This document shows, piece by piece, positions 1 to 64,000 of a stretch of 64,000 nt of DNA. The stretch lies in sequence record LR746137, one strand, 5' to 3'. The notes beneath the pieces are model-generated. The model was not told the origin of the DNA. It made no database searches and was given only the letters and a program-made list of their open reading frames with translations. Source of the DNA: Escherichia phage vB_EcoM_UP17. The position numbers and the translations under genes are program-made. Every line of letters starts with the position of its first letter. Positions within the stretch are counted from its first letter, which is position 1.

Positions 1-2
1 GT

Positions 3-416
3 TGGGAACCGTGGGGTTTTGCGGCTGATACTAAAATCGTTATTGCTAAATCTAACGATATTATCAACCCTTATTCAGGGACTGATGGCGACGTTTCACT
101 AGCTTTGAGTCGTAACCGTTTGGGAACACTCACAATGTCTTTGCAACGTACATCTCCAGCTAACGAAGTACTTGCAACATATGCACAAACAATGTATTCT
201 ACTCGTCAAGTAGCGTTCAGTGTTTATTTAGAAGACCCACGTGGCTATTACATTAGCACGATTGGATGGATTCAAAGTCAGCCTGAAGATACTATTGGCG
301 AAATGATTACAGAGAACCAATGGGTTATTGGTCTTAAAGATGCAAGCCTTCTGCGTAATGAAGTTGGTGTAGGTTTGAGCACCCTTAACTCAATCTCTGC
401 TCTGACAATTCAATAA
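3..416 (+). CDS. Structural protein, C-terminal fragment (tail tube/sheath-like by position); 5' end lies outside the window
   Basis: Reading frame is open from position 3 with no upstream stop; TTG at 105 is only the first in-window start. Sits immediately upstream of the chaperone pair and tape measure gene. Confidence 0.4.
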   Translation, partial: WEPWGFAADTKIVIAKSNDIINPYSGTDGDVSLALSRNRLGTLTMSLQRTSPANEVLATYAQTMYSTRQVAFSVYLEDPRGYYISTIGWIQSQPEDTIGEMITENQWVIGLKDASLLRNEVGVGLSTLNSISALTIQ

Positions 417-421
417 TAAAT

Positions 422-443
422 AAAGGGCAGAAATGCCCTTTTT
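422..443 (+). terminator. Rho-independent terminator-like hairpin
   Basis: Stem GGGCA (425-429) / TGCCC (434-438), loop GAAA, followed by TTTTT (439-443), directly after the stop at 416. Confidence 0.55.
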
Positions 444-461
444 ATCATTAGAGAGGAAAAT

Positions 462-944
462 ATGTCACAAGAACAAGATAACACAATTCAAAAATATGCT
501 CGACCAGAAGAAGTAGTTGAGATTCCGTTAGATGGAAACAGATCTGTTACTTTCCGTATTATGAAGTGGAGTCCATCTAAAGTGTTTGACAGGATTCCAG
601 AATTAGGTAGTGTTCTGGTTGTTCCTATGACTATGTATAGCACAGCAACAATGTCCGCAGACGAAGACCTTGAGTCACGTATTGCTATGGCACTGATCCA
701 ACTTTTTGCAGGTTTGGAAGAAAAGAATTTAACTGTCTTTTTGCGTAAAATTTTAGATGAGGTTTATACTCAAGACGGTTATAACGTTGCAGAAAATTTT
801 GATGAATTATTTATGGCTCACCCAGAACTAGTGTTAGATCTTACTGCTAAAGTTCTGGAGGTAAACTACGGCCCTTTTTTCAAACGAGGTTTCGGAAAAC
901 TGTTCACACAGCTTCAGGCGATGACGAGTTTAGCAGCAAATTAA
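462..944 (+). CDS. Tail assembly chaperone (lambda G-like), zero-frame product
   Basis: 160 aa acidic protein between the tube-like gene and the tape measure gene; contains a slippery heptamer near its 3' end. Confidence 0.5.
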   Translation: MSQEQDNTIQKYARPEEVVEIPLDGNRSVTFRIMKWSPSKVFDRIPELGSVLVVPMTMYSTATMSADEDLESRIAMALIQLFAGLEEKNLTVFLRKILDEVYTQDGYNVAENFDELFMAHPELVLDLTAKVLEVNYGPFFKRGFGKLFTQLQAMTSLAAN

Positions 945-1210
945 CACCTGCGATTGAACATGCTATCGACATAGCAACGAAAACCCTTACTTTGAAGTGG
1001 TATGAGGTTATTCTTTGCAAAGTCGTTAAAGATACCTCGGAAACACTGAAAACATTGGATAACTACGGTGTAGATTATCTTTTAAAACTATATGAGTATT
1101 TAACATACGAAGAGTATGTTGAAGCCATGTATGTTAAAGACACTTCAATAAAGAGAAAACATCAAAACCAGACAAATAAAATGTCAGATTTGTTTAAGAA
1201 ACTTGTTTAA
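462..1210 (+). CDS. Tail assembly chaperone frameshift fusion (G-T-like), predicted via -1 slip at 875-881
   Basis: Downstream ORF 992..1210 has only a TTG start but its frame is open back to 851; conserved chaperone/tape-measure synteny. Confidence 0.4.
875..881 (+). other. Candidate -1 programmed ribosomal frameshift site (T_TTT_TTC)
   Basis: Heptamer T TTT TTC is in X_XXY_YYZ register for frame 0 (codons 876-878, 879-881). The -1 frame is open from 851 to 1210, overlapping the end of the 462..944 ORF. Confidence 0.45.
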
Positions 1211-1230
1211 TCCAACACGAGGAACATACT

Positions 1231-3219
1231 TTGTTAGAAATTAACGCCTCCAAAATTAGTAACGTGGTTACGTTTAAGGTGGACAAGAACAGTCTCAAGG
1301 AAGCAAAAGATGCCGTGTTGAGTGTTCAGAAGTTTGCAAATAAAATGCAACCCACTATGAACATGACCAAGTTTAGACAACAAATGAAAGAGATTGAGCG
1401 TGAACTTAAGAAAGCTCAAACTCAAAGTCAAAAACCTATGCGAGCACCTACTCCCGCTGGAGCGGGTGCTCCTGTAGGAGGATCTGGTAGACCTAGAACT
1501 CCTAAAACCCCGCAAGGAAGAGAAGAAGAAAAAGCTCGTAAAGCTGCTGAACGCGAAGCTAAAGCAGCAGCACGTAGGGAAGATTTAGGTAATCTTCGTT
1601 TGCAGAACTTTAACTACAGAGCAAGAGCATTTAGTAAAGCCAGTCCAGGCGCTATGCAAGAAGCTAGGGACGTTATGGGTAAAGCTGTAGAGCAATACAA
1701 AAAGGGTGAAATAACTCTTCAACGTATGAACCAAGCTCTTGCTCACCAGTTAGATGCCTTACGCAGATCTCATCGTGAAAAGAATGCTGAAATAGAAGAC
1801 GAGGTTCGCGGTCGTCGCCGTATTCGTAGAGAGCTAGAAGCAGAAGCTAAAATGCGTATACGTATGCGAAATCGTGAACTTAGAGATATAGAACGCAACC
1901 GTAAGCGTGAATTAGCTCAACAAAAACGTGATCGTGATCGTCGATATGGACAATTAAAAGAAGGTGCGGCAGGTCTTAATCCACGCATGATTGCATCCTC
2001 TTTGATAGGTGCTGGGCTGTTTGCAGGTGGTTCTGTAGTTGGTAACACGTTGATGAATACTAATGAAAGAATTAAACTTGTAAGTCGTGGTGCTGAAAAC
2101 GTTCAGACAAACGCCAACGCTATTTTGGCAATGACAGCTTGGGGTGAACAGAACGGTGTGGACTCTGCAAATATTATTAAATCAATAGATAATATTAAAG
2201 ACGTTCGTGAACGTCTTGGTAATACAGTTTTAGCTGCAAAGTGGAATGAGAAAGAAGGGAAGTGGAAAGGCGGTGATAATGGCATAACTGACATTATGAA
2301 CTTGTTTGGATGGAATCCAGAACAGCTTAAACCTTTACAGAACGATCCTTTAGCTTTTATTCAGGCTACTGTTAATGAAGGTGAGCGTCGAGGTATGAAC
2401 TCTGCTCAAATCGGGCGACTTCTTGAAAACCTTGGTGATGACCTTATGCACTACCAACGTATGTTTAGTAAAAACGGCGAAGGGTATAATGAAGTATTGA
2501 AAATGCTTCAAAGAACAGGTGCAACATTAACTCAAGAACAAATAGATGCTTCTAAAGAGTTTACTCGTTTTGCTGCAACAGTTCAGCTTGTAGGTCAAGG
2601 TATGCAGAACCATTTCTTAGAGGGTTTTGTAAAAGCTTTACCTAAAGATGATTCTTGGTTGGATAACGTTAAAGTGCTAGATCAGTTCGCCAAAGATTTA
2701 GGTGAAGAACTTGGTAAAACAACAGTTCAACTTGGTGGTTTTGCTAAAGAATTAGGAGATGGTTTCGGATCTTTTACCAATTGGCTTAAAGAAACATTCC
2801 CAGATACCTTCGGAGACAACACAGATCCTAATAAATCTTTGGCACAAAAAGCATACGAGGCAACGCAAAGTGGAGACAGCAATCCTGTAGCAGATTGGTT
2901 GTACAATTTAACAGGTATTGATACACAAGATATTGGTCGTATGTGGAGAGGAGAACAAACAAGGACACGTGCTTTTGGATTTGGTAATCCTCTTGAAGAT
3001 TTACGTGAATCAGCCTATACACCTAACGTAAGTTTGGCTCGTAATCAACCTGTTGTTGAGAATACGGTAGCAATACCAAGTGATCTTATCAAAGTTACGA
3101 TCAGCCCTTCTTCCGAGTTTGGAAATATTCTTGATGCAAGAATTCAAAATAGCGGAAATAGTATTTTCCAACGTTTGTCTCTTTCAACTCTAAGTGGACA
3201 ATCTAACACTGGTGGTTAA
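1231..3219 (+). CDS. Tail tape measure protein
   Basis: 662 aa; long K/R/E-rich coiled-coil-like N-terminal third, Gly-rich hydrophobic segment (IASSLIGAGLFAGGSVVG); follows chaperone pair. TTG start with GAGGA RBS. Confidence 0.55.
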   Translation: MLEINASKISNVVTFKVDKNSLKEAKDAVLSVQKFANKMQPTMNMTKFRQQMKEIERELKKAQTQSQKPMRAPTPAGAGAPVGGSGRPRTPKTPQGREEEKARKAAEREAKAAARREDLGNLRLQNFNYRARAFSKASPGAMQEARDVMGKAVEQYKKGEITLQRMNQALAHQLDALRRSHREKNAEIEDEVRGRRRIRRELEAEAKMRIRMRNRELRDIERNRKRELAQQKRDRDRRYGQLKEGAAGLNPRMIASSLIGAGLFAGGSVVGNTLMNTNERIKLVSRGAENVQTNANAILAMTAWGEQNGVDSANIIKSIDNIKDVRERLGNTVLAAKWNEKEGKWKGGDNGITDIMNLFGWNPEQLKPLQNDPLAFIQATVNEGERRGMNSAQIGRLLENLGDDLMHYQRMFSKNGEGYNEVLKMLQRTGATLTQEQIDASKEFTRFAATVQLVGQGMQNHFLEGFVKALPKDDSWLDNVKVLDQFAKDLGEELGKTTVQLGGFAKELGDGFGSFTNWLKETFPDTFGDNTDPNKSLAQKAYEATQSGDSNPVADWLYNLTGIDTQDIGRMWRGEQTRTRAFGFGNPLEDLRESAYTPNVSLARNQPVVENTVAIPSDLIKVTISPSSEFGNILDARIQNSGNSIFQRLSLSTLSGQSNTGG

Positions 3220-3226
3220 TAAAATA

Positions 3227-3249
3227 CCTCGCTTCGGCGGGGTTTTTTC
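3227..3249 (+). terminator. Rho-independent terminator
   Basis: CCTCGC-TTCG-GCGGGG hairpin followed by TTTTTTCGTTT directly after the stop at 3219. Confidence 0.65.
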
Positions 3250-3256
3250 GTTTCCC

Positions 3257-3286
3257 TTGACACGAAGTTTCTATATGTGTTACAAT
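3257..3286 (+). promoter_or_regulatory. Sigma70-like promoter (TTGACA-N18-TACAAT)
   Basis: TTGACA at 3257-3262, 18-nt spacer, TACAAT at 3281-3286; about 60 nt upstream of the ATG at 3346. Confidence 0.45.
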
Positions 3287-3345
3287 AATCAATATGGGAA
3301 GATCTTGCATCTTCCTTTTGGCATTATCATTACTACGAGGTTATC

Positions 3346-4047
3346 ATGGCAGCAATGACTCCACAACAGTCGGTGAGAGCCGTCTATAAGGCAGAACAGG
3401 AAATCAACTCTACCGAGAATAAAAATACCTCGGCATCTACTGTAAAGGGTGATAATGGTTTCTGCATTTTAGCAAGTGTTTATAATAGTTCAAGTGATCA
3501 ATACATTCAAAACTTTAAAGCAATTACTTTCGATTCGGTCCCTGAAGTAGGTGTAACTCGTGAGGCAGATGTTACAAGTTTTCCAGTAGAATCAGGATCG
3601 GATGTAAGTGACCACGTTCAAATAAAAAACAACAGATTTAAACTTTCAGGTATAATTACCGAAACACCAATTCGGCTTATGCGGGATCAATTATACAGTG
3701 CAGGTGTAAATGGGGCAAGGATTTCTCAAGCAATAGAATATCTAGATCAAATATTTGAGTCAAGACAACCAATAGTTCTTTTGACAGAACACAGGACTTT
3801 TGAAAATGTTATTCTCAAAGGCTACTCTTATGATTATAAATCTGAATTTGCTATGCAATTTGATTTAGAGTTTGAACAAATCCGTCTCGTTTCTAAGGCC
3901 ACTACTAATGCTATTGCTGTAAAAACAGCACCAAATAAATCGACTGGTGGTGATGTGAAAGGTCAAGTTGCTTCGAATGGTCCTAAGTCAGATATTACAG
4001 TAAGAACTGCTGAAGCTACTAATACCCCAACAAACAACGGAGGTTAA
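3346..4047 (+). CDS. Hypothetical tail/baseplate protein
   Basis: 233 aa ORF in the position between tape measure and hub genes. Confidence 0.5.
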   Translation: MAAMTPQQSVRAVYKAEQEINSTENKNTSASTVKGDNGFCILASVYNSSSDQYIQNFKAITFDSVPEVGVTREADVTSFPVESGSDVSDHVQIKNNRFKLSGIITETPIRLMRDQLYSAGVNGARISQAIEYLDQIFESRQPIVLLTEHRTFENVILKGYSYDYKSEFAMQFDLEFEQIRLVSKATTNAIAVKTAPNKSTGGDVKGQVASNGPKSDITVRTAEATNTPTNNGG

Positions 4048-4049
4048 TA

Positions 4050-4463
4050 GTGACAACTTATTCTAAAACAACAAGGTCTACAAGTAATACAGGCTACAGT
4101 GCAGTTTATCTAGAGGACCATTCTACTTATTTTGCATGGTATCTGAAAACTGAAGAGTATCCTGATCAAACATATACAGTTACATTGGATGGAGTTGATT
4201 ATGACATTCGTTTAAGGTGGAACACTAGGGACGAGTCTTGGCAATGTCAGATTGGATTATCTGGAGATGATCCAAGTATAAGTTTCAAAGTTACAAATGG
4301 TTTAGATCTTCTTAAACCTTATAAATATCTTGAAAGTGTGCCAGATGGTCAATTGTATATAGTAGATACAGTTAAGATTAATGGTCGTCCTGGGTATACA
4401 ACTACAGGTCGAGATAAACGTTTTGTATTGGTTTATATTGATAACAAACCTAATCAGGCGTAA
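4050..4463 (+). CDS. Hypothetical tail/baseplate protein
   Basis: 137 aa ORF, tightly spaced after the previous gene. Confidence 0.5.
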   Translation: MTTYSKTTRSTSNTGYSAVYLEDHSTYFAWYLKTEEYPDQTYTVTLDGVDYDIRLRWNTRDESWQCQIGLSGDDPSISFKVTNGLDLLKPYKYLESVPDGQLYIVDTVKINGRPGYTTTGRDKRFVLVYIDNKPNQA

Positions 4464-4472
4464 GGAGATAAT

Positions 4473-5483
4473 ATGGCAGAAAGAGAGTATACAAAAGCTC
4501 CTGCCCCTAATTTAAACAGGGCATACAAATTATTAATTGGTTCTGCCACAAACACAATACAGAAGAGAACTAAGAACTCGGCATTTAAATCTACAGTAGA
4601 TTTGGATACCAAGTTAGGAACAACAGAAAAATCCTCTTCTAATTTGTATTTGTTGCAAGACCATCAAATAACCTTCAGTATTAAGAAAGATAATAACAAA
4701 GATCCTAACCAAGCAGAGATTGTAGTTTATAACCTTTCGGATGATACTGTTAACTATATAAACCGTGGTATCCGAAATAACTTGGCTGTTGCTTTAGCGG
4801 TAGGATACGAAGGTGAAGAGTTGGTTATGGTCTTCAAAGGAACTATCCAGTGGGTTAGTGATACTTTTGACTCGGTAGACAGGAAAACCACTTTACACTG
4901 TTTGGATGGCGGTATTAACATTGCAGAAGCAAGAACAAGCCGCAGTTATCCAAAAGGAACTAAAATCAAACGTGTTGTGACAGATTTGGTAAAGGATTTA
5001 GGAACTACAGAAGGTAATATACACGTAGATAATGATCAAACCTTATCCTCAGCAACAGCTATGTGTGGAAACACTTCACATTACCTAGAACATATTTGTA
5101 AAAGTATTGATCACAATGTGTCAATACAAGATGGATCTGTTTATGTCACTCCTCGTTCACAAATGTCTAGTGCACGTAGCGCCTACATTAGCCCTGAAAC
5201 TGGTCTGATAGGAAGTCCAGAACCATTCCACAACGATATAAAACCTACTAAAAAAGTTACCAAGTCATCTAAGAAGGCAAAGAAACCTACAGATGGTGTT
5301 AAATTCAAATGCCAAATGAATGGTGCAATATTACCAGAAAAAACAATCTGGTTAAAAAGCCGAGATTATGATGGTCCATTTAAAGTTGTTTCTGTTTCTC
5401 ACAATGGTGATAAAGAGGGTAAAGAGTGGGTTACTGAAGTGGAGTGTGTATCCGTGTCTGAAATAATGACTAAGGAGAAATAA
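4473..5483 (+). CDS. Baseplate hub-like protein (gpD/gp27-like by position)
   Basis: 336 aa ORF immediately upstream of the spike gene, stop/start overlap at 5483. Call is by synteny only. Confidence 0.4.
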   Translation: MAEREYTKAPAPNLNRAYKLLIGSATNTIQKRTKNSAFKSTVDLDTKLGTTEKSSSNLYLLQDHQITFSIKKDNNKDPNQAEIVVYNLSDDTVNYINRGIRNNLAVALAVGYEGEELVMVFKGTIQWVSDTFDSVDRKTTLHCLDGGINIAEARTSRSYPKGTKIKRVVTDLVKDLGTTEGNIHVDNDQTLSSATAMCGNTSHYLEHICKSIDHNVSIQDGSVYVTPRSQMSSARSAYISPETGLIGSPEPFHNDIKPTKKVTKSSKKAKKPTDGVKFKCQMNGAILPEKTIWLKSRDYDGPFKVVSVSHNGDKEGKEWVTEVECVSVSEIMTKEK

Positions 5484-6217
5484 TGGATGCATTAAATTTT
5501 GTCACAGCAATGCGTGGCTTAATGACAGAACAATTAGCAGAAGTCCATACAGCCCTGCCAGTCCGTGTGACTGGCGTTAATTATGGTGCTAAAACTGTCA
5601 CTTTAGAATCTATTGTTAAAAACACACGATCTAGTGAAGATGAAATAGATTACCCTACTTTTGAAGATGTTCCTTTTATGGTTAATGGAGGTGGGACAGG
5701 AAGAATCTCATTCCCTATTAAAGCTGGCGATTTAGGAACTGTTATATTTTCTGAAAGAGATCCTTCTAATGCACTGCAAACTAGTGGAGAAACCTCTTCA
5801 TCATCCACTTTTATGCAGCCTTGTGGATTATACCCTATTTGTTTTATTCCCAAAATAGCTACAGGAACAGATTCAACAGAAGCTGTAGATTCTGAAAAGG
5901 TAGTTATTTCTAATAACAAAAACACGTACGCTTCTTTCGACCCTACAGGTAATATTTCAATATGGAATAGTCAAGGGATGAAAATAGATATTACTACCTC
6001 CGGTATTACTATTACAGATGGCACAGGAACTTTGGATCTAAAAGGTGGTAATTTAACTTTCAAAGGCGGCGTGGCAGATATCAATGGTCTTAAAATAGAC
6101 CAGAACGGTTTGATGACAGATGGTAATGGCATCGGATTCCATACTCACACGCACACGGTTCGTAACATTCAGAGCGGTAACTCAAGTGCCGAGTCCTTAA
6201 AACCAACAGGAGCCTAA
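5483..6217 (+). CDS. Baseplate central spike (gpV/gp5-like)
   Basis: 244 aa; C-terminal Gly-rich repetitive beta-helix-like region (GITITDGTGTLDLKGGNLTFKGGVADINGLKIDQNGL) ending in a His-rich tip GIGFHTHTHT. Confidence 0.5.
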   Translation: MDALNFVTAMRGLMTEQLAEVHTALPVRVTGVNYGAKTVTLESIVKNTRSSEDEIDYPTFEDVPFMVNGGGTGRISFPIKAGDLGTVIFSERDPSNALQTSGETSSSSTFMQPCGLYPICFIPKIATGTDSTEAVDSEKVVISNNKNTYASFDPTGNISIWNSQGMKIDITTSGITITDGTGTLDLKGGNLTFKGGVADINGLKIDQNGLMTDGNGIGFHTHTHTVRNIQSGNSSAESLKPTGA

Positions 6218-6218
6218 C

Positions 6219-6842
6219 ATGGGAATCCCTTTTGACTTAAAACTTGGGCCAAACAACGACCTCATCATGGATGATGGGGATTTGGTCCTCACTACAACCA
6301 GAACAGAAATTGCAGCACAAACTCTTGGGATAACTCTGAACACGTATCGTGGGGAGTGGTTTTTAAATACTAACTTCGGTGTTCCTTACTTACAAGAGAT
6401 TATTGGTGTTGCTAGAAAGAAAGATATTGTAGACAGAATATTTTTAGCAGAGATTGCCAAAAACGTTTACATAGATACAATAAACAGTTATAAATCTGCT
6501 TATGATATGGATCAACGTTATTACTCAATGACAGTTATGGTCACAGTTGGAGCAGATACAGTAACATCTATATTCAATACTCAACCTTCTGAAGAGTTTA
6601 TTTACCCTGAAGCTGGTGAAGACAATGCAGCGATCATTTGTGAAGCTTACAGTATTGTTGAGAATTCGAATAGACTTTATCGCTTTATCAACTTTGTTGG
6701 TTTGCCACGTGATACCTACTCTACTTGGTGGAATGAATGGTCTACAGAGTCAGCAGGGGAAAGAATCATGGTTAACGAAAAAGGTGATGCATTAGCTACA
6801 AACAATAATTTCGGTATAACAGCTATGACAGGAGTAGAATAA
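6219..6842 (+). CDS. Baseplate wedge protein (gpW/gp25-like N-terminal domain)
   Basis: N-terminal ~100 aa resemble the gp25/GPW pattern (DL..GDLVL...IAAQTLGITLNTYRGEWF); longer than canonical W. Confidence 0.5.
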   Translation: MGIPFDLKLGPNNDLIMDDGDLVLTTTRTEIAAQTLGITLNTYRGEWFLNTNFGVPYLQEIIGVARKKDIVDRIFLAEIAKNVYIDTINSYKSAYDMDQRYYSMTVMVTVGADTVTSIFNTQPSEEFIYPEAGEDNAAIICEAYSIVENSNRLYRFINFVGLPRDTYSTWWNEWSTESAGERIMVNEKGDALATNNNFGITAMTGVE

Positions 6843-7315
6843 TGGCAGATTTAACTACGATCAAAGTTTCTGATCTTACACAAACAACCTCTGTATCTGA
6901 TACAGATTTCTTTGTAACAGATCAGGCTGGAATAACAAAGAAGACTTCTTTGAAAGTGCTGTTGAGTGGTGCAGGGGTAACTAGAAACCGTTTAAATGCA
7001 CGTGGAACAGTAACTAGCACCTTGGCATTAGATATTAGTTCAGCAGAATATTTTTCGGCAACTTTATCTTCTGCAACATGCACAATTAGTTTTACTAATA
7101 TTCCAGTAGCAACGAATGCAGTTTTAAACTTTACTTTAGCTTTGCGTCAAGGAAGTGGCGCAAATAAAGTCGTATGGCCTTCTTCTGTAAAATGGAGTTT
7201 TGGTCGTTCCCCAGTTTTGAGTTATCGTCAAGGTGCAACAGACACTTTTGAGTTTATCAGTTATGATAATGGTGCAACTTGGACAGGTAGCTTAGTTTTA
7301 GCAGGAGTTATTTAA
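6842..7315 (+). CDS. Hypothetical structural protein
   Basis: 157 aa, stop/start overlaps with both neighbours. Confidence 0.5.
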   Translation: MADLTTIKVSDLTQTTSVSDTDFFVTDQAGITKKTSLKVLLSGAGVTRNRLNARGTVTSTLALDISSAEYFSATLSSATCTISFTNIPVATNAVLNFTLALRQGSGANKVVWPSSVKWSFGRSPVLSYRQGATDTFEFISYDNGATWTGSLVLAGVI

Positions 7316-10191
7316 TGTCAAGAGTTAAGCACAATATTGACAACACGTTTCAGTTGATTGAAGGGTTGGTTCAGTTTTTGGAAAGAAATACTGGGCTTAC
7401 CATAGATCCTACGGTTCAGCATTACATTATCAACCCACAAAACGTATTGGCGAACAACAGACACTTTATTAACTGGACAGCGCAGGAAGGGCAACCAAAC
7501 GGTGACGCTACTACCGAAGGTCAATCTGTGCTTATCACTGGTTTTGCTTATGCATATTTGGCTACAGGGGATAAAAAATATCTTGAATCTGCCGAGAAGT
7601 ATTGGCAAGCCTATATAGATCACTTCTTCGGGGGCCAACCTATTCCTGATCCTCCGGCTAAGTATCGTCCCAACTGGATCATCAATGGTAAAGAACCACG
7701 TTTAGCACATTACCCTCTCACAGATGATGGGTATCCTACGCACGGTGGGTTCAAAGGTAGCATGATGACTTGGATTAACGGAAGGACTGTTATTCCTAAA
7801 GGTGCACCGCATTGGGGGGAATACTTAGATAAAGCTTGGTTTGCTTTCAATGGCAATCTTGGTTGGAACTCCGTTAACGCAACAGTTTATGCAACTAATC
7901 CAGATGGTTCAACCAACTGGAAAGAATATGGAGATCAGTGGGACGTTGAATGGATTATAGATCGTCTAGGACGTAAAGTTGATTGGGATGGTAACATTTT
8001 ATCTACAGGTCACAGCTTCGCAGAATATGGAACAGTGCAACTTAAAAATGCTTCTGTGAACGGTGATTATAAATTCAACTACGCTACATGCAACCCTGTA
8101 GAACACGGTGGATATCTGCTTAAGCGTAATGAGATGTGGCATAACCGTCCTGTAAACGTTCCGGTAGAGTTAGGTTATCAAGATAATGCTTCCGATGCTG
8201 AAACGTGGTGGTGTGATGCAAACTACTTGATGTATCAGATCACAGGAGAGAGAAAATACTGGCTTTGCTGGCAATCTTCTTTATTGTTGTGTCAAGACTA
8301 CTCAAACATCGATATGTTTGATAAATTCTTCCGTAGATCTACGACAGCAATAATTCCTTTTACAGATGGTATCTCGTATGATTACTCATACCCATCTACA
8401 GCAATACCTAAATATTCTCGTGACGAATTAGGATACACAGTAATTCGCCAAGATGTTTCAGCACAAACAACTCTAGAACAACAGGCAGTTTGGTTCAGAG
8501 TAGATCAGAATTCAAAACTGCGTATTGAGTTTCAAGGTGTAGATGATGCAGGGGAAGGTGTTCTTTTCCGTCCAGAGCTAGAATTAAGCAAAACTAAGAG
8601 TGAAACAGACACAGTGACATATCGTTGTGGCTTACCTCTTGGTGCAGCTAATATGACTAAGATGGATATACCTTTATCTAGTTTTATGCGCACCGAACCT
8701 CCTGGAGGTGGTGTATATATTATTGCTGAACCCAGAATTATTGTTGACTGGGGAAGCAATACTGTGATACAATATAAATATGCAACTGGTATTGCTGGGA
8801 CAAATAGTGATCAGATAGTTTCTGCTAATATGGATTCAGATGGTGGTTTTACTGTTGGGTTTTGGTTAACACCAACTAAAACAGCCAATTTAAAATCTAT
8901 TACATATCGTTCATACGCAGATGATTTTAACATCACTATTACGGATTCCGCAGGTTGGAGATGGTGGGCCATGTTAGAAAAAACAAATTCTGCATGGGTT
9001 ACTAAAGCTTTAAGTCCTGCTGATTTCAAATTAAGCACTTGGCAACCCAATCATAACGACACAGAGACAAAACCTTCGTCAATAAACCTGACTGCTGTTG
9101 ATCAGATCAGCATTGCATTGGATTCTGAACCTGCAAATGGCTTGACAGGGGCAATCGATTTTTATTGTGTTAACGATATCCCATCTTTGTATTCTTCAGC
9201 CGCTGGTGATGATTACACAATGTATTTCAGGGTTACAGTTTCATCTGAAAATCCTTATACAGCAAAACTTGGAGATTGTACAATACTGGACTATAAACTT
9301 GACAGTTTGAATTATACTCCAGGAATCATTCCATTTTCCAATATTAGTGATCCTAACACAGCATTATATGACGGTTGGCGTGGTATTCCTTACCCAGGTT
9401 ATCAATACCCATCCTTATATTGTTTTAAAGGGAGAGATATTGACTGGGTTCGTATGAACAACAGTATAGACTTTTTATATGATTCACAAATGTGGTTTTA
9501 TAATAAGTTTGCCCCTGTGATGCCTGGGCCAATGGCACAAGCTTATGTTTGGGATCGTTGGGATGCTCATAAATATGGAAACAAGAATGAGTTCACAATG
9601 TATCATTGGAACGATAAAGCTTGGGATGGTTATGAAGCACGAGCATTCTTCTGTGCGTGTCATACAGTATACGAACTGAAACAACGAGGAGCAGAAGTTC
9701 CTGAAAAACTTTTAACAGTTTGTAAAAACTGGATCAATTATCTGAAGTGGTTCCAAGATAACAACGAAGGAAGAACACCAACAATATTTTATCCCAACGG
9801 AGAAGTGGCTGCGCCTGTAGATGACTTTACAAGTCACATGTCTGCGCTCTTTATGGCGGGATGTGCTATAATGGGGATGGCTGGATATGATTCAGAAATT
9901 CCTAACATTAAAATAGTAGCAGATCGCTGTTTTGAACTTATTCAGGAAAATTATATTGTTCTTGGTCCTAATCACGTTATGAATGGTTGTTGGAGTGCTG
10001 CCCCTAGACCAGACAGTGATAACGGAGTCTTCTTTGGCTTCCACGCCGGAGAGTTGTTACGTGGTTTTGGGTTGTATGCCTTATACAAAAAACTTAATCC
10101 CCAAAATGCATTACCTGTTTTGGATTCGAGCAATATTCCTGCACTTACTGTTTTGACAATGGCAAACATTAGTGTGGACGTTACCGAGTAA
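7315..10191 (+). CDS. Large virion-associated protein (958 aa), function unknown
   Basis: Long ORF, Trp/Tyr-rich; located between baseplate W-like and J-like genes. Confidence 0.5.
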   Translation: MSRVKHNIDNTFQLIEGLVQFLERNTGLTIDPTVQHYIINPQNVLANNRHFINWTAQEGQPNGDATTEGQSVLITGFAYAYLATGDKKYLESAEKYWQAYIDHFFGGQPIPDPPAKYRPNWIINGKEPRLAHYPLTDDGYPTHGGFKGSMMTWINGRTVIPKGAPHWGEYLDKAWFAFNGNLGWNSVNATVYATNPDGSTNWKEYGDQWDVEWIIDRLGRKVDWDGNILSTGHSFAEYGTVQLKNASVNGDYKFNYATCNPVEHGGYLLKRNEMWHNRPVNVPVELGYQDNASDAETWWCDANYLMYQITGERKYWLCWQSSLLLCQDYSNIDMFDKFFRRSTTAIIPFTDGISYDYSYPSTAIPKYSRDELGYTVIRQDVSAQTTLEQQAVWFRVDQNSKLRIEFQGVDDAGEGVLFRPELELSKTKSETDTVTYRCGLPLGAANMTKMDIPLSSFMRTEPPGGGVYIIAEPRIIVDWGSNTVIQYKYATGIAGTNSDQIVSANMDSDGGFTVGFWLTPTKTANLKSITYRSYADDFNITITDSAGWRWWAMLEKTNSAWVTKALSPADFKLSTWQPNHNDTETKPSSINLTAVDQISIALDSEPANGLTGAIDFYCVNDIPSLYSSAAGDDYTMYFRVTVSSENPYTAKLGDCTILDYKLDSLNYTPGIIPFSNISDPNTALYDGWRGIPYPGYQYPSLYCFKGRDIDWVRMNNSIDFLYDSQMWFYNKFAPVMPGPMAQAYVWDRWDAHKYGNKNEFTMYHWNDKAWDGYEARAFFCACHTVYELKQRGAEVPEKLLTVCKNWINYLKWFQDNNEGRTPTIFYPNGEVAAPVDDFTSHMSALFMAGCAIMGMAGYDSEIPNIKIVADRCFELIQENYIVLGPNHVMNGCWSAAPRPDSDNGVFFGFHAGELLRGFGLYALYKKLNPQNALPVLDSSNIPALTVLTMANISVDVTE

Positions 10192-10199
10192 GGGGTAAA

Positions 10200-12353
10200 A
10201 TGAAACAAGCTATATTTACTGTCACGCGAGACAAGAGAGTAAATGCGAGTTCATTTAACTACACGACTGTTGATGGAACAGCAGTCGCTGGTAGAGATTA
10301 TATTGCAAAATCGGGAACACTTGTGTTCCCTGATGATGCTGATTCTGCTACCATTGTGGTTGAAGTATTTGAACGACCAAAGAACTCAATAGATCTTAAC
10401 TTCTCCCTCCAAGTTTCAGGGATTAGTCAAAATAATATGATGGTTGAAACAACCATCAATTGTATTATAACTACTATCCAAGAAAATACCACTCCAATAA
10501 CTTGGACTACAAAAGACGTTAAAATGTTCTCTCCTATGTATTGGACAATAGATTCTCAAGCAACGGAAAGTTGTTCTATTGTATCTCATGGAGACTCTTT
10601 TACTGCAAGATTTGTAAACAGAACAACAGCAGGTTTGGCAGGGGTTATCTGGAGCACAGTTGACAAATATGACCATAAAGGTGTTGGGTATTTACCCCAC
10701 ACAGATTTAAGTTCAGAGAAACTTTGGTTTAAAATGGAAATTAGTCAAAACATGCCAGGTTTTAAAGAAGAACCTTTGGTGCCGACTTTGACTGTAACTC
10801 TCCTGGATAAAAGTGTTCATTATGTCAGTTTAGGATTCTACGCTTCAGATATTTCAGAAGATGGTAAAACAGCTACAATCAAGTTAGATTTTGGTAATAT
10901 CTTTTCTGGCCCTAATAATGATATTCCTTTGGATATGAGTGCTGTAGATAATATTTTCTTCTCTTTGATTACAGCAAGGTATGAAGAAATAGAAGAGGTT
11001 GTACCTATTGACAGTCAAGAGGCTTGGTTTACTTTCACTCTTCTTGAACCTACTTCTGGTTACAGTATGATGAAAGTCAGCAACCTTGTCCAGCCTGAAC
11101 ATGATATTCGCATGTGCACATCTTATGATGATATGTATAACCTGACTCCAGAGAGAGTTATTTATAATACATATGCACTAGGTTATCGTGGAATGATTAA
11201 CCATTACAACGGAATGTCTCACTATTATGAGTTCTCATGGAACGGAACATCTTGGGCTTTAAATAGATCTGTTTTCCTGAATCCGGCTACAGAAGCTTGG
11301 CTTAACAGTTTCCATTCTATAGCTAATGAAAATGGCTACACAATAATGAACTCTTTGAGTTTTGAGTTGATGAGCACAGTTTGTCCTGTAGAATGGGTTC
11401 AACATGATTGGAACGATGCTCTTGCAGCAACAGGTTATGAGCCGCCTAGTTATGTGTTATCTCCAACTATTGACGAAGGTATGGAATATTTGCAAAATGT
11501 TATTAATAAAATAGCATCTATTTCGCAAGCTAATAATATTCCAGTTGTCATTCAAATTGGTGAGCCTTGGTGGTGGTATAATACAGCAAGTAAAATGCCT
11601 TGCATATATGATTACACTACCAAACTGGCATTCAACACAGAAACAGGTTTATTTGCACAAGATGCAGGAACAATAGATAATTATAAAACAGGAACGCCGT
11701 TTGACGAATACTATGCATTTTTGTCTCGTAAACTAGGATTAAGAGTTACAAAGTTTGCAACAGATACTAGAGCAACTTACCCAGGAGCCAAGGTAACATT
11801 GCTTCCGTTCTTGCCATCAATTATCGGCAACGGTTTGATGGAGAAAGTTAACTTCCCGTCTGATTACTACATTCCTGAAGCTTTTGATTTTTATTGTTCA
11901 GAGTGTTACGACTGGCTTCTGGAAGGTAAAATGATGAAAGCATTCGATGCAATTACCATACCACATGAAAAATTAGGTTTTGAATATTCTGATATTCACT
12001 ATCTTTCGGGTTTTGTTCCAGATGCTACTCTTGCACCTTTGTATGGCTTCGATCCTGAATCAAACTACCGCACGTATCTTTGGAAAATGATTATAGGTAA
12101 TATAGTGTTGAACGCCAATAAGTTCAATGGGCTTACACAATATATATGGGCCTATCCTCAAATAATGCATGATTCCATCACGGTAGTTAATTCTCAATCC
12201 CAAGTTTTCTATATGGGTAATGTGCCTTTGAATTGTTATTTGCAAGATATCACTCTTAAACAGGTAAATGTTGAGATTGCCACTATAAGTGGAATTACAT
12301 TAGCCACTAAATCTGGAGAAGATTTAGTAACAACACAAAAATTTTATATATAG
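10200..12353 (+). CDS. Virion protein with N-terminal Calx-beta-like domain
   Basis: N-terminus DGTAVAGRDYIAKSGTLVFPDDADSATIVVEVFER resembles the Calx-beta motif; 717 aa. Confidence 0.45.
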   Translation: MKQAIFTVTRDKRVNASSFNYTTVDGTAVAGRDYIAKSGTLVFPDDADSATIVVEVFERPKNSIDLNFSLQVSGISQNNMMVETTINCIITTIQENTTPITWTTKDVKMFSPMYWTIDSQATESCSIVSHGDSFTARFVNRTTAGLAGVIWSTVDKYDHKGVGYLPHTDLSSEKLWFKMEISQNMPGFKEEPLVPTLTVTLLDKSVHYVSLGFYASDISEDGKTATIKLDFGNIFSGPNNDIPLDMSAVDNIFFSLITARYEEIEEVVPIDSQEAWFTFTLLEPTSGYSMMKVSNLVQPEHDIRMCTSYDDMYNLTPERVIYNTYALGYRGMINHYNGMSHYYEFSWNGTSWALNRSVFLNPATEAWLNSFHSIANENGYTIMNSLSFELMSTVCPVEWVQHDWNDALAATGYEPPSYVLSPTIDEGMEYLQNVINKIASISQANNIPVVIQIGEPWWWYNTASKMPCIYDYTTKLAFNTETGLFAQDAGTIDNYKTGTPFDEYYAFLSRKLGLRVTKFATDTRATYPGAKVTLLPFLPSIIGNGLMEKVNFPSDYYIPEAFDFYCSECYDWLLEGKMMKAFDAITIPHEKLGFEYSDIHYLSGFVPDATLAPLYGFDPESNYRTYLWKMIIGNIVLNANKFNGLTQYIWAYPQIMHDSITVVNSQSQVFYMGNVPLNCYLQDITLKQVNVEIATISGITLATKSGEDLVTTQKFYI

Positions 12354-12361
12354 GAGTAAAA

Positions 12362-14428
12362 ATGTCAACTACAATTACTAATTTACCCGAAACATCAAAA
12401 GTTAATGGTTCTGATTACCTGGTTTTAGATCAACCTGATAAGACTGTTAAAAGCACAGTTTCCAACTTTCTTACTGATACTGGGGTGGTTTTAGCCACCC
12501 AGTTGAAAGATACAAATGGAGCAGATTTAATACAATCCTCAAATGGTAATACTGTTCAGGAAGAGTTGAATAACAATCTTCTTAATGATCGTGAACAGTG
12601 GCGGCGTAGTCTTGCCGAGGCTGGGTTAACTCTTGTTGATGGTAGTTTTGAAGAAGGGGCTACAGTGGGCAGTGTAACTGATGCTGTTTGGCACATTGCT
12701 GGTGGACAGTGTTATACATGGGACGGTGCTCTCCCTAAAACTGTTCCTGCTGACTCAACCCCTGAATCATCTGGTGGGGTTGGTGGCAGGAAGTGGGTTA
12801 GTGTTGGTGATGCGTCTTTAAAGACCATGCTTTATGGGTGGCAGGGCTATTCATTCATTGACGGTGGCAACTTATCATTATACAAAAAGAAAGGTATCTT
12901 TGGTGATTCAGGAGCAATTCAAGATAAATACGAAGTAATTAAATATTCTGATGGGTTCTGGTATAAATATAACAACTCATTGCCATTCTCTTATGGTTCA
13001 GCCCCTGATTCCACTTGGACTAACGTAGGTAAGCTGAATGGTTTTGACGAGAATACCCCAGAGAATTTCGGGGCGGTTGTAAATAACAGTACGTATGACT
13101 GCCTGGATGCCATCAACAAGGCAATGGCGACTGGATTTTTACGACTCACTGCTGGTGCTACTTATTTTGTTAGCGATGAAGTTGTTATCCCATCGAATTT
13201 AGTGATGGAAACAAACGGCGCAACCATTAAAGCGATGAGTGGATATTCATGGGGCGGAAAGGCTGTAGTTCGAGCCAGCAAAAAACCAGTAGGAACATCC
13301 CCGGATCTTTCATTGCCTGAACAACAAGTTCGTGGAATTAGGCACATTGGTACATTAAATATTGATGCTAACAATGTTGCGCCTTACGGTTTTTATGGTT
13401 TTGGTGTAGTTGCAGAATCTACCACAGACATTATATATGCTTATAATGCCACAGAAGTTGGAATTGTACTTCTTGGGAGTTGGTATCATAAAGTAAATCA
13501 ATATATGGCAATTGATTGTGCACGAGGTGTATCTTTGGCACATGGTTTCTCCGGTGAAACCGGAGACGTAAACGTTAATGGTGTTGAATTTGGTGTCGTC
13601 GCTGCGTATAACACATCAAAATCTTTGTCCTATGGGTATGATCCGTATTCATCATCTTTAACCCCACAGCTCATAGGTGCCGGTGTCACTCTCGGACAAG
13701 GATTGGCATCAAGAATAGGAACATTAATAGCTGAAACCACAGCAGGCGCTGGTTTAGCTACTGTTAACGCCGTTAGTTGGTCTGTTGGTTCTATGTACTT
13801 CGGAAAATGCAGTGAAGCGCTTGAAGATAGTGCAGAGCCTGATATTGCGATATTATCAACTACAGGAAATGTTGAGGACCACGTATTTGACGTCGGTAAT
13901 ATCCATTTTGGCATAGGGACTGGTATACTGCAAAGAGCAACGGCAAGTGAGTTTCTCAACATCCAATCCATATACCGTATAGACAATAAAAAAACATGGC
14001 ATAGTTCTTCAAAAGCGTCTTCAAGTTTTGTAAATTTCGTAAACTATTACGTTCTCAATCCTTATGATTACGTTAAACCTGCCCAACTGACTACTGACGT
14101 TGGCAAAGAGGTTGTCAGTTCATCGTCAATGCTTAACTTTAAGGATTTTTCAAATACACCAAGTATACCTTTTGTATACACTGGAGGTGAGATAGCGATT
14201 CACGTTTCCATCTCTTCCGGTAGTGTAGTATCTACTGAATTCCAGGTGACTTCTGATTCAGGAATAGAATACATCACATGCACTGGCTCGCCTTTTCAGT
14301 TTAACCTTACGCAGCCGAGGACGGTAGGTAATACCTATACCGTGACGCTAGCAACTGCGCAATCGGCAGCTTCCGGTCAAGGGGCGATACATATACTGAA
14401 ACAAAAACCAAGCCAATGGCTTAGGTAA
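12362..14428 (+). CDS. Tail fiber/spike-like protein
   Basis: 688 aa, Gly/Ser/Thr-rich; position within the tail module. Confidence 0.45.
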   Translation: MSTTITNLPETSKVNGSDYLVLDQPDKTVKSTVSNFLTDTGVVLATQLKDTNGADLIQSSNGNTVQEELNNNLLNDREQWRRSLAEAGLTLVDGSFEEGATVGSVTDAVWHIAGGQCYTWDGALPKTVPADSTPESSGGVGGRKWVSVGDASLKTMLYGWQGYSFIDGGNLSLYKKKGIFGDSGAIQDKYEVIKYSDGFWYKYNNSLPFSYGSAPDSTWTNVGKLNGFDENTPENFGAVVNNSTYDCLDAINKAMATGFLRLTAGATYFVSDEVVIPSNLVMETNGATIKAMSGYSWGGKAVVRASKKPVGTSPDLSLPEQQVRGIRHIGTLNIDANNVAPYGFYGFGVVAESTTDIIYAYNATEVGIVLLGSWYHKVNQYMAIDCARGVSLAHGFSGETGDVNVNGVEFGVVAAYNTSKSLSYGYDPYSSSLTPQLIGAGVTLGQGLASRIGTLIAETTAGAGLATVNAVSWSVGSMYFGKCSEALEDSAEPDIAILSTTGNVEDHVFDVGNIHFGIGTGILQRATASEFLNIQSIYRIDNKKTWHSSSKASSSFVNFVNYYVLNPYDYVKPAQLTTDVGKEVVSSSSMLNFKDFSNTPSIPFVYTGGEIAIHVSISSGSVVSTEFQVTSDSGIEYITCTGSPFQFNLTQPRTVGNTYTVTLATAQSAASGQGAIHILKQKPSQWLR

Positions 14429-14435
14429 AACAAAA

Positions 14436-14451
14436 CCCCGCTTCGGCGGGG
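14436..14451. terminator. GC-rich hairpin (CCCCGC-TTCG-GCGGGG), weak terminator
   Basis: Perfect stem 8 nt after the stop at 14428, but the downstream tract on + is A-rich; the same core as the 3227 hairpin. Confidence 0.35.
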
Positions 14452-14661
14452 AAATTATAAAGGTACGATCAGGGACTTCATTACGATTCACACAAACTAT
14501 GTCCTGCAAGCGCATGTCATCGCCATGTGATAAAATGATGAAAACATATCGTAGCAGGGTTAATCTTGTCTTTAGTTACTATCGTACTAACTCAAAGTGT
14601 TGTCACTACCACTGCAAGCCCCTCCAAAGAGGGGCTTACTTAGAAAAACAAAGAGGTTGTT

Positions 14662-14811
14662 ATGAATGAAATGTTCTCCCAAGGCGGTATTGCCCCAGGT
14701 ATTACTGCCATTAGTTTTAGTGCTGCTGTACTTGTGCATTCAGCGGGTTCTGTAGACCTTGGGGAATTAACTGTATCTCGTGATTTAAAAAGTAATGAGA
14801 ACGCACTATGA
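14662..14811 (+). CDS. Small hydrophobic protein (49 aa)
   Basis: ATG at 14662 preceded by AAGAGG (14651-14656); hydrophobic core GGIAPGITAISFSAAVLVHSAG; stop overlaps next ATG (ATGA). Below the ORF-track length cutoff. Confidence 0.35.
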   Translation: MNEMFSQGGIAPGITAISFSAAVLVHSAGSVDLGELTVSRDLKSNENAL

Positions 14812-15050
14812 GAAAGTTTTTAATCGGAATGTTTTGTACTTATCCAAACAACAAAATCAGTTCTACTAAAGTGTGGAACGCACTGGGAATGCTAACCATG
14901 ACAGGCATGTTTATCTTTTTAGGAATAGAAAAAGAAATTCCTGAATGGATGGGTTGGGCTTTTGTTTTCATGATAACTCCTTCTCGCCTCATGAAAAATC
15001 TTATTGATTTACGCTGGGGCAGATCACAATCTACCAAAGAGGATGACTAA
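14808..15050 (+). CDS. Small membrane protein (two predicted TM segments)
   Basis: 80 aa with hydrophobic stretches MLTMTGMFIFLGI and WMGWAFVFMI; translationally coupled to the previous and next genes. Confidence 0.5.
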   Translation: MRKFLIGMFCTYPNNKISSTKVWNALGMLTMTGMFIFLGIEKEIPEWMGWAFVFMITPSRLMKNLIDLRWGRSQSTKEDD

Positions 15051-16537
15051 TGGACGAATATGGTTTGACAGATGCGGGATTTGTAATCCCGACTTTTGAC
15101 GATGTTTTAAACAATTATATGACAGCAGTAAAAAACACATTTGGTGCAGATGCAGCCACTTCGGAAGATACTGTGATCGGACAACTGTTTAGAATAATTG
15201 CATACACAGATTACACATTGTGGGAAGGTATGCAAGGTGTTTATAATACTCAAACACTGGATGGTGCAGAAGGTATTTATCTTGACGAAATCTTTTCTAA
15301 ACGCGGTTTCTATCGAGCAGGGGCAGCAGCAAGTACAGGTTATGCCTATGTTAAGAGTAATAACAAAGCAGCTTGGACTTATGAGCTAGGCACGGATATT
15401 TACTTCAACTCTGACAGTGATATGAACTACTATGTTAGCACACCAACTATGTTGAATGCTAAGATTGCAGCTTATCAAATCTCTCGTGCTAATGCAACTG
15501 CTACAGGTGTTCCAAATATTACTTTTTATGCACAAAGTGCGGTGGATGGAGGACTAAACAGTAAAACACTTGCACCTGGTTCTTCTACATTTATAACAGA
15601 TCTTGAAACTTTTATCAAGGCAAATTTAACAGAAGCTGATCGTAGTCTTGTATTTTCTGATTCAGGTAACTTATCAATTGGTTTTACTTCTTTAACCAGT
15701 GATACTCCAGTGGGACTAGTAACTCCTATCAAATTTTATGCCAGTGTTCCAGTTGGAACCAAATGGAGTGAAATTCCAGTAGTTGCAGCAGAGAAAGGAT
15801 ACAATCCTGTTGGTGTGGAGTCTATTACAGGGATATCTTCTACCTTTACAGGTTATCTTGACAGTGGTAACTTTTATTCATTTTCTCCTGGTCGGGATGT
15901 TGAGACAGACGCAGAATTCCGCTCTCGTTTCAATGACAACGTTGATGAAGCTAACGCAGGGACACGAGCAGCTATTGTGAAAGCTCTGCTACTTACAGAT
16001 GGTGTTACTAAGGTGAAGATTTATGATAACCCTACATTACATGATCAAGAACATGCTCCAGCTATGACTTTCCAGACTATAGTTTATGGTGGCAGTGCAG
16101 AAGAAATTGCAAATGTTATCTATAAAACCAAACCAATCAACACTTTGACGCACGGAACAACTAACATAACAGTTACAACAGAAGATGGAGGACAAGAAAT
16201 TATTCGCTTCTCTCCTGGTGCTTCTGCTATGTATTCCGTAAAACTTGTTTATCAAACTGTCAACGGAACAACTTTAAGTGGAACAGAAAAACAAAACATC
16301 GTAGAAGCTTTACAAAACCTGCAAGCTTACTTTGAGTTAGGTTCTTCAGTAACGAACGATCAAATCAAAGGTGTTATTTATGCAGCACTTGCTTTTGGAC
16401 GCTTGACTTCTCTTCGTGTTTATGTTAAACTTAATACTGAGGATGACAGTAAATACACAGAGAATAATATAGTTCCTGCTTATAATGTTGTCCCTTCTTT
16501 TGACCTTGATAACATTTCTTACGAGTATGGAGTGTAA
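15050..16537 (+). CDS. Baseplate J-like protein (gpJ/gp47/gp6 family)
   Basis: 495 aa; size and N-terminal region consistent with Baseplate_J; followed by an I-like gene and a fiber gene. Confidence 0.5.
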   Translation: MDEYGLTDAGFVIPTFDDVLNNYMTAVKNTFGADAATSEDTVIGQLFRIIAYTDYTLWEGMQGVYNTQTLDGAEGIYLDEIFSKRGFYRAGAAASTGYAYVKSNNKAAWTYELGTDIYFNSDSDMNYYVSTPTMLNAKIAAYQISRANATATGVPNITFYAQSAVDGGLNSKTLAPGSSTFITDLETFIKANLTEADRSLVFSDSGNLSIGFTSLTSDTPVGLVTPIKFYASVPVGTKWSEIPVVAAEKGYNPVGVESITGISSTFTGYLDSGNFYSFSPGRDVETDAEFRSRFNDNVDEANAGTRAAIVKALLLTDGVTKVKIYDNPTLHDQEHAPAMTFQTIVYGGSAEEIANVIYKTKPINTLTHGTTNITVTTEDGGQEIIRFSPGASAMYSVKLVYQTVNGTTLSGTEKQNIVEALQNLQAYFELGSSVTNDQIKGVIYAALAFGRLTSLRVYVKLNTEDDSKYTENNIVPAYNVVPSFDLDNISYEYGV

Positions 16538-16539
16538 AA

Positions 16540-17169
16540 ATGGCAGTGAGTGTTGACCATGTAACAACTTGGGCCAGTATCAATGAAGATGTTAAAAACC
16601 TTCTGATTGAAGATTTTAAATCTTCTCCTAACATTGTCAAGCTCCTCTACATCGTATCCAGTGAAAAGCAAAAGATAGATCAGGCAATGATCTATCTTGC
16701 TAAACACCGCTTGATCTCCACAGCCACAGGCAAATACCTAGATATCTTAGGAGAAGAAATGGGGATCGAACGTAATGGCTCTGATGATGAAGAGTATAGA
16801 ACAATATTAAAAATCAGGGCTTACCGCGTAGCCTCATCGGGGACTCGTGGTGACATAATTGATATCTTCGCCCGTTTCACAGGAACAGAGCGTGAAACGC
16901 TTAATACTTACGTAGGTTTGAATAAAACCTTTGATGTGTTTTTCTACAACCTGTGTCTTCAATCTGATCAAGCTTTAGAGCAGTTGCTAAGTGTTTTCCC
17001 TATTATTAGTAGCTACCGTCTTGGAGCAAAAGCAGGATCAGCTTTTGGTTTTAGTTCTTATTATGCTACCAAACCGCCTCATGGTATTGGTGGTTTAGGT
17101 TCCCTGTACATGGAATCTACTGGGGATGAAACAGGACGCATGTGTACGCTTCTCAAGCAAATAGATTAA
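16540..17169 (+). CDS. Baseplate protein (gpI-like by position)
   Basis: 209 aa immediately after the J-like gene. Confidence 0.4.
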   Translation: MAVSVDHVTTWASINEDVKNLLIEDFKSSPNIVKLLYIVSSEKQKIDQAMIYLAKHRLISTATGKYLDILGEEMGIERNGSDDEEYRTILKIRAYRVASSGTRGDIIDIFARFTGTERETLNTYVGLNKTFDVFFYNLCLQSDQALEQLLSVFPIISSYRLGAKAGSAFGFSSYYATKPPHGIGGLGSLYMESTGDETGRMCTLLKQID

Positions 17170-17178
17170 GGAGTTTAA

Positions 17179-18240
17179 ATGGCGAAGCCAATATATTATC
17201 CTGACTGGGCTACACAAACTGTAACGCTCCCAGGAACTTTAAACACAAACAAAATTAGACCTAAAGAAACCATCCGCACAGTTGGTATGGATTATGGTCA
17301 AATCATGACTTGCGAAGAAATGAACTGGATTCTTAATAATATCGGTTTATGGATTCGCTATTTGGTGGATGATTTTCTTCCAACTTTACCTAATACCTAC
17401 TTGCCTTTAGTGGGAACTAAGATTACAATGGCAGGTGATGCTACTGGTGAGGCCACTTGGAACGGTAACAAAGAAGTTACTTTATCTATCCAAGTTCAAG
17501 ATAACAGTCATAATCACTTGTCAGCAAACATTACAGATGCTACTAGTTCAACAGTAACACCAAACGTGTTGGTAAAACGTGATGCGGGTGGTGCTATTTA
17601 TGGTGGCGATGTTTATGTTAACGGTACTTCCACAACAGATCCTGCAACACTGTTCTTCAAAAACTTTGCAGGACAAACAAATGGTGAGATTTCTGCCGAG
17701 TATCAAAGCGGAGGTCAGCTTTACATCTATCGTAGAAATCCTAGCACAGGTAGTGTATCGGCAGGTGTTCGTTTATATGATGCAGGTTATGTTCTAATAG
17801 ATAATCCAAGATCGAACAGTGGACAAGATACTTCTAACGGAAATGCTTTAGTTCGTTTAGATTATCTGAACTCTCGTTTGACTTCCCTTCAGAACACATT
17901 GCAGACGAATATTAACACTGTTCAAAACAACTTGAATAATGTTAACAACAACCTCTCTTCTCGTATAAACAATGTAGAAAGTAATCATCAAAGCCAGATT
18001 ACAAATAACTACAACTATGCTAACGGAACCTTTGTAAGAGATATTCGTTATACTAGCCAAGGTGTGTATTATCCACCAGGGAACGAGGTTTCTTGGACTT
18101 ATATCTGTTCTTCTGGTTATGTTCTTTCTGGTATTATCGTACAGGAAACAGGACGTAGCTCTGCGGATAACATCGGTGGGGTTTACTTCAAACGCCTCCA
18201 GCGCAACGTTAACGGAAACTGGTACGATATTGGAGGCTAA
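17179..18240 (+). CDS. Tail fiber protein
   Basis: 353 aa, Asn/Thr/Ser-rich with coiled-coil-like NTLQTNINTVQNNLNNVNNNLSSRINNVESN; followed by a chaperone-like gene. Confidence 0.5.
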   Translation: MAKPIYYPDWATQTVTLPGTLNTNKIRPKETIRTVGMDYGQIMTCEEMNWILNNIGLWIRYLVDDFLPTLPNTYLPLVGTKITMAGDATGEATWNGNKEVTLSIQVQDNSHNHLSANITDATSSTVTPNVLVKRDAGGAIYGGDVYVNGTSTTDPATLFFKNFAGQTNGEISAEYQSGGQLYIYRRNPSTGSVSAGVRLYDAGYVLIDNPRSNSGQDTSNGNALVRLDYLNSRLTSLQNTLQTNINTVQNNLNNVNNNLSSRINNVESNHQSQITNNYNYANGTFVRDIRYTSQGVYYPPGNEVSWTYICSSGYVLSGIIVQETGRSSADNIGGVYFKRLQRNVNGNWYDIGG

Positions 18241-18786
18241 ATGATATTTACAAACTTTAAAAAATATATTCCTGAAGACCCTGAACTAAAAGAATTGGTA
18301 GAAGCAGAGAACATTCTTTTTCTTCGTTGCGATCAAGGTTACGATTGGTATGATTTACGTAGCACAGAATTCAATAACGATAAAATGAAAGTCGTTTTTG
18401 ATGATCAAAATCGTATTGTGTTTTGGAATACTGATCCTACACTACTTTGCCCTGAAGATCTTTCTATAGCACAAGTAGACTTTAATATAGATACTTTTGA
18501 GGATATTAGGAACAAGGTTCTGGATTTAGAAACCTTAACTCTTAAGGATAAAGAGTATTCCTGTGAAGAGTTGATGACACAAGCTAGTGCAAAAATTCGC
18601 TCTTTACAAGAAACAGCGGTAGCACTTATAACACCTTTACAGTATGCTAAAGATTTAGAAATGGCTACTGAAGACGAATTAGCTTATCTTAAAAATCTTC
18701 AAGTTTATGTAGTTAAACTAAATCGTGTTCCGCTTCAAAAAGACTATCCTTACGCTATAGATTGGCCTACATTACCGACAGAATAA
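18241..18786 (+). CDS. Tail fiber assembly chaperone (Tfa-like)
   Basis: 181 aa acidic protein directly downstream of the fiber gene; C-terminal ...YPYAIDWPTLP. Confidence 0.45.
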   Translation: MIFTNFKKYIPEDPELKELVEAENILFLRCDQGYDWYDLRSTEFNNDKMKVVFDDQNRIVFWNTDPTLLCPEDLSIAQVDFNIDTFEDIRNKVLDLETLTLKDKEYSCEELMTQASAKIRSLQETAVALITPLQYAKDLEMATEDELAYLKNLQVYVVKLNRVPLQKDYPYAIDWPTLPTE

Positions 18787-18795
18787 GGGATCACT

Positions 18796-19131
18796 ATGGA
18801 ATTTCAAGAAGCATGGGGACTTGCAAAGGATGCAATAATCCCTTTAATCGGAGTCATCTGGTTCTTTTTCAAACAAAAAATGGATAAATTCGGCTCTGAT
18901 CTTGAGGAAATGGAGGAGAAAAGTCGAGAGCTAGAGAAGAAGTTGGTCTTTGTTGAATCAACTTATGCAACTAAAGCCGAACTTACCCAGATGCTAAATC
19001 AAATTAACTCTACATTAATGGCAAATAATAACACTCTTGAGCAAAAAATTGAAAAGATTATGGACCTCAAGAATGCGACTATCCAAATGATGCTAGATGA
19101 CATAGTTAAACGTACACAGAATAAGGGGTAA
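18796..19131 (+). CDS. Small membrane-anchored coiled-coil protein
   Basis: 111 aa; N-terminal hydrophobic segment IIPLIGVIWFFF then charged helical region. Confidence 0.45.
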   Translation: MEFQEAWGLAKDAIIPLIGVIWFFFKQKMDKFGSDLEEMEEKSRELEKKLVFVESTYATKAELTQMLNQINSTLMANNNTLEQKIEKIMDLKNATIQMMLDDIVKRTQNKG

Positions 19132-19134
19132 TTA

Positions 19135-22100
19135 ATGGCAACATTCCCAACGTATCCAGCAACGTCTCTTGAACAGGGCGTAGATCTGGTTATTTTCTCG
19201 TCCAATCAACTTCATGATGTTATTAATGGAAGTGCGACAGAAAGTATTGAGACAGAATCAGGGTTGATACCAACCCTGAGAAAAGCCCTTGTTGATAACT
19301 TTTTCTTTAAAAGCCCATTGGATTGGGCGCAAGGCACAAATGAAACGGTTTTTAACCAACTACGTTATTTTCAGAATGGGGTATTGAGCGGTTATTATTA
19401 TGCTCCTAATGCTACATTGGTAAACCCAATCCCTATGCAAGGTACTCCAGTAGGAGATAACAACTGGGTATTGTGGGGATTGAAGACAGAACAATTGGCA
19501 ACAGAAGTCACACCTTGGGTATATTCTGGTGCAACTGGTTATGAAACAGTAATCAGTCCTCCTTACATCTTTGATAGTGCTATTGTTACGATCAATGGTG
19601 TTATTCAGGTTCTGGGGGAAGCTTTCCGTATAGAAGATAGTAAGATCATCTTATCTGAACCTTTGGGACACGATCCTGCAACAGGACTGCCAAACAAGCT
19701 TTTCGCTTATATTGGTAAAATCGTAGCTTCAGCAGATACAGATCCTAATCTAGAGAACCGTCTTGTTAGTTTAGAAACAAAAACGGAAGAACTAACAGAA
19801 AGCATGGATAAAGTCCCTCTGCAAACTATTGCTCGTAAATATGGTTTGTTAGATGGTGAGGTGGCTTACGCAACAGCAGGTCAATCGTTAACAGGGATTA
19901 AAGCTCTGTATGATCCGGTAGCACAGTCTTCCTACACATTACCTCCTAACATCACAGGAACTTTAACATCTTTGTCTGTTTCTGGAGTAATGACTTATTC
20001 TGGAGGGTCTGTAGATCTTTCTGCACTAGCTGTTGAACGTGGACAGTTTGTCCATTTGCCTACAAGCTTTGGTAATAATGTAACTCTGACAGCTAAAAAT
20101 CAGACGATTGGACGTGGTGCTGGTCGTTATCGTTGGGCTGGAAGTTTACCAAAAAGTATTTTGGCCTCTGACACATTAGAGACAAGCGGTGGATTAGGTC
20201 CAAACGCATGGGTTCTAACTAATACGGAAGGACTGTTAACCCCTCGTGGTGGAACATACAACGATTTATTCGATGTTGTCTACTTGTCAGAATTTGCTAA
20301 CAATACAACTACCTATACCACACCAGAAGCAGCTTTCCAGGCGGCACTGTTAGCAGCAAAAGCTTCGAAAAGTAAGATTCTCGATGCTTACGGTTGCGAT
20401 ATGACTTTCACGACAAGCTCTTTTGATATTCAAGGTATCACTTTGCGTGGTGGTGTGTTCCGTGGTCAACGCGACTATCGTGTGCAGAATGCTACAGTAG
20501 AAGGCACAACTTTCCGTAACTCTCGTGTTATGTATTGGGGTGGTGCTGTGCGCATGTTCGATTGTTTGTGGGACGGTGCTCCTCGCGCAGGTCAAGTTGG
20601 TAGCTTGGTATTCCAAGGCAACCCAATATCAGGTACTTTTGAAATTGATAATTGTACTTTTAAAAACGGGTTATATGGCATCCTTCAACAAGGGACAGGA
20701 GAACCAGTAACACGCGGTGTCTTCCGTAACCTTACCTTCATGGACATGCAAGGTGATGCGATAGAACTGAACGTCATCAATAAACATTATGATGATGGTT
20801 GTGTGATTGAGAATATTTACCTGTCTAATATCGATGGGACTAACGCTCCTATTCCTCTGTCCAACTGGGGTATCGGTATCGGTGTAGCTGGTAAAGGACC
20901 ATATGGTTACGGAATCCCTGATGATCAATATTGCAAGAATATTACAATTCGTAACGTTTTTGCAAAACGTTGCCGTCAGATTGTCCACGTAGAAGTTGGT
21001 CGTAATATTTCTATCGAAAACATTCATGGCGATCCAGATCAAACCGTATCTGTTGGGACAGGTTTGGCAACTGGCGCAGTTGTAATGTATGGAAGTAAAG
21101 ATTTTACGATTGACGGTGTTTATGGAGAGCCTAAAACAGACGGTAGCACACTTGCAAGTAATATCCGTATGATTTATTTGGAGTGGGGAACTAACGCAGT
21201 TCTGGACGAAGAGGGTAATCCGGTAGTTCCGGCACAGGGTAGACCTTCAAACCCATGCTTTAACTATTCTGTTCGTAACATTCACACCAAAACTGGGCGT
21301 GTTTTTGCGGGAGTTTCCGCTGGGCCAGGTTATGAAAACAGAGTTAGCTTTGAAAATATTCGTTGCGCTGCATTGCAGTTGTTCGGTATAGCTTCTTGGC
21401 TTTCAATGTCTAACATCACCTGTAATATCTTCGATTGTGTTGGTCAACCTGAATCTGGTCCAGGGACATTTTATGATGGATTCTTCCGTAGAGAAAAATC
21501 TGTTCTTGAAATGGTTAACGTAAACTGTTACCCAGATGGCAAGACGATGGTTACTGGTCGTCCACAGTGGAGCCGTTGCCGTTACTCGGATATTCATCGT
21601 GTCAACTGTAATGTTGAAGCTAATATGTATACCAATATCGCAGGTGGTATTGGAGCTATTGTAGGGACAACGGGCAAAGTTTATTACTTAGAGCCTAATC
21701 CTAGTCGAAACATTGATGGAATGCATTTCCCAACAGGGAAAGAGTTTGACAAAGGTGATATGATAGTCAAGGCGGATAATACGTTCTTCCTTGTAACAAC
21801 AAGTGGGGCATATATTCCAGATATCCCAGCTTTCGGTATTCGAGCTACACAAGCAGGAGATACCTTCCTGACACAGAACTTGACTCCTAACGGGACAGCA
21901 ACAAATGCTTCTTGGTTGTATCATTACCCTCTGTCAGCAGGGACACGTATCCGTATTCCTGGTGCTGGCGTAGGTGGAGCAGATTTGGACACAGTTATTA
22001 CTCGTGCACCTTATCAAGATAATGATACGTGGACTAACCCAGTTAAAATAGACATTGCAGATCCAATTGTAACGCCTACAAGTGCTGGAGTTAGAATTAA

Positions 22101-22188
22101 AACCATACCTAATGATTCCAGTAATGTTTCTGTAGGTAATACTGCGGTTATTCGCCCAACGCCAGTAGTAGATGTGCCAACAACCTAA
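19135..22188 (+). CDS. Tailspike with beta-helix (pectate-lyase-like) central domain
   Basis: 1017 aa; central region with repetitive Asn/Gly/Val-rich beta-helix-like rungs. Confidence 0.5.
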   Translation: MATFPTYPATSLEQGVDLVIFSSNQLHDVINGSATESIETESGLIPTLRKALVDNFFFKSPLDWAQGTNETVFNQLRYFQNGVLSGYYYAPNATLVNPIPMQGTPVGDNNWVLWGLKTEQLATEVTPWVYSGATGYETVISPPYIFDSAIVTINGVIQVLGEAFRIEDSKIILSEPLGHDPATGLPNKLFAYIGKIVASADTDPNLENRLVSLETKTEELTESMDKVPLQTIARKYGLLDGEVAYATAGQSLTGIKALYDPVAQSSYTLPPNITGTLTSLSVSGVMTYSGGSVDLSALAVERGQFVHLPTSFGNNVTLTAKNQTIGRGAGRYRWAGSLPKSILASDTLETSGGLGPNAWVLTNTEGLLTPRGGTYNDLFDVVYLSEFANNTTTYTTPEAAFQAALLAAKASKSKILDAYGCDMTFTTSSFDIQGITLRGGVFRGQRDYRVQNATVEGTTFRNSRVMYWGGAVRMFDCLWDGAPRAGQVGSLVFQGNPISGTFEIDNCTFKNGLYGILQQGTGEPVTRGVFRNLTFMDMQGDAIELNVINKHYDDGCVIENIYLSNIDGTNAPIPLSNWGIGIGVAGKGPYGYGIPDDQYCKNITIRNVFAKRCRQIVHVEVGRNISIENIHGDPDQTVSVGTGLATGAVVMYGSKDFTIDGVYGEPKTDGSTLASNIRMIYLEWGTNAVLDEEGNPVVPAQGRPSNPCFNYSVRNIHTKTGRVFAGVSAGPGYENRVSFENIRCAALQLFGIASWLSMSNITCNIFDCVGQPESGPGTFYDGFFRREKSVLEMVNVNCYPDGKTMVTGRPQWSRCRYSDIHRVNCNVEANMYTNIAGGIGAIVGTTGKVYYLEPNPSRNIDGMHFPTGKEFDKGDMIVKADNTFFLVTTSGAYIPDIPAFGIRATQAGDTFLTQNLTPNGTATNASWLYHYPLSAGTRIRIPGAGVGGADLDTVITRAPYQDNDTWTNPVKIDIADPIVTPTSAGVRIKTIPNDSSNVSVGNTAVIRPTPVVDVPTT

Positions 22189-22194
22189 TGGAAT

Positions 22195-22213
22195 AGAGGG
22201 GGAATCCCCCTCT
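22195..22213 (+). terminator. Terminator-like hairpin
   Basis: AGAGGGGG-AAT-CCCCCTCT followed by TCTTCTTCC, just after the stop at 22188. Confidence 0.45.
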
Positions 22214-22249
22214 TCTTCCAATAGAATGGTCTAATGATAGGAGAGATAA

Positions 22250-24274
22250 ATGAATTTAACAAGACCTAATAGTGCGATAGCCGATCTGGTAGAAGCTACT
22301 TATCGAAAACGTCGCAGCTTTGAGGCAGGTTTTACATTACGTAATTCCCGTGAAGTTTTGCTGTTAGCAGCAGAAGGGAATTATTACCAATGGAAAGGAA
22401 CTTTTCCTAAAGTAGTTCCAGCAAACTCTACGCCAGCCACCACAGGTGGTATTTCTTCCCTTGCATGGCAAAGTGTTGGGACCGCTGATGATATAGCAAT
22501 TATCAATGCCAAGTTTACGGCAATGCAGCAACAAATTGATGATCTGTCGGAAACAATACCTGAAGCTGGTAAATCGGCTTATCAGATCGCACTTGATAAT
22601 GGTTTTGTTGGAACAGAAGCACAATGGCTTGCCTCTTTGAAAGGGGATACTGGTGCTCAACTTAATATTAAAGGATCGTTAGCAAGCACTAGTGAACTAC
22701 CATCCACAGGTAACGTTGCAGGGGATGGTTATATCGTAGGTGATGTAATCTACGCTTGGGATGGTTCTGTTTGGAAACTTATTTCTTCTCTTGGGCCAGA
22801 AGGTAAATCAGCTTACGAGGTATGGTTGGCAGATGGTAATACAGGATCTGTTTATGATTTTCTTACCTCTATAAAAGGTGATAAAGGTGATGTTGGTCCT
22901 ACAGGGCCACAGGGAGCACCTGGTGTTAACGCCAACGGTTTTGATTATCGTGGGGATTTGCCTTCTACAAGTAACTTACCACAACCTAACTCTGAAAACG
23001 TAAGCCAAGCTTATTCTATCAATGGTAATCTTTATGTCTCTAACGGGACAGCTTGGGTCAACATGGGTAATATTGTTGGTCCTCAAGGTCCACAAGGTGA
23101 GGCAGGTAAAGACGGTCTTGATGGAACAGATGGAGATGAAGGGAAATCTGCATATCAAAGTTGGCTGGATGCTGGTAATGAAGGGACAGAAGTGGATTTT
23201 ATTGCCTCACTTAAAGGTCCAAAAGGAGACAAGGGTGATCAAGGAGAGCGAGGTCCACAAGGTGAACTAGGTCCACAAGGACCAGTGGGTGCAACAGGAT
23301 CAGGCTTAGAGATTATCGGGGTTCTGAACAGTGAAGCTGAACTTCCTCCTACTGGAGAAGTAGGTGATGCATATAAAATTAATAATGATTTGTATGTTTG
23401 GGTTCAAGATGCTACGGAATGGATGAATGTTGGCAGTCTTGGAGGAACATCAATTACAGCTAAAGGTCATGTTCCGAACAGTGAAGCTCTCCCTGTTTAT
23501 AATAACTATGGCGATGCCTACTTAACTGAAGACACCAGTAATCTTTACATCTATACCTACGATCAAGACACCAATTCCGCATCTTTTGTTGACATGGGAA
23601 GTATTAAAGGCGACAAAGGTGAAAAAGGGGATAAAGGGGATAAGGGTGATCCTGGAACAAATGGAACCAACGGTACTGATGGGACCAACGGTAAGGACGG
23701 CGCACAGTGGTTTGTAGCAACAACTAATCCAGTCGCAGGAGACGGTGTTATCAATGATTACGCCTTCAATACTACCACTGGAGCAGTGTTTAAGAAAACA
23801 GATTCTTCTACGTGGACACTTATAGGAACTCTTCCTAGTATACCAGAAGCCCCTCAAGACGGCTTGACGTATGGTCGTTCTGATGGAAACTGGATCGAAA
23901 TATCAGGATCAGATCCTACAGAAGCTATAACACCAACTAGAGTTACAGCAGGTTTCATGGAACTTGAAACAACTACTGCCAACTCTGGAGCATCTTGGAC
24001 TCCTTCTGGAACTTCCAATATGTATGTTGTTACAGTAACTGATGCTCTGACAGTTGGAGCATGGCCTGGTGTCACTGGCTCTACAAAACCTAAAGCGTTT
24101 TCAGCAATGATTTATTTGATTCAAGATACAACGGGACACACGGTTACACTAGATGCGTCTTATGGAGCACTAAATGATACAGAAATAGCAACTACTGCTA
24201 ACGCAGTAACAATTTTGCAATTAACGTATCCTGGTGTGGGTGATATCGTGGACATGGTTGTTGTAACACGATAA
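22250..24274 (+). CDS. Tail fiber with collagen-like G-X-Y segments and repeated fiber modules
   Basis: Three G-X-Y runs (GPQGPQGEAGKDGLDGTDGDEG; KGPKGDKGDQGERGPQGELGPQGPVGATG; GDKGEKGDKGDKGDPGTNGTNGTDGTNGKDG) and three copies of GKSAYQ...W(L/D)...LKG modules. Confidence 0.65.
   Translation: MNLTRPNSAIADLVEATYRKRRSFEAGFTLRNSREVLLLAAEGNYYQWKGTFPKVVPANSTPATTGGISSLAWQSVGTADDIAIINAKFTAMQQQIDDLSETIPEAGKSAYQIALDNGFVGTEAQWLASLKGDTGAQLNIKGSLASTSELPSTGNVAGDGYIVGDVIYAWDGSVWKLISSLGPEGKSAYEVWLADGNTGSVYDFLTSIKGDKGDVGPTGPQGAPGVNANGFDYRGDLPSTSNLPQPNSENVSQAYSINGNLYVSNGTAWVNMGNIVGPQGPQGEAGKDGLDGTDGDEGKSAYQSWLDAGNEGTEVDFIASLKGPKGDKGDQGERGPQGELGPQGPVGATGSGLEIIGVLNSEAELPPTGEVGDAYKINNDLYVWVQDATEWMNVGSLGGTSITAKGHVPNSEALPVYNNYGDAYLTEDTSNLYIYTYDQDTNSASFVDMGSIKGDKGEKGDKGDKGDPGTNGTNGTDGTNGKDGAQWFVATTNPVAGDGVINDYAFNTTTGAVFKKTDSSTWTLIGTLPSIPEAPQDGLTYGRSDGNWIEISGSDPTEAITPTRVTAGFMELETTTANSGASWTPSGTSNMYVVTVTDALTVGAWPGVTGSTKPKAFSAMIYLIQDTTGHTVTLDASYGALNDTEIATTANAVTILQLTYPGVGDIVDMVVVTR
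23078..23299 (+). repeat. Collagen-like G-X-Y triplet repeats (two runs interrupted by a GKSAYQ module)
   Basis: Gly at every third codon from 23078 (GPQGPQGEAGKDG...). Confidence 0.7.
23609..23701 (+). repeat. Collagen-like G-X-Y triplet repeat run
   Basis: GDKGEKGDKGDKGDPGTNGTNGTDGTNGKDG encoded from 23609. Confidence 0.7.
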
Positions 24275-24277
24275 CAG

Positions 24278-24302
24278 AAGCCCCGAAAGGGGCTTTCTTT
24301 TT
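24278..24302 (+). terminator. Rho-independent terminator
   Basis: AAGCCCC-GAAA-GGGGCTT hairpin followed by TCTTTTT, just after the stop at 24274. Confidence 0.65.
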
Positions 24303-24315
24303 ATGGAGGGTTTAA

Positions 24316-26991
24316 ATGTTTCCAATTCCAATATTTACTATTATGACCAGCACTGGTGTCGTTCCTCTGCCAGCAGGTATTGTTAAAAAAGTAATCACTT
24401 TAGATTACCCAGATAATGCTGGTAATTCTAACAGCAGTTTAGCAATTTTGCTTAATGATGGTAGATTGTTTACTCAAGGCGCAAACCTTTTTGGTGAGAT
24501 TGCAGATGGAACTCGTAGTGCACGATTCAATAATTTCCACTTAGCTTCTACTGTAGTAGCGGATGTGTTTACCGCAGATCGTTGTTTTGTTATTAAAACT
24601 AACAGTGGGGGATGGCAATATTCAGGATTGACAGCAGGATTGGTAGGATCTATAGCAGCAGGTGGTACGGACGCATGTGTAACTACTTGGACCAGCTTTC
24701 CATCTGTAATAACAGGGACTATCTCTTTAGCCAATCTTAAAGAGGTTAAGGGAGGATATAACAACACTCTCTGGTTAATGAATAGTGGTGTTCTTTACGG
24801 ATCTGGTCAAAACACAGTAGGCAGTTTAGGTGCAAGTACTACTAACGAAGTTTCTACTCCTCGTCAGATAACAAGTGCAGCAGTTGCTTTTGATGCAGGT
24901 TACAACCAATGCTCTTATGTCAACAATGTGGGAACCTTGCGTGTTTGTGGAGCTAGTAAAGGTTTAGCAGGTAATAATAACACAACAACAGCTTTTGTCA
25001 ATGCCAAGATATCCGCTACTGAAACAGTGTATGTCAAAGATTACATCAATACAGTTTCCCAGACAATAGTTGTAGGAGATACCTCCGGTGGCACGGGTGC
25101 AGTAAACTACTTATATGTTAGATCTAATACAGAAACAACCTACACTAAACTGGATACCTTTGCAGCAGGTTTCTCAACATGGAAATTTCCACCAAGCCGC
25201 CACTCTTTTTTCGTTGGGATCAATAATTCCTTGTGGGCTATTGGTAAGAACTACACTGCAAACTTAGGTTTGGGGTATGATTCTGCGAGCGGAGATCCAC
25301 TTCAAGTGGGAAAACCAGTTAAACCTGAAGGAGTGGGTTCCTGGGATATAAACAAGCTCACAAGCGTTCATACGCTGAATATGGATGTTACTAACCAATT
25401 AGGTTATCAAGGAACCTTTTTCGTTTATAATGGAGATATGTATTATTCCGGTATTTGGAAAGATGGAAAAGCCTCGTATCTGTTCAATAGTGGTCTAAAC
25501 TATAATAAATTCACACCAATAGCAAGCTCCGTGATTACGGGTGATATTCTGGCAACTGGCTTAACTACGGATTCTTTAGGAATTTGTATTGTAGGTGGAA
25601 CTAAACAGTTGACACATTCTGTTAGCCCAGAAGGAGGTAAACTTTTCAATATTAAATATACTTCTTCTGCCCCTGCAAACATGACAATATCGTCTACTGG
25701 TTTAATGACTTTCCATGCAGAAGGTGGTTTTGATGCAGGTATGACAGCCTTAAACGCTGAAGGAACAACTTTATCAGATACCTCTGGAGGATATGCTTCA
25801 ACATTGAGTGTTTACACCCCTAGCTTATCTGCGATGGATGTAGGAACAACACAAACAATGGTAGCAGAAATAACGCCAACAGGAGCAGCAAGCTTACCTG
25901 GCATGGTTGTTGAGTATTTCTCTAATGACCCTACGGTAGCAACAGTTGACCCCGTTACAGGCGTTATTACAGCGGTTGCTGATGGAGGTTGTCGTATCGG
26001 TTGTAGAGCAACTTATCAAGGTGTGGTAACTGCCGAAGATAGTTCTTATCTCACAGTGAATGCTGTGGTGATTGTGATGGATTATGATTTGACGCAAGAA
26101 ACTATTCCGGCGGATGTAAAGGTCAACAGGAGTAACCGTTATGCCAGGGCTTCTGGAGATATCCTTGTACCTACAGAGAGTTCTGCTCCCGTAGCACCTT
26201 TAGAATATGTTGGTACAACTCCACAAGGTAGACGTGTTGTAGCAGCCAACCGTACACATATCTTTATCAACAATAACTTGACAACAGCTTCCCCGTGGTT
26301 GAAGACGAACTTGACAGTCACAGCATCAACAATCAACTCTCCGGTTGGAACTACGGCTAACACTTACAAGTTAACACCTTCTACAACTTCAGGACAACAT
26401 ATTTTATCAGCAGTGAATACAGCTTCTGATATTACAGCAGGTAAGCACTGGGCGGCATCCGTATTCTTGAAGCCAGATGGGATCACTAAAGTGAAACTCA
26501 AATTGACTTCAGGAGATGAGATTAACGAAGGGACTTATGATCTTGTAGCTGGAACATTTACAGGTGCAGATGCAAACATAATCGATATGGGGAATGGTTG
26601 GTATCGTGTAATTCTACACAAAGTGACAGTTGCCAAACAAGCATCTATAACCTATGAGATTATAGCTTTGAATGCAAGTGGATCAGACACTTTCGCAGGA
26701 GATGGTACGGCAGGTCTTATTGCTTGGGTTCCACAGCTTGAGATGGGGGATATGACAAATCCAGTTTGGGCGGGGACACCATTTGTTTGTTCTTATGCAC
26801 GAGACACTACCAGTGCTGTTACCTTCACTATTCCTAAGAATGGACATACTGGCGTGGACATTTACCACACTGATGGTACTGTGCAACGAGAGGTCTTCAC
26901 TGGTACAGCTACAACTTGGATGTTGACGTTCACCGCCGCAAGTGCGGATTGGGGATCGAAGTTCATTACAGGTTTGAAATATTACGACTAA
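24316..26991 (+). CDS. Tail fiber/adhesin with Ig-like (Big_2-type) domain
   Basis: 891 aa, Thr/Ser/Gly-rich; Big_2-like segment ...VAEITPTGAASLPGMVVEYFSNDPTVATVDPVTGVITAVADGG...; last gene of the + strand block. Confidence 0.5.
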   Translation: MFPIPIFTIMTSTGVVPLPAGIVKKVITLDYPDNAGNSNSSLAILLNDGRLFTQGANLFGEIADGTRSARFNNFHLASTVVADVFTADRCFVIKTNSGGWQYSGLTAGLVGSIAAGGTDACVTTWTSFPSVITGTISLANLKEVKGGYNNTLWLMNSGVLYGSGQNTVGSLGASTTNEVSTPRQITSAAVAFDAGYNQCSYVNNVGTLRVCGASKGLAGNNNTTTAFVNAKISATETVYVKDYINTVSQTIVVGDTSGGTGAVNYLYVRSNTETTYTKLDTFAAGFSTWKFPPSRHSFFVGINNSLWAIGKNYTANLGLGYDSASGDPLQVGKPVKPEGVGSWDINKLTSVHTLNMDVTNQLGYQGTFFVYNGDMYYSGIWKDGKASYLFNSGLNYNKFTPIASSVITGDILATGLTTDSLGICIVGGTKQLTHSVSPEGGKLFNIKYTSSAPANMTISSTGLMTFHAEGGFDAGMTALNAEGTTLSDTSGGYASTLSVYTPSLSAMDVGTTQTMVAEITPTGAASLPGMVVEYFSNDPTVATVDPVTGVITAVADGGCRIGCRATYQGVVTAEDSSYLTVNAVVIVMDYDLTQETIPADVKVNRSNRYARASGDILVPTESSAPVAPLEYVGTTPQGRRVVAANRTHIFINNNLTTASPWLKTNLTVTASTINSPVGTTANTYKLTPSTTSGQHILSAVNTASDITAGKHWAASVFLKPDGITKVKLKLTSGDEINEGTYDLVAGTFTGADANIIDMGNGWYRVILHKVTVAKQASITYEIIALNASGSDTFAGDGTAGLIAWVPQLEMGDMTNPVWAGTPFVCSYARDTTSAVTFTIPKNGHTGVDIYHTDGTVQREVFTGTATTWMLTFTAASADWGSKFITGLKYYD

Positions 26992-26998
26992 TAAAAAA

Positions 26999-27018
26999 GG
27001 GAACCCGCAAAGGTTCCC
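26999..27018. terminator. Bidirectional rho-independent terminator between convergent blocks
   Basis: GGGAACC-CGCAAA-GGTTCCC hairpin flanked by an A-run upstream (26992-26998) and T-run downstream (27019-27027). Confidence 0.7.
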
Positions 27019-27054
27019 TTTTCTTTTATAAAAACTCTTTATAAATCAATAAGA

Positions 27055-27942
27055 TTAGAATGGGATATCATCGTCGAAGTCCATTGGAGGTTCTTCTTGA
27101 TTGCTTGGAGTTGGTTCTGGTTGTGGTTCAGGTTTCTTCTCTTCTTTCTTCTCTTCTTTCTTAGGTTGTTCTGCGGAACCACGAATGGCAGCAGCAACTT
27201 TATCAGACAGAGCCAGAACTTTACGAGCAGAGTCAATCAGATCTTCTACAGATACAGTCTTAATGGTATGGTCTTTACAAGCATTGAGAATAGCGTGACC
27301 AACAGATGCCCCAAGATCATAATCATTAATATCAACGCCACGAGATTCAGCAATTTCAGATTTCAGCGTGACAGTTGCAGATTGAACAACCCCAGCGATA
27401 TCGAAAGCATCGCCTTTAACACCATTACGAATCAGTTCCAGTGCACCATTTACTGCGTGACCAGTTTCCAGACCTACAGTATCACGTTTTTTATAGGACT
27501 GCTTAGGAGCAGCATCGTTGGAACCTTTATTGCCAGAAGATTTGTTAGACTTCTGAACACCATCGGTAGACAATACTGTAATACGAGATTTTTTAGTATT
27601 GTAGTAAGTCTTACCGCCTTTATTATCAACGCGATCAATATCAATACTTACTTCTACACCTTTTTCAATAGTGATCCAATTATCACCTTCTTTGACTTGC
27701 AGGTTTTCATAACCTTCTTTCAGTTCAATGTCACCAAGAGAAATCCAAACACCTTTCTCATCTGGTTTAGCACCTTTCTCTTTCAGAACAAGAGAAGCTC
27801 GGTGAGTTGAAACAATCGTTTTCCCTTCCCAATGAAAAGTTTTAGGTTCAGCGAATTTATCCAGTTTAACGTAGTCTACGATACCAGTTGCATAAGTTAC
27901 GGTTTTGCCTTTACGATCAGTTTCAGTATTAATTACGGACAT
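27055..27942 (-). CDS. ssb: Single-stranded DNA-binding protein with E. coli SSB-like acidic C-terminal tip
   Basis: 295 aa; KKEEKKEEKK/Pro-rich linker, then C-terminus ...SNQEEPPMDFDDDIPF, which closely matches the E. coli SSB tip as I recall it. Confidence 0.65.
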   Translation of the reverse strand: MSVINTETDRKGKTVTYATGIVDYVKLDKFAEPKTFHWEGKTIVSTHRASLVLKEKGAKPDEKGVWISLGDIELKEGYENLQVKEGDNWITIEKGVEVSIDIDRVDNKGGKTYYNTKKSRITVLSTDGVQKSNKSSGNKGSNDAAPKQSYKKRDTVGLETGHAVNGALELIRNGVKGDAFDIAGVVQSATVTLKSEIAESRGVDINDYDLGASVGHAILNACKDHTIKTVSVEDLIDSARKVLALSDKVAAAIRGSAEQPKKEEKKEEKKPEPQPEPTPSNQEEPPMDFDDDIPF

Positions 27943-27958
27943 TATTATCTCCTCTACA

Positions 27959-28351
27959 TTACATTAATTTTGCACAGAAAGAGCGGAGTCTTTCCATATC
28001 ATCTTGCTCTAACAGGTATTTACCTTTACCTATTCCAACTCCAATTTCACCATTAGGAAAATGAACTATTTGCACTGGGAAACCTCCGAGTTTAATTGTG
28101 GCAGCTTTGCCTTCTTCGTCTATAACGTTTCGGATTGTATCTTGCAGTGAAATGAATTCTTTGTTTGTAACAGTGGTTTCAATTATTTCAGATGTTTCGA
28201 CACGAGCAGTTAGCTTCTTGTTTCCACCTTGAATAACCAAAATTTGAAAATAAAAAGAGTTGTCAAGACCTACAACATTTTTCTCAACTAGTGTCAAACT
28301 GGTATAGTTTCCATAAACAGTTTCAACAGCTATCTTAGAACGTTCAGTCAT
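27959..28351 (-). CDS. Hypothetical protein
   Basis: 130 aa ORF in operon context. Confidence 0.5.
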   Translation of the reverse strand: MTERSKIAVETVYGNYTSLTLVEKNVVGLDNSFYFQILVIQGGNKKLTARVETSEIIETTVTNKEFISLQDTIRNVIDEEGKAATIKLGGFPVQIVHFPNGEIGVGIGKGKYLLEQDDMERLRSFCAKLM

Positions 28352-28396
28352 TGAATGCTATCCTATCATAAAATGTTTAATATTGTCAAGCTTTAA

Positions 28397-28990
28397 TTAC
28401 CAAGGAATATCATCTTCTTCCAATCTGGTATCTACTTGAGGTGGACGTGGAACCTTAACCTCTTTCACAAAACGAAGATATGGGAAACGTGTAGCAATTT
28501 TAATAACATGTTTGGCATCTTCTCTAACATCTTTGTGCAAGAAGCAGATCCCTGTTTCCAAGGTTGTTTCAAAATCTTTAGAATAATAACAGTCCTTCCC
28601 ATCAAATGCAGCCTGGCAGATGGAAAGATCAAACTCATTTAGAAAGGTTGTCATTACATTTGGGTCCATGATCATAAGGTTGCAAAGCTGACCGTCACGT
28701 TCAAACTCAAAAACGTGTTTAAGACCAGTGCCACCTTCATAACTATCAGAAGCCTCTTTGTTTCCTAGTTTACGAATATTGGTTCCCATTAAAGCAGATG
28801 CAATTAATCCTTGTATTTGTTCTTCAGTCCGATGTGCAGGAAGGGATGTATAGAAATCCAGATCACGTCCAGCAATATCAAGAATACGCCAATCACGAAC
28901 AGCACCGCCAGCCAAGACAGAATTAGGATCAGCGATCTTTAATACGGTAAGAATTTCTTTGGCAATATTGATTTGTTTTGATTTAGTCAT
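28397..28990 (-). CDS. Pol-beta superfamily nucleotidyltransferase (CCA/poly(A)-polymerase-like head) with SSB-tip-like C-terminus
   Basis: GGAVRD ... DLDFY (G[GS]-x-D-x-D nucleotidyltransferase signature); C-terminus ...RLEEDDIPW resembles the SSB tip. Confidence 0.5.
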   Translation of the reverse strand: MTKSKQINIAKEILTVLKIADPNSVLAGGAVRDWRILDIAGRDLDFYTSLPAHRTEEQIQGLIASALMGTNIRKLGNKEASDSYEGGTGLKHVFEFERDGQLCNLMIMDPNVMTTFLNEFDLSICQAAFDGKDCYYSKDFETTLETGICFLHKDVREDAKHVIKIATRFPYLRFVKEVKVPRPPQVDTRLEEDDIPW

Positions 28991-29201
28991 TGATACGCTC
29001 CACAGTTACTTTTACAACATCGTCCATATTAATCTCATCCCCCAAGACCTCAATAACACCTTCCTCATAAAGTCGAGCACATTCTTCCCACACTTCAGCT
29101 TCCGTCATTCCACCTGCAATCTTATTTGCAAGACCTTTAATAACATCTTCATTTTGTTCATCAACAAGAATTGAAACATTAAAGCTCACTAATTTACGCA
29201 T
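28983..29201 (-). CDS. Hypothetical small acidic protein
   Basis: 72 aa; overlaps the downstream gene start by 8 nt. Confidence 0.45.
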   Translation of the reverse strand: MRKLVSFNVSILVDEQNEDVIKGLANKIAGGMTEAEVWEECARLYEEGVIEVLGDEINMDDVVKVTVERIND

Positions 29202-29211
29202 TGTTTTCTCC

Positions 29212-29364
29212 TTATACTTCTAAACGGAAAGTTTCTTTAGATACAAAATCGTATCCACCTTTTTCAAGCCAGTCATTATAAACCTCATCGGCTTGAGACT
29301 CTATCATAAAATACCGAGTGGTAATTTCGTCTCCGACAATACGCACAATTTTATAGCAAATCAT
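29212..29364 (-). CDS. Hypothetical small protein (50 aa)
   Basis: ATG (plus CAT 29362-29364) to TAA (29212-29214), translated by hand as MICYKIVRIVGDEITTRYFMIESQADEVYNDWLEKGGYDFVSKETFRLEV; fills an otherwise empty gap. Confidence 0.3.
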   Translation of the reverse strand: MICYKIVRIVGDEITTRYFMIESQADEVYNDWLEKGGYDFVSKETFRLEV

Positions 29365-29378
29365 GATACCATTTCCCA

Positions 29379-29591
29379 TTAATCTTCCTCCAGATCAATT
29401 TCATTATAACAATGTATGCAGAAACCATCATTGTGCATATGTTGTTCATAAGACATATCTTTACCACAAGACCAACAACGGATATCCCCATCGTCCCATT
29501 CACGTTCTTCTTCGCCTTCAAATTCATCTGGTAGGTAAGGCATACCAAAGTAGTCTAAATCGTAACTCATATCTTCTCCTACCGAGTCCAC
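29379..29591 (-). CDS. Small acidic zinc-ribbon-like protein
   Basis: 70 aa; CWSCG ... CIHC Cys pairs, very acidic termini. Confidence 0.45.
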   Translation of the reverse strand: MDSVGEDMSYDLDYFGMPYLPDEFEGEEEREWDDGDIRCWSCGKDMSYEQHMHNDGFCIHCYNEIDLEED

Positions 29592-30157
29592 TCCTTACGT
29601 TGTTCAATATGTTCGAGCATATCGTTATACAATGTTTTAAGATGTGGAACAACTCTTTGATCTTCTGTTTCAAAAAACTTTGTAAGCTGTTCTGCTTTAG
29701 CTTTCAACCAACAAAGATGTGCTTGGAGTTCCGTATCGAAACGACCGAGTGTTATGATACGTCCTCCGATTTTAATATGGGCCTTATACTTCTTACGATC
29801 CTTCTCATAATTACATCCTACCATTTGACCTGACTTTTTTCTGTAGGCTAAAAACTTATTAAGATTTCCAGAAATCATTAAGCAAGTATCAGGGGAGTAG
29901 ACTCCCCCTCCCATAAGATCCTTATCAAGTTCCGAGTTTTCCCAGTCGTCCCAAGTTTCCAACCAAGAGTAGAAGTTGGAAAACAGCTTCCACTCTTCAC
30001 AAACCGTCACTCCATGGTAAACGACATCTCTTGCCTGTTGGCAAGATGAATAACACCTTCCCAACATTGCCATCCATTTCATATAAGCAGGGTGCATAAC
30101 CCCTTCAGGAGATCTTGCAGTAATGCTCCCATCAAAAACACCGTGACCATAAACCAT
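29579..30157 (-). CDS. AP2-domain DNA-binding protein (homing-endonuclease-associated type)
   Basis: C-terminal YKAHIKIGGRIITLGRFDTELQAHLCWLKAKAEQ resembles the AP2 fold; directly downstream of the polymerase gene. Confidence 0.4.
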   Translation of the reverse strand: MVYGHGVFDGSITARSPEGVMHPAYMKWMAMLGRCYSSCQQARDVVYHGVTVCEEWKLFSNFYSWLETWDDWENSELDKDLMGGGVYSPDTCLMISGNLNKFLAYRKKSGQMVGCNYEKDRKKYKAHIKIGGRIITLGRFDTELQAHLCWLKAKAEQLTKFFETEDQRVVPHLKTLYNDMLEHIEQRKEWTR

Positions 30158-30186
30158 AAAAACTCCTTAATAAGTAATAGGTTAGA

Positions 30187-32784
30187 CTAATGGCAACTCG
30201 CCCAGGAATTACCCACATCATATCCAGCAGTAAGCTGAACATTAAGATTGTAAAATTCTCCAGCCTTAGTAACAGCTAAGGCAGCAAGTTCACCTGCCCG
30301 ACTATAGGCTGTAAACCATCCACCTTTGGGAGATTCATGAATGTTAGCCCAAATTTGTCCCGTCTCTTTTTCCTTATTATGCTTCCATTCTTCAACTTTA
30401 GCAAGGCATTCTTTATCAATTTTCTTTTGTTCTTCAGGATCGTCTACTTTCTTCCAACCTAATGATTCAGGTGAAAACCATTTGAATTCTACAAGGTTAC
30501 GAGAAACTTCAAGCTGGGCTTCATCGTGATATGCAATCATTTGTTGCACGAAGTCTTTATTCTTCCAGTCATCTTTAAAGAAGTCAACACTTAGCCCTTC
30601 TTCTTCGATCATGTCATCATAAATAACCATTGCACGTTTAGCACAGATAACCCCACCACTTTGGAACAGAGAGTTAAGAATCGCGTGAGCAGAACGAGTA
30701 GGAACCTTACGACCGTCAATACCCAAAACATATTGTTTACCAGTCTTAACCCAAAAATCGTTTAAACGTTCTTTAAGACGCGCCAATGGGAATGCAGCTT
30801 CCCAGAAAGCATCGAACACCAATTGACCTGTAAACTTGTCGCTACCAATTGTTTTAGCAACCTTGTCGGCTTGTGCACCATAGGTAATACCATACTTAAC
30901 AGATTTAGCAGGACTACGTTCAAATTTACGTCCAATAGTTTCAGTGATACGTTTTGCCATCATTGTGTGAACATCGTTAGGTTTCTCTAACAACAGAGCG
31001 TTACAATATTCGTGTGGCTCCGGCTCGTACCGCCAACAGTAGTGTGATTCAATTTTTGCTTCCAAAGAGTCGAAGTCGTAGCCGATCTGGAAGTATTTAG
31101 GAACCTCTACACCAAACAAGTTACGCATCTCCCACCCAAACAAAGATGTGACACGAGGAATATTAGCTACAGATCTATGCTTCATACGAGAGGTTGCAGC
31201 ATCACATGTAGCGGCTGGGGTAGGAATACGCCCATCCGCCCTTACTGCGGCTAAGAAACCTTTATCGTATTCTTGATCTTCTTCATCTTCTTCCCAATCA
31301 GCACCGCCACCTAAAATAGAGTTCCTACGATGCTTATACGTTAAGTATTCTACAATCTGTGTAGCATAAGGGAATTTCTCACCTAAAGCTTGCAGGTTAG
31401 GACAGATTTCTTTTTCCTGACCTTTGGTAAAACATGGGTTAGTCAATACTTTAAGACCGCGACCTTTACCTTTTGCTATACGCTCTTGAATCTTCCTTTC
31501 CAGGGTTTCCGGTGTGCACTCCAGATGATCACAACGATCCTGACAAAAATTAGAAGATAGGGTTTGCTCAACGTAAGCTCGAATACCTTTCTGAAGTTCT
31601 TCCTCGCTCTTTTTAATCTTGGTGCCAGATTTAAGAGTCAAGTCTTTATCTTTATATTCAGACGGTACCCAACCTAATCCTACAAGCCAGTTTTTAATAT
31701 GGGTTGTATCGTTCAATGTTGCAGGAATGTTAGGATCACATAGAGGCTCATCTGCTGCAACTGGCAGTTTCCACTCTTTCCCCAACATAACTAACCACCA
31801 ATCGCCATCCCTCTCTTCCAAATGACCATCATGTTTCTTAGCAAAATTGATCATATGGTTAGTTGGCTCTAAGTTCTTTTTAATTTGCAACTTAGGTGGA
31901 ATAAAAGCCTTAAGATAACCTTTTGTTGCTGGTTTAGGTGGCAAAATAGGCTCAACAAGTAAACGAAGACGCTCCATTTCTGCATCCAAAAAAGCAAGGT
32001 TCTCTTCTGCTTGTTTCATGTTAAAAGCAAACCCACGGTGTTCCTGGCGTGTAATAATGTCTGCTACACGTTGTTCAAGTTCAAATGGACCTTCCCATTT
32101 ATCATAATCACCCCATTCTTCCATAAGGTAATTATATACGCTCGTATTGGCTTTGTTGTCATAGATACAGTAATAAAGCATATCCGCAGCAAAAGTCTTA
32201 AATCGATCTTCTTCTGGAATCTCTTTACGGAAATCTATTTTTACATCACCACCTGCTTTTCGAGAAAGTGCTGCCAAGCTATGTCCTGATTTGCCCTCAA
32301 TCTTTCGATCTGGGTTTAACACTTTACTCAAAATCAAGGAGTCAATAAGTTTTACCTTATTTTTGCCCCACGTATTATATTTAACACTGTAATCTAATCC
32401 ATAAAACAGTTTTGTAGCCAACCAGTCGTAGTTGATACCGTTGTGAGCCACAGCCATTTCAACCAGATATTCAGGCTTGTCTTTAAAATAACCTTCATGA
32501 TTAATAAAATCTGGGAAATCTTTTAGTTGAAAATGTGTGTAATCTTGCGCCACATACTCTTTAAGAACATATGTGTATTTACCATCTGACTCTTCATAAG
32601 GACGCCCATCAAAGATGTATTTAGGGCCATCGTGGAAAGCTACTATTTCTCCTGTTTCATGGTTCTCTAAGACAATACAGTGCATTTGAAATGTGTCTTT
32701 GAGACGATAAGGACTAGCTAAATAATCAATAGTGTCATTATTCAACAATCCGTTTGCTTCAATATCCCATGTAAACTTACTCAC
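30187..32784 (-). CDS. DNA polymerase, family A (T7-like), with 3'-5' exonuclease domain
   Basis: 865 aa; Exo I-like DIEANGL at the N-terminus; motif A-like GYDFDSLEAKI; motif B RSPAKSVKYGITYG; motif C AYHDEAQLE. Confidence 0.85.
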   Translation of the reverse strand: MSKFTWDIEANGLLNNDTIDYLASPYRLKDTFQMHCIVLENHETGEIVAFHDGPKYIFDGRPYEESDGKYTYVLKEYVAQDYTHFQLKDFPDFINHEGYFKDKPEYLVEMAVAHNGINYDWLATKLFYGLDYSVKYNTWGKNKVKLIDSLILSKVLNPDRKIEGKSGHSLAALSRKAGGDVKIDFRKEIPEEDRFKTFAADMLYYCIYDNKANTSVYNYLMEEWGDYDKWEGPFELEQRVADIITRQEHRGFAFNMKQAEENLAFLDAEMERLRLLVEPILPPKPATKGYLKAFIPPKLQIKKNLEPTNHMINFAKKHDGHLEERDGDWWLVMLGKEWKLPVAADEPLCDPNIPATLNDTTHIKNWLVGLGWVPSEYKDKDLTLKSGTKIKKSEEELQKGIRAYVEQTLSSNFCQDRCDHLECTPETLERKIQERIAKGKGRGLKVLTNPCFTKGQEKEICPNLQALGEKFPYATQIVEYLTYKHRRNSILGGGADWEEDEEDQEYDKGFLAAVRADGRIPTPAATCDAATSRMKHRSVANIPRVTSLFGWEMRNLFGVEVPKYFQIGYDFDSLEAKIESHYCWRYEPEPHEYCNALLLEKPNDVHTMMAKRITETIGRKFERSPAKSVKYGITYGAQADKVAKTIGSDKFTGQLVFDAFWEAAFPLARLKERLNDFWVKTGKQYVLGIDGRKVPTRSAHAILNSLFQSGGVICAKRAMVIYDDMIEEEGLSVDFFKDDWKNKDFVQQMIAYHDEAQLEVSRNLVEFKWFSPESLGWKKVDDPEEQKKIDKECLAKVEEWKHNKEKETGQIWANIHESPKGGWFTAYSRAGELAALAVTKAGEFYNLNVQLTAGYDVGNSWASCH

Positions 32785-33578
32785 TATTCCTCCTTTCTAA
32801 TGTTCTCCAGAACCCACTGAAGTTCTTTTAAACTTAAACTTCTTACTCCCGCAGTTTTACTAGCTTCAGCTTTAAGTAACGGGTAAGCCTCAATGATACG
32901 CGTTTTAAGATCAGAAGTCAAGGCTTTTAAAAAATAGGTAGATGCTTCAGATAAAGAATCTTCTTCTGATAACACTTTACCTGCACTTGCCCCCGCTCTC
33001 CTAACGGCTATATCGTAGTCTTTACTGTTACCTAATACGAATAGTCGATTCTCTCCTAAAACAACGGGAGAACGCTTCTCGTTGCGTTTAATCCATATCT
33101 GGAATACACAAGGAACATCCCAAGGTTCTCCATGAAGAATAAAAGACCCTTTTGGACATTCTTCTTCGTAAAGAAGATGCATATGGGGATTTAGTTTGTG
33201 TGCAAAAAAGATTTTTTGAAATGTGCGAGGCAAGATAAAACAAATACCACCTTCGTTATCCAGCATTTCAGCACAATGGTTAAAGAACTTAATGGCAAGA
33301 CTAGCATTTTTTCCAAATGGAGGATTACCGACAAAAGCAGTTACACTACCAACAGACTCAACAGATTGAGCTAAAAAATCTGCCTCAATACAATCTTCAA
33401 ACTTAGGGTCAATATCAAAAGAAGTTATGTTTTTAAAACAAGAAGAGAAAGCTCCTTCTCCCGCAGATGGTTCTACGTAGTTAGCTTCCTCTCCAAAAAT
33501 TTCTTTGATCTTATCACATAAGAACCCCGCATAAGCGGGGTTAGTGTAATATTGATCAAGTGTGTTCAACTTGCTCAA
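32784..33578 (-). CDS. DNA methyltransferase (N6-adenine or N4-cytosine class)
   Basis: Motif I-like EPSAGEGAF and motif IV NPPF (D/N/S-PP-Y/F class); 264 aa. Confidence 0.65.
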   Translation of the reverse strand: MSKLNTLDQYYTNPAYAGFLCDKIKEIFGEEANYVEPSAGEGAFSSCFKNITSFDIDPKFEDCIEADFLAQSVESVGSVTAFVGNPPFGKNASLAIKFFNHCAEMLDNEGGICFILPRTFQKIFFAHKLNPHMHLLYEEECPKGSFILHGEPWDVPCVFQIWIKRNEKRSPVVLGENRLFVLGNSKDYDIAVRRAGASAGKVLSEEDSLSEASTYFLKALTSDLKTRIIEAYPLLKAEASKTAGVRSLSLKELQWVLENIRKEE

Positions 33579-33587
33579 TAGTCCTCC

Positions 33588-34019
33588 TTAGTTGTTAGCG
33601 AACTCAATAGTGAGGTCAACTTTACCATCGTCAGAAATAACCATGTTTTTGGTATTTTTAAAGATGATATCTACTTTACCTTCACTTACACGACAGAATG
33701 CAACACCATCTGCAACTTTATCAATATAATATTTGTAAGAAAGAATACCCACTTTACTACGACCAGCACCTTTTGTGAAAGAAGGGCTTACATCGAAACG
33801 GAAACCTTTAGAAGAAACAACACGGTAAGAACGTCCAGTTGGAAGATGTTCAATAACAGAGACATTGTTCTCAACAACTTTTACAGCAAACTCTTCAGGA
33901 TGATCCTCAACAATCATATGTGGGATGGCAAATGCCAACGCTTGTTTGTGTTTAATAACACCAGCACCCAGAGCACCAGCAGCTTTAACTTTTGCATTCA
34001 GATTGATTGTCATACGCAT
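33588..34019 (-). CDS. Hypothetical protein
   Basis: 143 aa ORF. Confidence 0.5.
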   Translation of the reverse strand: MRMTINLNAKVKAAGALGAGVIKHKQALAFAIPHMIVEDHPEEFAVKVVENNVSVIEHLPTGRSYRVVSSKGFRFDVSPSFTKGAGRSKVGILSYKYYIDKVADGVAFCRVSEGKVDIIFKNTKNMVISDDGKVDLTIEFANN

Positions 34020-34089
34020 TTTTACTTCTCCTCTTGTTTGGTTGATGAGACAAGTATAAGTCCCTTCCGTAAAGTTGTCAACAGGTATT

Positions 34090-34113
34090 TTTAATAAAAG
34101 GGCCGAAGCCCTT
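34090..34113 (-). terminator. Rho-independent terminator (minus strand)
   Basis: GGGC-TTCG-GCCC hairpin followed on the minus strand by UUUUAUUAAAAAU; overlaps the stop of the primase-helicase gene. Confidence 0.5.
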
Positions 34114-35890
34114 AATAGTTGCTATCCGTAGGCAAATTAGCAGGATTGTTGAAATACTGCTCTTTGTCATGCAGAGTTGCAGTTCTAATGTCATAGTAAA
34201 ACTGCCCTGCCGGACCAGTTTCCGAGAACTCACGGTTTTTTAGGATAAAGCAATGAGTCGTATTGCGTTCTACAGGGTCTTCAGCGGCTTTATCTCGTTC
34301 CAGAGCCAAGGTAATACCAGCACCTTTAGCCAAGAAACTACTACCCATTGCATCGTCCTCTGTTAAGTGTTCATTGCCACCATTAGCCGATTTCTTAACG
34401 TGTGAGATGACGATAATAGTTATAGCATACTCTTTCATGATGCGCTTCAACCATGTTGCTAACTCTTCCTGGGCTTGAACATCCATACCAGAAAGCAAAT
34501 CAGAATAAGGGTCGATAACAAGAATTGTTACTCCAAAATAGATGATCATCTCCAAAACTTTTTCTTTGATAGACTCCACATCTGCTCCACGATCATCACA
34601 CACATAAAAACGTGGTGATCCATCTTCTCTTTCGTAAAAATCTAGGATTTTTTCTTTATTCTCTTCCAAGATTTGAAATTTCTCTTCCGGTGTTTTCCTG
34701 TGTAGAGGAATATGCAGGAACGAGGACAACAGGTTACGAGAATATTTCTTATAAGTTGCTTCCAAGGACAGAATACCTAGGGTATGTTCTGGGTGCGCAA
34801 CAATAATATGTTTGGTGATCTCGTTCACCATCAAAGTTTTACCGATACTGGTCTTTGCCAGGATAACTGTAATCTCTTCCTCTACTAAACCACCACCCAG
34901 CATGTTTGCAGCTACACGCATAAAAGGAGGCAAGGTAATCATCTTGGATTCCAAGCATTCTAATGCGGCTTCATACAAGACATTAGAAGCATAAACACCT
35001 GCTGGGGTGTATAGACGAGCACTCCAAAAAGCTTTTACGAAATCTTTTGCACGACCTTCTTCCAGATACTGATTGGCATCCTTAAGATCCATCTGCATAC
35101 GGTAGACTTTGTTACGAGGCAGCACCTTAACAATATTTTCAAATGCCTCATTACCTGCTTTGTCATTATCCATGCAAACAATAATCTTCTTAAATTTTTC
35201 AAAGAAAGGGTATTGTGCCTGAACTTGTTTATACATACTGGTTTCACCAGTTGTGCCACTAACTACTGCTGGGAGTTCATATTTGTTGTCCAAGTTTTCA
35301 GACAGCATTTGATAAGCTGCCAGAGCATCGTGTTCACCACCTGTAATTACCACAGTGTGAGAACGGTCTGCAAAACGAATTTGTCCAAAAAGATCTACAT
35401 CTTTACCTACTTGACCAATAGGTTTACTGAAATCTTTAGGATGAATACGACGCTTAAAACCAACCAATTCTTTACCGATGGTAGTTGGATATAAACAACT
35501 TTCTACTACCATCTGGTCCCCTTCCTGACGGTATTCATAACGAACACCATAGAAAGATGAAACTTTTTCTTTAATGCCTCGATAACCACGTGGGTTGGTT
35601 GATGTTTCTTGAACAATTTTACGATGAATCTGTTTATTAAATTCCGAACCCACAATCTCCTCCTCTTCTTCTAAAACTTCACCATTTTCTCGTAACCATT
35701 CTACGCTAGGAATAGTGTATTCACACGCAAAGCACTTAGCACCTTTATGCTCTCCATTAGAATCTAATCCATAAACCATCAGGTTATTACGAGAGCGATC
35801 CTTGCCATTTTTCATGCAGCGCGGACAACCTGTATGCCCTTCCTTGCTAAGATCAACATCAAATCCATATTTAGTTATAATGTGCGACAC
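34112..35890 (-). CDS. Primase-helicase (T7 gp4-like): zinc-binding primase, TOPRIM, DnaB-like helicase
   Basis: N-terminal CPRC ... CFAC zinc ribbon; TOPRIM ITGGEHDALA / VCMDNDKAG; Walker A AKTSIGKT; Walker B-like ILVIDPYSDL. Confidence 0.8.
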   Translation of the reverse strand: MSHIITKYGFDVDLSKEGHTGCPRCMKNGKDRSRNNLMVYGLDSNGEHKGAKCFACEYTIPSVEWLRENGEVLEEEEEIVGSEFNKQIHRKIVQETSTNPRGYRGIKEKVSSFYGVRYEYRQEGDQMVVESCLYPTTIGKELVGFKRRIHPKDFSKPIGQVGKDVDLFGQIRFADRSHTVVITGGEHDALAAYQMLSENLDNKYELPAVVSGTTGETSMYKQVQAQYPFFEKFKKIIVCMDNDKAGNEAFENIVKVLPRNKVYRMQMDLKDANQYLEEGRAKDFVKAFWSARLYTPAGVYASNVLYEAALECLESKMITLPPFMRVAANMLGGGLVEEEITVILAKTSIGKTLMVNEITKHIIVAHPEHTLGILSLEATYKKYSRNLLSSFLHIPLHRKTPEEKFQILEENKEKILDFYEREDGSPRFYVCDDRGADVESIKEKVLEMIIYFGVTILVIDPYSDLLSGMDVQAQEELATWLKRIMKEYAITIIVISHVKKSANGGNEHLTEDDAMGSSFLAKGAGITLALERDKAAEDPVERNTTHCFILKNREFSETGPAGQFYYDIRTATLHDKEQYFNNPANLPTDSNY

Positions 35891-35902
35891 TTTGTTCTCC
35901 TG

Positions 35903-36181
35903 TTAAAATGGTTCGTTAGTCTCCATCATATATTCTGCTTCTAGTTCTTCCATGTGCTTTCTAAATTGGAAAGCAATTTCTGCTACAGTTACATTTAAAT
36001 CTTTTTCAAAAACTTCTGTAGAGCCTTCGTAAAAACGAATACCGTCAATTAAAAGCCCTCCGTGGTAATCCCAATCACTTTCACGAGAAAGCGGGTTAGG
36101 CTCTTCATAATAGTAATCCACCTCCACGACTAAGGCTTTCCCGTTACGAGTGGTGTATTCAAAATCAAAAGTGTTAATCAT
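35903..36181 (-). CDS. Hypothetical protein
   Basis: 92 aa ORF; stop/start overlap with the downstream gene. Confidence 0.5.
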   Translation of the reverse strand: MINTFDFEYTTRNGKALVVEVDYYYEEPNPLSRESDWDYHGGLLIDGIRFYEGSTEVFEKDLNVTVAEIAFQFRKHMEELEAEYMMETNEPF

Positions 36182-37125
36182 TATAGCTCCTCAAATAAAA
36201 GTCTACGACGCTCATTCAACACATCAATGTGATAATGAGTCCTGACATACTTAGCTAATGCTAATCCTTTCTCCATGCAAACATCGGGAGCACTTAATAA
36301 GTATTCCGTAATATCTTTCCACTCGGAAGGTGTTTCAGCAAAGAATAGCAGATCTTTAAACTCTTGTGTATGATAATTCTCACGAGGAGAACAGATCAAA
36401 GGTAAACCCTTAGCACCTGCCTCAAGAATTTTAAGATTGCTTTTTGCATTGTTAAACACGTTATCAATCAATGGCGCAAGACTGATTTGATGACCATCGT
36501 AAGATTCCATGTAGTTGGCATATGGTCTTACACCTTCATAAACACAAGTTGGTGCTACATTTTCTCTGATCACAGACCATTCACGACTACTTAAAACTTC
36601 AGAATCCCTACGAAAACCACATATTGTAAGATCTTTACCAAAATCGGGCAAGATAGCCAAATCTTGTTTATGTGTTTCACTTCCAGCCCAGACTAATGGA
36701 GTTTTGGAGTAGCGATCACGGGTCAACACAAATTGGCCTTCATCGTAAGGAAGTCCATTAGGGATTATGTGCACATTATCATTGTATTGTGAAAGTTCAA
36801 CTTGCAAAGCAGGTGTCGTAGTTGTAACAAGATCGCTGTGCTCTAAAAACCATTTTAAATGTTCACGAATACCTGATTCAAAAATACCTTCTAACATGTG
36901 TCCTTTTGGAATAACTAAAGAGTCATCCAAATCCATAACCATTTTAAAGCCTAGGTTTTTAAGGGCTAAAAAGCCCTCTTTACCTTTTGTTGGCACCCCG
37001 TTAAAAACGAAAACGTTGTGTTTAGGTTGTGAAGAGAACTGCCTTGAGTAAGGCAGCACTACCCTATGGAAATCGCAGACACTATAATTGATTCCGTTAC
37101 GATTGTCAAGAATTATTTGTCCCAT
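36181..37125 (-). CDS. Glycosyltransferase (GT-B-like), paralog 1
   Basis: 314 aa; clearly paralogous to the adjacent 315 aa protein (NNAKSNLKILEAGAKGLPLICS vs NNCKSNLKILEAGAKGIPIVCS; shared WAG..H..DL and NALP(F/Y)D.GQF blocks). Confidence 0.5.
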   Translation of the reverse strand: MGQIILDNRNGINYSVCDFHRVVLPYSRQFSSQPKHNVFVFNGVPTKGKEGFLALKNLGFKMVMDLDDSLVIPKGHMLEGIFESGIREHLKWFLEHSDLVTTTTPALQVELSQYNDNVHIIPNGLPYDEGQFVLTRDRYSKTPLVWAGSETHKQDLAILPDFGKDLTICGFRRDSEVLSSREWSVIRENVAPTCVYEGVRPYANYMESYDGHQISLAPLIDNVFNNAKSNLKILEAGAKGLPLICSPRENYHTQEFKDLLFFAETPSEWKDITEYLLSAPDVCMEKGLALAKYVRTHYHIDVLNERRRLLFEEL

Positions 37126-37132
37126 ACTTCAC

Positions 37133-38080
37133 CTACAAACTTTCAATAACCTGGCGTCGCAACTCGTTTGCATCTGCCAGATTATAATGTGTTCGAACAT
37201 GTTCAGCCAAGAACAAGCCACGATCTTCCCGATAGTTTGGATTGCGAAGAAGCTTAACAATTTCGTAATGCCATTCTGCTTTATTCTCTGCGTAAGCAAC
37301 AGCGCGAGCATCTACAGGGTTAAAATAAGGTAATACCTTAGAACAAACAATTGGAATACCTTTTGCTCCAGCTTCCAGGATTTTGAGATTACTTTTACAA
37401 TTATTAAAATCATTATCTACCAAAGGAGCTATAGCAATAGCATGACTTTCGTAAACACTCATGTAATTATCTAAATCTTTTACAGCGGCTTTATATTTGG
37501 CATTTGGTAAATTTCTGCGAATCTTAATCCACTCTTGTCCTGTGATGCTTTGTGATGCTTCATATCCCGCAATAGTAAGAAGTTCATCATCGAAAGTATT
37601 AGAGACTAGTCGTAAGTCTGGTTCGTGACTAGCACCGCCAGCCCATACAACAGGGGTACCGGATGAACGATCATTTGACAAAGTGAATTGTCCACTATCA
37701 AAAGGAAGTGCATTTCGGATCACAACAACATTCCTATTTAAGTGACGGATCTTATATGCCAAATATTCCGTGGTTACAATAACCACATCCGCAAGCTTAA
37801 CCATAGCTACAATAGCATGAGTGTTTGACTCGTATAGACTTGCTAAATAATGTTCTGGATTGAGTTGGTAGAAATCATCTAAATCTACAACAATCTTAAC
37901 ACCTTGACGTTTCAAAGATAAAACGTATTCTGCACCTTTAGAGTGGATACGGTTAAACACAACAACATCTTTCTTAGGTTGAATATTATTGTTGTTAAAG
38001 GGCATAACAATACGATGATAGTCACAACCGCTATGAGGTTTTGCATCAATTTTTAGTTTAGACCATTTTTTATTTGACAT
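37133..38080 (-). CDS. Glycosyltransferase (GT-B-like), paralog 2
   Basis: 315 aa tandem paralog of 36181..37125; contains a 10-bp tandem direct repeat at 37541-37560. Confidence 0.5.
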   Translation of the reverse strand: MSNKKWSKLKIDAKPHSGCDYHRIVMPFNNNNIQPKKDVVVFNRIHSKGAEYVLSLKRQGVKIVVDLDDFYQLNPEHYLASLYESNTHAIVAMVKLADVVIVTTEYLAYKIRHLNRNVVVIRNALPFDSGQFTLSNDRSSGTPVVWAGGASHEPDLRLVSNTFDDELLTIAGYEASQSITGQEWIKIRRNLPNAKYKAAVKDLDNYMSVYESHAIAIAPLVDNDFNNCKSNLKILEAGAKGIPIVCSKVLPYFNPVDARAVAYAENKAEWHYEIVKLLRNPNYREDRGLFLAEHVRTHYNLADANELRRQVIESL

Positions 38081-38753
38081 GTGCTAGTGCCTCCTCATAG
38101 GAAATTCGGATTTTCCCATTTTTAATATCCTCTAAAGATGCTTTATATTCTTCCCAGTTAATCCCAATAGCAGCTTCTTTCTCTTCTTTTGTCAGATTAG
38201 CAAAAGGCATAGGATTGTTTCCAAAAACATCGTCTGGGTGGATATAAGCCATGATACGAAGTGGACAAGGTGTTGCCTGAATACCATGATTCAAACCAGC
38301 AGCTTGCAAACGGTGTCCCCATTCAGCATCTTCAAAACCATAACCGTGAGTGTAAGGACGGAAATAACCCATCTTCTCAACAACGGCACGAGAATACATT
38401 GCAAATTGACACATTGCAAGTTCCCAGAGAATAACTTCTCCTTTGCTTCCAACAACTTTATCTTTGAAATACTCCGGCATACCAAAGAAATCCCATCCTC
38501 CAGAGACAGCTTGATCTACAAAGTATGTTTCCCATCCCTCCATGACTGGGTAGCAATCGTCGTCAAAAATAAACCAATAATCATAACCTTCTTCATAAAA
38601 CTGGTGCATAAGTTCATTCCTGGCATAAGCTACACCTTTACGATCTGGATCGTTGAATACTCGAAAATCTGCACGTGGATCTGTTACAAGGTAGTCTTTA
38701 AGTGGACGGACACCTACAGTGATAACACCCACTCCGATTTTAATATTTTCCAT
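38070..38753 (-). CDS. Glycosyltransferase, GT-A fold (DxD type)
   Basis: N-terminal IGVGVITVGVRP; DDD (FIFDDDCY) motif and YGFEDAEW block typical of GT2-like enzymes. Confidence 0.45.
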   Translation of the reverse strand: MENIKIGVGVITVGVRPLKDYLVTDPRADFRVFNDPDRKGVAYARNELMHQFYEEGYDYWFIFDDDCYPVMEGWETYFVDQAVSGGWDFFGMPEYFKDKVVGSKGEVILWELAMCQFAMYSRAVVEKMGYFRPYTHGYGFEDAEWGHRLQAAGLNHGIQATPCPLRIMAYIHPDDVFGNNPMPFANLTKEEKEAAIGINWEEYKASLEDIKNGKIRISYEEALAHVK

Positions 38754-38761
38754 TTTCTCTC

Positions 38762-39325
38762 CTAAATAGTTTTACTGTGATCATGACAGTGTAATAAATG
38801 ATGTATAGACCGTTGAGGATTTGTTTGACCTAATCTGTAAATGTGAAACAGATACATTCCCCGCATCAATCCTAACCTCTTTCCTTTTTCATGTAAAGTG
38901 CGAGAGAAAATTAAGTCGAATTGGATAGATTTTTCTTCGAAAGGAATTTCATTCCACAATGATTTTCTAAAAAGCAAAAAGAAACCTGCCAGAGGTGTTC
39001 CGAAAGGAACTTCTTCAACATTTACTTTATGATATTCTCTTGCAATCTTAGCATATTCTATATGGTTTAGAATATCGGGATCATCGTTAATTTGGTTAGA
39101 GAAAAGCTGATAACCACTACCTAACCTGTTACAAGTTGCACCTATTACATCAAAAGGCGGGTTTGACATAACAAGCTCTTCAAGCAAAGATGGTTGATCA
39201 GGTAGGAGGAACATCGTATCGGTATCTCTTAAACACACCCAACTATCATCTGGAAGAACGGCAATGGCTTCATTGATAGCCTTGCCGATATTTCCTGTCA
39301 GATAGGGAGTAATATAATAAATCAT
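38762..39325 (-). CDS. Possible second GT-A-like glycosyltransferase
   Basis: 187 aa; DxD-like CLRDTDTMF motif; adjacent to three other glycosyltransferases. Confidence 0.35.
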   Translation of the reverse strand: MIYYITPYLTGNIGKAINEAIAVLPDDSWVCLRDTDTMFLLPDQPSLLEELVMSNPPFDVIGATCNRLGSGYQLFSNQINDDPDILNHIEYAKIAREYHKVNVEEVPFGTPLAGFFLLFRKSLWNEIPFEEKSIQFDLIFSRTLHEKGKRLGLMRGMYLFHIYRLGQTNPQRSIHHLLHCHDHSKTI

Positions 39326-39341
39326 TCTCCCCTCCGTTATA

Positions 39342-39533
39342 TTAACTGTCGGCTACAATCCCACGTTTAATCATTTCCTGTTGGATCTGGATCACACGAT
39401 CTCGTGCTTCCATGTATTCTTTAAAAGATTCTTGGAGATGATCACGAGCTACATCCCGTAGTTTAATCAGTTTGTCGTTTGTCACTTCTTGAAGAGAGAT
39501 CTCGCCAGTTTCATTGGTCCCAAGCGTTTTCAT
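39342..39533 (-). CDS. Hypothetical small protein
   Basis: 63 aa ORF. Confidence 0.4.
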   Translation of the reverse strand: MKTLGTNETGEISLQEVTNDKLIKLRDVARDHLQESFKEYMEARDRVIQIQQEMIKRGIVADS

Positions 39534-39741
39534 TTACAACCTCCTTAATAGCTACTGCACAGTTCTTACAAATACATTGACCTTTGTTCTTAGAAATTTC
39601 AATGTAAGGTTCATTTTCGTTTTCTCCGCGTCGTGAGTCGTATATTACTGTATTGAAGCAGACAACGCAAATGTTTTTAATAACGACATATTTTTGCACT
39701 TTTTGTTTAGTGCGAAAATTGACTTCAATGACTTCTCCCAT
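39511..39741 (-). CDS. Small zinc-ribbon-like protein (start revised to internal ATG)
   Basis: CVVCF ... CICKNC Cys pairs; internal ATG at 39741 has a GGGGAG RBS and overlaps the upstream stop (TGATG), preferred over the track start at 39789. Confidence 0.4.
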   Translation of the reverse strand: MGEVIEVNFRTKQKVQKYVVIKNICVVCFNTVIYDSRRGENENEPYIEISKNKGQCICKNCAVAIKEVVNENAWDQ

Positions 39742-40025
39742 CAGTGAATCTCCCCTAAAATGTTGTTTTGAGACATTACTGCGGAGCATTCTACAGCATC
39801 ATGAGTCCTTGCAAAACGCTCCCACAACACAGCATCTACTTTAAGGACCATACAAGGATAAATACTGTCGTTAATCATGTCAATGCTATATTTATCTACA
39901 TCCTTTTCATCTTCCATAAACAGAGTAGCATATGCTTCCAAATGTTTACGGGTGTAGTATACATCCTCTTCGGTAAGACCAACAACCAGGTAACTTGCTA
40001 CAACAACAGTATTATCTTCTTGCAT
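39741..40025 (-). CDS. Hypothetical protein (start revised to internal ATG)
   Basis: ATG at 40025 is preceded by GGGGAG and lies 2 nt after the upstream stop; the track start at 40088 would overlap the upstream gene by 62 nt. Confidence 0.4.
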   Translation of the reverse strand: MQEDNTVVVASYLVVGLTEEDVYYTRKHLEAYATLFMEDEKDVDKYSIDMINDSIYPCMVLKVDAVLWERFARTHDAVECSAVMSQNNILGEIH

Positions 40026-40026
40026 T

Positions 40027-40548
40027 TTAACTCCCCTTTGGTAGATAGAAACCATGCACTTTATCTCGATAAACAAGACGCATATCACGTTCCCAGTGTG
40101 TCCTTATATTCCGTTTCTTGAAGTATAGCGCACCTTTAGTAACATCTAAAACAGATCGCAATTCAGGAAAATGTTTCTCTAAATAAAGTAAACGCTCCGC
40201 TATTGCTTTTGCTTCCTGCCACTTATCTTTCTCTGTTACGTTAAAAGTTTTCGCATATGAGAATTGCCCTTTCTGGAACAAGACTCCTCTGACTGTGTTA
40301 GGGAAATAAGCATCATTTCTTCTGTTGATCACTACATTCCCAACGGCATTCATTCCTTTTTTACCCAGACCGCGACCTTCTGCGTAAATTGCACAAGCTA
40401 ATAGAATTTTATCATTATATTGCTTTGTACATTTGTGAACTACTTTAGCGGTTTTTACGTTTGCAGCTTCGGCTTTCGCCATAACAGGTGTAAATGTAAA
40501 AGCAGTTAAGGATAGTAACGCAACTGTTACAAAGTTTTTTATCAGCAA
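40027..40548 (-). CDS. Secreted cell-wall hydrolase, SleB/CwlJ-like
   Basis: Predicted signal peptide MLIKNFVTVALLSLTAFTFTPVMA; LACAIYAEGRGLG...NAVGNVVINR resembles the SleB/Hydrolase_2 core. Confidence 0.55.
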   Translation of the reverse strand: MLIKNFVTVALLSLTAFTFTPVMAKAEAANVKTAKVVHKCTKQYNDKILLACAIYAEGRGLGKKGMNAVGNVVINRRNDAYFPNTVRGVLFQKGQFSYAKTFNVTEKDKWQEAKAIAERLLYLEKHFPELRSVLDVTKGALYFKKRNIRTHWERDMRLVYRDKVHGFYLPKGS

Positions 40549-40609
40549 ATTTTGCCTCCTTTTTAAGTTAACGAACTTCTAGTATAACACGATAGAGGCT
40601 TTATTGCAA

Positions 40610-40630
40610 GAGGGGGATTTCTCCCCCCTC
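40610..40630 (-). terminator. GC-rich hairpin between the TerD-like gene and the hydrolase gene
   Basis: GAGGGGG / CCCCCTC stem with 7-nt loop; only a moderate U-tract on the minus strand. Confidence 0.4.
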
Positions 40631-40648
40631 AAAATCATTTGTTAATTA

Positions 40649-41251
40649 TTATGGACATTCATACCATTCTTTTTTACCACCGAAGGCCATCACCACATCG
40701 CAAATATCCAGACCAGCTTTACCTACACCATATGCTTTCAGCTTCCATTCCCCATCTTCACGAACCAGCGAAGCCACGTGGCAGATTGTGTTGCCAGCTA
40801 CTTCAGGAGCCAGGAAGTCAAAATCCAGAATTTCCACATTGCGCTCGGAGTCGAAGATTTTAAGCATACCTTCAGAAGCATGACCAAAACGTTTCAGACC
40901 TGTATCATCATCAATGGTCAGAACAAAGGCAATCTCTTGTGCATCAGGAGAGATTTTAGCCAGAGTAATATCAATCTGCTCCATGCTGCCAGTTCCATCA
41001 CGAACATCGTCACCAGCGAAGGTAGAACGTTCAGGATCAAACTTGTTAGCATAGCAAACCAGATGACGTGCAGACAGCATTTCAGGATTGCCAGCGGCAT
41101 TATGACGACAAACCAGTGCACTTACATCCAGATCCAGTTTAGAATCAGATTTCCAAGAGAATTCCAGGCGCAGTTCTTTCAGAGCCGGAGCAACTTTCTT
41201 CAGGGAAATTTTTTCGCTAGAACCTTTTTTCAGGGAAATTTTATCAGTCAT
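40649..41251 (-). CDS. TerD-domain protein
   Basis: 200 aa; N-terminal MTDKISLKKGSSEKISLKK; core LDLDVSALV ... GDDVRDGTGSMEQIDITLAKI ... IAFVLTIDD typical of the TerD/CABP fold. Confidence 0.75.
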   Translation of the reverse strand: MTDKISLKKGSSEKISLKKVAPALKELRLEFSWKSDSKLDLDVSALVCRHNAAGNPEMLSARHLVCYANKFDPERSTFAGDDVRDGTGSMEQIDITLAKISPDAQEIAFVLTIDDDTGLKRFGHASEGMLKIFDSERNVEILDFDFLAPEVAGNTICHVASLVREDGEWKLKAYGVGKAGLDICDVVMAFGGKKEWYECP

Positions 41252-41266
41252 CTTTTGTCTCCTCTA

Positions 41267-41536
41267 TTATTTAAGTGTAATACCAGTTACAGTCAATTCT
41301 ACTTCCAAAAGCTTAGATGTGTTTTGGATTGATACTAATTGTGCATGATGGTTTAGTTCTACAGCAGAATAATCATTTTCCCCATCATCTACTTTTAAAT
41401 AAACAATGATTTCACTAAGGTCTAAACCATTTTCGTCAAATGCATTTTCATAGACGAAAGTATCTCCTACATCCAAATCTTTAATGGTAAGGCATCGTTT
41501 ATTTACTTTTTGCTCATCAATTTCGAAGTTTAACAC
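41267..41536 (-). CDS. Small protein, paralog B of a duplicated pair
   Basis: 89 aa; shares (D/K)DLDVG(D/A)TF and V(E/D)L(T/E)VT(G/N)ITLK blocks with 42558..42836. Confidence 0.5.
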   Translation of the reverse strand: MLNFEIDEQKVNKRCLTIKDLDVGDTFVYENAFDENGLDLSEIIVYLKVDDGENDYSAVELNHHAQLVSIQNTSKLLEVELTVTGITLK

Positions 41537-41765
41537 TTCTTCCTCCTAATGTTATCTCCGGTTTGTATATACGAAGAATTATAGCATTTTCATTTTCTTT
41601 GTCAACCCATTCTTCATAATCGGGCCATACATGAATCTCTACTCTACTTACAATATCTTCCATTCGCACAGTCCCAATGAAATACTCTTTGAGACTGCGC
41701 ATAATGAAAGCTTCTCTCTCGCGCCAATAATTTTCTACGACTTGAGAGGCAAGCTCGTCGATCAT
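41517..41765 (-). CDS. Hypothetical protein
   Basis: 82 aa ORF, translationally coupled. Confidence 0.45.
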   Translation of the reverse strand: MIDELASQVVENYWREREAFIMRSLKEYFIGTVRMEDIVSRVEIHVWPDYEEWVDKENENAIILRIYKPEITLGGRSVKLRN

Positions 41766-42556
41766 TTTTTAGCACCTACTTTAACAACCCACTCTCCGAA
41801 CTCTTCAGATAAGAGTTTGTCATAAAGCTCTGAATCTGTCAAGTCTAAATCTTTAATGCCAATAAAACCAACATTATCATAAGCATTTGCCAGTTCTTTC
41901 AGGAAGCCAAACTTCTCATTACCAACGCCAACCATGAACCAATAAATAGGTTTATTCTTATTCTCTTCAATAAGACGACGAACAGCACTAGGATCACCAT
42001 TCTCACCATCCGTTTGGAAGAATACAACACCAGGGGTAACGTCAGCACCTGGTTCAGATACAGCTACAACCTTTTCACGCTCTACAGATACTGTTTCAGT
42101 TTTACCAAGCAGACGATTAAAGAAGCCTTTCTTTGGAGCCTCCTCTTGTACCACTTGTTTAGTGGTAATATATTTGGTAACAGTGCCAAAATACTCGTCG
42201 TAGATATCTGCCATTACAGGGGCGTAGTTTGTTCCACCTCCGATACGAACATTACGCATACATTTACCAACATAATCATCGTAAACGTCTGCTGTTGCTG
42301 GGGTAAGCTCTTGAGAACTCGTATTGAAGGCCCACATATCAATTTGTTCATTATCGTCGAACAGCATACCAAAAGGAAGCAGTTTACCTACAAAATCACT
42401 CACTACCCCACTAGAATATAGACCATGCATACTACCAGAAATATCTAGAGCACATGCTACACGAAGAACAATCTTACCTTCATTCAGGTTCTTATTCTTT
42501 TTCAGAGAGAAAGCAAGGTTTTCTTGACGTTTTTTCAGGCTGATTTTCTCGGACAT
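41762..42556 (-). CDS. vWA-domain protein (TerY-like)
   Basis: MIDAS motif DISGSM; GGTNYAPV; VVFFQTDGENGD; N-terminus MSEKISLKK resembles the start of the TerD-like protein. Confidence 0.6.
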   Translation of the reverse strand: MSEKISLKKRQENLAFSLKKNKNLNEGKIVLRVACALDISGSMHGLYSSGVVSDFVGKLLPFGMLFDDNEQIDMWAFNTSSQELTPATADVYDDYVGKCMRNVRIGGGTNYAPVMADIYDEYFGTVTKYITTKQVVQEEAPKKGFFNRLLGKTETVSVEREKVVAVSEPGADVTPGVVFFQTDGENGDPSAVRRLIEENKNKPIYWFMVGVGNEKFGFLKELANAYDNVGFIGIKDLDLTDSELYDKLLSEEFGEWVVKVGAKK

Positions 42557-42557
42557 A

Positions 42558-42836
42558 TTATTTCTCCTTCTTAAGTGTAATATTGGTAACTTCTAAATCT
42601 ACTTCCACCATATTTGTATCTGGTGGGATGCAATGAGTATAGCCTCGTTGTGCTAGTGATCCATTAATACAGATCGCACTGTTTGTGGAATTTTTAATGA
42701 ACACCAAGTTACGGTAGGTATCCAACCCTGCGTCTTCATAGGCATCATAATACATGAATGTGGCCCCTACGTCAAGATCTTCGAAAGCAATAGGTAAATC
42801 CTGACCTTTTTCTTCTTGAATATTGAATCTAAACAC
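42558..42836 (-). CDS. Small protein, paralog A (start revised to GTG with AGGAGG RBS)
   Basis: GTG at 42836 is preceded by GAGGAG and aligns with the N-terminus of paralog B; the track ATG at 42902 would overlap the upstream gene by 74 nt. Confidence 0.45.
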   Translation of the reverse strand: MFRFNIQEEKGQDLPIAFEDLDVGATFMYYDAYEDAGLDTYRNLVFIKNSTNSAICINGSLAQRGYTHCIPPDTNMVEVDLEVTNITLKKEK

Positions 42837-43392
42837 GCATACCTCCTCTACCAATTTTGAAGCCCAAATCGTAAGCTTCCTTAGTGATCTTTTGTAACTC
42901 ACTTATAGGAAGTGTTACAAGAGGATCATCTTCTTCAATTTCCATCTTGTCATCTTCTGTTTCAATGAGAGTATTATGCACTTTGTGATAAGGGTTGTCA
43001 ACACGTTTAAACTTATTCTTTTCTGTGCTGAAAAAACAATCTGGATCTTCTTCACCATCACCCCAACCTTGATTAGGATCTCCGTCAGATTGTTCTGTAG
43101 GGATTTCACCTGTAAAGTACTCTTCCAGCACCATAGCAATACCGTCCCTTGGATTTGAGGAATGCATTAAATCACAAACCTTACCCCAATCCATAGCCCA
43201 TTCGAACCGTTCACGAACGCCATTTTCATCCTCTTTTCCAGAGAAAACACAACCATAACTATCATAGTTGCCATACATCTCTTCAATAACAACACCGTCT
43301 TTCAAAAGAAAGAGGTAGCAAGGTGATCCGTCGAAAGAAGTAGAAAGGGCAGCTTTGCCCGATTCTTTGCACAAAAAACTAAAACAACCCAT
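42829..43392 (-). CDS. Hypothetical acidic protein
   Basis: 187 aa ORF. Confidence 0.5.
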   Translation of the reverse strand: MGCFSFLCKESGKAALSTSFDGSPCYLFLLKDGVVIEEMYGNYDSYGCVFSGKEDENGVRERFEWAMDWGKVCDLMHSSNPRDGIAMVLEEYFTGEIPTEQSDGDPNQGWGDGEEDPDCFFSTEKNKFKRVDNPYHKVHNTLIETEDDKMEIEEDDPLVTLPISELQKITKEAYDLGFKIGRGGMRV

Positions 43393-43589
43393 TACAAACC
43401 CTCCTTCAGATTATCAAGAGCTACAGTGGTTTCACAAAATTCTCCATAAGCTTTATGATGTTCCAGAAAAGCTTCGGGTCCACCCCAGTCATTATCTTGT
43501 GTATTCCAGCCATCAATAAAAGCATCTTCAATGATTGTGATCAGTTCCTGTCGAGTCAACGTAATGGTATCAGGCTTTGGATTATGCAT
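43392..43589 (-). CDS. Hypothetical small protein
   Basis: 65 aa ORF. Confidence 0.45.
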   Translation of the reverse strand: MHNPKPDTITLTRQELITIIEDAFIDGWNTQDNDWGGPEAFLEHHKAYGEFCETTVALDNLKEGL

Positions 43590-43755
43590 CTTCTTCCTCC
43601 TCTAAAATATGAAACCCATAGCTACAATAGTCCTGAAAGGTTTCGTGTGCAAGATCTTCTATATCCTCTTGAGACATATCATCTTCAATTTCGATATCCA
43701 CAACCTCATTGCATCCACACCAAGCAGTTTCAATATTCACCCGTAATATTTTCAT
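43582..43755 (-). CDS. Hypothetical small acidic protein (57 aa)
   Basis: ATG overlaps the upstream stop (TAATG) and its stop overlaps the downstream start; contains WCGC. Below track cutoff. Confidence 0.3.
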   Translation of the reverse strand: MKILRVNIETAWCGCNEVVDIEIEDDMSQEDIEDLAHETFQDYCSYGFHILEEEEDA

Positions 43756-43952
43756 TACTCCTCCTCCTCATTGAAGTCAATATCTGCAAGGAGTTGGAAT
43801 TTACGGAAGTTACGACAACCTTCATAAATATAACAATCACGACAAACTGCTAGAACACTTGGGGGATATATGCCTCCCATCGGTGCGAATCGTTTTTCGT
43901 CATCATAACGGACACCAATGTCTTCATCAATTATATAGATACGGATTCTCAT
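43755..43952 (-). CDS. Small Cys-containing protein
   Basis: 65 aa; CRDC ... C motif. Confidence 0.4.
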   Translation of the reverse strand: MRIRIYIIDEDIGVRYDDEKRFAPMGGIYPPSVLAVCRDCYIYEGCRNFRKFQLLADIDFNEEEE

Positions 43953-45061
43953 TTACCAAGCCCTCGTTTCACAGCAGCTACCATCCCGTCTTCCAGAGAT
44001 TGAACTTCATTAATATAATCAACACGAGCAGCACGGGCTTCCGTATTGATGCGGTTAGTTTCTTCCAACATCTTAACCAAGTTTTCCTGATCGTGACGCA
44101 GAGTTTCAATATCCAACACTTGACGGTTAGCCAGTGCTGCTGCTTCGATCTGATTCTGTGTAGCAAGATCGCTACCCAGTTTAATTGCCAGGTTAAATTC
44201 ATCAAGAACGTTATTCTGCGTCTCTGCTGCTTTCATTTGACGTAAGCTCTCGATATACATTGAGAAGTTAGCAGAGTAAGCAGGAATAACATTATTTACT
44301 ATGTTACGCGCAGATCGCATTAAGCTTGCAGAAACTTTTTGCATACCTTGTACACGCGGTCCCATTTGGACACACAGTAGGCGCAATGCCTTTAAATCTG
44401 CAATACGAATCTCCAGAAGATCCAAAGTGTCTCGGATCACTTGTCGCTGTTCTACTGCATCTTCTGGAAGAGCAGCCAAAGCTTGTTCTTCTTTTTCATA
44501 GGTTGCTGTTAGAAGCTGCATATCTCGGTTCAAACTTGCAGCATATTGTCCAATAGCTTGATGCAGTTTTTCAAGATATACCAAGGAATCTTCTTCTTTG
44601 CGAATATCCATTTGAAGGTTCTTTACCAACTCTTCAATACGGTTATTAACATTATCAAACTCCCCAAACAGGTCTTCTTTCATACCCATAACTTTTTTAA
44701 TGAGTTTAGTAATACCTTTGCTTTGTTTAATAGAGTTTGGATCAAGTTGTTTTGCCTGTTTAATCAAAGCTGTGAGTCGTTCACTCATCTGATCGCCTTG
44801 ATTACTACGTTGATGTTTTAATACCTCGGCATTCAAGGAACGCAAGGTTGTTCCTGCCTCTGCCCCAATCTCTTCGATCTCTTGTCGGGTCATAGAAGGC
44901 AAAACTGGAACGTCTTGTGGTGCCGCTGGTGCATAAACAGGACTGGCATCTAACACGCTTGGAGCGAATACAGATTTACTTGCATCTGTTGTTGCAGCAA
45001 ATACGCTCATTTCAGGCTTCTTCTGACCACCAGTAGCTGCTTTTAAAAATGGACTTGTCAT
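43949..45061 (-). CDS. TelA/KlaA-like (toxic anion resistance family) protein, tentative
   Basis: 370 aa, largely helical/coiled-coil composition; size and placement inside a cluster with TerD, TerC and vWA genes. Call is by gestalt, not a specific motif. Confidence 0.4.
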   Translation of the reverse strand: MTSPFLKAATGGQKKPEMSVFAATTDASKSVFAPSVLDASPVYAPAAPQDVPVLPSMTRQEIEEIGAEAGTTLRSLNAEVLKHQRSNQGDQMSERLTALIKQAKQLDPNSIKQSKGITKLIKKVMGMKEDLFGEFDNVNNRIEELVKNLQMDIRKEEDSLVYLEKLHQAIGQYAASLNRDMQLLTATYEKEEQALAALPEDAVEQRQVIRDTLDLLEIRIADLKALRLLCVQMGPRVQGMQKVSASLMRSARNIVNNVIPAYSANFSMYIESLRQMKAAETQNNVLDEFNLAIKLGSDLATQNQIEAAALANRQVLDIETLRHDQENLVKMLEETNRINTEARAARVDYINEVQSLEDGMVAAVKRGLGK

Positions 45062-45648
45062 TCTTCATTCTCCTCTTCTGCATCTCTTATATATGGTGAA
45101 ACACCGTACTCTTTAGCTACTTTAACCCAATCGTCCCATTTATACAACCATAATTTTCCTTCGGTCCCTTCTTTATCTGATTTCAACCACATATTCGGTT
45201 GCTTACCTGGGTACATGCGATTAGGTTTACGATTATAACCTCTAACACATCTTGTCGCAAACCTATCTACCAGAACAAGAACATATTTATATTCGTGGTT
45301 CAACGGCTCTTTGGAAGTGGCTTTAGGATTAGCCCCTAATTCTGCTGCCAGTTTTTGCCAATGAGCACCGTGCCTACTAAACTTACCCATACAACCATCA
45401 ATAGCATGAGCAATTTCGTGCTTCATTGTATCCACGATCATATCTCTTGTGGAGTTCTTATGCAAGTGCCAATTTACAACAACAATTTTATCTCGGTAGT
45501 TGCACCAACCGAAAGAGTTATTCACTTTGTTTCTAACACAAGCTTTATATCCTGCTTCACGTAACATGTTGTAGTAAACAGGAAAATCTTCTTTTATTTC
45601 CTGCATCACTTCCCACCACAAGAGTTGCAAGTCTCTCTCGGTATGCAT
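45058..45648 (-). CDS. Zinc metallopeptidase-like protein (HExxH, SprT-like)
   Basis: HEIAH motif in MKHEIAHAIDG; 196 aa; acidic C-terminal tail. Confidence 0.45.
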   Translation of the reverse strand: MHTERDLQLLWWEVMQEIKEDFPVYYNMLREAGYKACVRNKVNNSFGWCNYRDKIVVVNWHLHKNSTRDMIVDTMKHEIAHAIDGCMGKFSRHGAHWQKLAAELGANPKATSKEPLNHEYKYVLVLVDRFATRCVRGYNRKPNRMYPGKQPNMWLKSDKEGTEGKLWLYKWDDWVKVAKEYGVSPYIRDAEEENEE

Positions 45649-45651
45649 AAC

Positions 45652-46245
45652 TTACACCTTAAAAGCGAAATGCGTGGTCGTGGCTTCAAAATCAGGGCCA
45701 GATAAACTTGCACTGAAATCTGAAATATTTGTAATTAAAAAGCTTTTATGCATACCTAACACAGCCACGCTTTCAATATCTTCTACTAACATTTCAATCA
45801 TGTTAGAAACATGGCTGAACGTAGAGTTTTGTTTTTTGATGGTGTAGAAAGAAAGATTCCCACCTGCTATATAAGATACCTCTTCAAAATCTTTAATCGT
45901 ATATTGTGTGCCATCAGTAAAGAAAATGGTAGCTTTATTAGTAGCACGTTTCTTGTTTTTTGGTCCTTTTTTACGTTTACTGCGAGTAGGCAAACCGTTT
46001 GGAAATACCGTAGCTACAAATTCTTCAGGAGAAACCTCCTTACCGAAATCATAACCGTAAGAAACAGCGTCTATAAACTCGTCGTCTTCATTTTTAAAAT
46101 AATGAAAATAGGGCCAATTTGAGAGATTATCAAGCATCTTATGCTCATCCACAGCAGAGAACGTATCCCTCAAAGCCCGTGTGATTTGCAAAGCATTAGG
46201 CAAACTTTTAACACCTGTAATGGAAGTACGAATAGAAATTGTCAT
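45652..46245 (-). CDS. Hypothetical protein
   Basis: 197 aa ORF. Confidence 0.5.
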   Translation of the reverse strand: MTISIRTSITGVKSLPNALQITRALRDTFSAVDEHKMLDNLSNWPYFHYFKNEDDEFIDAVSYGYDFGKEVSPEEFVATVFPNGLPTRSKRKKGPKNKKRATNKATIFFTDGTQYTIKDFEEVSYIAGGNLSFYTIKKQNSTFSHVSNMIEMLVEDIESVAVLGMHKSFLITNISDFSASLSGPDFEATTTHFAFKV

Positions 46246-46259
46246 TGTTTTTCTCCTTA

Positions 46260-46697
46260 TTAACGTCGCTTGCTACGAGATGAACTCTTTTTACTTAAAG
46301 GGCTATTGTAAGATTTACGAGTTGTATAGCTACTATTTGTTTTAAAAGTTTGTCTCGGCTTTTCATAAGTTTTTATCTCTTGTTTAGGCTTACTATAAAA
46401 ATTAGTTTTCGGTTTAGGTGTATTATAATGCTTATTAATAATCGTTCTGTTATCGTTATAATCCCCACTGCTACGATTACTACCGCCACTCATCATATGC
46501 CCTAACAACATACCTGTAGCAAACTCACCAACACCGCTACTACTAGAACCGCCACCATTGTTGATAATAGTTGTATCTCCGTCAGATCCTTGTTGAGCGT
46601 ATTGTTGAGGAGGTTGTTGGTATTGTGCAGGATTTGTTTCATCCTCGCAAGCTGTTAAAAAGATACAACCAATTAAAATCAGGGCTAGTTTTTTCAT
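46260..46697 (-). CDS. Lipoprotein (start revised to internal ATG)
   Basis: MKKLALILIGCIFLTAC signal peptide with lipobox; GAGG RBS upstream of the ATG at 46697; Gly/Ser-rich mature region. Confidence 0.5.
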   Translation of the reverse strand: MKKLALILIGCIFLTACEDETNPAQYQQPPQQYAQQGSDGDTTIINNGGGSSSSGVGEFATGMLLGHMMSGGSNRSSGDYNDNRTIINKHYNTPKPKTNFYSKPKQEIKTYEKPRQTFKTNSSYTTRKSYNSPLSKKSSSRSKRR

Positions 46698-46884
46698 ATT
46701 TGCTTTCCTCGTTTTGGCTATTAATACATCTGTGTTTGAAATCTCCAGAGAAGCAATAAAGTTGCTCTCCATCTCGGTATAAACTCACTTTACTGCCGTT
46801 GATTACGCTTGTCAATACAAAAATTACAACAAACAACCCTATTGCAAAACAAATATTTTCAAACACAATCAACAAGTATTTCAT
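46639..46884 (-). CDS. Small membrane protein
   Basis: 81 aa; hydrophobic N-terminus LLIVFENICFAIGLFVVIFVLT; ATG overlaps the upstream stop (ATGA); its 3' end overlaps the lipoprotein start by about 59 nt. Confidence 0.4.
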   Translation of the reverse strand: MKYLLIVFENICFAIGLFVVIFVLTSVINGSKVSLYRDGEQLYCFSGDFKHRCINSQNEESKYEKTSPDFNWLYLFNSLRG

Positions 46885-47231
46885 TTTAAAAATACCTCAT
46901 CATCAGTTTCATTATCCCAGAAGAACAAATCCCAACCATTAGGATCATTCCACTTGGCTGCTGGAGAAGTCCAGAGTTGTTCGATATCAATATTCAAAAC
47001 TTCACCGTTTCGTTTTGAAACAGCTTTAGTTAATTCCCAACGAGATACAGGTTCTACCTCTCCTGAACCACTTCCACAACAAGCTACTACGTTAGGAGGA
47101 AGGTTAATTGGATCTTTGGTCACAATCATAACGCTTACCCCAGGGTAAACTTTTGAAAGATAATCTGAAACGTAATCCACATCACCACATAAGTCCCAAA
47201 CAAGTTCTTGAATTTCATCAAAATTGCTCAT
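46881..47231 (-). CDS. Hypothetical acidic protein
   Basis: 116 aa ORF. Confidence 0.5.
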   Translation of the reverse strand: MSNFDEIQELVWDLCGDVDYVSDYLSKVYPGVSVMIVTKDPINLPPNVVACCGSGSGEVEPVSRWELTKAVSKRNGEVLNIDIEQLWTSPAAKWNDPNGWDLFFWDNETDDEVFLK

Positions 47232-47240
47232 AAGTCTCTC

Positions 47241-47266
47241 CTATAAAATAGCCTCCCGAAGGAGGC
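47241..47266 (-). terminator. Rho-independent terminator (minus strand) after the TerC-like gene
   Basis: GCCTCC-CGAA-GGAGGC hairpin (47251-47266) followed on the minus strand by UAUUUUAUAGG. Confidence 0.5.
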
Positions 47267-47273
47267 TCATCTA

Positions 47274-48248
47274 TTAAACAGCAGCTTCTTCTTTTTCAGG
47301 GAAGATAAAGCTTGCAATAACACCAAGAGCTAATGTGCCTAGAACAATCATCAAACTTACGTTAGGGGAAATATCATGCGGGAGGAATGACCACTTGGCA
47401 TGAAGTGTTTCACCGAACGGGTGATACATAAGTTTAGCACCAACAAACACCAGAACCACAGCAACAGCTTTCTCTAAGTGAACCAAATATTTCACAGCAA
47501 CACTTAACACAAAGAAAAGTGCACGTAAACCAAGAACAGCCATCAGCATTGCAGAATAAACTAGCAGAGGTTCTTGTGTCACACCGATCACAGCCGGAAC
47601 TGAATCAAAAGAGAAGACAATATCTGTAAGCTCAATAACAAACACACAAAGAAGAGCAGGAGTTGCATATTTAATACCATTCTTAATGGTAATGAACTTT
47701 TCACCATCCAGCGCATTGTGCACAGGCAGAACTTTACCTACTAAACGAACAGCCCAATGCTTAGAGTAATCAATATCCTCTTCTTCGTCACCACCTTTGA
47801 TGATAGCCACGGCAGACCAAGCTACAATCAAACCGAACAACACTTGGACCGACCAATGAAGGTTAAACAAAGCGGTCCCTGCTGCAACAAAAATACCTCG
47901 GAAGACAATGGCTCCTGCAATCCCCCAAAGTAGAATTTTATGTTGGAGATGTGTGCTCTTAATTCCAAAGCTTGCAAAAATTGCCATGAACACCATCAGG
48001 TTATCTACAGAAAGACTCTTTTCCAACACATAACCACTTAGGAAAAGCGCGGCAAACTCTTTACCATGTTCTACCCAAATGAATGCGTAATATCCTAAAG
48101 CTAAAGCAATCCAAAAAACAGACCAAAGCAAAGCAGATTTAATTCCAATTTCTTTATTCTCTTTATGACCAAAGAAATCGATACCAATAGACAATGCCAA
48201 AATACTAATTAAAACAACTACATCAATAATTGGGAAACCGAGTTGCAT
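47274..48248 (-). CDS. TerC-family integral membrane protein
   Basis: 324 aa, multiple hydrophobic helices; EKSLSVDNLMVFMAIF matches the TerC/Alx signature. Confidence 0.7.
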   Translation of the reverse strand: MQLGFPIIDVVVLISILALSIGIDFFGHKENKEIGIKSALLWSVFWIALALGYYAFIWVEHGKEFAALFLSGYVLEKSLSVDNLMVFMAIFASFGIKSTHLQHKILLWGIAGAIVFRGIFVAAGTALFNLHWSVQVLFGLIVAWSAVAIIKGGDEEEDIDYSKHWAVRLVGKVLPVHNALDGEKFITIKNGIKYATPALLCVFVIELTDIVFSFDSVPAVIGVTQEPLLVYSAMLMAVLGLRALFFVLSVAVKYLVHLEKAVAVVLVFVGAKLMYHPFGETLHAKWSFLPHDISPNVSLMIVLGTLALGVIASFIFPEKEEAAV

Positions 48249-48327
48249 TCTTTTCTCCTCTCTTTGCGGGGAACTATTCCCCGCTTCATGTGATATATCT
48301 TACTCTTTTTAAGAATTATGTCAACAC

Positions 48328-48555
48328 TTATTTTGTTGAATGAGAGGAAAAGATTCCTCGTAATACCGCCAGAATAAACGAAACACAAACCACGGTCCAG
48401 AAGGTTACTGGGACAGTGATATCTGCATGACCCATAACTTCAGCAACATAGTTGTAAGCCAGCAACAGTAACCAAGCTGGAATCAAACTAAGCATAAAAG
48501 CAATAACAAAAAAGCTTACCACTGCAACAATACCTGCAAAAACACCCATACTCAT
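48328..48555 (-). CDS. Small membrane protein (two TM helices)
   Basis: 75 aa, almost entirely hydrophobic. Confidence 0.5.
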   Translation of the reverse strand: MSMGVFAGIVAVVSFFVIAFMLSLIPAWLLLLAYNYVAEVMGHADITVPVTFWTVVCVSFILAVLRGIFSSHSTK

Positions 48556-48561
48556 CTCCTC

Positions 48562-49035
48562 TTAAAGTTTATAAATAGTCACATCGTGACCTGTTTTTAC
48601 TAAAGTTTCTTCAATCATCACTTGGATGATAGCCCAATTGCCTCCAGCATATCCAGCGCCAATCATAGGTAAGCCGATCTTACATTTTTGGTCACGGAGA
48701 AGCAAATCATTAGCCATAGCTATTAGTGCATCGTAAAGTGCATCATAGTCCAACTGACGACCTTTAGCATTGTATCCGTAACGGTATTGCCCGTATAGAT
48801 TATATACCAAAGGGTCTGATTGTTCGTCTGGCACCCCTAAACTAAAACAACCTAGTTTACTTTGATCACCAGCCATTGTGTCTAAGTCTGCTGCATATGC
48901 GTAAGGAAATGCTTGTTTGATTTGTGGGGCAATACCTGCCCCCATATTACACATACAGTTGCAACAATGAGCAATAACAGTTACTTCACCTGCTTTAGCG
49001 GCATCAATAAGATTACCTGTTTTCATTTTAAGCAT
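48562..49035 (-). CDS. Macro-domain protein (ADP-ribose binding/processing)
   Basis: VIAHCCNCMCNMGAGIA and IGAGYAGG resemble the macro-domain VNAAN...GGGV and G-rich phosphate-binding loops; 157 aa. Confidence 0.55.
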   Translation of the reverse strand: MLKMKTGNLIDAAKAGEVTVIAHCCNCMCNMGAGIAPQIKQAFPYAYAADLDTMAGDQSKLGCFSLGVPDEQSDPLVYNLYGQYRYGYNAKGRQLDYDALYDALIAMANDLLLRDQKCKIGLPMIGAGYAGGNWAIIQVMIEETLVKTGHDVTIYKL

Positions 49036-49047
49036 TTTAGCTCCTTA

Positions 49048-49875
49048 TTACAGAATGTGTTGTTTTGTGTAACGATCCAAGAATTCAAAGTTTTCAGCAT
49101 ACTTTGAAATTCGGTTGTAACCTTCTCCCAAACATCCGAAGAAAAGTTGCTCTACATAGTAGTGTGGCAATTGGCTAAGAATGATTTTGAAGTCTTCGTG
49201 ATTTTGGCCCATAAGATACTTAATAGGACGAACAAGGCACTGTGCATCACGTTCTTCATTAATCATTTTAACAAACGCTTCTGGTGTATTAATGTAGTTA
49301 AAATTCAGTTTAGCTTCGGTATCTGCTTGATTACCTTCATATTTTGCAAAATACAAGAAGTAAACATCATTTTTAACTTGATTTTCATCAAGGATCTCAA
49401 TCAGTTTGTCTTCATGCGTTCCAGTGATATTTACATCATCAATGAATACAAGCTTCTTATCACCCCAGAATTCTTTGTTGCAGTAGAATGTATCCCCATC
49501 AATAAGTTTCTTACGACTAGCTTTATCCAAGAAACCATAATCGTTGATATAGCTAACTTTACGATGAATAATGTCCAGTTCTGCTGAACGACCTTGATCA
49601 TATTGTGATTGCAACATGTTAAAGTAATTAATAAAATGATCTGTCATCATTGTTGCAGCATTATGCACATGGTTGTAAGGAGAAGGAATGATAACAAATT
49701 GTTCCCCAATATGTTTCATTGCCACTTGAGCAAAAAACTGAAGTGCCAATTCTTTACCCATACGACGCGCGGCTTGGTTACTACCAAATTTCAATTTTGA
49801 ATAATCTTGGATATCAAAAGTAGCAGTTTCCAGGTCATCAAATTTATTTGCAAAAATTTGAGTTTGATTACGCAT
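49048..49875 (-). CDS. Phosphoribosyltransferase (PRTase-type) protein
   Basis: KKLVFIDDVNITGTHED matches the PRPP-binding hhhhDDhxxTGxT signature; 275 aa. Confidence 0.55.
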   Translation of the reverse strand: MRNQTQIFANKFDDLETATFDIQDYSKLKFGSNQAARRMGKELALQFFAQVAMKHIGEQFVIIPSPYNHVHNAATMMTDHFINYFNMLQSQYDQGRSAELDIIHRKVSYINDYGFLDKASRKKLIDGDTFYCNKEFWGDKKLVFIDDVNITGTHEDKLIEILDENQVKNDVYFLYFAKYEGNQADTEAKLNFNYINTPEAFVKMINEERDAQCLVRPIKYLMGQNHEDFKIILSQLPHYYVEQLFFGCLGEGYNRISKYAENFEFLDRYTKQHIL

Positions 49876-50524
49876 TTACAATTTCTCCTCTTTTAAGTTT
49901 CTCTAGTAAGTCATTAGGGTTCTTAATATGACAGAAGTTAAATCCTAAGTCAACACATTTTCCATCATATTCTTCACTATCGCCTACGTGCAATACTTCG
50001 TGCCCTAACAGAGGGATCGGAGAATACGTGAGCGTGCGAGCAAAGAATCGCGGATCTGGTTTACAAAGTAAAGCTTCATCCGAGAAATGGGTGAACTCAA
50101 AACAATTCCAACTATCAAACTTACAAGCACGACGCAGGATATCCCCTGATATGAAGTTGGTATTGCTCTTAATACTCAAATCATAACGTCCCGAAAGATA
50201 CAGCAAGTACATCGGCAGATCCACGGCTACGTGTGGTGGAAACTTAAGGAACCACTGTTCACACTCGAAACGAAGCTTTGCAGACTTCCAAGGTGTTATC
50301 CCAAGTTCAGAACCAAGTCTTTCCCAGGCGTATGCTGCACACTCGGCTTTGCCTTGAAGTGCTGCATTATCCAGTTCCTTTTTGATCTTCTTATAAGCTG
50401 CTCTTGCTTCCACTTCCGTAATATCTCCATATTTTGCGATAGTCCAGGCTCGCATGTCTGCGTAATTGGAGTTTGCTGTGATCAGTGTGTTCCATACATC
50501 AAAAGAGATATGTTTAATAGTCAT
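49868..50524 (-). CDS. HAD-superfamily hydrolase/phosphatase
   Basis: Motif I-like ISFDVWNTLI (DxYGTL-type variant), KPDP motif, HVGDSEEYD motif IV. Confidence 0.55.
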   Translation of the reverse strand: MTIKHISFDVWNTLITANSNYADMRAWTIAKYGDITEVEARAAYKKIKKELDNAALQGKAECAAYAWERLGSELGITPWKSAKLRFECEQWFLKFPPHVAVDLPMYLLYLSGRYDLSIKSNTNFISGDILRRACKFDSWNCFEFTHFSDEALLCKPDPRFFARTLTYSPIPLLGHEVLHVGDSEEYDGKCVDLGFNFCHIKNPNDLLEKLKRGEIVNA

Positions 50525-50525
50525 A

Positions 50526-51131
50526 TTAAGCCCACCATGCGTCTAAGTTAAGATTACTGTCCACTACCACTTGTTCTATGTGGTAGCCTTTTATCTGTAT
50601 CCCACTGTTCAAGAGCATATCATACGCTTCATTGAAACGCAACTTATCTTCTGCGGAATATAAGCGAGCATTATAAAATCGGTAATCAACTTCTTCAGCA
50701 TTAGAAGAAATACGGAAGAAGTTTGTTTCTACTTCGGGATCACTTGCTGAAGTCTTAATGTGAACTTCTCCGTAATTTTCTTTACTTAGATCCATGAAAA
50801 GAACACAGGCAACATGTTTAAACATTCGTTCCAGTTTGTAACGAACAACATTGAAACCTGCATTCTCAAGTTTTTCTACACACTGCAACATTAAAGTAGT
50901 GTCGAGATCGCTTTGATACTTTGTTAACATACGATCACGTTGAGACTTTGTATCCCGATGTAAATCAATTGTTGTGCATTTGGCACCAATAATCTTAGCT
51001 GCTTTCATCAACTCTTCAGAACTAACGTTAGATAAAGTAAGATGAAAATGGGCTTTCCACACTTTTTTAGCAGGGACACCAAAAGATTTATCCCCACTAT
51101 TCGGCATGTTGACTACTACACTATGTTGCAT
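50526..51131 (-). CDS. Hypothetical protein
   Basis: 201 aa ORF between the HAD gene and the nrd genes. Confidence 0.5.
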   Translation of the reverse strand: MQHSVVVNMPNSGDKSFGVPAKKVWKAHFHLTLSNVSSEELMKAAKIIGAKCTTIDLHRDTKSQRDRMLTKYQSDLDTTLMLQCVEKLENAGFNVVRYKLERMFKHVACVLFMDLSKENYGEVHIKTSASDPEVETNFFRISSNAEEVDYRFYNARLYSAEDKLRFNEAYDMLLNSGIQIKGYHIEQVVVDSNLNLDAWWA

Positions 51132-51146
51132 TACTTATCTCCTCAC

Positions 51147-51371
51147 TTAAAATGGAAGTCTTTGAAGTTCATCTCCTCCGATATCAAGTAATTTAGCAAC
51201 ATCTCGATCAGAAAGCAACTCTTTTCTTTGTAAAATATCCACAAGGGTTGCAAGAATGTCCTTAACGTCCCGATCACTGTTCTTCAAAAGTTCTCCTGCC
51301 GTCCCTACTCTATCTCCTACAGCAAAATATGTAACCATGAAACCTCCTAAGTTAATCTGATTGCCAACCAC
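51147..51371 (-). CDS. Hypothetical small protein
   Basis: 74 aa ORF. Confidence 0.45.
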   Translation of the reverse strand: MVGNQINLGGFMVTYFAVGDRVGTAGELLKNSDRDVKDILATLVDILQRKELLSDRDVAKLLDIGGDELQRLPF

Positions 51372-51822
51372 TTGCCGTTTTGGTCCATAATCTTTGATTA
51401 TCTGACCCTCTGAAAGGTTTTGTAGTTGGATTGTTTATTTCATACTTTCCGTCTACAATAATGTCAACAAGATTTTTAATATACAAAGGCACTTCCTCAA
51501 AAGTATATCCTGTATACACCATTATATCTTTGCTTGACCCATAAACGTCTCTAACCTTTTCTATAAGGTTTTTAACATTGTAAATATTCTGCGGATCTAA
51601 TGGCTCCCCTCCTAAAATTGTTAAACCTTTTACAAACGGTCTTGACAAATCTTTTAAAACTTGCTCTACATTTTCGTGAGTGAACGGTTTCCCATAAGAA
51701 TAAGACCAGGCTTTTTGGTTAAAACAGCCACGACAACCGTGGCTACAACCACTAACCCAGAGGGAGCACCTAACTCCCTCACCATTAATAAGATCTACAG
51801 GTTCATATCCTGCAAAATTCAA
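51352..51822 (-). CDS. nrdG: Anaerobic ribonucleotide reductase activating protein (radical SAM)
   Basis: CSHGCRGC radical-SAM cysteine cluster; 156 aa; 4-nt overlap with the upstream NrdD gene. Confidence 0.75.
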   Translation of the reverse strand: MNFAGYEPVDLINGEGVRCSLWVSGCSHGCRGCFNQKAWSYSYGKPFTHENVEQVLKDLSRPFVKGLTILGGEPLDPQNIYNVKNLIEKVRDVYGSSKDIMVYTGYTFEEVPLYIKNLVDIIVDGKYEINNPTTKPFRGSDNQRLWTKTASGWQSD

Positions 51823-53633
51823 AGATGTTTCTCCCTTTGCAAAACTTCCTGCATTTTACCTTTGTTGTAAGGCCGTGAATTAGGGGCAGAAAGATACCCT
51901 GATACACGTCTAACTACAGAAATAGTTTCTTCTTCATGGTTGCCACAATCAGGACACTCAAACCCTTTAGCCGTTGCCTTAAATTCTCCATGAAAACCAC
52001 ACTTAAAGCATTGATCCACGGGCTGATTAATACCAAAATAGTGAATATGTTCATAAGCGTAGTCTACTAAAGTCTCCAAAGCTTCTAAGTTATTCTTTAA
52101 GTTTGGTGTTTCGACATAACTTATGTTACCACCATTACTAATCTGTGCAAAACCTGCTTCATAATCCCATTTTTCAAAAGGATTTGTTACCAACCACACA
52201 GGTTGATGAAAAGAGTTAGTAAGATAGTCTCTTTCTACCAAACCTGGGTATTTTTCATTTAAAGCTGTTGCAAACTTATAGCACAAAGATTCTGCTGGAG
52301 TTCCATAGAGACTAAACGCCAGCTTAGATCGTTCTTTAAACACAGCACACACATCTTTCATATGTTGCAGAATGCTTTTACCAAGTTCCTTTTTATCTTT
52401 TTCTTCTGGATAAAGGATTTCCAAAGCTTCGGCAAGACCTACATAACCAATACTAATAGAAGCATAACCACCTTCAAACAAAACACCAATTTCATCATTG
52501 GCATTTAAACGCGCTAAAGCCCCTTCCATGAAAAGAATAGGGTTTTCAGATGCTTTGGTATGTCTGATACGGTTTACACGTAGCATGTGAGCATCGTAGG
52601 CTATCTCCATATGTTTATTAAGAAGATCGGTGAAAGATTCTCCTTTACTTCTCGCTTCCGCAGCGATCAGAGGTAAGTTGATAGAAACTACTCCAAGGTT
52701 GAATCGTCCATCGTATTTTTCTCCTTGTTCGGTGGCATAGTACGACAAAAAGGAACGACAACCCATACTCGTAACAGTACCATCTGCTGATCCCGTAACT
52801 TCTTTGTTCAAAGGAACAGAAATAAAATCTGGATAAATACGATCAGCACAACATGCCAAAGCTTGTTGCTTAAGGTCATAGTTAGGATCACTAGGTTTCA
52901 TGTTAACACCTTCTTGTAAAAAGAAAATAACTTTAGGGAATACAGGCGTTACATGATCTTTGCCTAGACCGTTACTATGCACTTTAAGATAGTTAGCTGT
53001 AATCATTCTGCCAAAAACAGAGGTATCCAGACCCATACTGATTGTAATAAAAGGAGATTGTCCATTAACACTCATTAAAGTATTAACCTGATACAAGAGA
53101 GTTTGCATAGCATCATATACATCTTGTTCGGTCATTTCTAGGGCTTCTTTCCTTGCATAACAACCGTAGCGACGTTTGGTTATCTCCATGTTTTTAAGGA
53201 AACTAGCTTCAACATAAGGACTAAGACCTTTATCAATGTGCGCACACGTCTGACCTCCATACTGACTGGAGGCAACAGCTTGGATAATTTGAGTTAGCAC
53301 TGTGGTAGCTACCCCAATAGATTTTGGTTTTTCTATCTGTGCGGCTCCGATCTTAAAACCATTCTCTAACATATCTTGATAATTAACAAGACAACAGTTT
53401 GTAAGAGGAGAGAGTAGATAATCCAAGTCGTGAATATGTCCAAAACCTTCTGTATGCCACTCTGACAAGTTTTTTGGCAGTATCTGTGTCATTGCCATAT
53501 GTTTGCTTAAAATCCCCGCCAAGAGATCCCTATGCGTGTTAACGAGGTGGGAAGGTTTGTTTGCATTCTCTCTAGTGTATGTTTCTGAAGTGCGATCTAA
53601 AAAAGAAAAAACATCTTGGTACAAATCTTTCAT
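51819..53633 (-). CDS. nrdD: Anaerobic ribonucleoside-triphosphate reductase
   Basis: 604 aa; C-terminal zinc ribbon CFKCG ... CPDCG and glycyl-radical motif RVSGYLS. Confidence 0.8.
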   Translation of the reverse strand: MKDLYQDVFSFLDRTSETYTRENANKPSHLVNTHRDLLAGILSKHMAMTQILPKNLSEWHTEGFGHIHDLDYLLSPLTNCCLVNYQDMLENGFKIGAAQIEKPKSIGVATTVLTQIIQAVASSQYGGQTCAHIDKGLSPYVEASFLKNMEITKRRYGCYARKEALEMTEQDVYDAMQTLLYQVNTLMSVNGQSPFITISMGLDTSVFGRMITANYLKVHSNGLGKDHVTPVFPKVIFFLQEGVNMKPSDPNYDLKQQALACCADRIYPDFISVPLNKEVTGSADGTVTSMGCRSFLSYYATEQGEKYDGRFNLGVVSINLPLIAAEARSKGESFTDLLNKHMEIAYDAHMLRVNRIRHTKASENPILFMEGALARLNANDEIGVLFEGGYASISIGYVGLAEALEILYPEEKDKKELGKSILQHMKDVCAVFKERSKLAFSLYGTPAESLCYKFATALNEKYPGLVERDYLTNSFHQPVWLVTNPFEKWDYEAGFAQISNGGNISYVETPNLKNNLEALETLVDYAYEHIHYFGINQPVDQCFKCGFHGEFKATAKGFECPDCGNHEEETISVVRRVSGYLSAPNSRPYNKGKMQEVLQREKHL

Positions 53634-53704
53634 TATTAATCCTTATTTTGTGAGTAGAACTATTATTCTACCTCTTCCAACCGAAAAAAGCTTTGAGGAA
53701 AATC

Positions 53705-53731
53705 AAAAAAGGCGCAAAGTGCGCCTTTAAG
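53705..53731 (-). terminator. Rho-independent terminator (minus strand)
   Basis: GGCGC-AAAGT-GCGCC hairpin followed on the minus strand by UUUUUUGAUUUU, just after the stop at 53734. Confidence 0.6.
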
Positions 53732-53733
53732 TT

Positions 53734-55080
53734 TTATCGTTTGGAGAGGAATTGTCTTCCCATGATCTTACCGTTCTTTACAGCGGTCCCATCGTGTCCA
53801 TTATAATCCCAAGTTCCATCAATGTTACGCAAGAAGCTATCACGAACAGTGTAGGCTTTACCGTTCTCTACTTTACTTTCTTCCACAATGATTGCCATAA
53901 CAAGCTTATTTTCAATTTCGGTAGTAACCGATTCTTTAATACCTTCTGTAACTTCACGATCATATTGGATATAAACTCGCTCCTCGGTCACTTGCACGTC
54001 TACCACATTTTTAAATGTGTATGTCTGCTGTGTAGTGTAAAGGACACGAACAACACTCTTCTTACCTACTGGCGGCTTCTGACGACGCTTGCGGTAACGT
54101 GGAGACGGGTTAAGTTCAATATAACCTACAATATCTGATCCATCTCCAGAGTGGCTCCAATAAAACGTCTCTGCCAAACCTTTTCCTTGGTCCCCATTTC
54201 GAAAAAGAACATTAACAGGACCATCACAAGGGCGTCTACCTCCAATGTGGGCTTGGTATTTTGCTGTTCTTGGGAGAACAAAATATTCTTCAATCTGCCA
54301 TTCACTATCGTATTTCTCCCATTCAAAGTGGTTGGCTTTGCATACTTCTAAAACACCATTTTTGTAACGGACTTGAACAAAGTCCTCACAAGGTTGAATA
54401 CCTGTATTAGGAATATAGGTAGGCTCTGTGTCTTCTGGTTCAAAAGTCTCTTTTTGTTGTTCCACATCTTCCACTTTTCTTACATGCTTAGTATAAAACA
54501 TATCTTTAAACTCCTGTGCTTCAACCTCAACTGCAAATTCATGTTCTCTGATAGCCGGAGGCACAAGGCTTCCACACTCAAGATGTAGAGCATCCAGACC
54601 TGCCATTTTATCGTAAAAGATAACTTTTCGATACTTCTTACCGTCTTCTGGAATAGCAGGGTCTACTCGTTTAAGACGGGAAGCATCGCTTTTAGTCCAA
54701 AAACTCTTCCCTGTCGTATTATTGAAAGTAGTAATCATTTCTCCAATTTCTTCTTCAGAAAGGTTACTAGTGTCTGTGTAAACATCTTCAATTTTTAGCA
54801 TTTTAGTTTTCTTAAGAATTAAATCTAGCATTGCATCTCCTGTAAAACGTAGCTCATTATCTCCTACTGTCGGCTCTCCAGAAAATTCATTGGTCCCGAC
54901 TGTGTGACAGACGTATGGAAAATTTGTGCAACCGTGTAAAAGAGCATATTGTCCTGTAAGTTGAGGATCTGTCTCTTTAGTCCAACCATATGCAATTTCA
55001 ATAGCTTTGCAAAGCCTATCGAACAAGCCCCGATTGTTTGCCGCTGTTACCAAATCTTGCTTATGTGTATATACATTCAT
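53734..55080 (-). CDS. Hypothetical protein with RNase III-like signature near the N-terminus
   Basis: 448 aa; NELRFTGDAMLDLIL resembles the RNase III ERLEFLGDA motif; remainder unassigned. Confidence 0.45.
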   Translation of the reverse strand: MNVYTHKQDLVTAANNRGLFDRLCKAIEIAYGWTKETDPQLTGQYALLHGCTNFPYVCHTVGTNEFSGEPTVGDNELRFTGDAMLDLILKKTKMLKIEDVYTDTSNLSEEEIGEMITTFNNTTGKSFWTKSDASRLKRVDPAIPEDGKKYRKVIFYDKMAGLDALHLECGSLVPPAIREHEFAVEVEAQEFKDMFYTKHVRKVEDVEQQKETFEPEDTEPTYIPNTGIQPCEDFVQVRYKNGVLEVCKANHFEWEKYDSEWQIEEYFVLPRTAKYQAHIGGRRPCDGPVNVLFRNGDQGKGLAETFYWSHSGDGSDIVGYIELNPSPRYRKRRQKPPVGKKSVVRVLYTTQQTYTFKNVVDVQVTEERVYIQYDREVTEGIKESVTTEIENKLVMAIIVEESKVENGKAYTVRDSFLRNIDGTWDYNGHDGTAVKNGKIMGRQFLSKR

Positions 55081-55631
55081 AATAACCCTCCTCGTTTTAT
55101 TGCAATAGATGCCCTAGGCTCTGCGATACCAGTGGCGTATAAATACGGATGACCTTGTGGAGAAGTTCTCATCCCAAACGAACCTAATTCTAACCCATAC
55201 ATATCTTCCACGTCAAGACCAATATCTGTCTCTATGATTTGAGTTTGAACTTTGTAATACGTCCAAAAGAAATAGCGCATAGTTTCGGCATATTCTTTGA
55301 TGGATGCTCCTGGATAAAACTCAATAATCTCTAACTTCAAGAAAATGTTAAAATGAACATCATCTAACTCTTCCTCTGTTCGGTAGCAAGGTGTTAGAGC
55401 CATGTAAGGATGGTCTGTTGAAAATTCAAACCCATCCTTCTCCATCTGGAGGAAAGATTGTTCCGCACTTGCGACATAATATTTACCATTAGGATGCCCC
55501 AAGGGGCGATCCTCTTTACCTTCTGGTAATGTGTATGCAAGGATATCCGCATCTACAAGATAAGGGACTTCCAACATCTCTGCAAATCGCCCGTAGTAAT
55601 CAATAGCTTGAGCAATAACAGCTACGTTCAT
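55077..55631 (-). CDS. Hypothetical protein
   Basis: 184 aa ORF. Confidence 0.5.
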   Translation of the reverse strand: MNVAVIAQAIDYYGRFAEMLEVPYLVDADILAYTLPEGKEDRPLGHPNGKYYVASAEQSFLQMEKDGFEFSTDHPYMALTPCYRTEEELDDVHFNIFLKLEIIEFYPGASIKEYAETMRYFFWTYYKVQTQIIETDIGLDVEDMYGLELGSFGMRTSPQGHPYLYATGIAEPRASIAIKRGGLL

Positions 55632-55879
55632 GATCTTCCTCCTGTGCGGAAAGCGCGTTTAGTAATGTTGGACATAATGATCAAATCTTGTAAAGTCATG
55701 TCTGGGAACTGTTGTTCTAAAACTCCTTCGACAGCACCTACAATATCTGATAATTCCACAAGTTGCATTATTTTGCAATCCTGTTCAACAGCATCAAAAA
55801 GTTCTTCTACTTCCTCTTTAATCTTTTCTATGCTGCCATAAGGTTGTTTCTTAATGTCTGTTATGTGATACCCTGCCAT
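55628..55879 (-). CDS. Small acidic helical protein
   Basis: 83 aa, Glu-rich. Confidence 0.45.
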   Translation of the reverse strand: MAGYHITDIKKQPYGSIEKIKEEVEELFDAVEQDCKIMQLVELSDIVGAVEGVLEQQFPDMTLQDLIIMSNITKRAFRTGGRS

Positions 55880-57472
55880 TTAACGATCCTCTCTGATTTG
55901 ATTAATCTTACGAGCAAGGGCAGCTATAAGCTTATCTTCTTCGGATACAGGAGCCGTGCTCTTACCTAAACGATGCATGTCTAAAATCTCTTGAACAGTC
56001 CGGTTCCATTGAAGACATTTAATACAACGGGTATGTGCAACATACAGAAGATTTCGTTCTGATTCTTCAAGACCTACCCACTCACCCTTCTTATCATAGT
56101 TGGAAGGGAAGTCATTTGCAACAATAACCTGATCCCACTCCAAACCTTTTGATTTGTGGGCTGTAGTTAAAGTAACTTTAGCCGTTGGAGAGTTACGGTG
56201 CATACGTAAAGTGTATGCAATGTTATTAGCTTTACCAGAAACAACAATGTTTAAAAGTCGTTTTGCATCAGGATCTGATTCTGCACACTCTACAAACTCT
56301 TCCCAAGAAGTGTAAGGTAGAACTGTCTCATGTTTAACTTTGTCCAAATCACCTCTACGTAAAGCATTAACACTGTCAACCATAGAAATGAAATCTTTGG
56401 TATCTACGTTAATAATAATCTCTTCTCCGTTAGCGATTCGGTCCATAGCTTCGAGCAACAAAGTCAAATTCTTACGGAAAATAATGGTATAAGGTTTACT
56501 ATAATCTACCACATCAGAATGAAAACTTCCAGTGACAGTATCATAACCTTTGCCTACCAACGGATGCTTCAGAGGTGAGCGATCAGAAAGGATCGCATTA
56601 GCAATATCCGCAACTTTAGGACCGAAACGGAAACAAGCTGTCAGAGGCAACTCAATACCATATGTAGCCGTTTGTTTCATCATATTCTGACTTCCACGGA
56701 ACTGATAAATACTCTGAAATTCATCACCCACAACAACAATACGTTTAGCAGATTTAGCATTTCGAAGAATAGACAGAAATGCAGGGTTAACATCCTGGAA
56801 TTCATCTCCGAAAATAATATCATACCCTAAATCTTCTTTACTTAACTCAAAGAGTTTCACATAAGTGTCATGAGTCATAATGGTTTCTGATTTAGGATCA
56901 ATGCGCTCACGCCAAAGTTGCTTCGCATATTTAACAACTTCGTTAATAAGTTTTTGTTCGTTGATGTTTTTACGTTTAAGATCTGACATGTGCACTTTAG
57001 GAAAATGTTTATGTCCAATATGTTCATCGTCAGAAAACTCATATTTAGCTAAAGTTTGTTTTACCATTAACCCGATCATCGCACGAGTCAGTAGCACTTT
57101 ACCATTTTTATCAATCAAGTTCTGAATTTTGAATTTCTTGGCAATCTCACTGCCAGTTCCAGCTACGTTAACATATTGCCCTTCTGGTCGAGACAATTTG
57201 TGTCGAAGGTTTTGTGGAAGACGCTGGTAACAAATCGAATGTAGTGTTCGGCACATAACGTTAGGAGGCATTTTACGTCGAGCTTCCTCTGCCATACTTT
57301 TGTTAAATGCCAAGTATAGAATACTATCGTTTGTGCCATTAGCCAACATATACAGTGTTGACGTTTTACCTGATCCAGATTTAGCTTGAATTGTAACGAA
57401 ACGATTTTCTTTATACCCGCTTTCAATAGCATATTGTTCATCGGTAGGTGTAAAACTCAATTGTGTAGACAC
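55880..57472 (-). CDS. Superfamily 1 DNA helicase (UvrD/PcrA-like)
   Basis: Walker A IQAKSGSGKT; C-terminal TTAHKSKGLEWDQVIV resembles UvrD motif VI; 530 aa. Confidence 0.7.
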   Translation of the reverse strand: MSTQLSFTPTDEQYAIESGYKENRFVTIQAKSGSGKTSTLYMLANGTNDSILYLAFNKSMAEEARRKMPPNVMCRTLHSICYQRLPQNLRHKLSRPEGQYVNVAGTGSEIAKKFKIQNLIDKNGKVLLTRAMIGLMVKQTLAKYEFSDDEHIGHKHFPKVHMSDLKRKNINEQKLINEVVKYAKQLWRERIDPKSETIMTHDTYVKLFELSKEDLGYDIIFGDEFQDVNPAFLSILRNAKSAKRIVVVGDEFQSIYQFRGSQNMMKQTATYGIELPLTACFRFGPKVADIANAILSDRSPLKHPLVGKGYDTVTGSFHSDVVDYSKPYTIIFRKNLTLLLEAMDRIANGEEIIINVDTKDFISMVDSVNALRRGDLDKVKHETVLPYTSWEEFVECAESDPDAKRLLNIVVSGKANNIAYTLRMHRNSPTAKVTLTTAHKSKGLEWDQVIVANDFPSNYDKKGEWVGLEESERNLLYVAHTRCIKCLQWNRTVQEILDMHRLGKSTAPVSEEDKLIAALARKINQIREDR

Positions 57473-57486
57473 GTATTTCTCCTCTC

Positions 57487-58002
57487 TTAATAAAAACTCT
57501 TGACAATCCTCATCATTTCCTTAGCTCTGCTGGCGTAAGGTTCTTTTAGATTAGGTGGCAAATGTGCATTAATGTATCCCATTTGTTTTTCCCATGTCCA
57601 TTTATCTTTAAATCTTGGCATGGTGTCTCCTGCTAAACTGTTTTCTTTTCGTGTTTGAATAATCCAATTACATGGAAAATGCACACCACCTTTACGGAAG
57701 GGAATATAATGTCCCAATGTGAATGCCTTATTGTTCTTTAAACGTCCAGCTAAATTAAGATTAACAATAAGACTACGAAACACGTAGTATTGATAAAGAT
57801 TGTCAACAGTATATACAGAGTAGTATGCTCTAAGTGCATTATCTCTACTAAGATTACCAACATCCAAACTGCACCAGTTTAAATTACTTGGATCGTAGTT
57901 GTGATTATCAATCCATTCTTCTCTTTCCTCAAATTCTGCATTAACAGCAGATTGCCCTGCTGTAGATACAAAAAGAGAATTTGCATCAAAGAACATACTC
58001 AC
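57487..58002 (-). CDS. Hypothetical protein
   Basis: 171 aa ORF. Confidence 0.5.
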   Translation of the reverse strand: MSMFFDANSLFVSTAGQSAVNAEFEEREEWIDNHNYDPSNLNWCSLDVGNLSRDNALRAYYSVYTVDNLYQYYVFRSLIVNLNLAGRLKNNKAFTLGHYIPFRKGGVHFPCNWIIQTRKENSLAGDTMPRFKDKWTWEKQMGYINAHLPPNLKEPYASRAKEMMRIVKSFY

Positions 58003-58009
58003 TCCCCCT

Positions 58010-58363
58010 TTAGTTTACATCATTTAGAGCATTACCAATCTTTAAGATAATAACATCGTTAAGAGCTTCTTCTCCATTAAGGCCAGAGAAAGCAGGAGTA
58101 ACGAAAGTTACCATATAATAATGGTCTTCTTGTAGGATTGCGATAACGCCGTCTAGTTTAACATCTCCTGTGAAACGAAAAACTTTCAACTTTTGTTCTA
58201 AAGGAAGATCTCCTTCAACATTTAAAACCATATCTCCGACACCAAACTTTTCTGCCCCGATGTAGATGTAAGCTTGGTCCTCTTTTTTATGATAATACAA
58301 TGTTGCTTGTTTGTCTTGTAGTGTTGTGATACCAAACACATCTACATCAATAATATTTTTCAA
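58010..58363 (-). CDS. Hypothetical protein (start revised to TTG with GGAGGAG RBS)
   Basis: TTG at 58363 overlaps the upstream stop (TTGA) and follows GGGAGGAG; the track ATG at 58420 would overlap the upstream gene by 61 nt. Confidence 0.4.
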   Translation of the reverse strand: MKNIIDVDVFGITTLQDKQATLYYHKKEDQAYIYIGAEKFGVGDMVLNVEGDLPLEQKLKVFRFTGDVKLDGVIAILQEDHYYMVTFVTPAFSGLNGEEALNDVIILKIGNALNDVN

Positions 58364-58728
58364 AAATTCTCCTCCCAAATCCAATAATTGTCTACATAAG
58401 TAGGATGCCTTTTGTCCCACTCTTTTCTAGCCCAAGCCACGGCTGCTACCAATACATCTCCATGACAAGGTTGAGGGGAGCAGAAGCAAACTAAATCTTT
58501 CCCTTCTAACTCTAATAAATCTTCAAGAGTGATCTTACCACAACGAATTTGCTCCCACAACCACTCTTTATACCTTTGTATGGTTGATCCTCGTGGTTCA
58601 TCATCTTTTAACTTAAAAGGGTTTGCAAACTTAGAGGCTTTTAGTCCCATGTGTGGCATTGCTCTACCAATATAAACAGCACCTTCTGGAATTGTTTTGC
58701 CTAAATGGTAAAAGTTTAATACCTTCAT
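58360..58728 (-). CDS. DUF4326-like protein
   Basis: LVCFCSPQPCHGDVL resembles the C(W/F)C.P..CH.D signature; 122 aa. Confidence 0.4.
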   Translation of the reverse strand: MKVLNFYHLGKTIPEGAVYIGRAMPHMGLKASKFANPFKLKDDEPRGSTIQRYKEWLWEQIRCGKITLEDLLELEGKDLVCFCSPQPCHGDVLVAAVAWARKEWDKRHPTYVDNYWIWEENF

Positions 58729-58729
58729 A

Positions 58730-59092
58730 TTAACCTAAACACATACGTGCGATCAGACCCTGGATGAGTTTATCTGCTTCTTCACGATCATAGTCGGTAT
58801 CTTCTATACCACCATCTTCGTCACGATAAACTTTACCTTCCAAGTAGCCAGCATCGATCAAACCAATAATCAAATCGAACTGCCAGCAAGAGTTACCGAA
58901 AGGGCGTTTTCCACTGAAACTATCTTCTTCTTCCCAAAGTGTAGAGAGCAGTCGTCTGAAATATTCACGCACAGTAACAGTTCCAAGATCATCGTCTTCA
59001 AAAACAACATCTAAAGCATCTGGTTCAGCTTTCTCTACAACAGGCACATAACGTTGACCATTAATAACAACATCTACAATCGTTTCTCTCAT
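58730..59092 (-). CDS. Hypothetical acidic protein
   Basis: 120 aa ORF. Confidence 0.5.
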   Translation of the reverse strand: MRETIVDVVINGQRYVPVVEKAEPDALDVVFEDDDLGTVTVREYFRRLLSTLWEEEDSFSGKRPFGNSCWQFDLIIGLIDAGYLEGKVYRDEDGGIEDTDYDREEADKLIQGLIARMCLG

Positions 59093-59451
59093 TTTTCCTC
59101 CTTCTTGTATTCTAAGAACATGTCAACTTCATAAGCTGTCCGTTCATCAAATTTACTAGGATCTACTAAAATAAAAAGTTGTTTGTTTATATCTTGAAAC
59201 TCTTTTACTACAATGTAAAGGTGTTTCTTACACGAGAAGCCTGTTGCTTGATAAGCATCACCCCAATCATCCACACCTTTTAATGTTTCTACATACTTAC
59301 ATTTTATTTTATCTTTACCGTCTTGGTAAAGTGCTTCACCTCCGAACCATGTGAAGAATTTAGTGCGATCTGCCCCAACCTTAAAGCCGTCACGAGCAAA
59401 AACACCAGTAGAGGCTAATAACAGCAAGGCAAACAGCACTTTTCTCATCAC
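59089..59451 (-). CDS. Secreted/periplasmic protein with signal peptide
   Basis: N-terminal MMRKVLFALLLLASTGVFA signal-peptide-like sequence. Confidence 0.5.
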   Translation of the reverse strand: MMRKVLFALLLLASTGVFARDGFKVGADRTKFFTWFGGEALYQDGKDKIKCKYVETLKGVDDWGDAYQATGFSCKKHLYIVVKEFQDINKQLFILVDPSKFDERTAYEVDMFLEYKKEEK

Positions 59452-59756
59452 ATCTCCTCGTCGGACTTCAAGGCTTTAGAGAATACCACATTAAACATTT
59501 CACCGCAACCATTATTAACGTAATACATGATATAATTATCATCTTCGTCTACAGGCGCACGGTACTCAAGTTCATAACTGTATAGGTTAGAATTACTTGT
59601 GCAACCTTGTGGATACCAAAAATAAAGTTCATCACCGGATTCTACCCATTTAAGACCCGTCCGATCTTCAAACACCAATGTAGAAGGATTTTCTGAATCT
59701 TTCACAGCTTCTTCGTAATACTGATGAACCGTAACTGCTAATGATAATGTACTCAT
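59448..59756 (-). CDS. Hypothetical protein
   Basis: 102 aa ORF. Confidence 0.5.
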   Translation of the reverse strand: MSTLSLAVTVHQYYEEAVKDSENPSTLVFEDRTGLKWVESGDELYFWYPQGCTSNSNLYSYELEYRAPVDEDDNYIMYYVNNGCGEMFNVVFSKALKSDEEM

Positions 59757-59926
59757 ATAACCTCCTCATAGCCTTTGCAGACAACTAAACGCCAAGTCTT
59801 TTTATAGTGCTCTCGGATCTCAAGAGCAGCGTGATAAGATGGAATGTGTTGTGCTAAAAGCATCCATTCACAGTCCACACCCATACGTCCGTAAAGTGCA
59901 TACTTGATTACTTTGTTTTTAGTCAC
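59753..59926 (-). CDS. Hypothetical small protein (57 aa, GTG start)
   Basis: GTG preceded by AGGAG at 7-nt spacing; stop overlaps the downstream ATG; translated by hand, absent from the ORF track. Confidence 0.3.
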   Translation of the reverse strand: MTKNKVIKYALYGRMGVDCEWMLLAQHIPSYHAALEIREHYKKTWRLVVCKGYEEVI

Positions 59927-59945
59927 AACACTTCTCCTTAGTTAA

Positions 59946-60143
59946 TTAAACTTTTTCCCAAGTACCAAAAGCACAGGAAGGATAGATCCCAACTTGAGGG
60001 TTTCCGTTATCATCTTTGAAAGTAAAACTGTTGTTGTCTTTATCAAGAACTGTAGAATAAATCTTACCAACAGTAACGCAGTTGGAAGCTTGACCTAGTT
60101 CGGTAAGGGTAAGACATTTCATTTTCTGTTTCTTTGTAGCCAT
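59946..60143 (-). CDS. Hypothetical small protein
   Basis: 65 aa; AAGGAG RBS; a sigma70-like promoter lies directly upstream. Confidence 0.45.
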   Translation of the reverse strand: MATKKQKMKCLTLTELGQASNCVTVGKIYSTVLDKDNNSFTFKDDNGNPQVGIYPSCAFGTWEKV

Positions 60144-60173
60144 TTATAAAATCTCCTTAGTAAGTGAATCTTT

Positions 60174-60203
60174 ATTCTACACAAAGAACTCTGCACATGT
60201 CAA
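60174..60203 (-). promoter_or_regulatory. Sigma70-like promoter on minus strand (TTGACA-N18-TAGAAT)
   Basis: Minus-strand TTGACA (plus 60198-60203), 18-nt spacer, TAGAAT (plus 60174-60179), about 30 nt upstream of the ATG at 60143. Confidence 0.45.
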
Positions 60204-60225
60204 GTAACTCTTTGTCAGATTAGTC

Positions 60226-60495
60226 TTAATGATTGGTGATGTTGATGACAATCTTAGTTTCAACCTTAGCCCAACAGGAGTCTGCTTCATTAAAACGACT
60301 ATTCACAATATATTCTCCTGCACGAGAACCTGTTAAGCACACTGCACCTGTATCTGTAGCCAAATAGTATTCCCGTTCTTGTTCATCTACTTCTGCAATG
60401 TAATAGTAGAAAACAGACATAGGTTCAATTTCAGCTAAACGGTATAACTTTGGAACAGGGGATTTCTCGATAAACTCAACAGAAGTTTTACTCAT
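60226..60495 (-). CDS. Hypothetical protein
   Basis: 89 aa ORF; 4-nt overlap with the upstream gene. Confidence 0.5.
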   Translation of the reverse strand: MSKTSVEFIEKSPVPKLYRLAEIEPMSVFYYYIAEVDEQEREYYLATDTGAVCLTGSRAGEYIVNSRFNEADSCWAKVETKIVINITNH

Positions 60496-60728
60496 TTGTT
60501 TTCTCCTAGATCTAAACTAATTAAGAAGTCACGAAGGATGATCATTTGTTCTGTAGACAATGATAATACACCTTCTCCATAAATATCACCAGACCATTCA
60601 GCAGTTAGATCTAGTGTACCAGTACCAGGAAACCAATCAATAGTGATCTGATTACCATTAGAGTCAGGTAGTATTTCACTGACTAACATAACACACTCTC
60701 CTATTATTGTTCTTGATCTTACGATCAT
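60492..60728 (-). CDS. Hypothetical protein
   Basis: 78 aa ORF. Confidence 0.5.
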   Translation of the reverse strand: MIVRSRTIIGECVMLVSEILPDSNGNQITIDWFPGTGTLDLTAEWSGDIYGEGVLSLSTEQMIILRDFLISLDLGENK

Positions 60729-60858
60729 CTACCGATAAGAACAAGTACTTAAATCTCTGTTCTTCGAACATCTAACGATAGAGATTAATCTATTACATAA
60801 TCTATACTCGCTATCGCTCGACCCTTCGGGGTTAGGGTAGCATATTTTTTGAAAAAAG

Positions 60859-61215
60859 TCAACACTTATTTTTGGTAAGTAGATAAATCAATTGTTCACC
60901 TGCTTCTGGTGCATATAGTGCTTTAGTATCGAAGTCAAAGAAGTGAGTGACCCCTGTTACTTTGGATGCCTGAATAGATAATCGTGCAAGCTTAAGCAGA
61001 TTATCCATTTCCGCAATCTTTGCACGAAACACCGCACGTGTAGCGTCAAAAGCTGCATGTGGCATGTATTTACGATTTAGACTACTACGTTTAAATTTAC
61101 GATAATCTGCAATGATCCTGTTACGTTCTTTGTTCAAGTGCTTTACCAGTGCAGTATATACATGTGGTTCTTTGTTAGCCATTGTTAATCTCCTCTTCAT
61201 ATGTTGGTAGTGCAT
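60859..61215 (-). CDS. Hypothetical basic protein (start uncertain)
   Basis: 118 aa from the track ATG; an internal Met 11 codons in is an alternative start. Confidence 0.45.
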   Translation of the reverse strand: MHYQHMKRRLTMANKEPHVYTALVKHLNKERNRIIADYRKFKRSSLNRKYMPHAAFDATRAVFRAKIAEMDNLLKLARLSIQASKVTGVTHFFDFDTKALYAPEAGEQLIYLLTKNKC

Positions 61216-61387
61216 GGTATGCGATCACAGGTGCCAAGTCAAAATAAAAATGACCATTGATAACAGCTATCGTGCCATTGCGTGTTTTGTTAACTTCACA
61301 GAATCCCTTCTTGCCATTTGCCATGATTACAAGCCACTCTCCGATAGGAACATCCTCGGTACCAGATACTTTAATCCATCCACTCAC
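61175..61387 (-). CDS. Hypothetical small protein
   Basis: 70 aa ORF. Confidence 0.45.
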   Translation of the reverse strand: MSGWIKVSGTEDVPIGEWLVIMANGKKGFCEVNKTRNGTIAVINGHFYFDLAPVIAYHALPTYEEEINNG

Positions 61388-61644
61388 TTTACCTCCCCTT
61401 TGTAATCGGACACTATACCAGGTCTTACTTTTGCCTTAAGATGTTTCAACTCTGCCATAGGAGTTGCCACTTGTATAAGGTTAATAATTTCAACCTCGTA
61501 GATAGTATACTCATAACCCGCATACTTCCCGATGGAATGCAGGTACTTGATAGCATGTTCAGGTGAATCTGCTTCAACATACCCCAAATCTTTTGTAGTG
61601 CGGCCTTCACAGTCGCCTTCTGTAGTTACGTGATAAAGTGTCAT
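61384..61644 (-). CDS. Hypothetical protein
   Basis: 86 aa ORF; ATGA overlaps on both sides. Confidence 0.5.
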   Translation of the reverse strand: MTLYHVTTEGDCEGRTTKDLGYVEADSPEHAIKYLHSIGKYAGYEYTIYEVEIINLIQVATPMAELKHLKAKVRPGIVSDYKGEVK

Positions 61645-61790
61645 AAAACCTCCTCATAGTAAGGTAAAGCCTTGATCAGTTGTTCTGAAGTGCCATTTTG
61701 CACCCACGTAACACCCTTGTCAAGAGAAACATACCCTTTCTTATTGATAAATTTACGGAGACAACCAGTGAACTTGTTTTTGTAGATCAT
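61641..61790 (-). CDS. Hypothetical small protein (49 aa)
   Basis: ATG overlaps the upstream stop (ATGA) and its stop overlaps the next ATG; translated by hand, below track cutoff. Confidence 0.3.
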   Translation of the reverse strand: MIYKNKFTGCLRKFINKKGYVSLDKGVTWVQNGTSEQLIKALPYYEEVL

Positions 61791-62221
61791 TTCTTCTTTC
61801 CTTTCTTTAATTTGTTGTGACCTTTACCCTTATAAAGCTTGTGATTACGAGCAGACGGGTTATTTTGGTTCTCCAGTCGGCTAACAGGTGTATTCCAAAG
61901 GTTTCCTGCTACAAAAGATGCTGCCACAAGTTCTTCCAGGTATACAAAATCCAAAGCAGGTATCTTTGTTCCCCTCATCTCGCGTTCTACATTAGACAAC
62001 ACTCCTTCTTCCTTACTGTCTTCTTTTTCAATTACAGACCAACCCTCTTCCTGCCAAGCTTCCCCTCTGAACCAAGTTTCCATGTTACAACCTTGTTCGT
62101 CGAGAATAACACCATCTCGCATCTCAAACCATTCACCACCGCAAAAATAGCTGTGTTCAACACGCCTACCTTCCTTCATTGCTTCTTTAGCTTCGGTCCA
62201 AGTCAGTTTGATGTTTTGCAT
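61787..62221 (-). CDS. Hypothetical protein with Lys-rich C-terminal tail
   Basis: 144 aa; first gene of the minus-strand block next to the divergent region; C-terminus KGKGHNKLKKGKKK. Confidence 0.5.
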   Translation of the reverse strand: MQNIKLTWTEAKEAMKEGRRVEHSYFCGGEWFEMRDGVILDEQGCNMETWFRGEAWQEEGWSVIEKEDSKEEGVLSNVEREMRGTKIPALDFVYLEELVAASFVAGNLWNTPVSRLENQNNPSARNHKLYKGKGHNKLKKGKKK

Positions 62222-62282
62222 TTATTTTCTCCTCTCGTTTTGTATGAGTTGATCTTAACAGGACTAAAAAGCATGTCAATAC

Positions 62283-62310
62283 TTGATCTGAAATTATTTT
62301 CAGGTATCAT
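62283..62310 (+). promoter_or_regulatory. Candidate sigma70-like promoter in divergent intergenic region
   Basis: TTGATC (62283-62288), 16-17-nt spacer, TATCAT (62305-62310); an upstream TTGATCT copy at 62249-62255. Confidence 0.3.
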
Positions 62311-62335
62311 ATATGAATATTAACAAGAGAGGTAG

Positions 62336-62629
62336 ATGATGAACATTACTTTAGCAACTAAGAATATTTCTGAAACAATTAACGGTTTTGGTGTTATTGT
62401 AGCCTTGCACGGTAACAACGAGAAATGGTTGGCTTCTTTTGAAGAGGATCGTCAACACAACATCATTTTAGACGCTCCTATAAAAGTTATGCATATCCTT
62501 GGTGAAAACAAAGTGCTCACTTCCTCCCGTTCAAAGGAACAAATTACAAACGAACTAGTAAAACTGCTTGACAATGTTCTTAATATGTTTGATAATGCCC
62601 CCATCGACACAAAACGTGTCTTAATGTGA
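62336..62629 (+). CDS. Hypothetical protein
   Basis: 97 aa; AGAGAGG RBS upstream. Confidence 0.5.
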   Translation: MMNITLATKNISETINGFGVIVALHGNNEKWLASFEEDRQHNIILDAPIKVMHILGENKVLTSSRSKEQITNELVKLLDNVLNMFDNAPIDTKRVLM

Positions 62630-62641
62630 GAGGAGAACCAA

Positions 62642-62929
62642 ATGTATTATTCACAAAATGAAGTAGCAAACATTAAACTGGCAGTGGGCGATCTTATTGT
62701 GTCACCTAACTACTATTGGGATAACACAGATTTGGTTGAAGTAGTAACCCATGTTGGAGTTGAAGGTATTGTGCTCTACACACTAGGTGGAGGTGTTGTT
62801 GGGGAAATGGAACGTTATACGACAACGAAGAAACTGGTAAGCTCTTATCACATGTTTTTACACCAAGGTTCGGAAGAGTATACAGCTTTCTTGTTGAAAT
62901 TAGATGCAGATCGGGAGAAGGCACGATGA
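62642..62929 (+). CDS. Hypothetical protein
   Basis: 95 aa ORF. Confidence 0.5.
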   Translation: MYYSQNEVANIKLAVGDLIVSPNYYWDNTDLVEVVTHVGVEGIVLYTLGGGVVGEMERYTTTKKLVSSYHMFLHQGSEEYTAFLLKLDADREKAR

Positions 62930-63282
62930 AAATTGTACACGATGAAATTCAAATAGAAGAAAGTGACCTGATGGATTTGGATGCAGCTTTGGGGAAGGTA
63001 ATCTATGCAGGAATTAAAGCCTTCCGTGAGAAGGCAAACAATAGCACGTTTGTCATGATCCCCACTAAACTGATGCGTGTTTTGTATCCAAATAGAAGTG
63101 CGCCGTATACAGATGAAGAAGAGGATACAGGTAGAAGAGAGTGGTTAAATATTTTAGAAAAGATGGAGAATGCTTTTATTGATAGCGGTAATCCAGAAAT
63201 CGTGTATGCTGAAGATCAAAGGAAGGCACGGTTAGAGGGCCGTCTTTTATTCGCTAGTTATTTTGATAATCTTTGGAGCTAA
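62926..63282 (+). CDS. Hypothetical protein
   Basis: 118 aa; 4-nt overlap with the upstream gene. Confidence 0.5.
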   Translation: MKIVHDEIQIEESDLMDLDAALGKVIYAGIKAFREKANNSTFVMIPTKLMRVLYPNRSAPYTDEEEDTGRREWLNILEKMENAFIDSGNPEIVYAEDQRKARLEGRLLFASYFDNLWS

Positions 63283-63461
63283 ATATGTCTGAATTCTTCA
63301 CAATGGCTTTCTTAGGGATCTATCTGATTATTAGTGCTGTTGGCTTAATCATGTCTCTAATAGAGGAAATGGGAATTAAGTGGAATTGTGCATTCGGTAT
63401 AGCTCTTATGCTCACTCCAGTTTGGATTTACATTTGCAAATCGGTTGAACTAATTGGTTAA
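63273..63461 (+). CDS. Small membrane protein
   Basis: 62 aa, two hydrophobic segments (FFTMAFLGIYLIISAVGLIM; AFGIALMLTPVWIYI). Confidence 0.45.
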   Translation: MELNMSEFFTMAFLGIYLIISAVGLIMSLIEEMGIKWNCAFGIALMLTPVWIYICKSVELIG

Positions 63462-63810
63462 TGGAGGTAATATGTTTAGTAAAGAAATGAGAGAGGTAAT
63501 CGCTACTCTGGTAGTTGATCATGGTGTTGAAGTTGAGCGTCACGTTTGGAAAGATGAGCCTCCTTTCTTTGATTTGGCATCACGGGCTAAAAGTCACATG
63601 TATCTCCTTGAAGATGATAAGGATTTTATTCTGCGTATGCGTTATGATCGAGAGTTTAGAATTCCTCTTGACACAGATCCTGGTGATGTAGTATTGTGGT
63701 TGGCAGAGCATTTCGCATTTAACGCTCTACATGGAAGAAGTTTTGGTAATGAACGTTGGGATACCATTTGTCGTAAACATAATATTGAACCAGAATACGG
63801 GAGTATGTAA
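63454..63810 (+). CDS. Hypothetical protein
   Basis: 118 aa ORF. Confidence 0.5.
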   Translation: MVNGGNMFSKEMREVIATLVVDHGVEVERHVWKDEPPFFDLASRAKSHMYLLEDDKDFILRMRYDREFRIPLDTDPGDVVLWLAEHFAFNALHGRSFGNERWDTICRKHNIEPEYGSM

Positions 63811-64000
63811 TGTTAAGCGTTAAGCCTAAGATGATCAGTGAAGACCAGAAAGATTTCATTTACAAGTGTGGACGAATCTGGAGAGAGTATACCAAGGGTA
63901 ACGAGGTCGTGGTGGTTACTGAACACCAGATTGAAATCTCTGATCTTTTCGGTGATTATTTGCAAGTGATCAAATTAGGCATTGACAGAGGTTTGGTGCA
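63810..64000 (+). CDS. Hypothetical protein, 3'-truncated at the window edge
   Basis: ATG at 63810 overlaps the upstream TAA; frame stays open to the end of the window (MLSVKPKMISEDQKDF...). Confidence 0.4.
   Translation, partial: MLSVKPKMISEDQKDFIYKCGRIWREYTKGNEVVVVTEHQIEISDLFGDYLQVIKLGIDRGLV

Follow-up and report, generated by a model that had tools for sequence, protein, structure and literature searches.

A conserved, mosaic Ter-like accessory region in E. coli phages of the phAPEC8/phi92 group

Positions 40,649 to 51,131 of the window, a 64,000-nucleotide stretch of the Phapecoctavirus (phAPEC8-like) genome of the E. coli phage vB_EcoM_UP17, make up a Ter-like accessory region conserved in the Stephanstirmvirinae (E. 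coli phages of the phAPEC8/phi92 group). This region is a mosaic rather than an operon-like system. Only six genes are members of Ter families: TerD, a vWA protein, TelA, TerC, and a HAD-PRTase_3 enzyme pair. These are dispersed among some 20 other co-oriented genes of the replication/nucleotide-metabolism region, including several that encode small membrane proteins and one that encodes a probable lipoprotein. These phage-borne Ter genes are real, but systems of their kind are already known.

All ORFs named in the initial annotation are present on the minus strand (Table 1), and its eight domain assignments hold. Profile HMM searches of 20 cluster ORFs give strong Pfam matches (E 1e-28 to 1e-41) to TerD, vWA-TerF-like, TelA, TerC, and PRTase_3. 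Five Ter-associated families exceed their own cut-offs within 10 kb, far more than chance would give. TelA, previously regarded as a weak call, is among these strong matches; it also matches phrog_5890 'tellurite resistance' and has homologues in 224 phage records. TerC scores 320 bits against NCBIfam TerC/Alx TIGR03718 (cut-off 246) and shares 49-50% identity with bacterial-plasmid proteins annotated as TerC/Alx and 52% with the TerC of a betaproteobacterial Ter locus, L031. TerD matches the Klebsiella TerD structure 2kxt (E 1.5e-15) and retains the DLDxSA motif, and the same comparison displays only partial retention (GDDVRDGTGSMEQ) of the acidic Ca-binding loop GDNRTGEGDGDDE. The vWA translation contains the MIDAS residues in its DISGS, GGTNY, and TDG motifs. 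The SprT-like call is clear, with an HEIAH motif in the translation. The macro and HAD calls are weak in Pfam and are backed by other evidence. For the macro protein this consists of matches to PDB macrodomain 5e3b (3.5e-12), TARG1 (3e-6), and DarG (1e-5). The HAD protein scores 21.2 in Pfam, under the cut-off of 26.4, matches PDB 2om6 (7.6e-5) with a common FDVWNTL motif, and has invariant motifs I-IV in an alignment with 13 homologues. The residues invariant between phage and bacterial Ter-locus copies are D9-x-W11-x-T13, S120-N121, K155, and G181-D182...D187. Trp occupies the position where the general acid/base Asp+2 is usual, so simple phosphatase chemistry is not assured.

Table 1. Features of the Ter-like region and its upstream flank, in positions of the window
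Feature	Position	Strand	Description
TerD-domain protein	40649..41251	-	200 aa; Pfam TerD E 3.2e-28
p89	41267..41536	-	Small protein just upstream of TerD; paralogue of p114
vWA protein	41762..42556	-	Stand-alone, TerF C-terminal type; Pfam vWA-TerF-like E 1.7e-37
p114	42558..42902	-	Small protein just upstream of vWA gene; paralogue of p89; 61% identical to phi92 gp174
p187	42829..43392	-	Conserved phage protein; 76% identical to phi92 gp175
TelA-family protein	43949..45061	-	370 aa; Pfam TelA E 3.2e-33, residues 59-361
SprT-like HExxH metallopeptidase	45058..45648	-	Pfam SprT-like E 4.2e-9, 36.7 bits (cut-off 25.6)
Probable lipoprotein	46260..46772	-	Envelope protein, with p81; downstream of TerC; from translation
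p81	46639-46884		Single-TM; downstream of TerC, with probable lipoprotein
Intrinsic-terminator-like hairpin and T run	47250..47267	-	Directly after TerC
TerC/Alx-family integral membrane protein	47274..48248	-	Pfam TerC E 3e-40; SLSVDN present
Sigma-70-like promoter	48297..48324	-	TTGACA-16-TAAGAT; gap upstream of TerC; short 5' UTR hairpin next
p75	48328..48555	-	Small, several hydrophobic segments; upstream of TerC; 60% identical to phi92 gp184
Macro domain, TARG1/DarG-like	48562..49035	-	157 aa; Pfam Macro 22.4 bits (cut-off 22.0)
PRTase_3	49048..49875	-	ComF-like type I phosphoribosyltransferase; intact PRPP loop LVFIDDVNITGTHE
HAD-superfamily hydrolase	49868..50524	-	REG-2-like; immediately upstream of PRTase_3
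p201	50526..51131	-	201 aa
nrdG	51352-51822	-	Upstream flank; annotation of relatives; 69% identical to phi92 counterpart
nrdD	51819-53633	-	Upstream flank; annotation of relatives; 78-81% identical to phi92 counterpart
Terminator-like hairpin	53708-53728		Upstream of nrdD

The best-matching deposited phages are 96.7-98.7% identical over the 10.5 kb. At least 80% of the region is carried by 61 records, some part of it is matched in 130, and homologues of individual Ter genes occur in 148-224 phage records. In phi92 the whole block is syntenic by tblastn, with TerD and vWA 81% and 67% identical to gp172 and gp173, respectively. As had been proposed, nrdG and nrdD lie immediately upstream, according to the annotation of relatives and tblastn to phi92. 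The suggestion that such a cluster is unusual in a phage does not survive this conservation, nor the prior description of phage Ter systems (PMC7824862). The arrangement is conserved and ordinary for its group, and has no experimentally assigned function; the literature searched yielded no experiment on any phage Ter gene and no paper treating the Stephanstirmvirinae cluster as a unit. Nor is this the whole bacterial assemblage, as there is a single TerD rather than several, and TerB, PP2C, kinase, and TerY_C are without a match among the 20 ORFs scanned.

Four widespread phage genes that occur without Ter partners, encoding the macro domain, the SprT-like protein, p201, and p187, lie next to the Ter system but outside it. 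The macro and HExxH proteins had been read as Ter parts, and both are generic phage genes. Macro homologues are found in 2,874 phage records, T4 included. When compared with the T4 Tk.4-like macro protein, TARG1, and the DarG macrodomain, the phage protein matches the TARG1/DarG type as well as the T4 homologue, whereas its match to PADLOC DarG (4e-10) covers the macro part alone and it lacks the DarT-binding C-terminal domain. A total of 363 phage records, among them those of Slopekvirus, Vibrio, and Streptomyces phages, carry a homologue of the SprT-like protein, whose stop codon overlaps the TelA start; phi92 has no counterpart by tblastn. p187 is not Ter-specific: it has 314 homologues, most of 130-145 aa, and no Ter genes are near them in the two contexts inspected, both phage-like contigs. 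p201 probably represents an accessory gene in its own right, with a possible anti-defence role.

By its sequence, TerC looks like a monocistronic unit with its own predicted host-type promoter and terminator. The phAPEC8 annotation independently marks the same promoter position as a 'putative host dependent promoter'. TerC is flanked by p75, p81, and the probable lipoprotein, all three conserved in phi92 (36% identity for the lipoprotein and 51% for p81). No Mn riboswitch or other Rfam element is present upstream of TerC, and no Rfam family is matched across the region. Promoter-like sites overall number 50, against 44 +/- 6 in shuffled sequence, which is no enrichment. Given the interspersed unrelated genes, the apparently monocistronic TerC, and the lack of enrichment, co-regulation of the Ter genes does not follow. 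The region does lie among replication and nucleotide-metabolism genes, as the initial annotation stated, but it is not the operon then envisaged.

A tie between the enzymes and the other Ter genes comes from bacteria. HAD is directly upstream of PRTase_3 in every locus inspected, and an orthologous pair with identical catalytic motifs sits inside Ter loci of Bacteroidota, a betaproteobacterium, and an Arthrobacter. The betaproteobacterial locus L031 has the order TerC-TerD-vWA-TerD-vWA-TerY-PP2C-kinase-HAD-PRTase_3-PRTase_3. The likeness to bacterial Ter neighbourhoods is genuine, and the earlier linking of PRTase and HAD to Ter was right. Moreover, PRTase_3 and TerD occur in nearly the same phage groups (Escherichia, 104 and 105 records; Klebsiella, 10 and 8; Brevundimonas, 7 and 7; Caulobacter, 4 and 4), even where the genes are ~28-40 kb apart; in CcrColossus, for example, TerD and PRTase lie at 170.9 and 198.8 kb, respectively. 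On the other hand, pairs in XaC1, metagenomic T4-like jumbo phage contigs, and Rhizobium phages have no Ter gene within 10-15 kb. In XaC1 and the jumbo contigs the pair sits amid RNA-repair genes, with RNA ligase, DUF2828/DUF7788, 2H-SAK, CCA-adding enzyme, PTH2, Nudix, and YqeY as neighbours, and in a Rhizobium phage it adjoins an NMN adenylyltransferase/Nudix gene. The closest bacterial relatives, from rhizobia (~40% identity), are also without Ter neighbours.

Several known systems resemble this region. Iyer, Anantharaman, Krishnan, Burroughs, and Aravind (2021, Viruses 13:63; PMC7824862) reported phage-borne Ter systems containing PRTase and HAD, including those of the Acinetobacter jumbo phage vB_AbaM_ME3 (Ter with both enzymes) and of Caulobacter jumbo phages (TerD, TerC, TerF, and TelA), and explicitly covered 'certain other related smaller tailed phages'. 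The present phage is likewise a virulent tailed phage with the same families (TerD, TerC, TerF-type vWA, TelA, PRTase, and HAD), but it is a non-jumbo myovirus of ~150 kb, and its six Ter genes lie within 10 kb rather than ~28-40 kb apart as in CcrColossus and Brevundimonas phages. TerC, TerD, vWA, and the orthologous HAD-PRTase_3 also occur in bacterial Ter loci that include a biosynthetic module (Anantharaman, Iyer and Aravind 2012), such as L031. The L031-type locus has several TerD, TerY with TerY_C, a PP2C phosphatase, a kinase, and two PRTase_3, whereas the phage has one TerD, a TerF-type vWA, TelA, and one PRTase_3.

The plasmid/O157 terZABCDEF operon (R478 type) shares with the phage TerC (~50% identity with plasmid TerC/Alx), the TerD fold, and a TerF-type vWA. 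The phage has no TerB among the 20 ORFs scanned and no TerZ/A/E paralogues, its gene order differs, and its vWA is unfused, whereas in TerF the vWA is fused to a TerD domain. TelA lies outside the terZABCDEF operon. In Bacillus subtilis, yceCDEFGH encodes TerD paralogues, TerC, and the TelA-like YceH, so that a TelA-family protein is encoded alongside TerD and TerC in both the yce locus and the phage. Compared with the RK2 kilA/telAB and yceCDEFGH loci, the phage has no identified KlaA or TelB counterpart, and its Ter genes are interspersed with unrelated ORFs.

What the region does is addressed most plausibly, though at somewhat less than even confidence, by early envelope protection of the infected cell or exclusion of superinfecting phage, possibly coupled to a PRPP-derived small molecule. 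The Ter genes would be expressed early to middle in infection. TerC may change divalent-cation flux over the inner membrane, while TelA, the MIDAS-bearing vWA, and a cation-binding TerD may assemble on its cytoplasmic face; jointly they would preserve membrane integrity up to lysis in the face of a second insult. Candidate insults are DNA injection by superinfecting phage, membrane-targeting abortive-infection effectors, and pore-forming colicins, the type resisted via the plasmid ter cluster. PRTase would join PRPP to a base and HAD would process the resulting 5'-phosphate, yielding a nucleoside-like small molecule that may signal to, or be sensed by, the TerD part. Counted in favour are the Pfam, NCBIfam, and PDB matches and the PRTase fold for identity, the bacterial pair and the common phage groups for the Ter-enzyme link, and the neighbours and host-type promoter of TerC for the envelope. 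Prior knowledge adds the superinfection exclusion proposed by Iyer et al. (2021; PMC7824862) for phage Ter systems, and the inhibition of phages and the resistance to both colicins and tellurite that Whelan et al. (1995), as cited in PMC8386662, ascribe to the plasmid ter cluster. Counted against it are the interspersed unrelated genes, the pairs of XaC1, jumbo contigs, and Rhizobium phage that lack nearby Ter genes, the missing TerB match in the 20 ORFs, the partly kept TerD Ca loop, and the HAD Trp at Asp+2.

Those solitary pairs also suggest that two unrelated modules lie side by side: a mobile, nucleotide-centred HAD-PRTase_3 unit, acting in RNA/nucleotide repair or salvage or in counter-defence through synthesis or destruction of a nucleotide-derived signal, and a separate TerC, TelA, vWA, and TerD set at the membrane. 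The RNA-repair and NMN adenylyltransferase/Nudix settings, the Ter-free rhizobial relatives, and the generic macro gene and promoter standing between the pair and TerC all point this way, yet the reading is doubtful, as the orthologous pair is embedded in Ter loci of three bacterial phyla and PRTase_3 tracks TerD across phage groups even when unlinked. Metal homeostasis on behalf of the phage is unlikely. Here TerC would be a Mn/Zn/Ca exporter or metalation factor tuned by cation-binding TerD and vWA, adjusting divalent metals in the infected cell, e.g., for phage metalloenzymes or under gut or sewage metal stress. TerC homologues of Bacillus and E. coli are Mn exporters, and the phage TerC scores as a 'TerC/Alx family metal homeostasis membrane protein', has ~50% identity with plasmid proteins annotated likewise, and is predicted to be moron-like in architecture, having a promoter and a terminator of its own. 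In addition, K. pneumoniae terC contributes to zinc and tellurite resistance, according to PMC12054061. This reading leaves TelA, vWA, and HAD-PRTase_3 unexplained, and the absence of a Mn riboswitch or other Rfam element upstream of TerC counts against it.

Interference with a host Ter defence is less probable still. The phage copies would be decoys, dominant-negative subunits, or makers or consumers of a Ter nucleoside-like signal that counteract phage inhibition by host ter operons, an activity for which the plasmid cluster provides precedent. Plasmids of Klebsiella, Escherichia, and Enterobacter commonly carry TerC-family genes (2,646 plasmid records match). However, the phage proteins diverge widely from their host counterparts, as the TerD and TerC comparisons indicate, making subunit mimicry less likely, and phages isolated on K-12 MG1655 retain the cluster; E. 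coli K-12 is not known to have a ter operon. An auxiliary gene set conferring tellurite resistance on the host, as GenBank labels and many phage genome papers state, is highly improbable. TerB is needed for tellurite resistance in the plasmid operon, and the ORFs scanned contain no TerB and one TerD. Survival of the host is not at stake for a virulent phage, which also counts against this reading. Tellurite is environmentally rare, and the name Ter derives from an assay, not from a natural role. Iyer et al. (2021) are in agreement on this point.

Two smaller features concern gene content and gene models. p89, for which no Pfam family was matched, and p114 are 33% identical by BLASTP (E 5e-13), identifying these small proteins as paralogues. 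The likely true start of the probable lipoprotein is the internal MKKLALILIGCIFLTAC, and EF1-1 uses the shorter gene model.

The Ter system is said to have been defined by Anantharaman, Iyer and Aravind in 2012 as a functional network. Components of this network in the cluster include at least one TerD-domain protein, the TerC integral membrane protein, TelA together with a TerF-type vWA protein, and a PRTase plus HAD module. All open reading frames named in the initial annotation are present at the positions tabulated here, and Pfam matches its fold calls for TerD, vWA, TelA, SprT-like, TerC and PRTase_3, with the macro domain at threshold and the HAD below threshold. TelA, which had been listed as a weak call, is strong in Pfam.

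Features of the Ter-like region and its surroundings (window coordinates) with profile and structure matches
Feature	Position	Strand	Evidence
Four consecutive glycosyltransferase genes	37133-39325, extending towards ~35 kb	-	
Endolysin	40027-40548	-	Hydrophobic N-terminal segment (MLIKNFVTVALLSLTAFTFTPVMA)
TerD	40649-41251	-	Pfam E 3.2e-28, 98.9 bits vs cut-off 25.3; PDB 2kxt E 1.5e-15
p89 (small paralogue)	41267-41536	-	
Candidate promoter	41578-41605	-	Perfect sigma-70 consensus TTGACA-16-TATAAT, extended -10 TG
vWA, TerF-like	41762-42556	-	Pfam E 1.7e-37, 130 bits
Second small paralogue	42558-42902	-	
TelA	43949-45061	-	Pfam E 3.2e-33, 115.6 bits
SprT-like	45058-45648	-	Pfam E 4.2e-9, 36.7 bits vs cut-off 25.6; HEIAH in translation
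TerC	47274-48248	-	Pfam E 3e-40, 138 bits; TerC/Alx subfamily TIGR03718 320 bits vs cut-off 246
Macro	48562-49035	-	Pfam 22.4 bits vs cut-off 22.0
PRTase_3	49048-49875	-	Pfam E 2.2e-41, 142.5 bits
HAD	49868-50524	-	Pfam Hydrolase 21.2 bits vs cut-off 26.4 (below)
p201	50526-51131	-	Nearly full-length matches to two PADLOC 'AbiEi' antitoxin models (E 3.6e-13, 3.1e-12)

Compared with the Klebsiella TerD structure (2kxt), the phage TerD keeps the DLDxSA motif and only part of the acidic calcium-binding loop. The MIDAS residues are present in the vWA protein, the HExxH zinc site lies within the SprT-like domain, and PRTase_3, a ComF-like type I phosphoribosyltransferase, has the PRTase fold, the acidic pair and the PRPP-binding loop. 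Among solved structures, the macro protein resembles TARG1/DarG-type macrodomains (5e3b at 3.5e-12, TARG1 at 3e-6 and DarG at 1e-5).

The original interpretation is partly right, in that its link to bacterial Ter neighbourhoods stands; the cluster itself is incomplete and not unusual. Unlike the terZABCDEF operon of the R478/O157 type, the phage has a single TerD and a stand-alone vWA protein, and Pfam gave no match to the TerB ligand-binding protein in the 20 ORFs scanned (40.6-51.1 kb). The phage order TerC...TelA...vWA...TerD also differs from the conserved operon order of the TerZ/A/D/E/F set with TerB and TerC. Beyond the PRTase plus HAD module, Pfam matched neither ATP-grasp nor a further family of biosynthetic enzymes in these 20 ORFs. 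A second comparison is with the TerY-P defence triad, which consists of a TerY vWA protein with TerY_C, a PP2C phosphatase and a Ser/Thr kinase. The phage vWA protein is of the TerF type and lacks TerY_C, and no kinase or PP2C family was found among the cluster ORFs scanned, whereas a betaproteobacterial Ter locus (L031) carries all three parts. With TerB, kinase and PP2C not found in the 20 ORFs and only one TerD, the 'whole assemblage' of the initial annotation does not stand. PADLOC models run against 10 cluster proteins matched no Ter protein; their matches were limited to the macro protein (DarG) and p201 (AbiEi).

Nor is the arrangement unusual. Deposited genomes that match the 10.5-kb region belong to the genus Phapecoctavirus (phAPEC8-like, ~150-kb E. 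coli myoviruses of the subfamily Stephanstirmvirinae), and the 25 best-matching records reach 96.7-98.7% DNA identity; 61 records carry at least 80% of it and 130 match some part. GC content is ~0.38-0.40, and the uniformly negative GC skew from 28 to 62 kb fits one long minus-strand gene block. In phAPEC8 the counterparts of the cluster genes are gp066 to gp047, flanked on one side by an endolysin and four glycosyltransferase genes and on the other by nrdG/nrdD. Gene order is kept even in phi92, a phage of another genus in the subfamily: nrdD, nrdG, HAD, PRTase, macro, small membrane protein and TerC, then membrane protein, lipoprotein, TelA, p187, small protein, vWA, TerD and endolysin, with identities of 36-81% across the block. 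phi92 lacks the SprT-like gene, p201, p116 and p82 (cluster proteins, like p187, are named by length).

The cluster is of a kind already known, in a phage group that is also known. Its genes are already deposited, partly annotated, in more than 100 genomes, with GenBank labels in close relatives that include TelA-like, TerC/alx, TerD/general stress protein, VWA, SprT-like, phosphoribosyltransferase and REG-2-like HAD hydrolase. The idea of phage-borne Ter genes is also published: Acinetobacter phage ME3 has a Ter system that is fairly complete and includes PRTase and HAD, and Caulobacter phages have shorter TerD, TerC, TerF and TelA operons (Iyer et al. 2021, PMC7824862). Klebsiella phage phiKp34 carries terC, terF-vWA, terD and telA, and gut jumbo phages strongly transcribe TerD genes. 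As a genome-scan result the finding adds little. In the literature searched, no paper was found to discuss the Stephanstirmvirinae block as one unit, and no phage Ter gene was found to have been studied by experiment.

How widely each gene occurs separates the Ter genes from their neighbours. Among 50,697 phage records, homologues of PRTase_3, TerD and TelA occur in 156, 148 and 224, respectively, compared to 363 for the SprT-like protein and 2,874, T4 included, for the macro protein. Ter-family members are therefore only six of roughly 25 genes in the region; macro, SprT-like, p201 and p187 are accessory genes of a general phage kind and happen to share the stretch. The eight genes had been presented as one assemblage; three of them are now counted as bystanders.

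Several roles that would have tied these neighbours to Ter were considered and rejected. p187 is not a hidden Ter component, as it has 314 homologues and the two contexts inspected were phage-like contigs without Ter genes. A partnership of the SprT-like protein with TelA is dismissed by its absence from phi92 and by its homologues, which, among the matches listed, fall mostly in phage groups outside those with TerD/TelA. The macro protein is too widespread, relative to the ~150 records with PRTase_3, to belong to a PRTase-HAD-macro pathway. It is not a DarG antitoxin either: the 157-aa protein matches in the macro part alone (in NCBIfam DarG residues 3-49, at 35 bits where the cut-off is 250; in the 329-position PADLOC model residues 1-156, aligned to positions 1-144), has no C-terminal DarT-binding domain, and no scanned cluster ORF was identified as DarT. 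For p201, Pfam gave no family and fold comparison nothing convincing, and its homologues in distant phages do not adjoin HAD-PRTase; the gene may serve in anti-defence, for instance as an antitoxin mimic. On one distant phage contig (L036) an Acb1 gene directly follows a p201 homologue, and a NADAR gene is found ~4 kb further downstream. The two small paralogues share 33% identity (E 5e-13); one lies just upstream of TerD, the other just upstream of the vWA gene. phi92 carries only one such gene, located upstream of its own vWA gene.

Promoter-like sites are no more frequent in the region than in shuffled sequence, and the only promoter relied on is that of TerC, also marked by the phAPEC8 annotators, who place a 'host dependent promoter' at this position. 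TTGACA-16-TAAGAT lies upstream of TerC in the only sizeable gap nearby, followed by a short hairpin and a ribosome-binding site, and an intrinsic-terminator-like hairpin with a T run directly follows the gene. Judged from these signals and that annotation, TerC appears to form a unit of its own that host RNA polymerase transcribes. A Mn riboswitch controls many bacterial TerC genes. Regulation by this or another RNA element is rejected here, with no Rfam match upstream of TerC even at E up to 1 and no Rfam family in the region. The candidate promoter ~330 bases upstream of TerD, within the coding sequence of p89 and p82, could drive TerD separately.

A tie to bacterial Ter systems comes from the enzyme pair. 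HAD is immediately upstream of PRTase_3 in every locus inspected, and stop and start usually overlap. When bacteria were scanned with one genome for each species, the pair turned up within true Ter loci: flanked by two or three TerD genes in Bacteroidota MAGs, next to TerD in an Arthrobacter MAG, and within TerC-TerD-vWA-TerD-vWA-TerY(TerY_C)-PP2C-kinase-HAD-PRTase_3-PRTase_3 in L031. The HAD aligns along its length with PDB 2om6, sharing motif I FDVWNTL, and across 14 aligned copies from phages and bacteria none of the four HAD motifs varies (nucleophile D9, T13, S120, K155 and D182/D187). Phage and Ter-locus copies have identical motifs and therefore form one family. Both this identity and the position of the pair inside bacterial Ter loci support the proposed link to the Ter 'nucleoside-like metabolite' module. 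HAD phosphatases normally have a general acid/base Asp at Asp+2. This position is an invariant Trp (motif DxWxT) in phages and bacterial Ter loci alike, as in 2om6, which suggests chemistry other than plain phosphate hydrolysis.

However, other contexts argue against a strict Ter link. The closest bacterial relatives (rhizobia, ~40% identity) have no Ter gene within 10 kb. Xanthomonas phage XaC1 and metagenomic T4-like jumbo phage contigs place the pair among RNA-repair/translation genes (RNA ligase, DUF2828/DUF7788, 2H-SAK, CCA-adding enzyme, PTH2, Nudix and YqeY), an association that falls outside the Ter interpretation, and a Rhizobium phage pair without Ter neighbours adjoins an NMN adenylyltransferase/Nudix gene. 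Among the compared loci, the pair adjoins RNA ligase in L004/L005 (8-13 kb), L006 (4-11 kb) and L003 (12-24 kb), and in L004-L006 also a DUF2828/DUF7788 protein; nearby genes encode 2H-SAK (L004/L005), CCA-adding enzyme, Nudix and YqeY (L003, L004) and PTH2 (L004). PRTase_3 and TerD counts, compared by host genus only, are nearly equal (7 and 7 in Brevundimonas, 4 and 4 in Caulobacter); in phages of these two genera the genes are ~28-40 kb apart. As the phage groups represent only a few independent lineages, this correlation is suggestive, not proof. That the cluster holds two independent modules is unlikely but retains an appreciable chance.

A mechanism in which TerC, TelA, the vWA protein, TerD and PRTase-HAD act together to protect the membrane is offered tentatively, its chances put somewhat below even. 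It draws on family memberships, on the intact PRPP loop, HAD nucleophile and MIDAS residues, on the membrane proteins that surround TerC, on the promoter and terminator signals, and on an enzyme pair orthologous to that of bacterial Ter loci. The cluster genes would be active at the inner membrane in the early to middle phase of infection, and there TerC may change divalent-cation flux. TelA, the vWA protein and TerD would form a cation-sensitive assembly under the membrane, into which a PRPP-derived small molecule from the PRTase-HAD pair would feed. Overall, the membrane of the infected cell would be shielded from superinfecting phages, pore-forming colicins or membrane-targeting abortive-infection effectors. 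A parallel is the phage inhibition and colicin resistance that the title of one report ascribes to a plasmid ter cluster (Whelan 1995), and competition with superinfecting phages is the proposed role of phage Ter systems (Iyer et al. 2021, PMC7824862). Metal homeostasis centred on TerC is distinctly unlikely, and interference with a host Ter defence is given little credence. Literal tellurite resistance is very improbable. The literature searched contains no report of tellurite, phage or colicin resistance from any phage Ter copy.

A bolder version of membrane protection, itself rather doubtful, is that a virulent phage uses to its own advantage a cut-down version of a bacterial anti-phage/stress system, in which the HAD-PRTase_3 product would cause TerD, vWA, TelA and TerC to seal the inner membrane. 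The product would be an undescribed PRPP-derived nucleoside-like molecule made during infection, and sealing would be directed against superinfecting phages, colicins or membrane-targeting abortive-infection effectors. If true, the long-predicted Ter metabolite would for the first time have a chemical identity, and a phage Ter gene a tested function. In the literature searched, the natural role and chemistry of Ter are not settled, and the predicted nucleoside-like product of the PRTase and HAD enzymes is not identified. This phage group offers a compact version, with one each of TerD, vWA protein, TelA, TerC and HAD-PRTase pair, that should be genetically tractable; phages of the group grow on E. 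coli K-12 MG1655.

Some minor observations concern the surroundings and the related records. The endolysin gene adjoins TerD, and the N-terminal segment of its product suggests a signal peptide or signal-anchor-release type of export. The four glycosyltransferase genes, just downstream of the endolysin and Ter block, are conserved in phAPEC8 and phi92. A contig binned as a 'Proteobacteria bacterium' MAG (L009) is a Phapecoctavirus fragment whose HAD gene (9352-10005) is only 77% identical to that of the window, whereas its neighbours p201 and PRTase reach 99.5% and 99.6% identity, which points to local allele replacement. MG065650.1, MG065656.1, OP562383.1 and OR584014.1 carry Campylobacter, Acinetobacter and Pseudomonas phage labels, yet closely match this E. 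coli phage group: MG065650.1 and OP562383.1 have ~98% DNA identity to the window over 10.5 kb, the MG065656.1 PRTase is 65% identical to the window's (a phi92-type value), and TelA from a Pseudomonas-labelled record is 90.5% identical. The host labels of these four records are probably wrong, or the isolates contaminated.

Follow-up and report, generated by a model that had tools for sequence, protein, structure and literature searches.

The window analysed here, 64,000 nucleotides from Escherichia phage vB_EcoM_UP17 (LR746137), belongs to a phAPEC8-like coliphage (Phapecoctavirus, Stephanstirmvirinae), with 98-99% identity to phAPEC8 and about 60 other Phapecoctavirus genomes. Two small genes, here called small A and small B, both sit within a minus-strand block that constitutes a phage-borne Ter cluster, in which genes for PRTase_3, HAD, Macro, TerC, SprT-like, TelA, vWA-TerF-like and TerD proteins all lie on one strand (Table 1). 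Ter clusters occur widely, in bacteria, on plasmids and in phages, and are linked to phage exclusion and to colicin and tellurite resistance; their definition as stress-response/phage-exclusion clusters containing TerC, TelA, TerD, TerF-type vWA, PRTase and HAD components reportedly goes back to Anantharaman, Iyer and Aravind in 2012. Several records (MG065650, MG065656, MG065639 and others, OP562383 and OR584014) are labelled as Campylobacter, Acinetobacter or Pseudomonas phages. In sequence these records hardly differ from Phapecoctavirus or Justusliebigvirus genomes of E. coli, and their host labels look doubtful (contamination or mislabelling).

Table 1. Genes and candidate signals of the Ter cluster in the window, in the direction of transcription, followed by regulatory sites.
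Feature	Coordinates	Strand	Remarks
HAD-like gene	50524-49868	-	
PRTase_3	49875-49048	-	PF15610, E=2e-41
Macro-domain gene	49035-48562	-	
TerC	48248-47274	-	
SprT-like gene	45648-45058	-	
TelA	45061-43949	-	
Three tiny ORFs and a 187-aa ORF	between TelA and small A	-	
Small A	42836-42558	-	92 aa, PHROG 11278, pI 4.4
vWA-TerF-like gene	42556-41762	-	264 aa, PF10138
82-aa ORF	41765-41517	-	PHROG 22387
Small B	41536-41267	-	89 aa, PHROG 11278, pI 4.3
TerD	41251-40649	-	200 aa, PF02342
SleB-type cell-wall hydrolase	beyond TerD	-	within the minus-strand block
Promoter-like site, 11/12	42973-43001	-	TTGACA-N17-CATAAT; inside the 187-aa ORF, 165 nt upstream of small A
Predicted sigma-70 promoter, 12/12	41578-41605	-	TTGACA-N16-TATAAT with extended -10 TG; sequence scan
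G+C-rich hairpin, weak candidate terminator	40610-40630	-	just past the TerD stop; 8-bp stem, z = -1.55

The PRTase_3, HAD-like and Macro genes (48562-50524) adjoin TerC on its upstream side and resemble the nucleoside-like-metabolite arm of Ter systems. Downstream of the hydrolase, four predicted glycosyltransferase-like genes stand in a row (36181-39325); one of them has a weak TET-associated glycosyltransferase match, and the phi92 orthologs are annotated with glycosyltransferase folds, so this run could be a module for sugar modification of DNA or of the surface. Fairly complete Ter systems have been described in phages (Iyer et al. 2021, PMC7824862), with which the gene set of the window agrees, and a Ter cluster has also been noted in phage phiKp34 (PMC8386662). 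The available portions of both papers mention no SH3-like component of about 90 aa.

Small A and small B are paralogs, as the earlier note had proposed from shared sequence blocks. Their products align without gaps from start to end (29/89 identical, 33%; BLASTP E=5e-13), and both match PHROG 11278 along their entire length (small A residues 1-92 against profile positions 1-92, E=2.2e-50; small B residues 1-89 against 1-89, E=7e-45), an entry that comes without function or context. The blocks quoted in that note are present in both, as DLDVGATF/DLDVGDTF and VDLEVTNITLK/VELTVTGITLK. Both genes have GTG starts, each 5-7 nt behind a GGAGG-type ribosome-binding site (RBS), and each lies immediately upstream of a gene whose product begins with a KISLKK-type head, again as noted earlier: 1 nt separates the small A stop from the vWA-TerF-like gene (MSEKISLKK), whose RBS is carried by the last codons (KKEK) of small A, and 15 nt separate the small B stop from TerD (MTDKISLKK). 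The 82-aa ORF, which the earlier description of a two-gene unit had left out, overlaps its two neighbors, at the vWA stop (ATGA) and over the first 20 nt of small B. Among the 25 loci scanned it was seen only in the split two-copy arrangement. The two small genes are old copies, and their DNA sequences share at most about 55% identity.

The same note had gone further and suggested that the locus is the product of a duplicated cassette, in which an ancestral small gene and its ISLKK-headed neighbor were copied together and each small protein possibly became a dedicated partner or chaperone of the protein encoded downstream. The immediate adjacency of each small gene to such a neighbor fits this reading, as does the presence of a promoter-like site ahead of each unit. 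The region has no strong direct repeats apart from the two junctions, each comprising the small 3' end, RBS, start and head; these are 76% identical over 37 and 42 nt between the two units, with equal spacing. We considered this repeat as a mark of unit duplication and rejected it, since the RBS consensus, the ATG and the conserved head codons can account for the match.

The two downstream proteins are not paralogs, and their homology extends over only about 19 columns. The vWA-TerF-like protein belongs to PF10138 (E=1.7e-37, 130 bits against a cut-off of 29.4) and contains a putative MIDAS-type DISGS motif, with D38-I-S40-G-S42, T109 and D183 invariant or nearly so in 30 homologs. TerD belongs to PF02342 (E=3e-28, 98.9 bits against a cut-off of 25.3) and aligns from residue 5 with solved TerD structures (2KXT, E=1.5e-15; 3IBZ, E=2.9e-14). 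Compared with each other by BLASTP, the two proteins align in their heads alone (E=0.014), and profile-profile comparison with hhalign recovers 19 N-terminal columns (E=1.3e-4, probability 53%); beyond the heads, one has a vWA fold and the other a TerD fold. The AlphaFold2 (AF2) model of the vWA protein also places a long two-stranded beta-hairpin arm (residues 125-141 and 153-169, within 125-169) as an insertion in the vWA fold.

The heads themselves have a wider distribution than the small genes. In the vWA protein, L7, K9, L18 and K20 of the N-terminal segment KISLKKRQENLAFSLKK do not vary among 30 vWA-TerF-like proteins, a set that reaches down to 38% identity and includes bacterial members such as that of Neobacillus. 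In TerD, the canonical N-terminus KISLKKGSSEKISLKK is conserved in ten phage TerD proteins and aligns with VSLSKGG-NVSLSK of 2KXT and 3IBZ. Bacterial vWA-TerF-like proteins and solved TerD structures carry these heads without a small gene in the vicinity, and so do the TerD proteins of phi92, 05F01 and Tr1, where no small gene lies upstream; the heads are therefore neither a mark of cassette duplication nor limited to neighbors of small genes. The alignments instead identify the hSLxK-x-hSLxK head as a real, old and family-wide trait of TerD and vWA-TerF-like proteins. TerD-vWA fusions of the TerF type account for a TerD-like head preceding a vWA domain, and in three such proteins (P0079 to P0081) repeated hxLxK motifs lie between the two domains; unlike these fusions, the vWA protein of the window stands alone and keeps only a head of about 20 residues. 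This head is predicted to be helical (residues 7-20 in the AF2 model, pLDDT 91), in contrast to the look-alike segment of TerD, which we take to form the first beta-strands in 2KXT. Within the coding sequence for the TerD N-terminus (41192-41263), an internal 30-nt tandem repeat (repeat family D1) encodes KISLKK twice.

The small proteins form a narrow family. A profile search of 5.8 billion proteins returned 22 clusters, and an exhaustive HMMER search of 1.84 billion representatives returned 20 clusters at E<=1e-3, 19 of them genuine; the remaining one (P0093, 1191 aa) is an FN3-repeat protein whose score was inflated by its repeats, and was discarded as spurious. An alignment query and exhaustive search were needed for this, since small B alone, used in a word-indexed homology search, retrieved just 2 clusters. 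Genuine members are mostly 87-93 aa long, with two shorter fragments of 54-55 aa, and none of the 19 clusters drawn from the 1.84 billion representatives came from a recognisably bacterial locus. Neither Pfam, scanned with all members, nor the PDB sequences, scanned with the family profile, gave more than noise, and no relatives were found among defence models. Invariant or near-invariant positions in the 21 closer members are M1, F4, L21, G24, F27, A32 and G37-L38-D39, as well as A54, N58, V79, L81, V83 and L88; fewer columns stay conserved once distant members are added and identity falls to about 22%.

Structural models predict an SH3-like beta-barrel for the small protein, and the model of the phAPEC8 small B ortholog superposes on that of small A with a TM of 0.80. 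The predicted fold may be likened to small SH3-like beta-barrel adaptors (HspQ/YccV, FeoA, KOW, Tudor). Structurally it comes closest to ribosomal L2, EF-P/eIF5A, Spt5 KOW and Tudor domains, matches that, together with the promoter-proximal position of the small gene, would suit a nucleic-acid-binding regulator of TerD or vWA transcription or translation, built on a KOW, Tudor or ribosomal L2-like barrel. However, each of the 25 aligned members has an acidic pI (4.3-5.4), and this uniform acidity argues against nucleic-acid binding; we regard such a regulator as highly improbable. The conserved N- and C-terminal segments are of lower confidence and unpacked in the monomer model; they may contact a partner or mediate oligomer formation. 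Two other ideas about the small protein were set aside. Descent from a fragment of the TerD domain, prompted by likenesses of DLDVGATF to DLDVSALV and of the C-terminal ITLKK to ISLKK, was ruled out by hhalign probabilities of 0.5% against TerD and 0.3% against vWA, and by a model that is an SH3-like barrel and not a TerD sandwich. An integrin-type LDV ligand for the MIDAS, located in DLDVG, was dropped since only L21 of this motif is conserved across the family.

Gene order was compared across 25 loci scanned with HMMs built from our own alignments, 21 of which bear the small family. In every one of these 21 the small gene directly flanks vWA, TerD or both, in one of four arrangements. The commonest is vWA > small > TerD, found in ten metagenomic lineages (L007-L010, L015, L016, L022-L025; the L006 locus is cut), with 8-nt overlaps of vWA and small gene in L009, L016 and L023-L025. 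The order small > vWA > 82-aa > small > TerD occurs in the window, ESCO13, phiWec179, PsgM04F, L013 and L014; small > vWA > TerD in phi92 and Klebsiella phage 05F01; and vWA > small > small > TerD, a second and tandem duplication, in L011, L012 and L017. Citrobacter phage Tr1, Klebsiella phage KP13-16, Caulobacter phage CcrPW and Pseudomonas phage phiPsa374 have vWA and TerD and no small gene. In Tr1 the vWA protein is 67% identical to that of the window and TerD has the same head, and tblastn found no small-family member anywhere in the genome even at E<=10. KP13-16 (L018) has an 87-aa ORF upstream of vWA (3005-3268) with no match to the family HMM, and two tandem TerD genes after vWA, such that the module can vary by duplication of TerD rather than of the small gene. 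The co-occurrence that the earlier note had proposed to survey holds in one direction, from the small family to vWA/TerD (21/21 loci), but the converse fails: in the phage collection a vWA-TerF-like gene is found in 209 records and the small family in 126, leaving about 83 of the 209 without it.

These arrangements weaken the idea of a dedicated small partner for each Ter protein, since in most lineages a single small gene accompanies the two and Tr1 has none. Phages with a single copy (phi92 and 05F01) retain both heads. Coupled with the restriction of vWA-TerD homology to 19 columns, this contradicts the duplication of a two-gene cassette and makes the full model with dedicated chaperones very unlikely; what was duplicated is the small gene alone.

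The positional association of the small family with the vWA-TerD pair is strong, and the question is what it reflects. The small genes could be hitchhiker ORFs, such as host-takeover or anti-defence factors, that are unrelated to Ter function and merely inherited their place. Several observations speak for this: the family is confined to one phage group, with no bacterial member found; the other vWA-TerF/TerD phage lineages that we looked at (KP13-16, CcrPW, phiPsa374) showed no trace of it; it has no Pfam, PDB or defence-model relatives; and Tr1 has lost its small gene with vWA and TerD intact. Moreover, the loci with the family all come from a single broad phage group that shares a TelA...vWA...TerD-cell-wall-hydrolase synteny, so the adjacency could be partly inherited rather than selected. 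Yet the small gene has undergone at least three changes of position or copy number and in each case still adjoins vWA or TerD, and two separate duplications of it were kept at the locus. Taking these together with the promoter described below, we consider unrelated passengers a somewhat unlikely explanation that nevertheless deserves weight.

A sequence scan places a perfect sigma-70 promoter inside the 82-aa ORF, about 40 nt upstream of small B, which predicts a transcript carrying small B and TerD. Its hexamers are identical, with different spacers, in ESCO13, phiWec179, PsgM04F and L013/L014, and sites scoring 10-11/12 occupy the equivalent place before TerD in phi92, Tr1 and 05F01 and before the small gene in L008 and L017. 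A conserved promoter common to the small gene and TerD counts against the small genes being mere passengers. The site ahead of small A lies at the same distance in phi92 and PsgM04F, and the evidence for it is weaker than for the small B promoter. At the other end of the predicted transcript, the hairpin past TerD has no U tract and is absent from the scan's calls.

Codon use separates TerD from its neighbors. TerD codons are strongly E. coli-preferred (CTG for 18/19 Leu, CGY for 8/8 Arg), while CTG serves 0/12 Leu codons in small B, 0/7 in small A and 0/16 in the Macro gene. This bias suggests a much higher output of TerD than of the small proteins. It argues against equal dosage of small B and TerD, a point against the dedicated-chaperone model, and the small protein is probably sub-stoichiometric. 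The host-optimised codons of TerD could themselves suggest either very high expression or recent acquisition from a host.

The reading that we prefer, drawn from gene neighborhood, is that the small family is a phage-restricted accessory of the phage-borne Ter module (TelA ... vWA-TerF-like, TerD), for which we see about an even chance; that it is dispensable is suggested by Tr1, which does without it. The starting arrangement was probably vWA > small > TerD, in which a promoter at the end of the vWA gene drove both the small gene and TerD. Within Stephanstirmvirinae, a duplication would then have copied just the small gene, with copy A moving to just upstream of vWA and copy B staying upstream of TerD, apparently its ancestral position, where the promoter-bearing 82-aa gene now separates it from vWA. 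Copy B would later have been lost in phi92 and 05F01, Tr1 would have ended without any copy, and another lineage would have acquired its tandem pair separately. In a neighbor-joining (NJ) tree the proteins at the A position form a clade (77% bootstrap) and the window-type B proteins a weaker one (56%); the B clade joins the A clade in topology only (<50% support), with the between-gene forms of other lineages outside. Since the deep nodes have less than 50% support, the direction of rearrangement is tentative.

As for mechanism, gene neighborhood suggests a physical or functional link of the small proteins to vWA or TerD, and the small barrel may act through protein-protein contact with one or both, as an adaptor or an assembly or regulatory factor. 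It is probably neither a 1:1 structural subunit nor a nucleic-acid binder. The heads are the only basic patches on the otherwise acidic TerD and vWA proteins (+3.5 and +4.5). A more specific proposal, which we regard as a long shot, is that the acidic barrel docks on these basic hSLxK-x-hSLxK heads, or offers the near-invariant Asp of its G-L-D loop to the vWA MIDAS, and so couples TerD and vWA into one complex.

Earlier records already covered phage Ter clusters, PHROG 11278 and the heads of TerD and vWA-TerF. What our analysis adds is the link of PHROG 11278 to vWA/TerD, the fold predicted for it, the variation in its copy number and position, and the embedded promoter; no member of the family turned up in the Ter loci of bacteria or elsewhere among phage Ter clusters. 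The cassette idea is corrected in that the ISLKK heads now appear as family-wide N-terminal signatures of two Ter protein families, and the Ter system gains one candidate accessory component. A small phage-only protein that has stayed next to vWA/TerD through several rearrangements is a cheap experimental handle, with a modest practical gain. If the docking proposal were true, it would give a function to the conserved Ter heads and provide a tractable protein-interaction handle on the Ter system.

Follow-up and report, generated by a model that had tools for sequence, protein, structure and literature searches.

Gene content and orientation of the locus

The window analysed here is a 64,000-nucleotide stretch of the genome of Escherichia phage vB_EcoM_UP17 (LR746137), a phAPEC8-like Phapecoctavirus (98–99% identity). 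A Macro domain gene and a phosphoribosyltransferase (PRTase) gene of the Pfam family PRTase_3 (PRT3) lie side by side in it, flanked by genes for a HAD-superfamily hydrolase (HAD), a protein of 201 residues (p201), a small membrane protein (TM75) and TerC. The features of this region are as follows.

47250..47267, minus strand: terminator-like hairpin after TerC (AGCCTCCTTCGGGAGGCT plus a T-rich tail)
47274..48248, minus strand: TerC/Alx family integral membrane protein (PF03741, E = 3e-40; TIGR03718, 319.9 bits, over the cutoff)
48297..48324, minus strand: sigma-70-like promoter ahead of TerC, TTGACA-16-TAAGAT (consensus match only)
48328..48555, minus strand: predicted membrane protein TM75, 75 aa (phrog_16065), always found after Macro in this lineage
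48562..49035, minus strand: Macro domain protein, 157 aa, Gln-type and ALC1-like, of the SCO6735 / T4 Tk.4-AdfM type (Pfam, phrog and PDB sequence matches)
49048..49875, minus strand: type I PRTase, Pfam PRTase_3 (ComF-like), 275 aa (PF15610 and predicted fold)
49868..50524, minus strand: HAD-superfamily hydrolase, REG-2-like, subfamily IA (weak Pfam and TIGR02252 matches; phrog_14393)
50526..51131, minus strand: p201, directly 5′ of HAD and lineage-specific (phrog_22504)

The Macro and PRTase ORFs have exactly the coordinates and the domain identities that the first-pass annotation gave them. Their order had been described the wrong way round, with Macro upstream of the PRTase and HAD following. 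Lying on the minus strand, the genes are transcribed in the order HAD, PRTase, Macro, so that Macro lies downstream of the PRTase and HAD upstream of it. The genes are real: they keep 63–79% amino-acid identity in diverged relatives, and the region is 98–99% identical to ~60 published Phapecoctavirus genomes. All genes of the region are spaced by 1–12 nt, and Macro adjoins PRT3 in one phage lineage only; since such packing is found everywhere in the region and the adjacency in a single lineage, the adjacency of Macro and PRTase weighs little. The neighbourhood of the two genes is ordinary, and both kinds of gene have already been described.

The promoter-like site ahead of TerC coincides with a host-dependent promoter in the phAPEC8 annotation. 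On the other side of the locus, p201 belongs to a narrow family in which an HxHxT and an HxKT motif are invariant; it matched the PADLOC 'AbiEi' models at E = 4e-13, and a fold comparison gave no convincing match. This protein probably lies outside the core HAD-PRT3 module. Membership of p201 in the core was rejected, as homologues occur away from HAD-PRT3 and p201 was not seen in L007 and L011, which are phi92-like loci.

A type I PRTase of the PRTase_3 family

Residues 11–266 of the PRTase matched positions 9–264 of the 264-position PF15610 profile (E = 2.2e-41; 142.5 bits against a cutoff of 28.7). The PRPP loop reads V-F-I-D146-D147-V-N-I-T151-G152-T153-H154-E155 (IDDVxITGTHE). Its residues D146, D147, T151, G152 and T153 were invariant in a 53-sequence alignment. 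H154, E155 and R105 are invariant too, and the PRPP-binding residues that the first-pass annotation presupposed are present. A comparison of the PRTase sequence with the PDB gave no real match, and a fold comparison was used instead. The AlphaFold (AF2) model (pLDDT 93.4) has a type I PRTase core, and Foldseek returned 81 PDB matches at E ≤ 1e-3, of which the best 50 have the type I PRTase fold and are HGPRT almost throughout, plus ComF and PyrR. HGPRT (E = 1.5e-6) and ComF of H. pylori (7p0h, E = 2e-5) were the top matches, at identities of 10–16%, and the TM-scores were just 0.35–0.47 because of extra domains. An additional helical domain of ~90 residues occupies the C-terminus of the PRTase. 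Our literature search on PF15610/PRTase_3 returned no papers.

The type I core fold is common to the PRTase, ComFC/ComF-like proteins and HGPRT, and so is a PRPP loop of the form acidic-acidic-...-TGxT. ComF-like PRTases have an Arg after the second strand (PMC5512222), a position that R105 fits. In contrast to ComF, the window PRTase has no ComFA helicase partner and bears the C-terminal extension. A broader likeness is with NARP1/2/3, in which phages reconstitute NAD+ using Nampt-like (type II PRTase), Prs-like, NadR-like or PnuC-like enzymes; these are ribosyl-transfer enzymes that phages set against NAD-depleting or ADP-ribose-based immunity, a theme of the first-pass annotation. However, NARP1/2 combine a Nampt-like PRTase with an adenylyltransferase or an ADPR pyrophosphokinase, the partner of the window PRTase is a HAD hydrolase rather than an adenylyltransferase, no tie to nicotinamide was found, and the neighbourhood scanned contained no NMNAT or Prs-like gene. 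We found no support for PRTase_3 as an NAD-salvage PRTase, its matches being solely to PRTase_3 and to the type I fold.

HAD and PRTase_3 form an obligate pair

The window HAD protein scored below the Pfam Hydrolase cutoff (21.2 against 26.4 bits), while its orthologues and fused homologues were clearly above it; it also gave a weak TIGR02252 match and a strong one to phrog_14393 (E = 3e-117). Its HAD motifs are D9-V-W-N-T (motif I), SNTNF (II), K-P (III) and GDxxxxD (IV), and nearly every orthologue in an alignment of 29 loci has the motif residues. The Asp+2 general acid/base of the DxD motif that phosphomonoesterases and mutases typically have was not found in these 29 sequences, where motif I reads D-x-W/Y-N/G/R-T, nor in 17 inspected HAD-PRTase_3 fusion proteins, where it reads D-x-W-[G/N/D/A]-T. 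The closest solved relative, 2om6, has an identical FDVWNTL motif. Judged from these motifs, HAD may not be a conventional phosphomonoesterase, and because Asp+2 is missing the label 'phosphatase' should be regarded as provisional.

Each of the 31 loci has a HAD gene directly 5′ of PRT3; they come from phages, from rhizobial chromosomes and plasmids, and from MAGs of Akkermansiaceae, Haliea and Fimbriiglobus. The spacer between the two genes was 15 nt or less, or the genes overlapped; in the window, HAD and PRTase share 8 nt, the start of the PRTase overlapping the stop of HAD (ATGCGTAA). Eighteen of 149 representative relatives (~12%) are 460–560 aa long, the size of a HAD-PRTase_3 fusion, and Pfam confirmed an N-terminal HAD in four of the five proteins of this class that were scanned. 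A further HAD-containing protein, P0299 (841 aa), lies outside the size class and has the arrangement PRTase-HAD-PRTase_3. The family's HAD motif I was found near the N-terminus in 16 fusions, and the domain order of the fusions, HAD and then PRTase_3, is the gene order. HAD and PRTase_3 are thus an obligate pair. The earlier suggestion of a short pathway is strongly supported in the form of two steps, PRTase and HAD, by the 31 loci and by the existence of the fusion proteins.

The HAD-PRTase_3 pair lies within a phage Ter gene set

In addition to TerC, the window encodes three proteins of the Ter type.

43949..45061, minus strand: TelA-like toxic-anion-resistance protein (PF05816, E = 3e-33; phrog_5890)
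41762..42556, minus strand: vWA-TerF-like protein (PF10138, E = 1.7e-37; phmmer)
40649..41251, minus strand: TerD-domain protein (PF02342, E = 3e-28; phmmer)

All four Ter families (TerC, TelA, vWA-TerF and TerD) are therefore present, and the set including HAD-PRTase spans 40.6–50.5 kb. By phmmer, the window vWA protein matched the vWA proteins of cassettes in unrelated jumbo phages (E = 1e-30 to 8e-45), and the window TerD protein matched their TerD proteins. The Ter membership of the PRTase-HAD pair had been missed in the first-pass annotation.

When PRT3 neighbourhoods of ±10 kb were compared, Ter genes lay within 10 kb of PRT3 in eight of 14 independent phage lineages; among bacteria, one MAG (Haliea) had them. 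A cassette of the form TelA-vWA-...-TerC-HAD-PRT3-TerD recurred. Ter genes were absent near HAD-PRT3 in the other six phage lineages and in most bacteria examined. The Ter link of HAD-PRT3 is thus frequent, holding for most large phages as for the window, and not obligate.

In 2012, Anantharaman, Iyer and Aravind reportedly predicted a Ter-linked biosynthetic module for a 'nucleoside-like metabolite'. The window shows the corresponding association, a PRTase (Pfam PRTase_3) and a HAD with TerC, TerD, TelA and a TerF-like vWA protein, in a cassette that also occurs in unrelated jumbo phages. Iyer et al. (2021, PMC7824862), who cite Anantharaman et al. 2012, describe a Ter-linked PRTase and HAD module in jumbo phages. 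The classical ter cluster of enterobacteria differs in that it encodes PRTase_2+TRSP, StiP+PELOTA, ATPgrasp_Ter, an HpcH lyase and a PF12710 HAD, which are non-orthologous to the phage enzymes, whereas in phages the set comes down to a single PRTase and a single REG-2-like HAD. PRTase_2+TRSP, StiP, ATPgrasp_Ter, the C-C lyase and TerB had no match between 38 and 55.6 kb, where most ORFs of at least 90 aa and a few smaller ones were scanned, and BLASTP found no similarity between the enzymes of a Klebsiella ter plasmid and PRT3 or HAD of the window. Orthology of PRT3 and HAD to the classical ter-plasmid PRTase and HAD was rejected by both Pfam and BLASTP. By these comparisons, the window Ter set is a reduced, non-orthologous variant of the classical biosynthetic type.

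We infer that HAD and PRTase_3 are a module of two enzymes coupled in translation, in which the PRTase would join PRPP to a base or amine, giving an N-ribosyl 5′-phosphate, and HAD would process a phosphate of this product or of the reaction. The module would serve the phage's own Ter set (TerC, TelA, vWA-TerF and TerD); it is the branch of Ter systems for which a 'nucleoside-like metabolite' has been put forward. For the phage Ter-linked module, a role in superinfection exclusion or in stress tolerance of the infected cell has been suggested.

An alternative, possible though in our view doubtful, is that HAD-PRTase_3 works on its own as a metabolic or counter-defence cassette, for instance one that salvages nucleotides or nucleosides or that makes or destroys a signalling nucleotide, and that its proximity to Ter genes reflects shared regulation and not function. 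The pair indeed stands alone in genomes of Ensifer/Sinorhizobium, Akkermansiaceae and Fimbriiglobus and on rhizobial plasmids; in the six phage lineages that have no Ter neighbours it lies near genes for RNA ligase, DUF2828/DUF7788 and 2H-SAK; and the window TerC has promoter-like and terminator-like sites of its own. Against this stands the repeated co-localisation with TelA, vWA-TerF, TerC and TerD, in different orders, in phages that have little else in common (L002/L035/L037, L036, L017, L019, L020 and the window) and in the Haliea MAG. Moreover, Ter systems have been predicted independently to have PRTase and HAD enzymes.

The Macro protein resembles hydrolases of DNA-linked ADP-ribose

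The Macro protein matched Pfam Macro (PF01661) marginally, over residues 23–135 (22.4 bits against a cutoff of 22 bits), and phrog_335 strongly (E = 1e-53). Its top sequence matches among solved structures were all macrodomains, namely SCO6735 (5e3b, E = 3.5e-12), BT1257, TARG1, DarG and Poa1p, the last of these at a marginal E = 2e-3. BLASTP aligned it with T4 Tk.4 (NP_049723.1, assigned to tk.4 from the T4 record) at 36% identity over 124 aa (E = 1e-20). Both ADP-ribose-binding loops that the first-pass identification called for are present, as N26-C-M-C-N-M-G32-A-G34-I-A (loop 1) and P123-M-I-G126-A-G128-Y-A-G-G132 (loop 2). G34, P123, G126 and G128 were invariant, and G32 and G132 conserved to at least 90%, in a 14-sequence alignment that included SCO6735, BT1257 and TARG1; the position of K84 of TARG1 was set by inspection. 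The conserved residues of the Macro protein are H23, N26, Q83, G126, G128, G132 and W134. The Lys84/Asp125 dyad of TARG1 is absent, its positions being taken by Q83 and A130. A literature search combining phAPEC8 and macro domain found nothing.

The DarG model of PADLOC also matched the Macro protein (E = 4e-10). On the NCBIfam DarG model NF048014, however, it scored 35.2 bits against a cutoff of 250; only residues 3–49 matched, and the C-terminal DarT-binding domain was unmatched. Because the protein has 157 aa, against the 338 positions of the DarG model, and matches it only in part, it is a stand-alone macrodomain and not DarG; identity as a DarG antitoxin was ruled out.

SCO6735 of Streptomyces coelicolor cleaves thymidine-linked ADP-ribose from DNA, a reaction that needs Asn27 and Gln85, and rescues cells from DarT (PMC9411070). 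Its N27 and Q85 align with N26 and Q83 of the Macro protein and are kept in T4 Tk.4 as well, and both SCO6735 and the Macro protein are without the Lys/Asp dyad of TARG1. SCO6735 differs in being a cellular protein of 29% identity; besides its catalytic pair it has the DNA-binding lysines K34 and K89 and a mobile loop. T4 Tk.4 is AdfM (anti-DarT factor Macrodomain) and is needed for growth of T4 on DarTG2 hosts (bioRxiv 10.1101/2025.11.20.689424). Like the window protein, it is a small stand-alone phage macrodomain of ~155 aa, and the two have the motifs HxCNC...MGxGIA, NLYxQ and IGAG...GNW in common. The chimallivirus AdfM (PhiKZ gp104) takes ADP-ribose off DNA modified by DarT2 (PMC13309987); PhiKZ AdfM and DarG have a catalytic Lys (K78, K80) where the Macro protein and T4 Tk.4 have Gln. 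The genomic place is different, too: T4 tk.4 lies between vs and tk, whereas Macro lies between the PRTase and a membrane protein in a Ter region.

On this homology, the Macro protein most likely works alone in counter-defence, as an enzyme that frees DNA of ADP-ribose. It is a predicted DNA ADP-ribosyl glycohydrolase and a probable anti-DarTG2 factor. We infer that it would hydrolyse ADP-ribose from thymidine in single-stranded DNA modified by host DarT2, thereby restoring replication, as a widespread phage enzyme of the T4 Tk.4/AdfM and SCO6735 type. Reversal of a host defence based on ADP-ribosylation, as originally suggested for the three genes together, is supported for Macro alone, by its homology to T4 AdfM and SCO6735, and not for the trio.

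The true substrate could differ, given the 36% identity to T4 Tk.4 and the ability of this class to process protein-linked ADP-ribose as well. Specifically, Macro might act on another ADP-ribose conjugate instead of DarT2-modified DNA. This could be protein or RNA that is ADP-ribosylated by the host, for example by RNA-targeting ARTs, or by ARTs that the phage encodes, or else a small molecule, for instance O-acetyl-ADP-ribose or ADP-ribose-1''-phosphate. Macro domains, which are present in 41% of myoviruses (PMC9503650), span the full range of ADP-ribose substrates; SCO6735 also removes protein-linked ADP-ribose (PMC9411070); and public annotations of the family read 'phosphatase', 'Poa1p-like' or 'O-acetyl-ADP-ribose deacetylase'. 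Nevertheless, we regard this as unlikely: T4 Tk.4, the sole phage member of the subfamily to be tested experimentally, showed a specific DarTG2 phenotype, the Asn/Gln pair required for cleavage of thymidine-linked ADP-ribose is conserved, and the Poa1p similarity is marginal.

Macro and HAD-PRTase_3 are distributed separately

The Macro family was found in 2,979 phage records and PRT3 in 156, a ~19-fold difference. Macro carriers include T4, FelixO1 and Vi1-like phages, none of which is among the PRT3-bearing phages listed. An adjacent Macro was found in none of the 13 other independent HAD-PRT3 lineages; the sole other Macro near HAD-PRT3, in L016, is 6 kb off with genes intervening. Even within the lineage in which they adjoin, 0.5–0.9 kb of extra DNA separates PRT3 from Macro in L008 and L009. 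A Pfam scan of nine long relatives detected no Macro domain, although HAD fusions are common.

These observations bear on the proposal of a single three-step pathway made up of Macro, PRTase and HAD, in which Macro would bind, dephosphorylate in the manner of Poa1p, or deconjugate the ribosyl-phosphate made by the PRTase. In its favour, the three genes follow one another directly in the same direction; one junction is 12 nt, the other an overlap, and no terminator was seen between them. Phapecoctavirus, Justusliebigvirus and related Klebsiella phages share the gene order HAD-PRT3-Macro-TM75-TerC, Macro proteins of this class resemble Poa1p ADP-ribose-1''-phosphate phosphatase weakly, and a HAD without the usual general-acid Asp leaves room for a second phosphatase. 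However, the Macro sequence is much nearer to hydrolases of DNA-linked ADP-ribose than to Poa1p. Because Macro is distributed independently and HAD-PRTase_3 is paired alone, a three-enzyme pathway is very unlikely, and the joining of Macro and PRTase in one pathway, as first proposed, is not borne out.

We lean, if only somewhat, towards an explanation in which the trio consists of two functionally separate units, a HAD-PRTase_3 Ter module and a Macro anti-DarT enzyme, that happen to adjoin in one phage lineage. The Macro-TM75 pair, found in loci L001 and L007-L011, is kept between PRT3 and TerC in Stephanstirmvirinae and may point to a functional link specific to that lineage. Least probable of all is a version in which HAD, with Trp where the general-acid Asp would be, works together with PRTase_3 as a bifunctional enzyme making a ribosylated small molecule that controls or supplies a phage-encoded TerC/TelA/TerD/vWA membrane complex, Macro-TM75 having been recruited in Stephanstirmvirinae to bind or degrade that molecule and not to act on DarT-modified DNA.

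Implications

Specialists in the field would find none of this surprising, and the chief practical value lies in right annotation. In about 150 phage genomes, those of therapy-relevant phAPEC8-like and phi92-like phages among them, the genes carry the label 'hypothetical', 'orotate phosphoribosyltransferase' or 'phosphatase'. For the Macro gene, probable anti-DarTG2 factor is a warranted label, and it predicts host range on E. coli and Klebsiella that bear DarTG2. The Ter-associated metabolite has long been predicted and, to our knowledge, has never been isolated. HAD-PRTase_3 is a minimal and often fused two-enzyme unit and, being smaller than the enterobacterial version with its six genes, would be a convenient entry point to that metabolite.

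Organization of the locus

Positions 47000-52000 of the window share 98-99% identity with about 60 published Phapecoctavirus genomes, including those of phAPEC8, PNJ1809-36 and anhysbys. Every gene of this region is encoded on the minus strand, and the list below follows the direction of transcription.

51819-53633, minus: NrdD, the first of the listed genes
51352-51822, minus: NrdG
between NrdG and the 201-aa protein, minus: 74-aa ORF
50526-51131, minus: 201-aa protein (phrog_22504), directly 5′ of HAD
49868-50524, minus: HAD hydrolase
49048-49875, minus: phosphoribosyltransferase (PRTase)
48562-49035, minus: macrodomain protein (Macro)
48328-48555, minus: 75-aa membrane protein (TM75)
47274-48248, minus: TerC, with a promoter-like site before it and a terminator-like hairpin after it
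between TerC and TelA, minus: three small ORFs and a SprT-like protein (45058-45648)
43949-45061, minus: TelA
41762-42556, minus: vWA-TerF
40649-41251, minus: TerD

The first-pass annotation had placed the Macro and PRTase ORFs at exactly these positions, but its description of Macro as upstream of PRTase with HAD following has to be reversed: on the coding strand, HAD precedes PRTase and Macro lies downstream.

These E. coli phage genes also have close counterparts in records titled Campylobacter phage B15/C3/C5 and Acinetobacter phage ABPW7 (MG065650, MG065656, MG065659 and OP562383), B15 and ABPW7 being 97.7-98.6% identical across the 5-kb region; the host labels of these records look doubtful. 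The 13-kb contig JAEZZU010000022.1 (locus L022) is binned under 'MAG: Proteobacteria bacterium' but probably comes from a phage, because its PRTase is 100% identical to that of the window and its flanking gene order is the same. Elsewhere in the window, two adjacent glycosyltransferase-like genes (38070-38753 and 38762-39325) are so annotated in phAPEC8 and SKA64; the former had a weak match to TET-associated glycosyltransferase (TAGT) that fell below the cutoff (E 1e-3), a lead towards DNA modification.

HAD and PRTase_3 form a single functional unit

PRTase matched Pfam PRTase_3 (PF15610) across its full length (E 2e-41) and retained the invariant PRPP loop IDDVxITGTHE; a sequence search of the PDB gave no match. 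Its AlphaFold model (53 homologues, pLDDT 93.4) had HGPRTs, ComF and PyrR as fold matches, and thus predicts a type I PRTase core with an additional C-terminal helical domain. The domain call made in the first pass therefore holds.

We assembled a set of PRTase_3 loci drawn from viral contigs, one-per-species bacterial genomes, metagenome assemblies, phage records and plasmids; the window proteins and cassette proteins of unrelated phages then served as queries against the ORFs of these loci. HAD was immediately 5′ of PRTase in 31/31 loci, which include Phapecoctavirus, phi92-like phages, unrelated phage contigs of 95-350 kb (jumbo phages among them), Ensifer/Sinorhizobium, and Akkermansiaceae, Haliea and Fimbriiglobus MAGs. 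A hydrolase or HAD was likewise annotated beside many PRTase matches in phage records and rhizobial plasmids. Wherever gene calls existed, the two genes overlapped or were separated by at most 15 nt; in the window, PRTase begins at an ATG within the final codons of HAD (ATGCGTAA) and is closely preceded by a GAGGAG ribosome-binding site.

Among 1.84 billion representative proteins scanned exhaustively with HMMER, 492 relatives were identified, and 18 of the 149 representatives inspected were 460-560 aa long. Pfam identified a HAD-PRTase_3 fusion in four of the five scanned proteins of this size, with the domains in the order of the genes. One 841-aa relative (P0299) had the arrangement PRTase-HAD-PRTase_3, and two long relatives were tandem PRTases (PRTase_3-PRTase). 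The fixed order of the genes, their translational coupling and the recurrence of fusions together indicate that HAD-PRTase_3 is a single functional unit. The long multidomain relatives (P0292, P0307, P0372, P0396, P0299, P0370 and P0379) are metagenomic, and natural HAD-PRTase_3 fusions are about 500 aa long.

The HAD family retains the nucleophile Asp, motif II, the motif III Lys and the motif IV acidic residues. Its motif I, aligned from the window protein and its orthologues, is D-x-W-N/G-T: Trp, or occasionally Tyr, stands in for the general acid at Asp+2 throughout the alignment, and Trp does so in the fused HAD-PRTase_3 proteins inspected. The same motif I occurs in 2om6, an uncharacterised archaeal structure and the nearest solved relative. 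Because this general acid is replaced, we infer rather than assign a role for HAD as the phosphatase of the PRTase product; the enzyme might favour substrates that carry a good leaving group, or might hydrolyse pyrophosphate.

Macro lies outside the HAD-PRTase_3 pair

Macro scored marginally above the Pfam Macro gathering score (22.4 versus 22 bits), was a strong member of phrog_335 (E 1e-53), and retained both glycine-rich ADP-ribose loops. Among solved structures, its best sequence match was SCO6735 (5e3b, E 3.5e-12), followed by BT1257, TARG1, DarG and Poa1p, so that its earlier identification as a macrodomain is also sound.

A profile search of the loci placed Macro within 10 kb of PRTase only in the Phapecoctavirus/Justusliebigvirus/Klebsiella-phage lineage, except for one locus (L016) in which it was 6 kb away with genes between. 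Two loci of the same lineage (L008 and L009) carried 0.5-0.9 kb of additional DNA between PRTase and Macro. Tblastn placed the Macro family in 2,979 phage records (T4-like, FelixO1-like, Vi1-like and PAK_P1-like phages and KVP40 among them) and PRTase in 156; no Macro-PRTase fusion was seen in the long relatives scanned by Pfam. The adjacency therefore reflects a single evolutionary event, in one lineage with a tightly packed genome, and lends weak support to a shared pathway. Of the earlier proposal that Macro, PRTase and HAD form one short ribosylation pathway or reverse an ADP-ribosylation defence, the HAD-PRTase_3 part stands on gene order, coupling and fusions; Macro falls outside this pathway, and the reversal of defence fits Macro alone, through its homology to T4 Tk.4 and SCO6735.

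The T4-like homologue of Macro lies directly after vs, the position of tk.4, and Macro was 36% identical to T4 Tk.4 (NP_049723.1) across 124 residues (E 1e-20). T4 tk.4 knockouts are sensitive to DarTG2, and the gene was named adfM, for anti-DarT factor Macrodomain (2025 preprint, bioRxiv 10.1101/2025.11.20.689424); a chimallivirus AdfM strips DarT2-made ADP-ribose from DNA (2026 paper, PMC13309987). SCO6735, which releases ADP-ribose bound to thymidine in DNA and rescues cells from DarT, has no TARG1/DarG catalytic lysine and needs Asn27 and Gln85 instead (PMC9411070). In our alignment, the equivalent Asn and Gln (N26 and Q83 in Macro) were common to Macro, T4 Tk.4, SCO6735 and BT1257, and the TARG1 Asp125 position, placed by inspection of the aligned motifs, was Ala130 in Macro. 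Macro is not DarG: the NCBIfam DarG model gave 35 versus 250 bits, and the DarT-binding domain that DarG has is missing. Action on protein-, RNA- or small-molecule-linked ADP-ribose is possible. Given the Tk.4 homology, the likeness to SCO6735, the retained Asn/Gln pair and the exclusion of DarG, the sequence most likely specifies an AdfM-type, Gln-class macrodomain that would de-ADP-ribosylate phage DNA.

Association of HAD-PRTase_3 with Ter genes

Four unrelated large-phage contigs contained a cassette of TelA, vWA-TerF, two conserved unknowns, TerC, (unknown), HAD, PRTase_3, TerD and (unknown), rearranged in one of them. TerC, TerD, TelA or vWA was within 10 kb in three more phage loci and the Haliea MAG, and Ter neighbours occurred in 8/14 independent phage lineages. 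In the window, all four Ter families are encoded with PRTase_3 and HAD in about 10 kb (40649-50524, minus), amid unrelated genes for the SprT-like protein, small ORFs, Macro and TM75. The pair was also found without nearby Ter genes in rhizobia, Akkermansiaceae and six phage lineages, so the link is frequent, not obligate.

According to two reports (PMC7824862 and PMC5512222, both citing Anantharaman et al. 2012), Ter systems are predicted to include a PRTase and a HAD making a nucleoside- or nucleotide-like compound, and are present in some jumbo phages and smaller relatives of these, possibly for competition with superinfecting phages. The Ter context of the pair matches both statements. In contrast, the classical Klebsiella ter plasmid encodes PRTase_2+TRSP, StiP+PELOTA, ATPgrasp_Ter, HpcH and a PF12710 HAD, none of which resembled the window proteins. 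The phage module is an analogous, reduced variant of classical ter rather than its orthologue.

TerC, whose protein scored above the TIGR03718 Alx-type cutoff, is flanked by a sigma-70-like promoter (TTGACA-16-TAAGAT), also annotated in phAPEC8, and the terminator-like hairpin (47250-48324); these sites suggest a separately expressed unit. In two Ter-less lineages (L004, 5152-6555; L005, 8967-10562), HAD-PRTase_3 lies near a DUF2828/DUF7788 protein and an RNA ligase, and in L005 also near a 2H-SAK protein. The DUF2828/DUF7788-RNA ligase surroundings could be an alternative functional context.

Neighbouring candidate counter-defence genes

Acb2/Tad1-hairpin and Acb3 family proteins lie within 10 kb in large phages with the Ter/HAD-PRTase cassette (L035, 18368-18592; L037, 16932-17846); the region is therefore rich in counter-defence genes. 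The 201-aa protein belongs to a narrow family of 34 clusters, in which HxHxT and HxKT motifs are invariant. It had no match in Pfam, NCBIfam or PDB sequences, and matched two PADLOC 'AbiEi' models (E 4e-13). A 2H-phosphoesterase identity is unsupported, because a fold search with its model (pLDDT 82.8) gave no convincing relative. Homologues occur away from HAD-PRTase_3, and we regard its gene as distinct from the pair; this gene may have a counter-defence role that has gone unrecognised. A distant homologue lies directly beside an Acb1 (anti-CBASS) gene in another locus (L038).

Discussion

In the public record of phage SKA64, these genes already carry the labels 'REG-2-like HAD hydrolase', 'phosphoribosyltransferase family protein', 'Macro_Poa1p_like', TerC, TelA, vWA-TerF-like and TerD; publications of 2025-2026 describe the AdfM function of this Macro subfamily; and a PRTase/HAD module linked to Ter, predicted in 2012, was reported in phages in 2021. 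The observation of Macro beside HAD-PRTase was thus correct, and concerns two kinds of gene that had been described before and lie adjacent. The present analysis adds that HAD and PRTase_3 are an obligate, often fused pair, that Macro stands outside this pair, and that the HAD carries an unusual motif.
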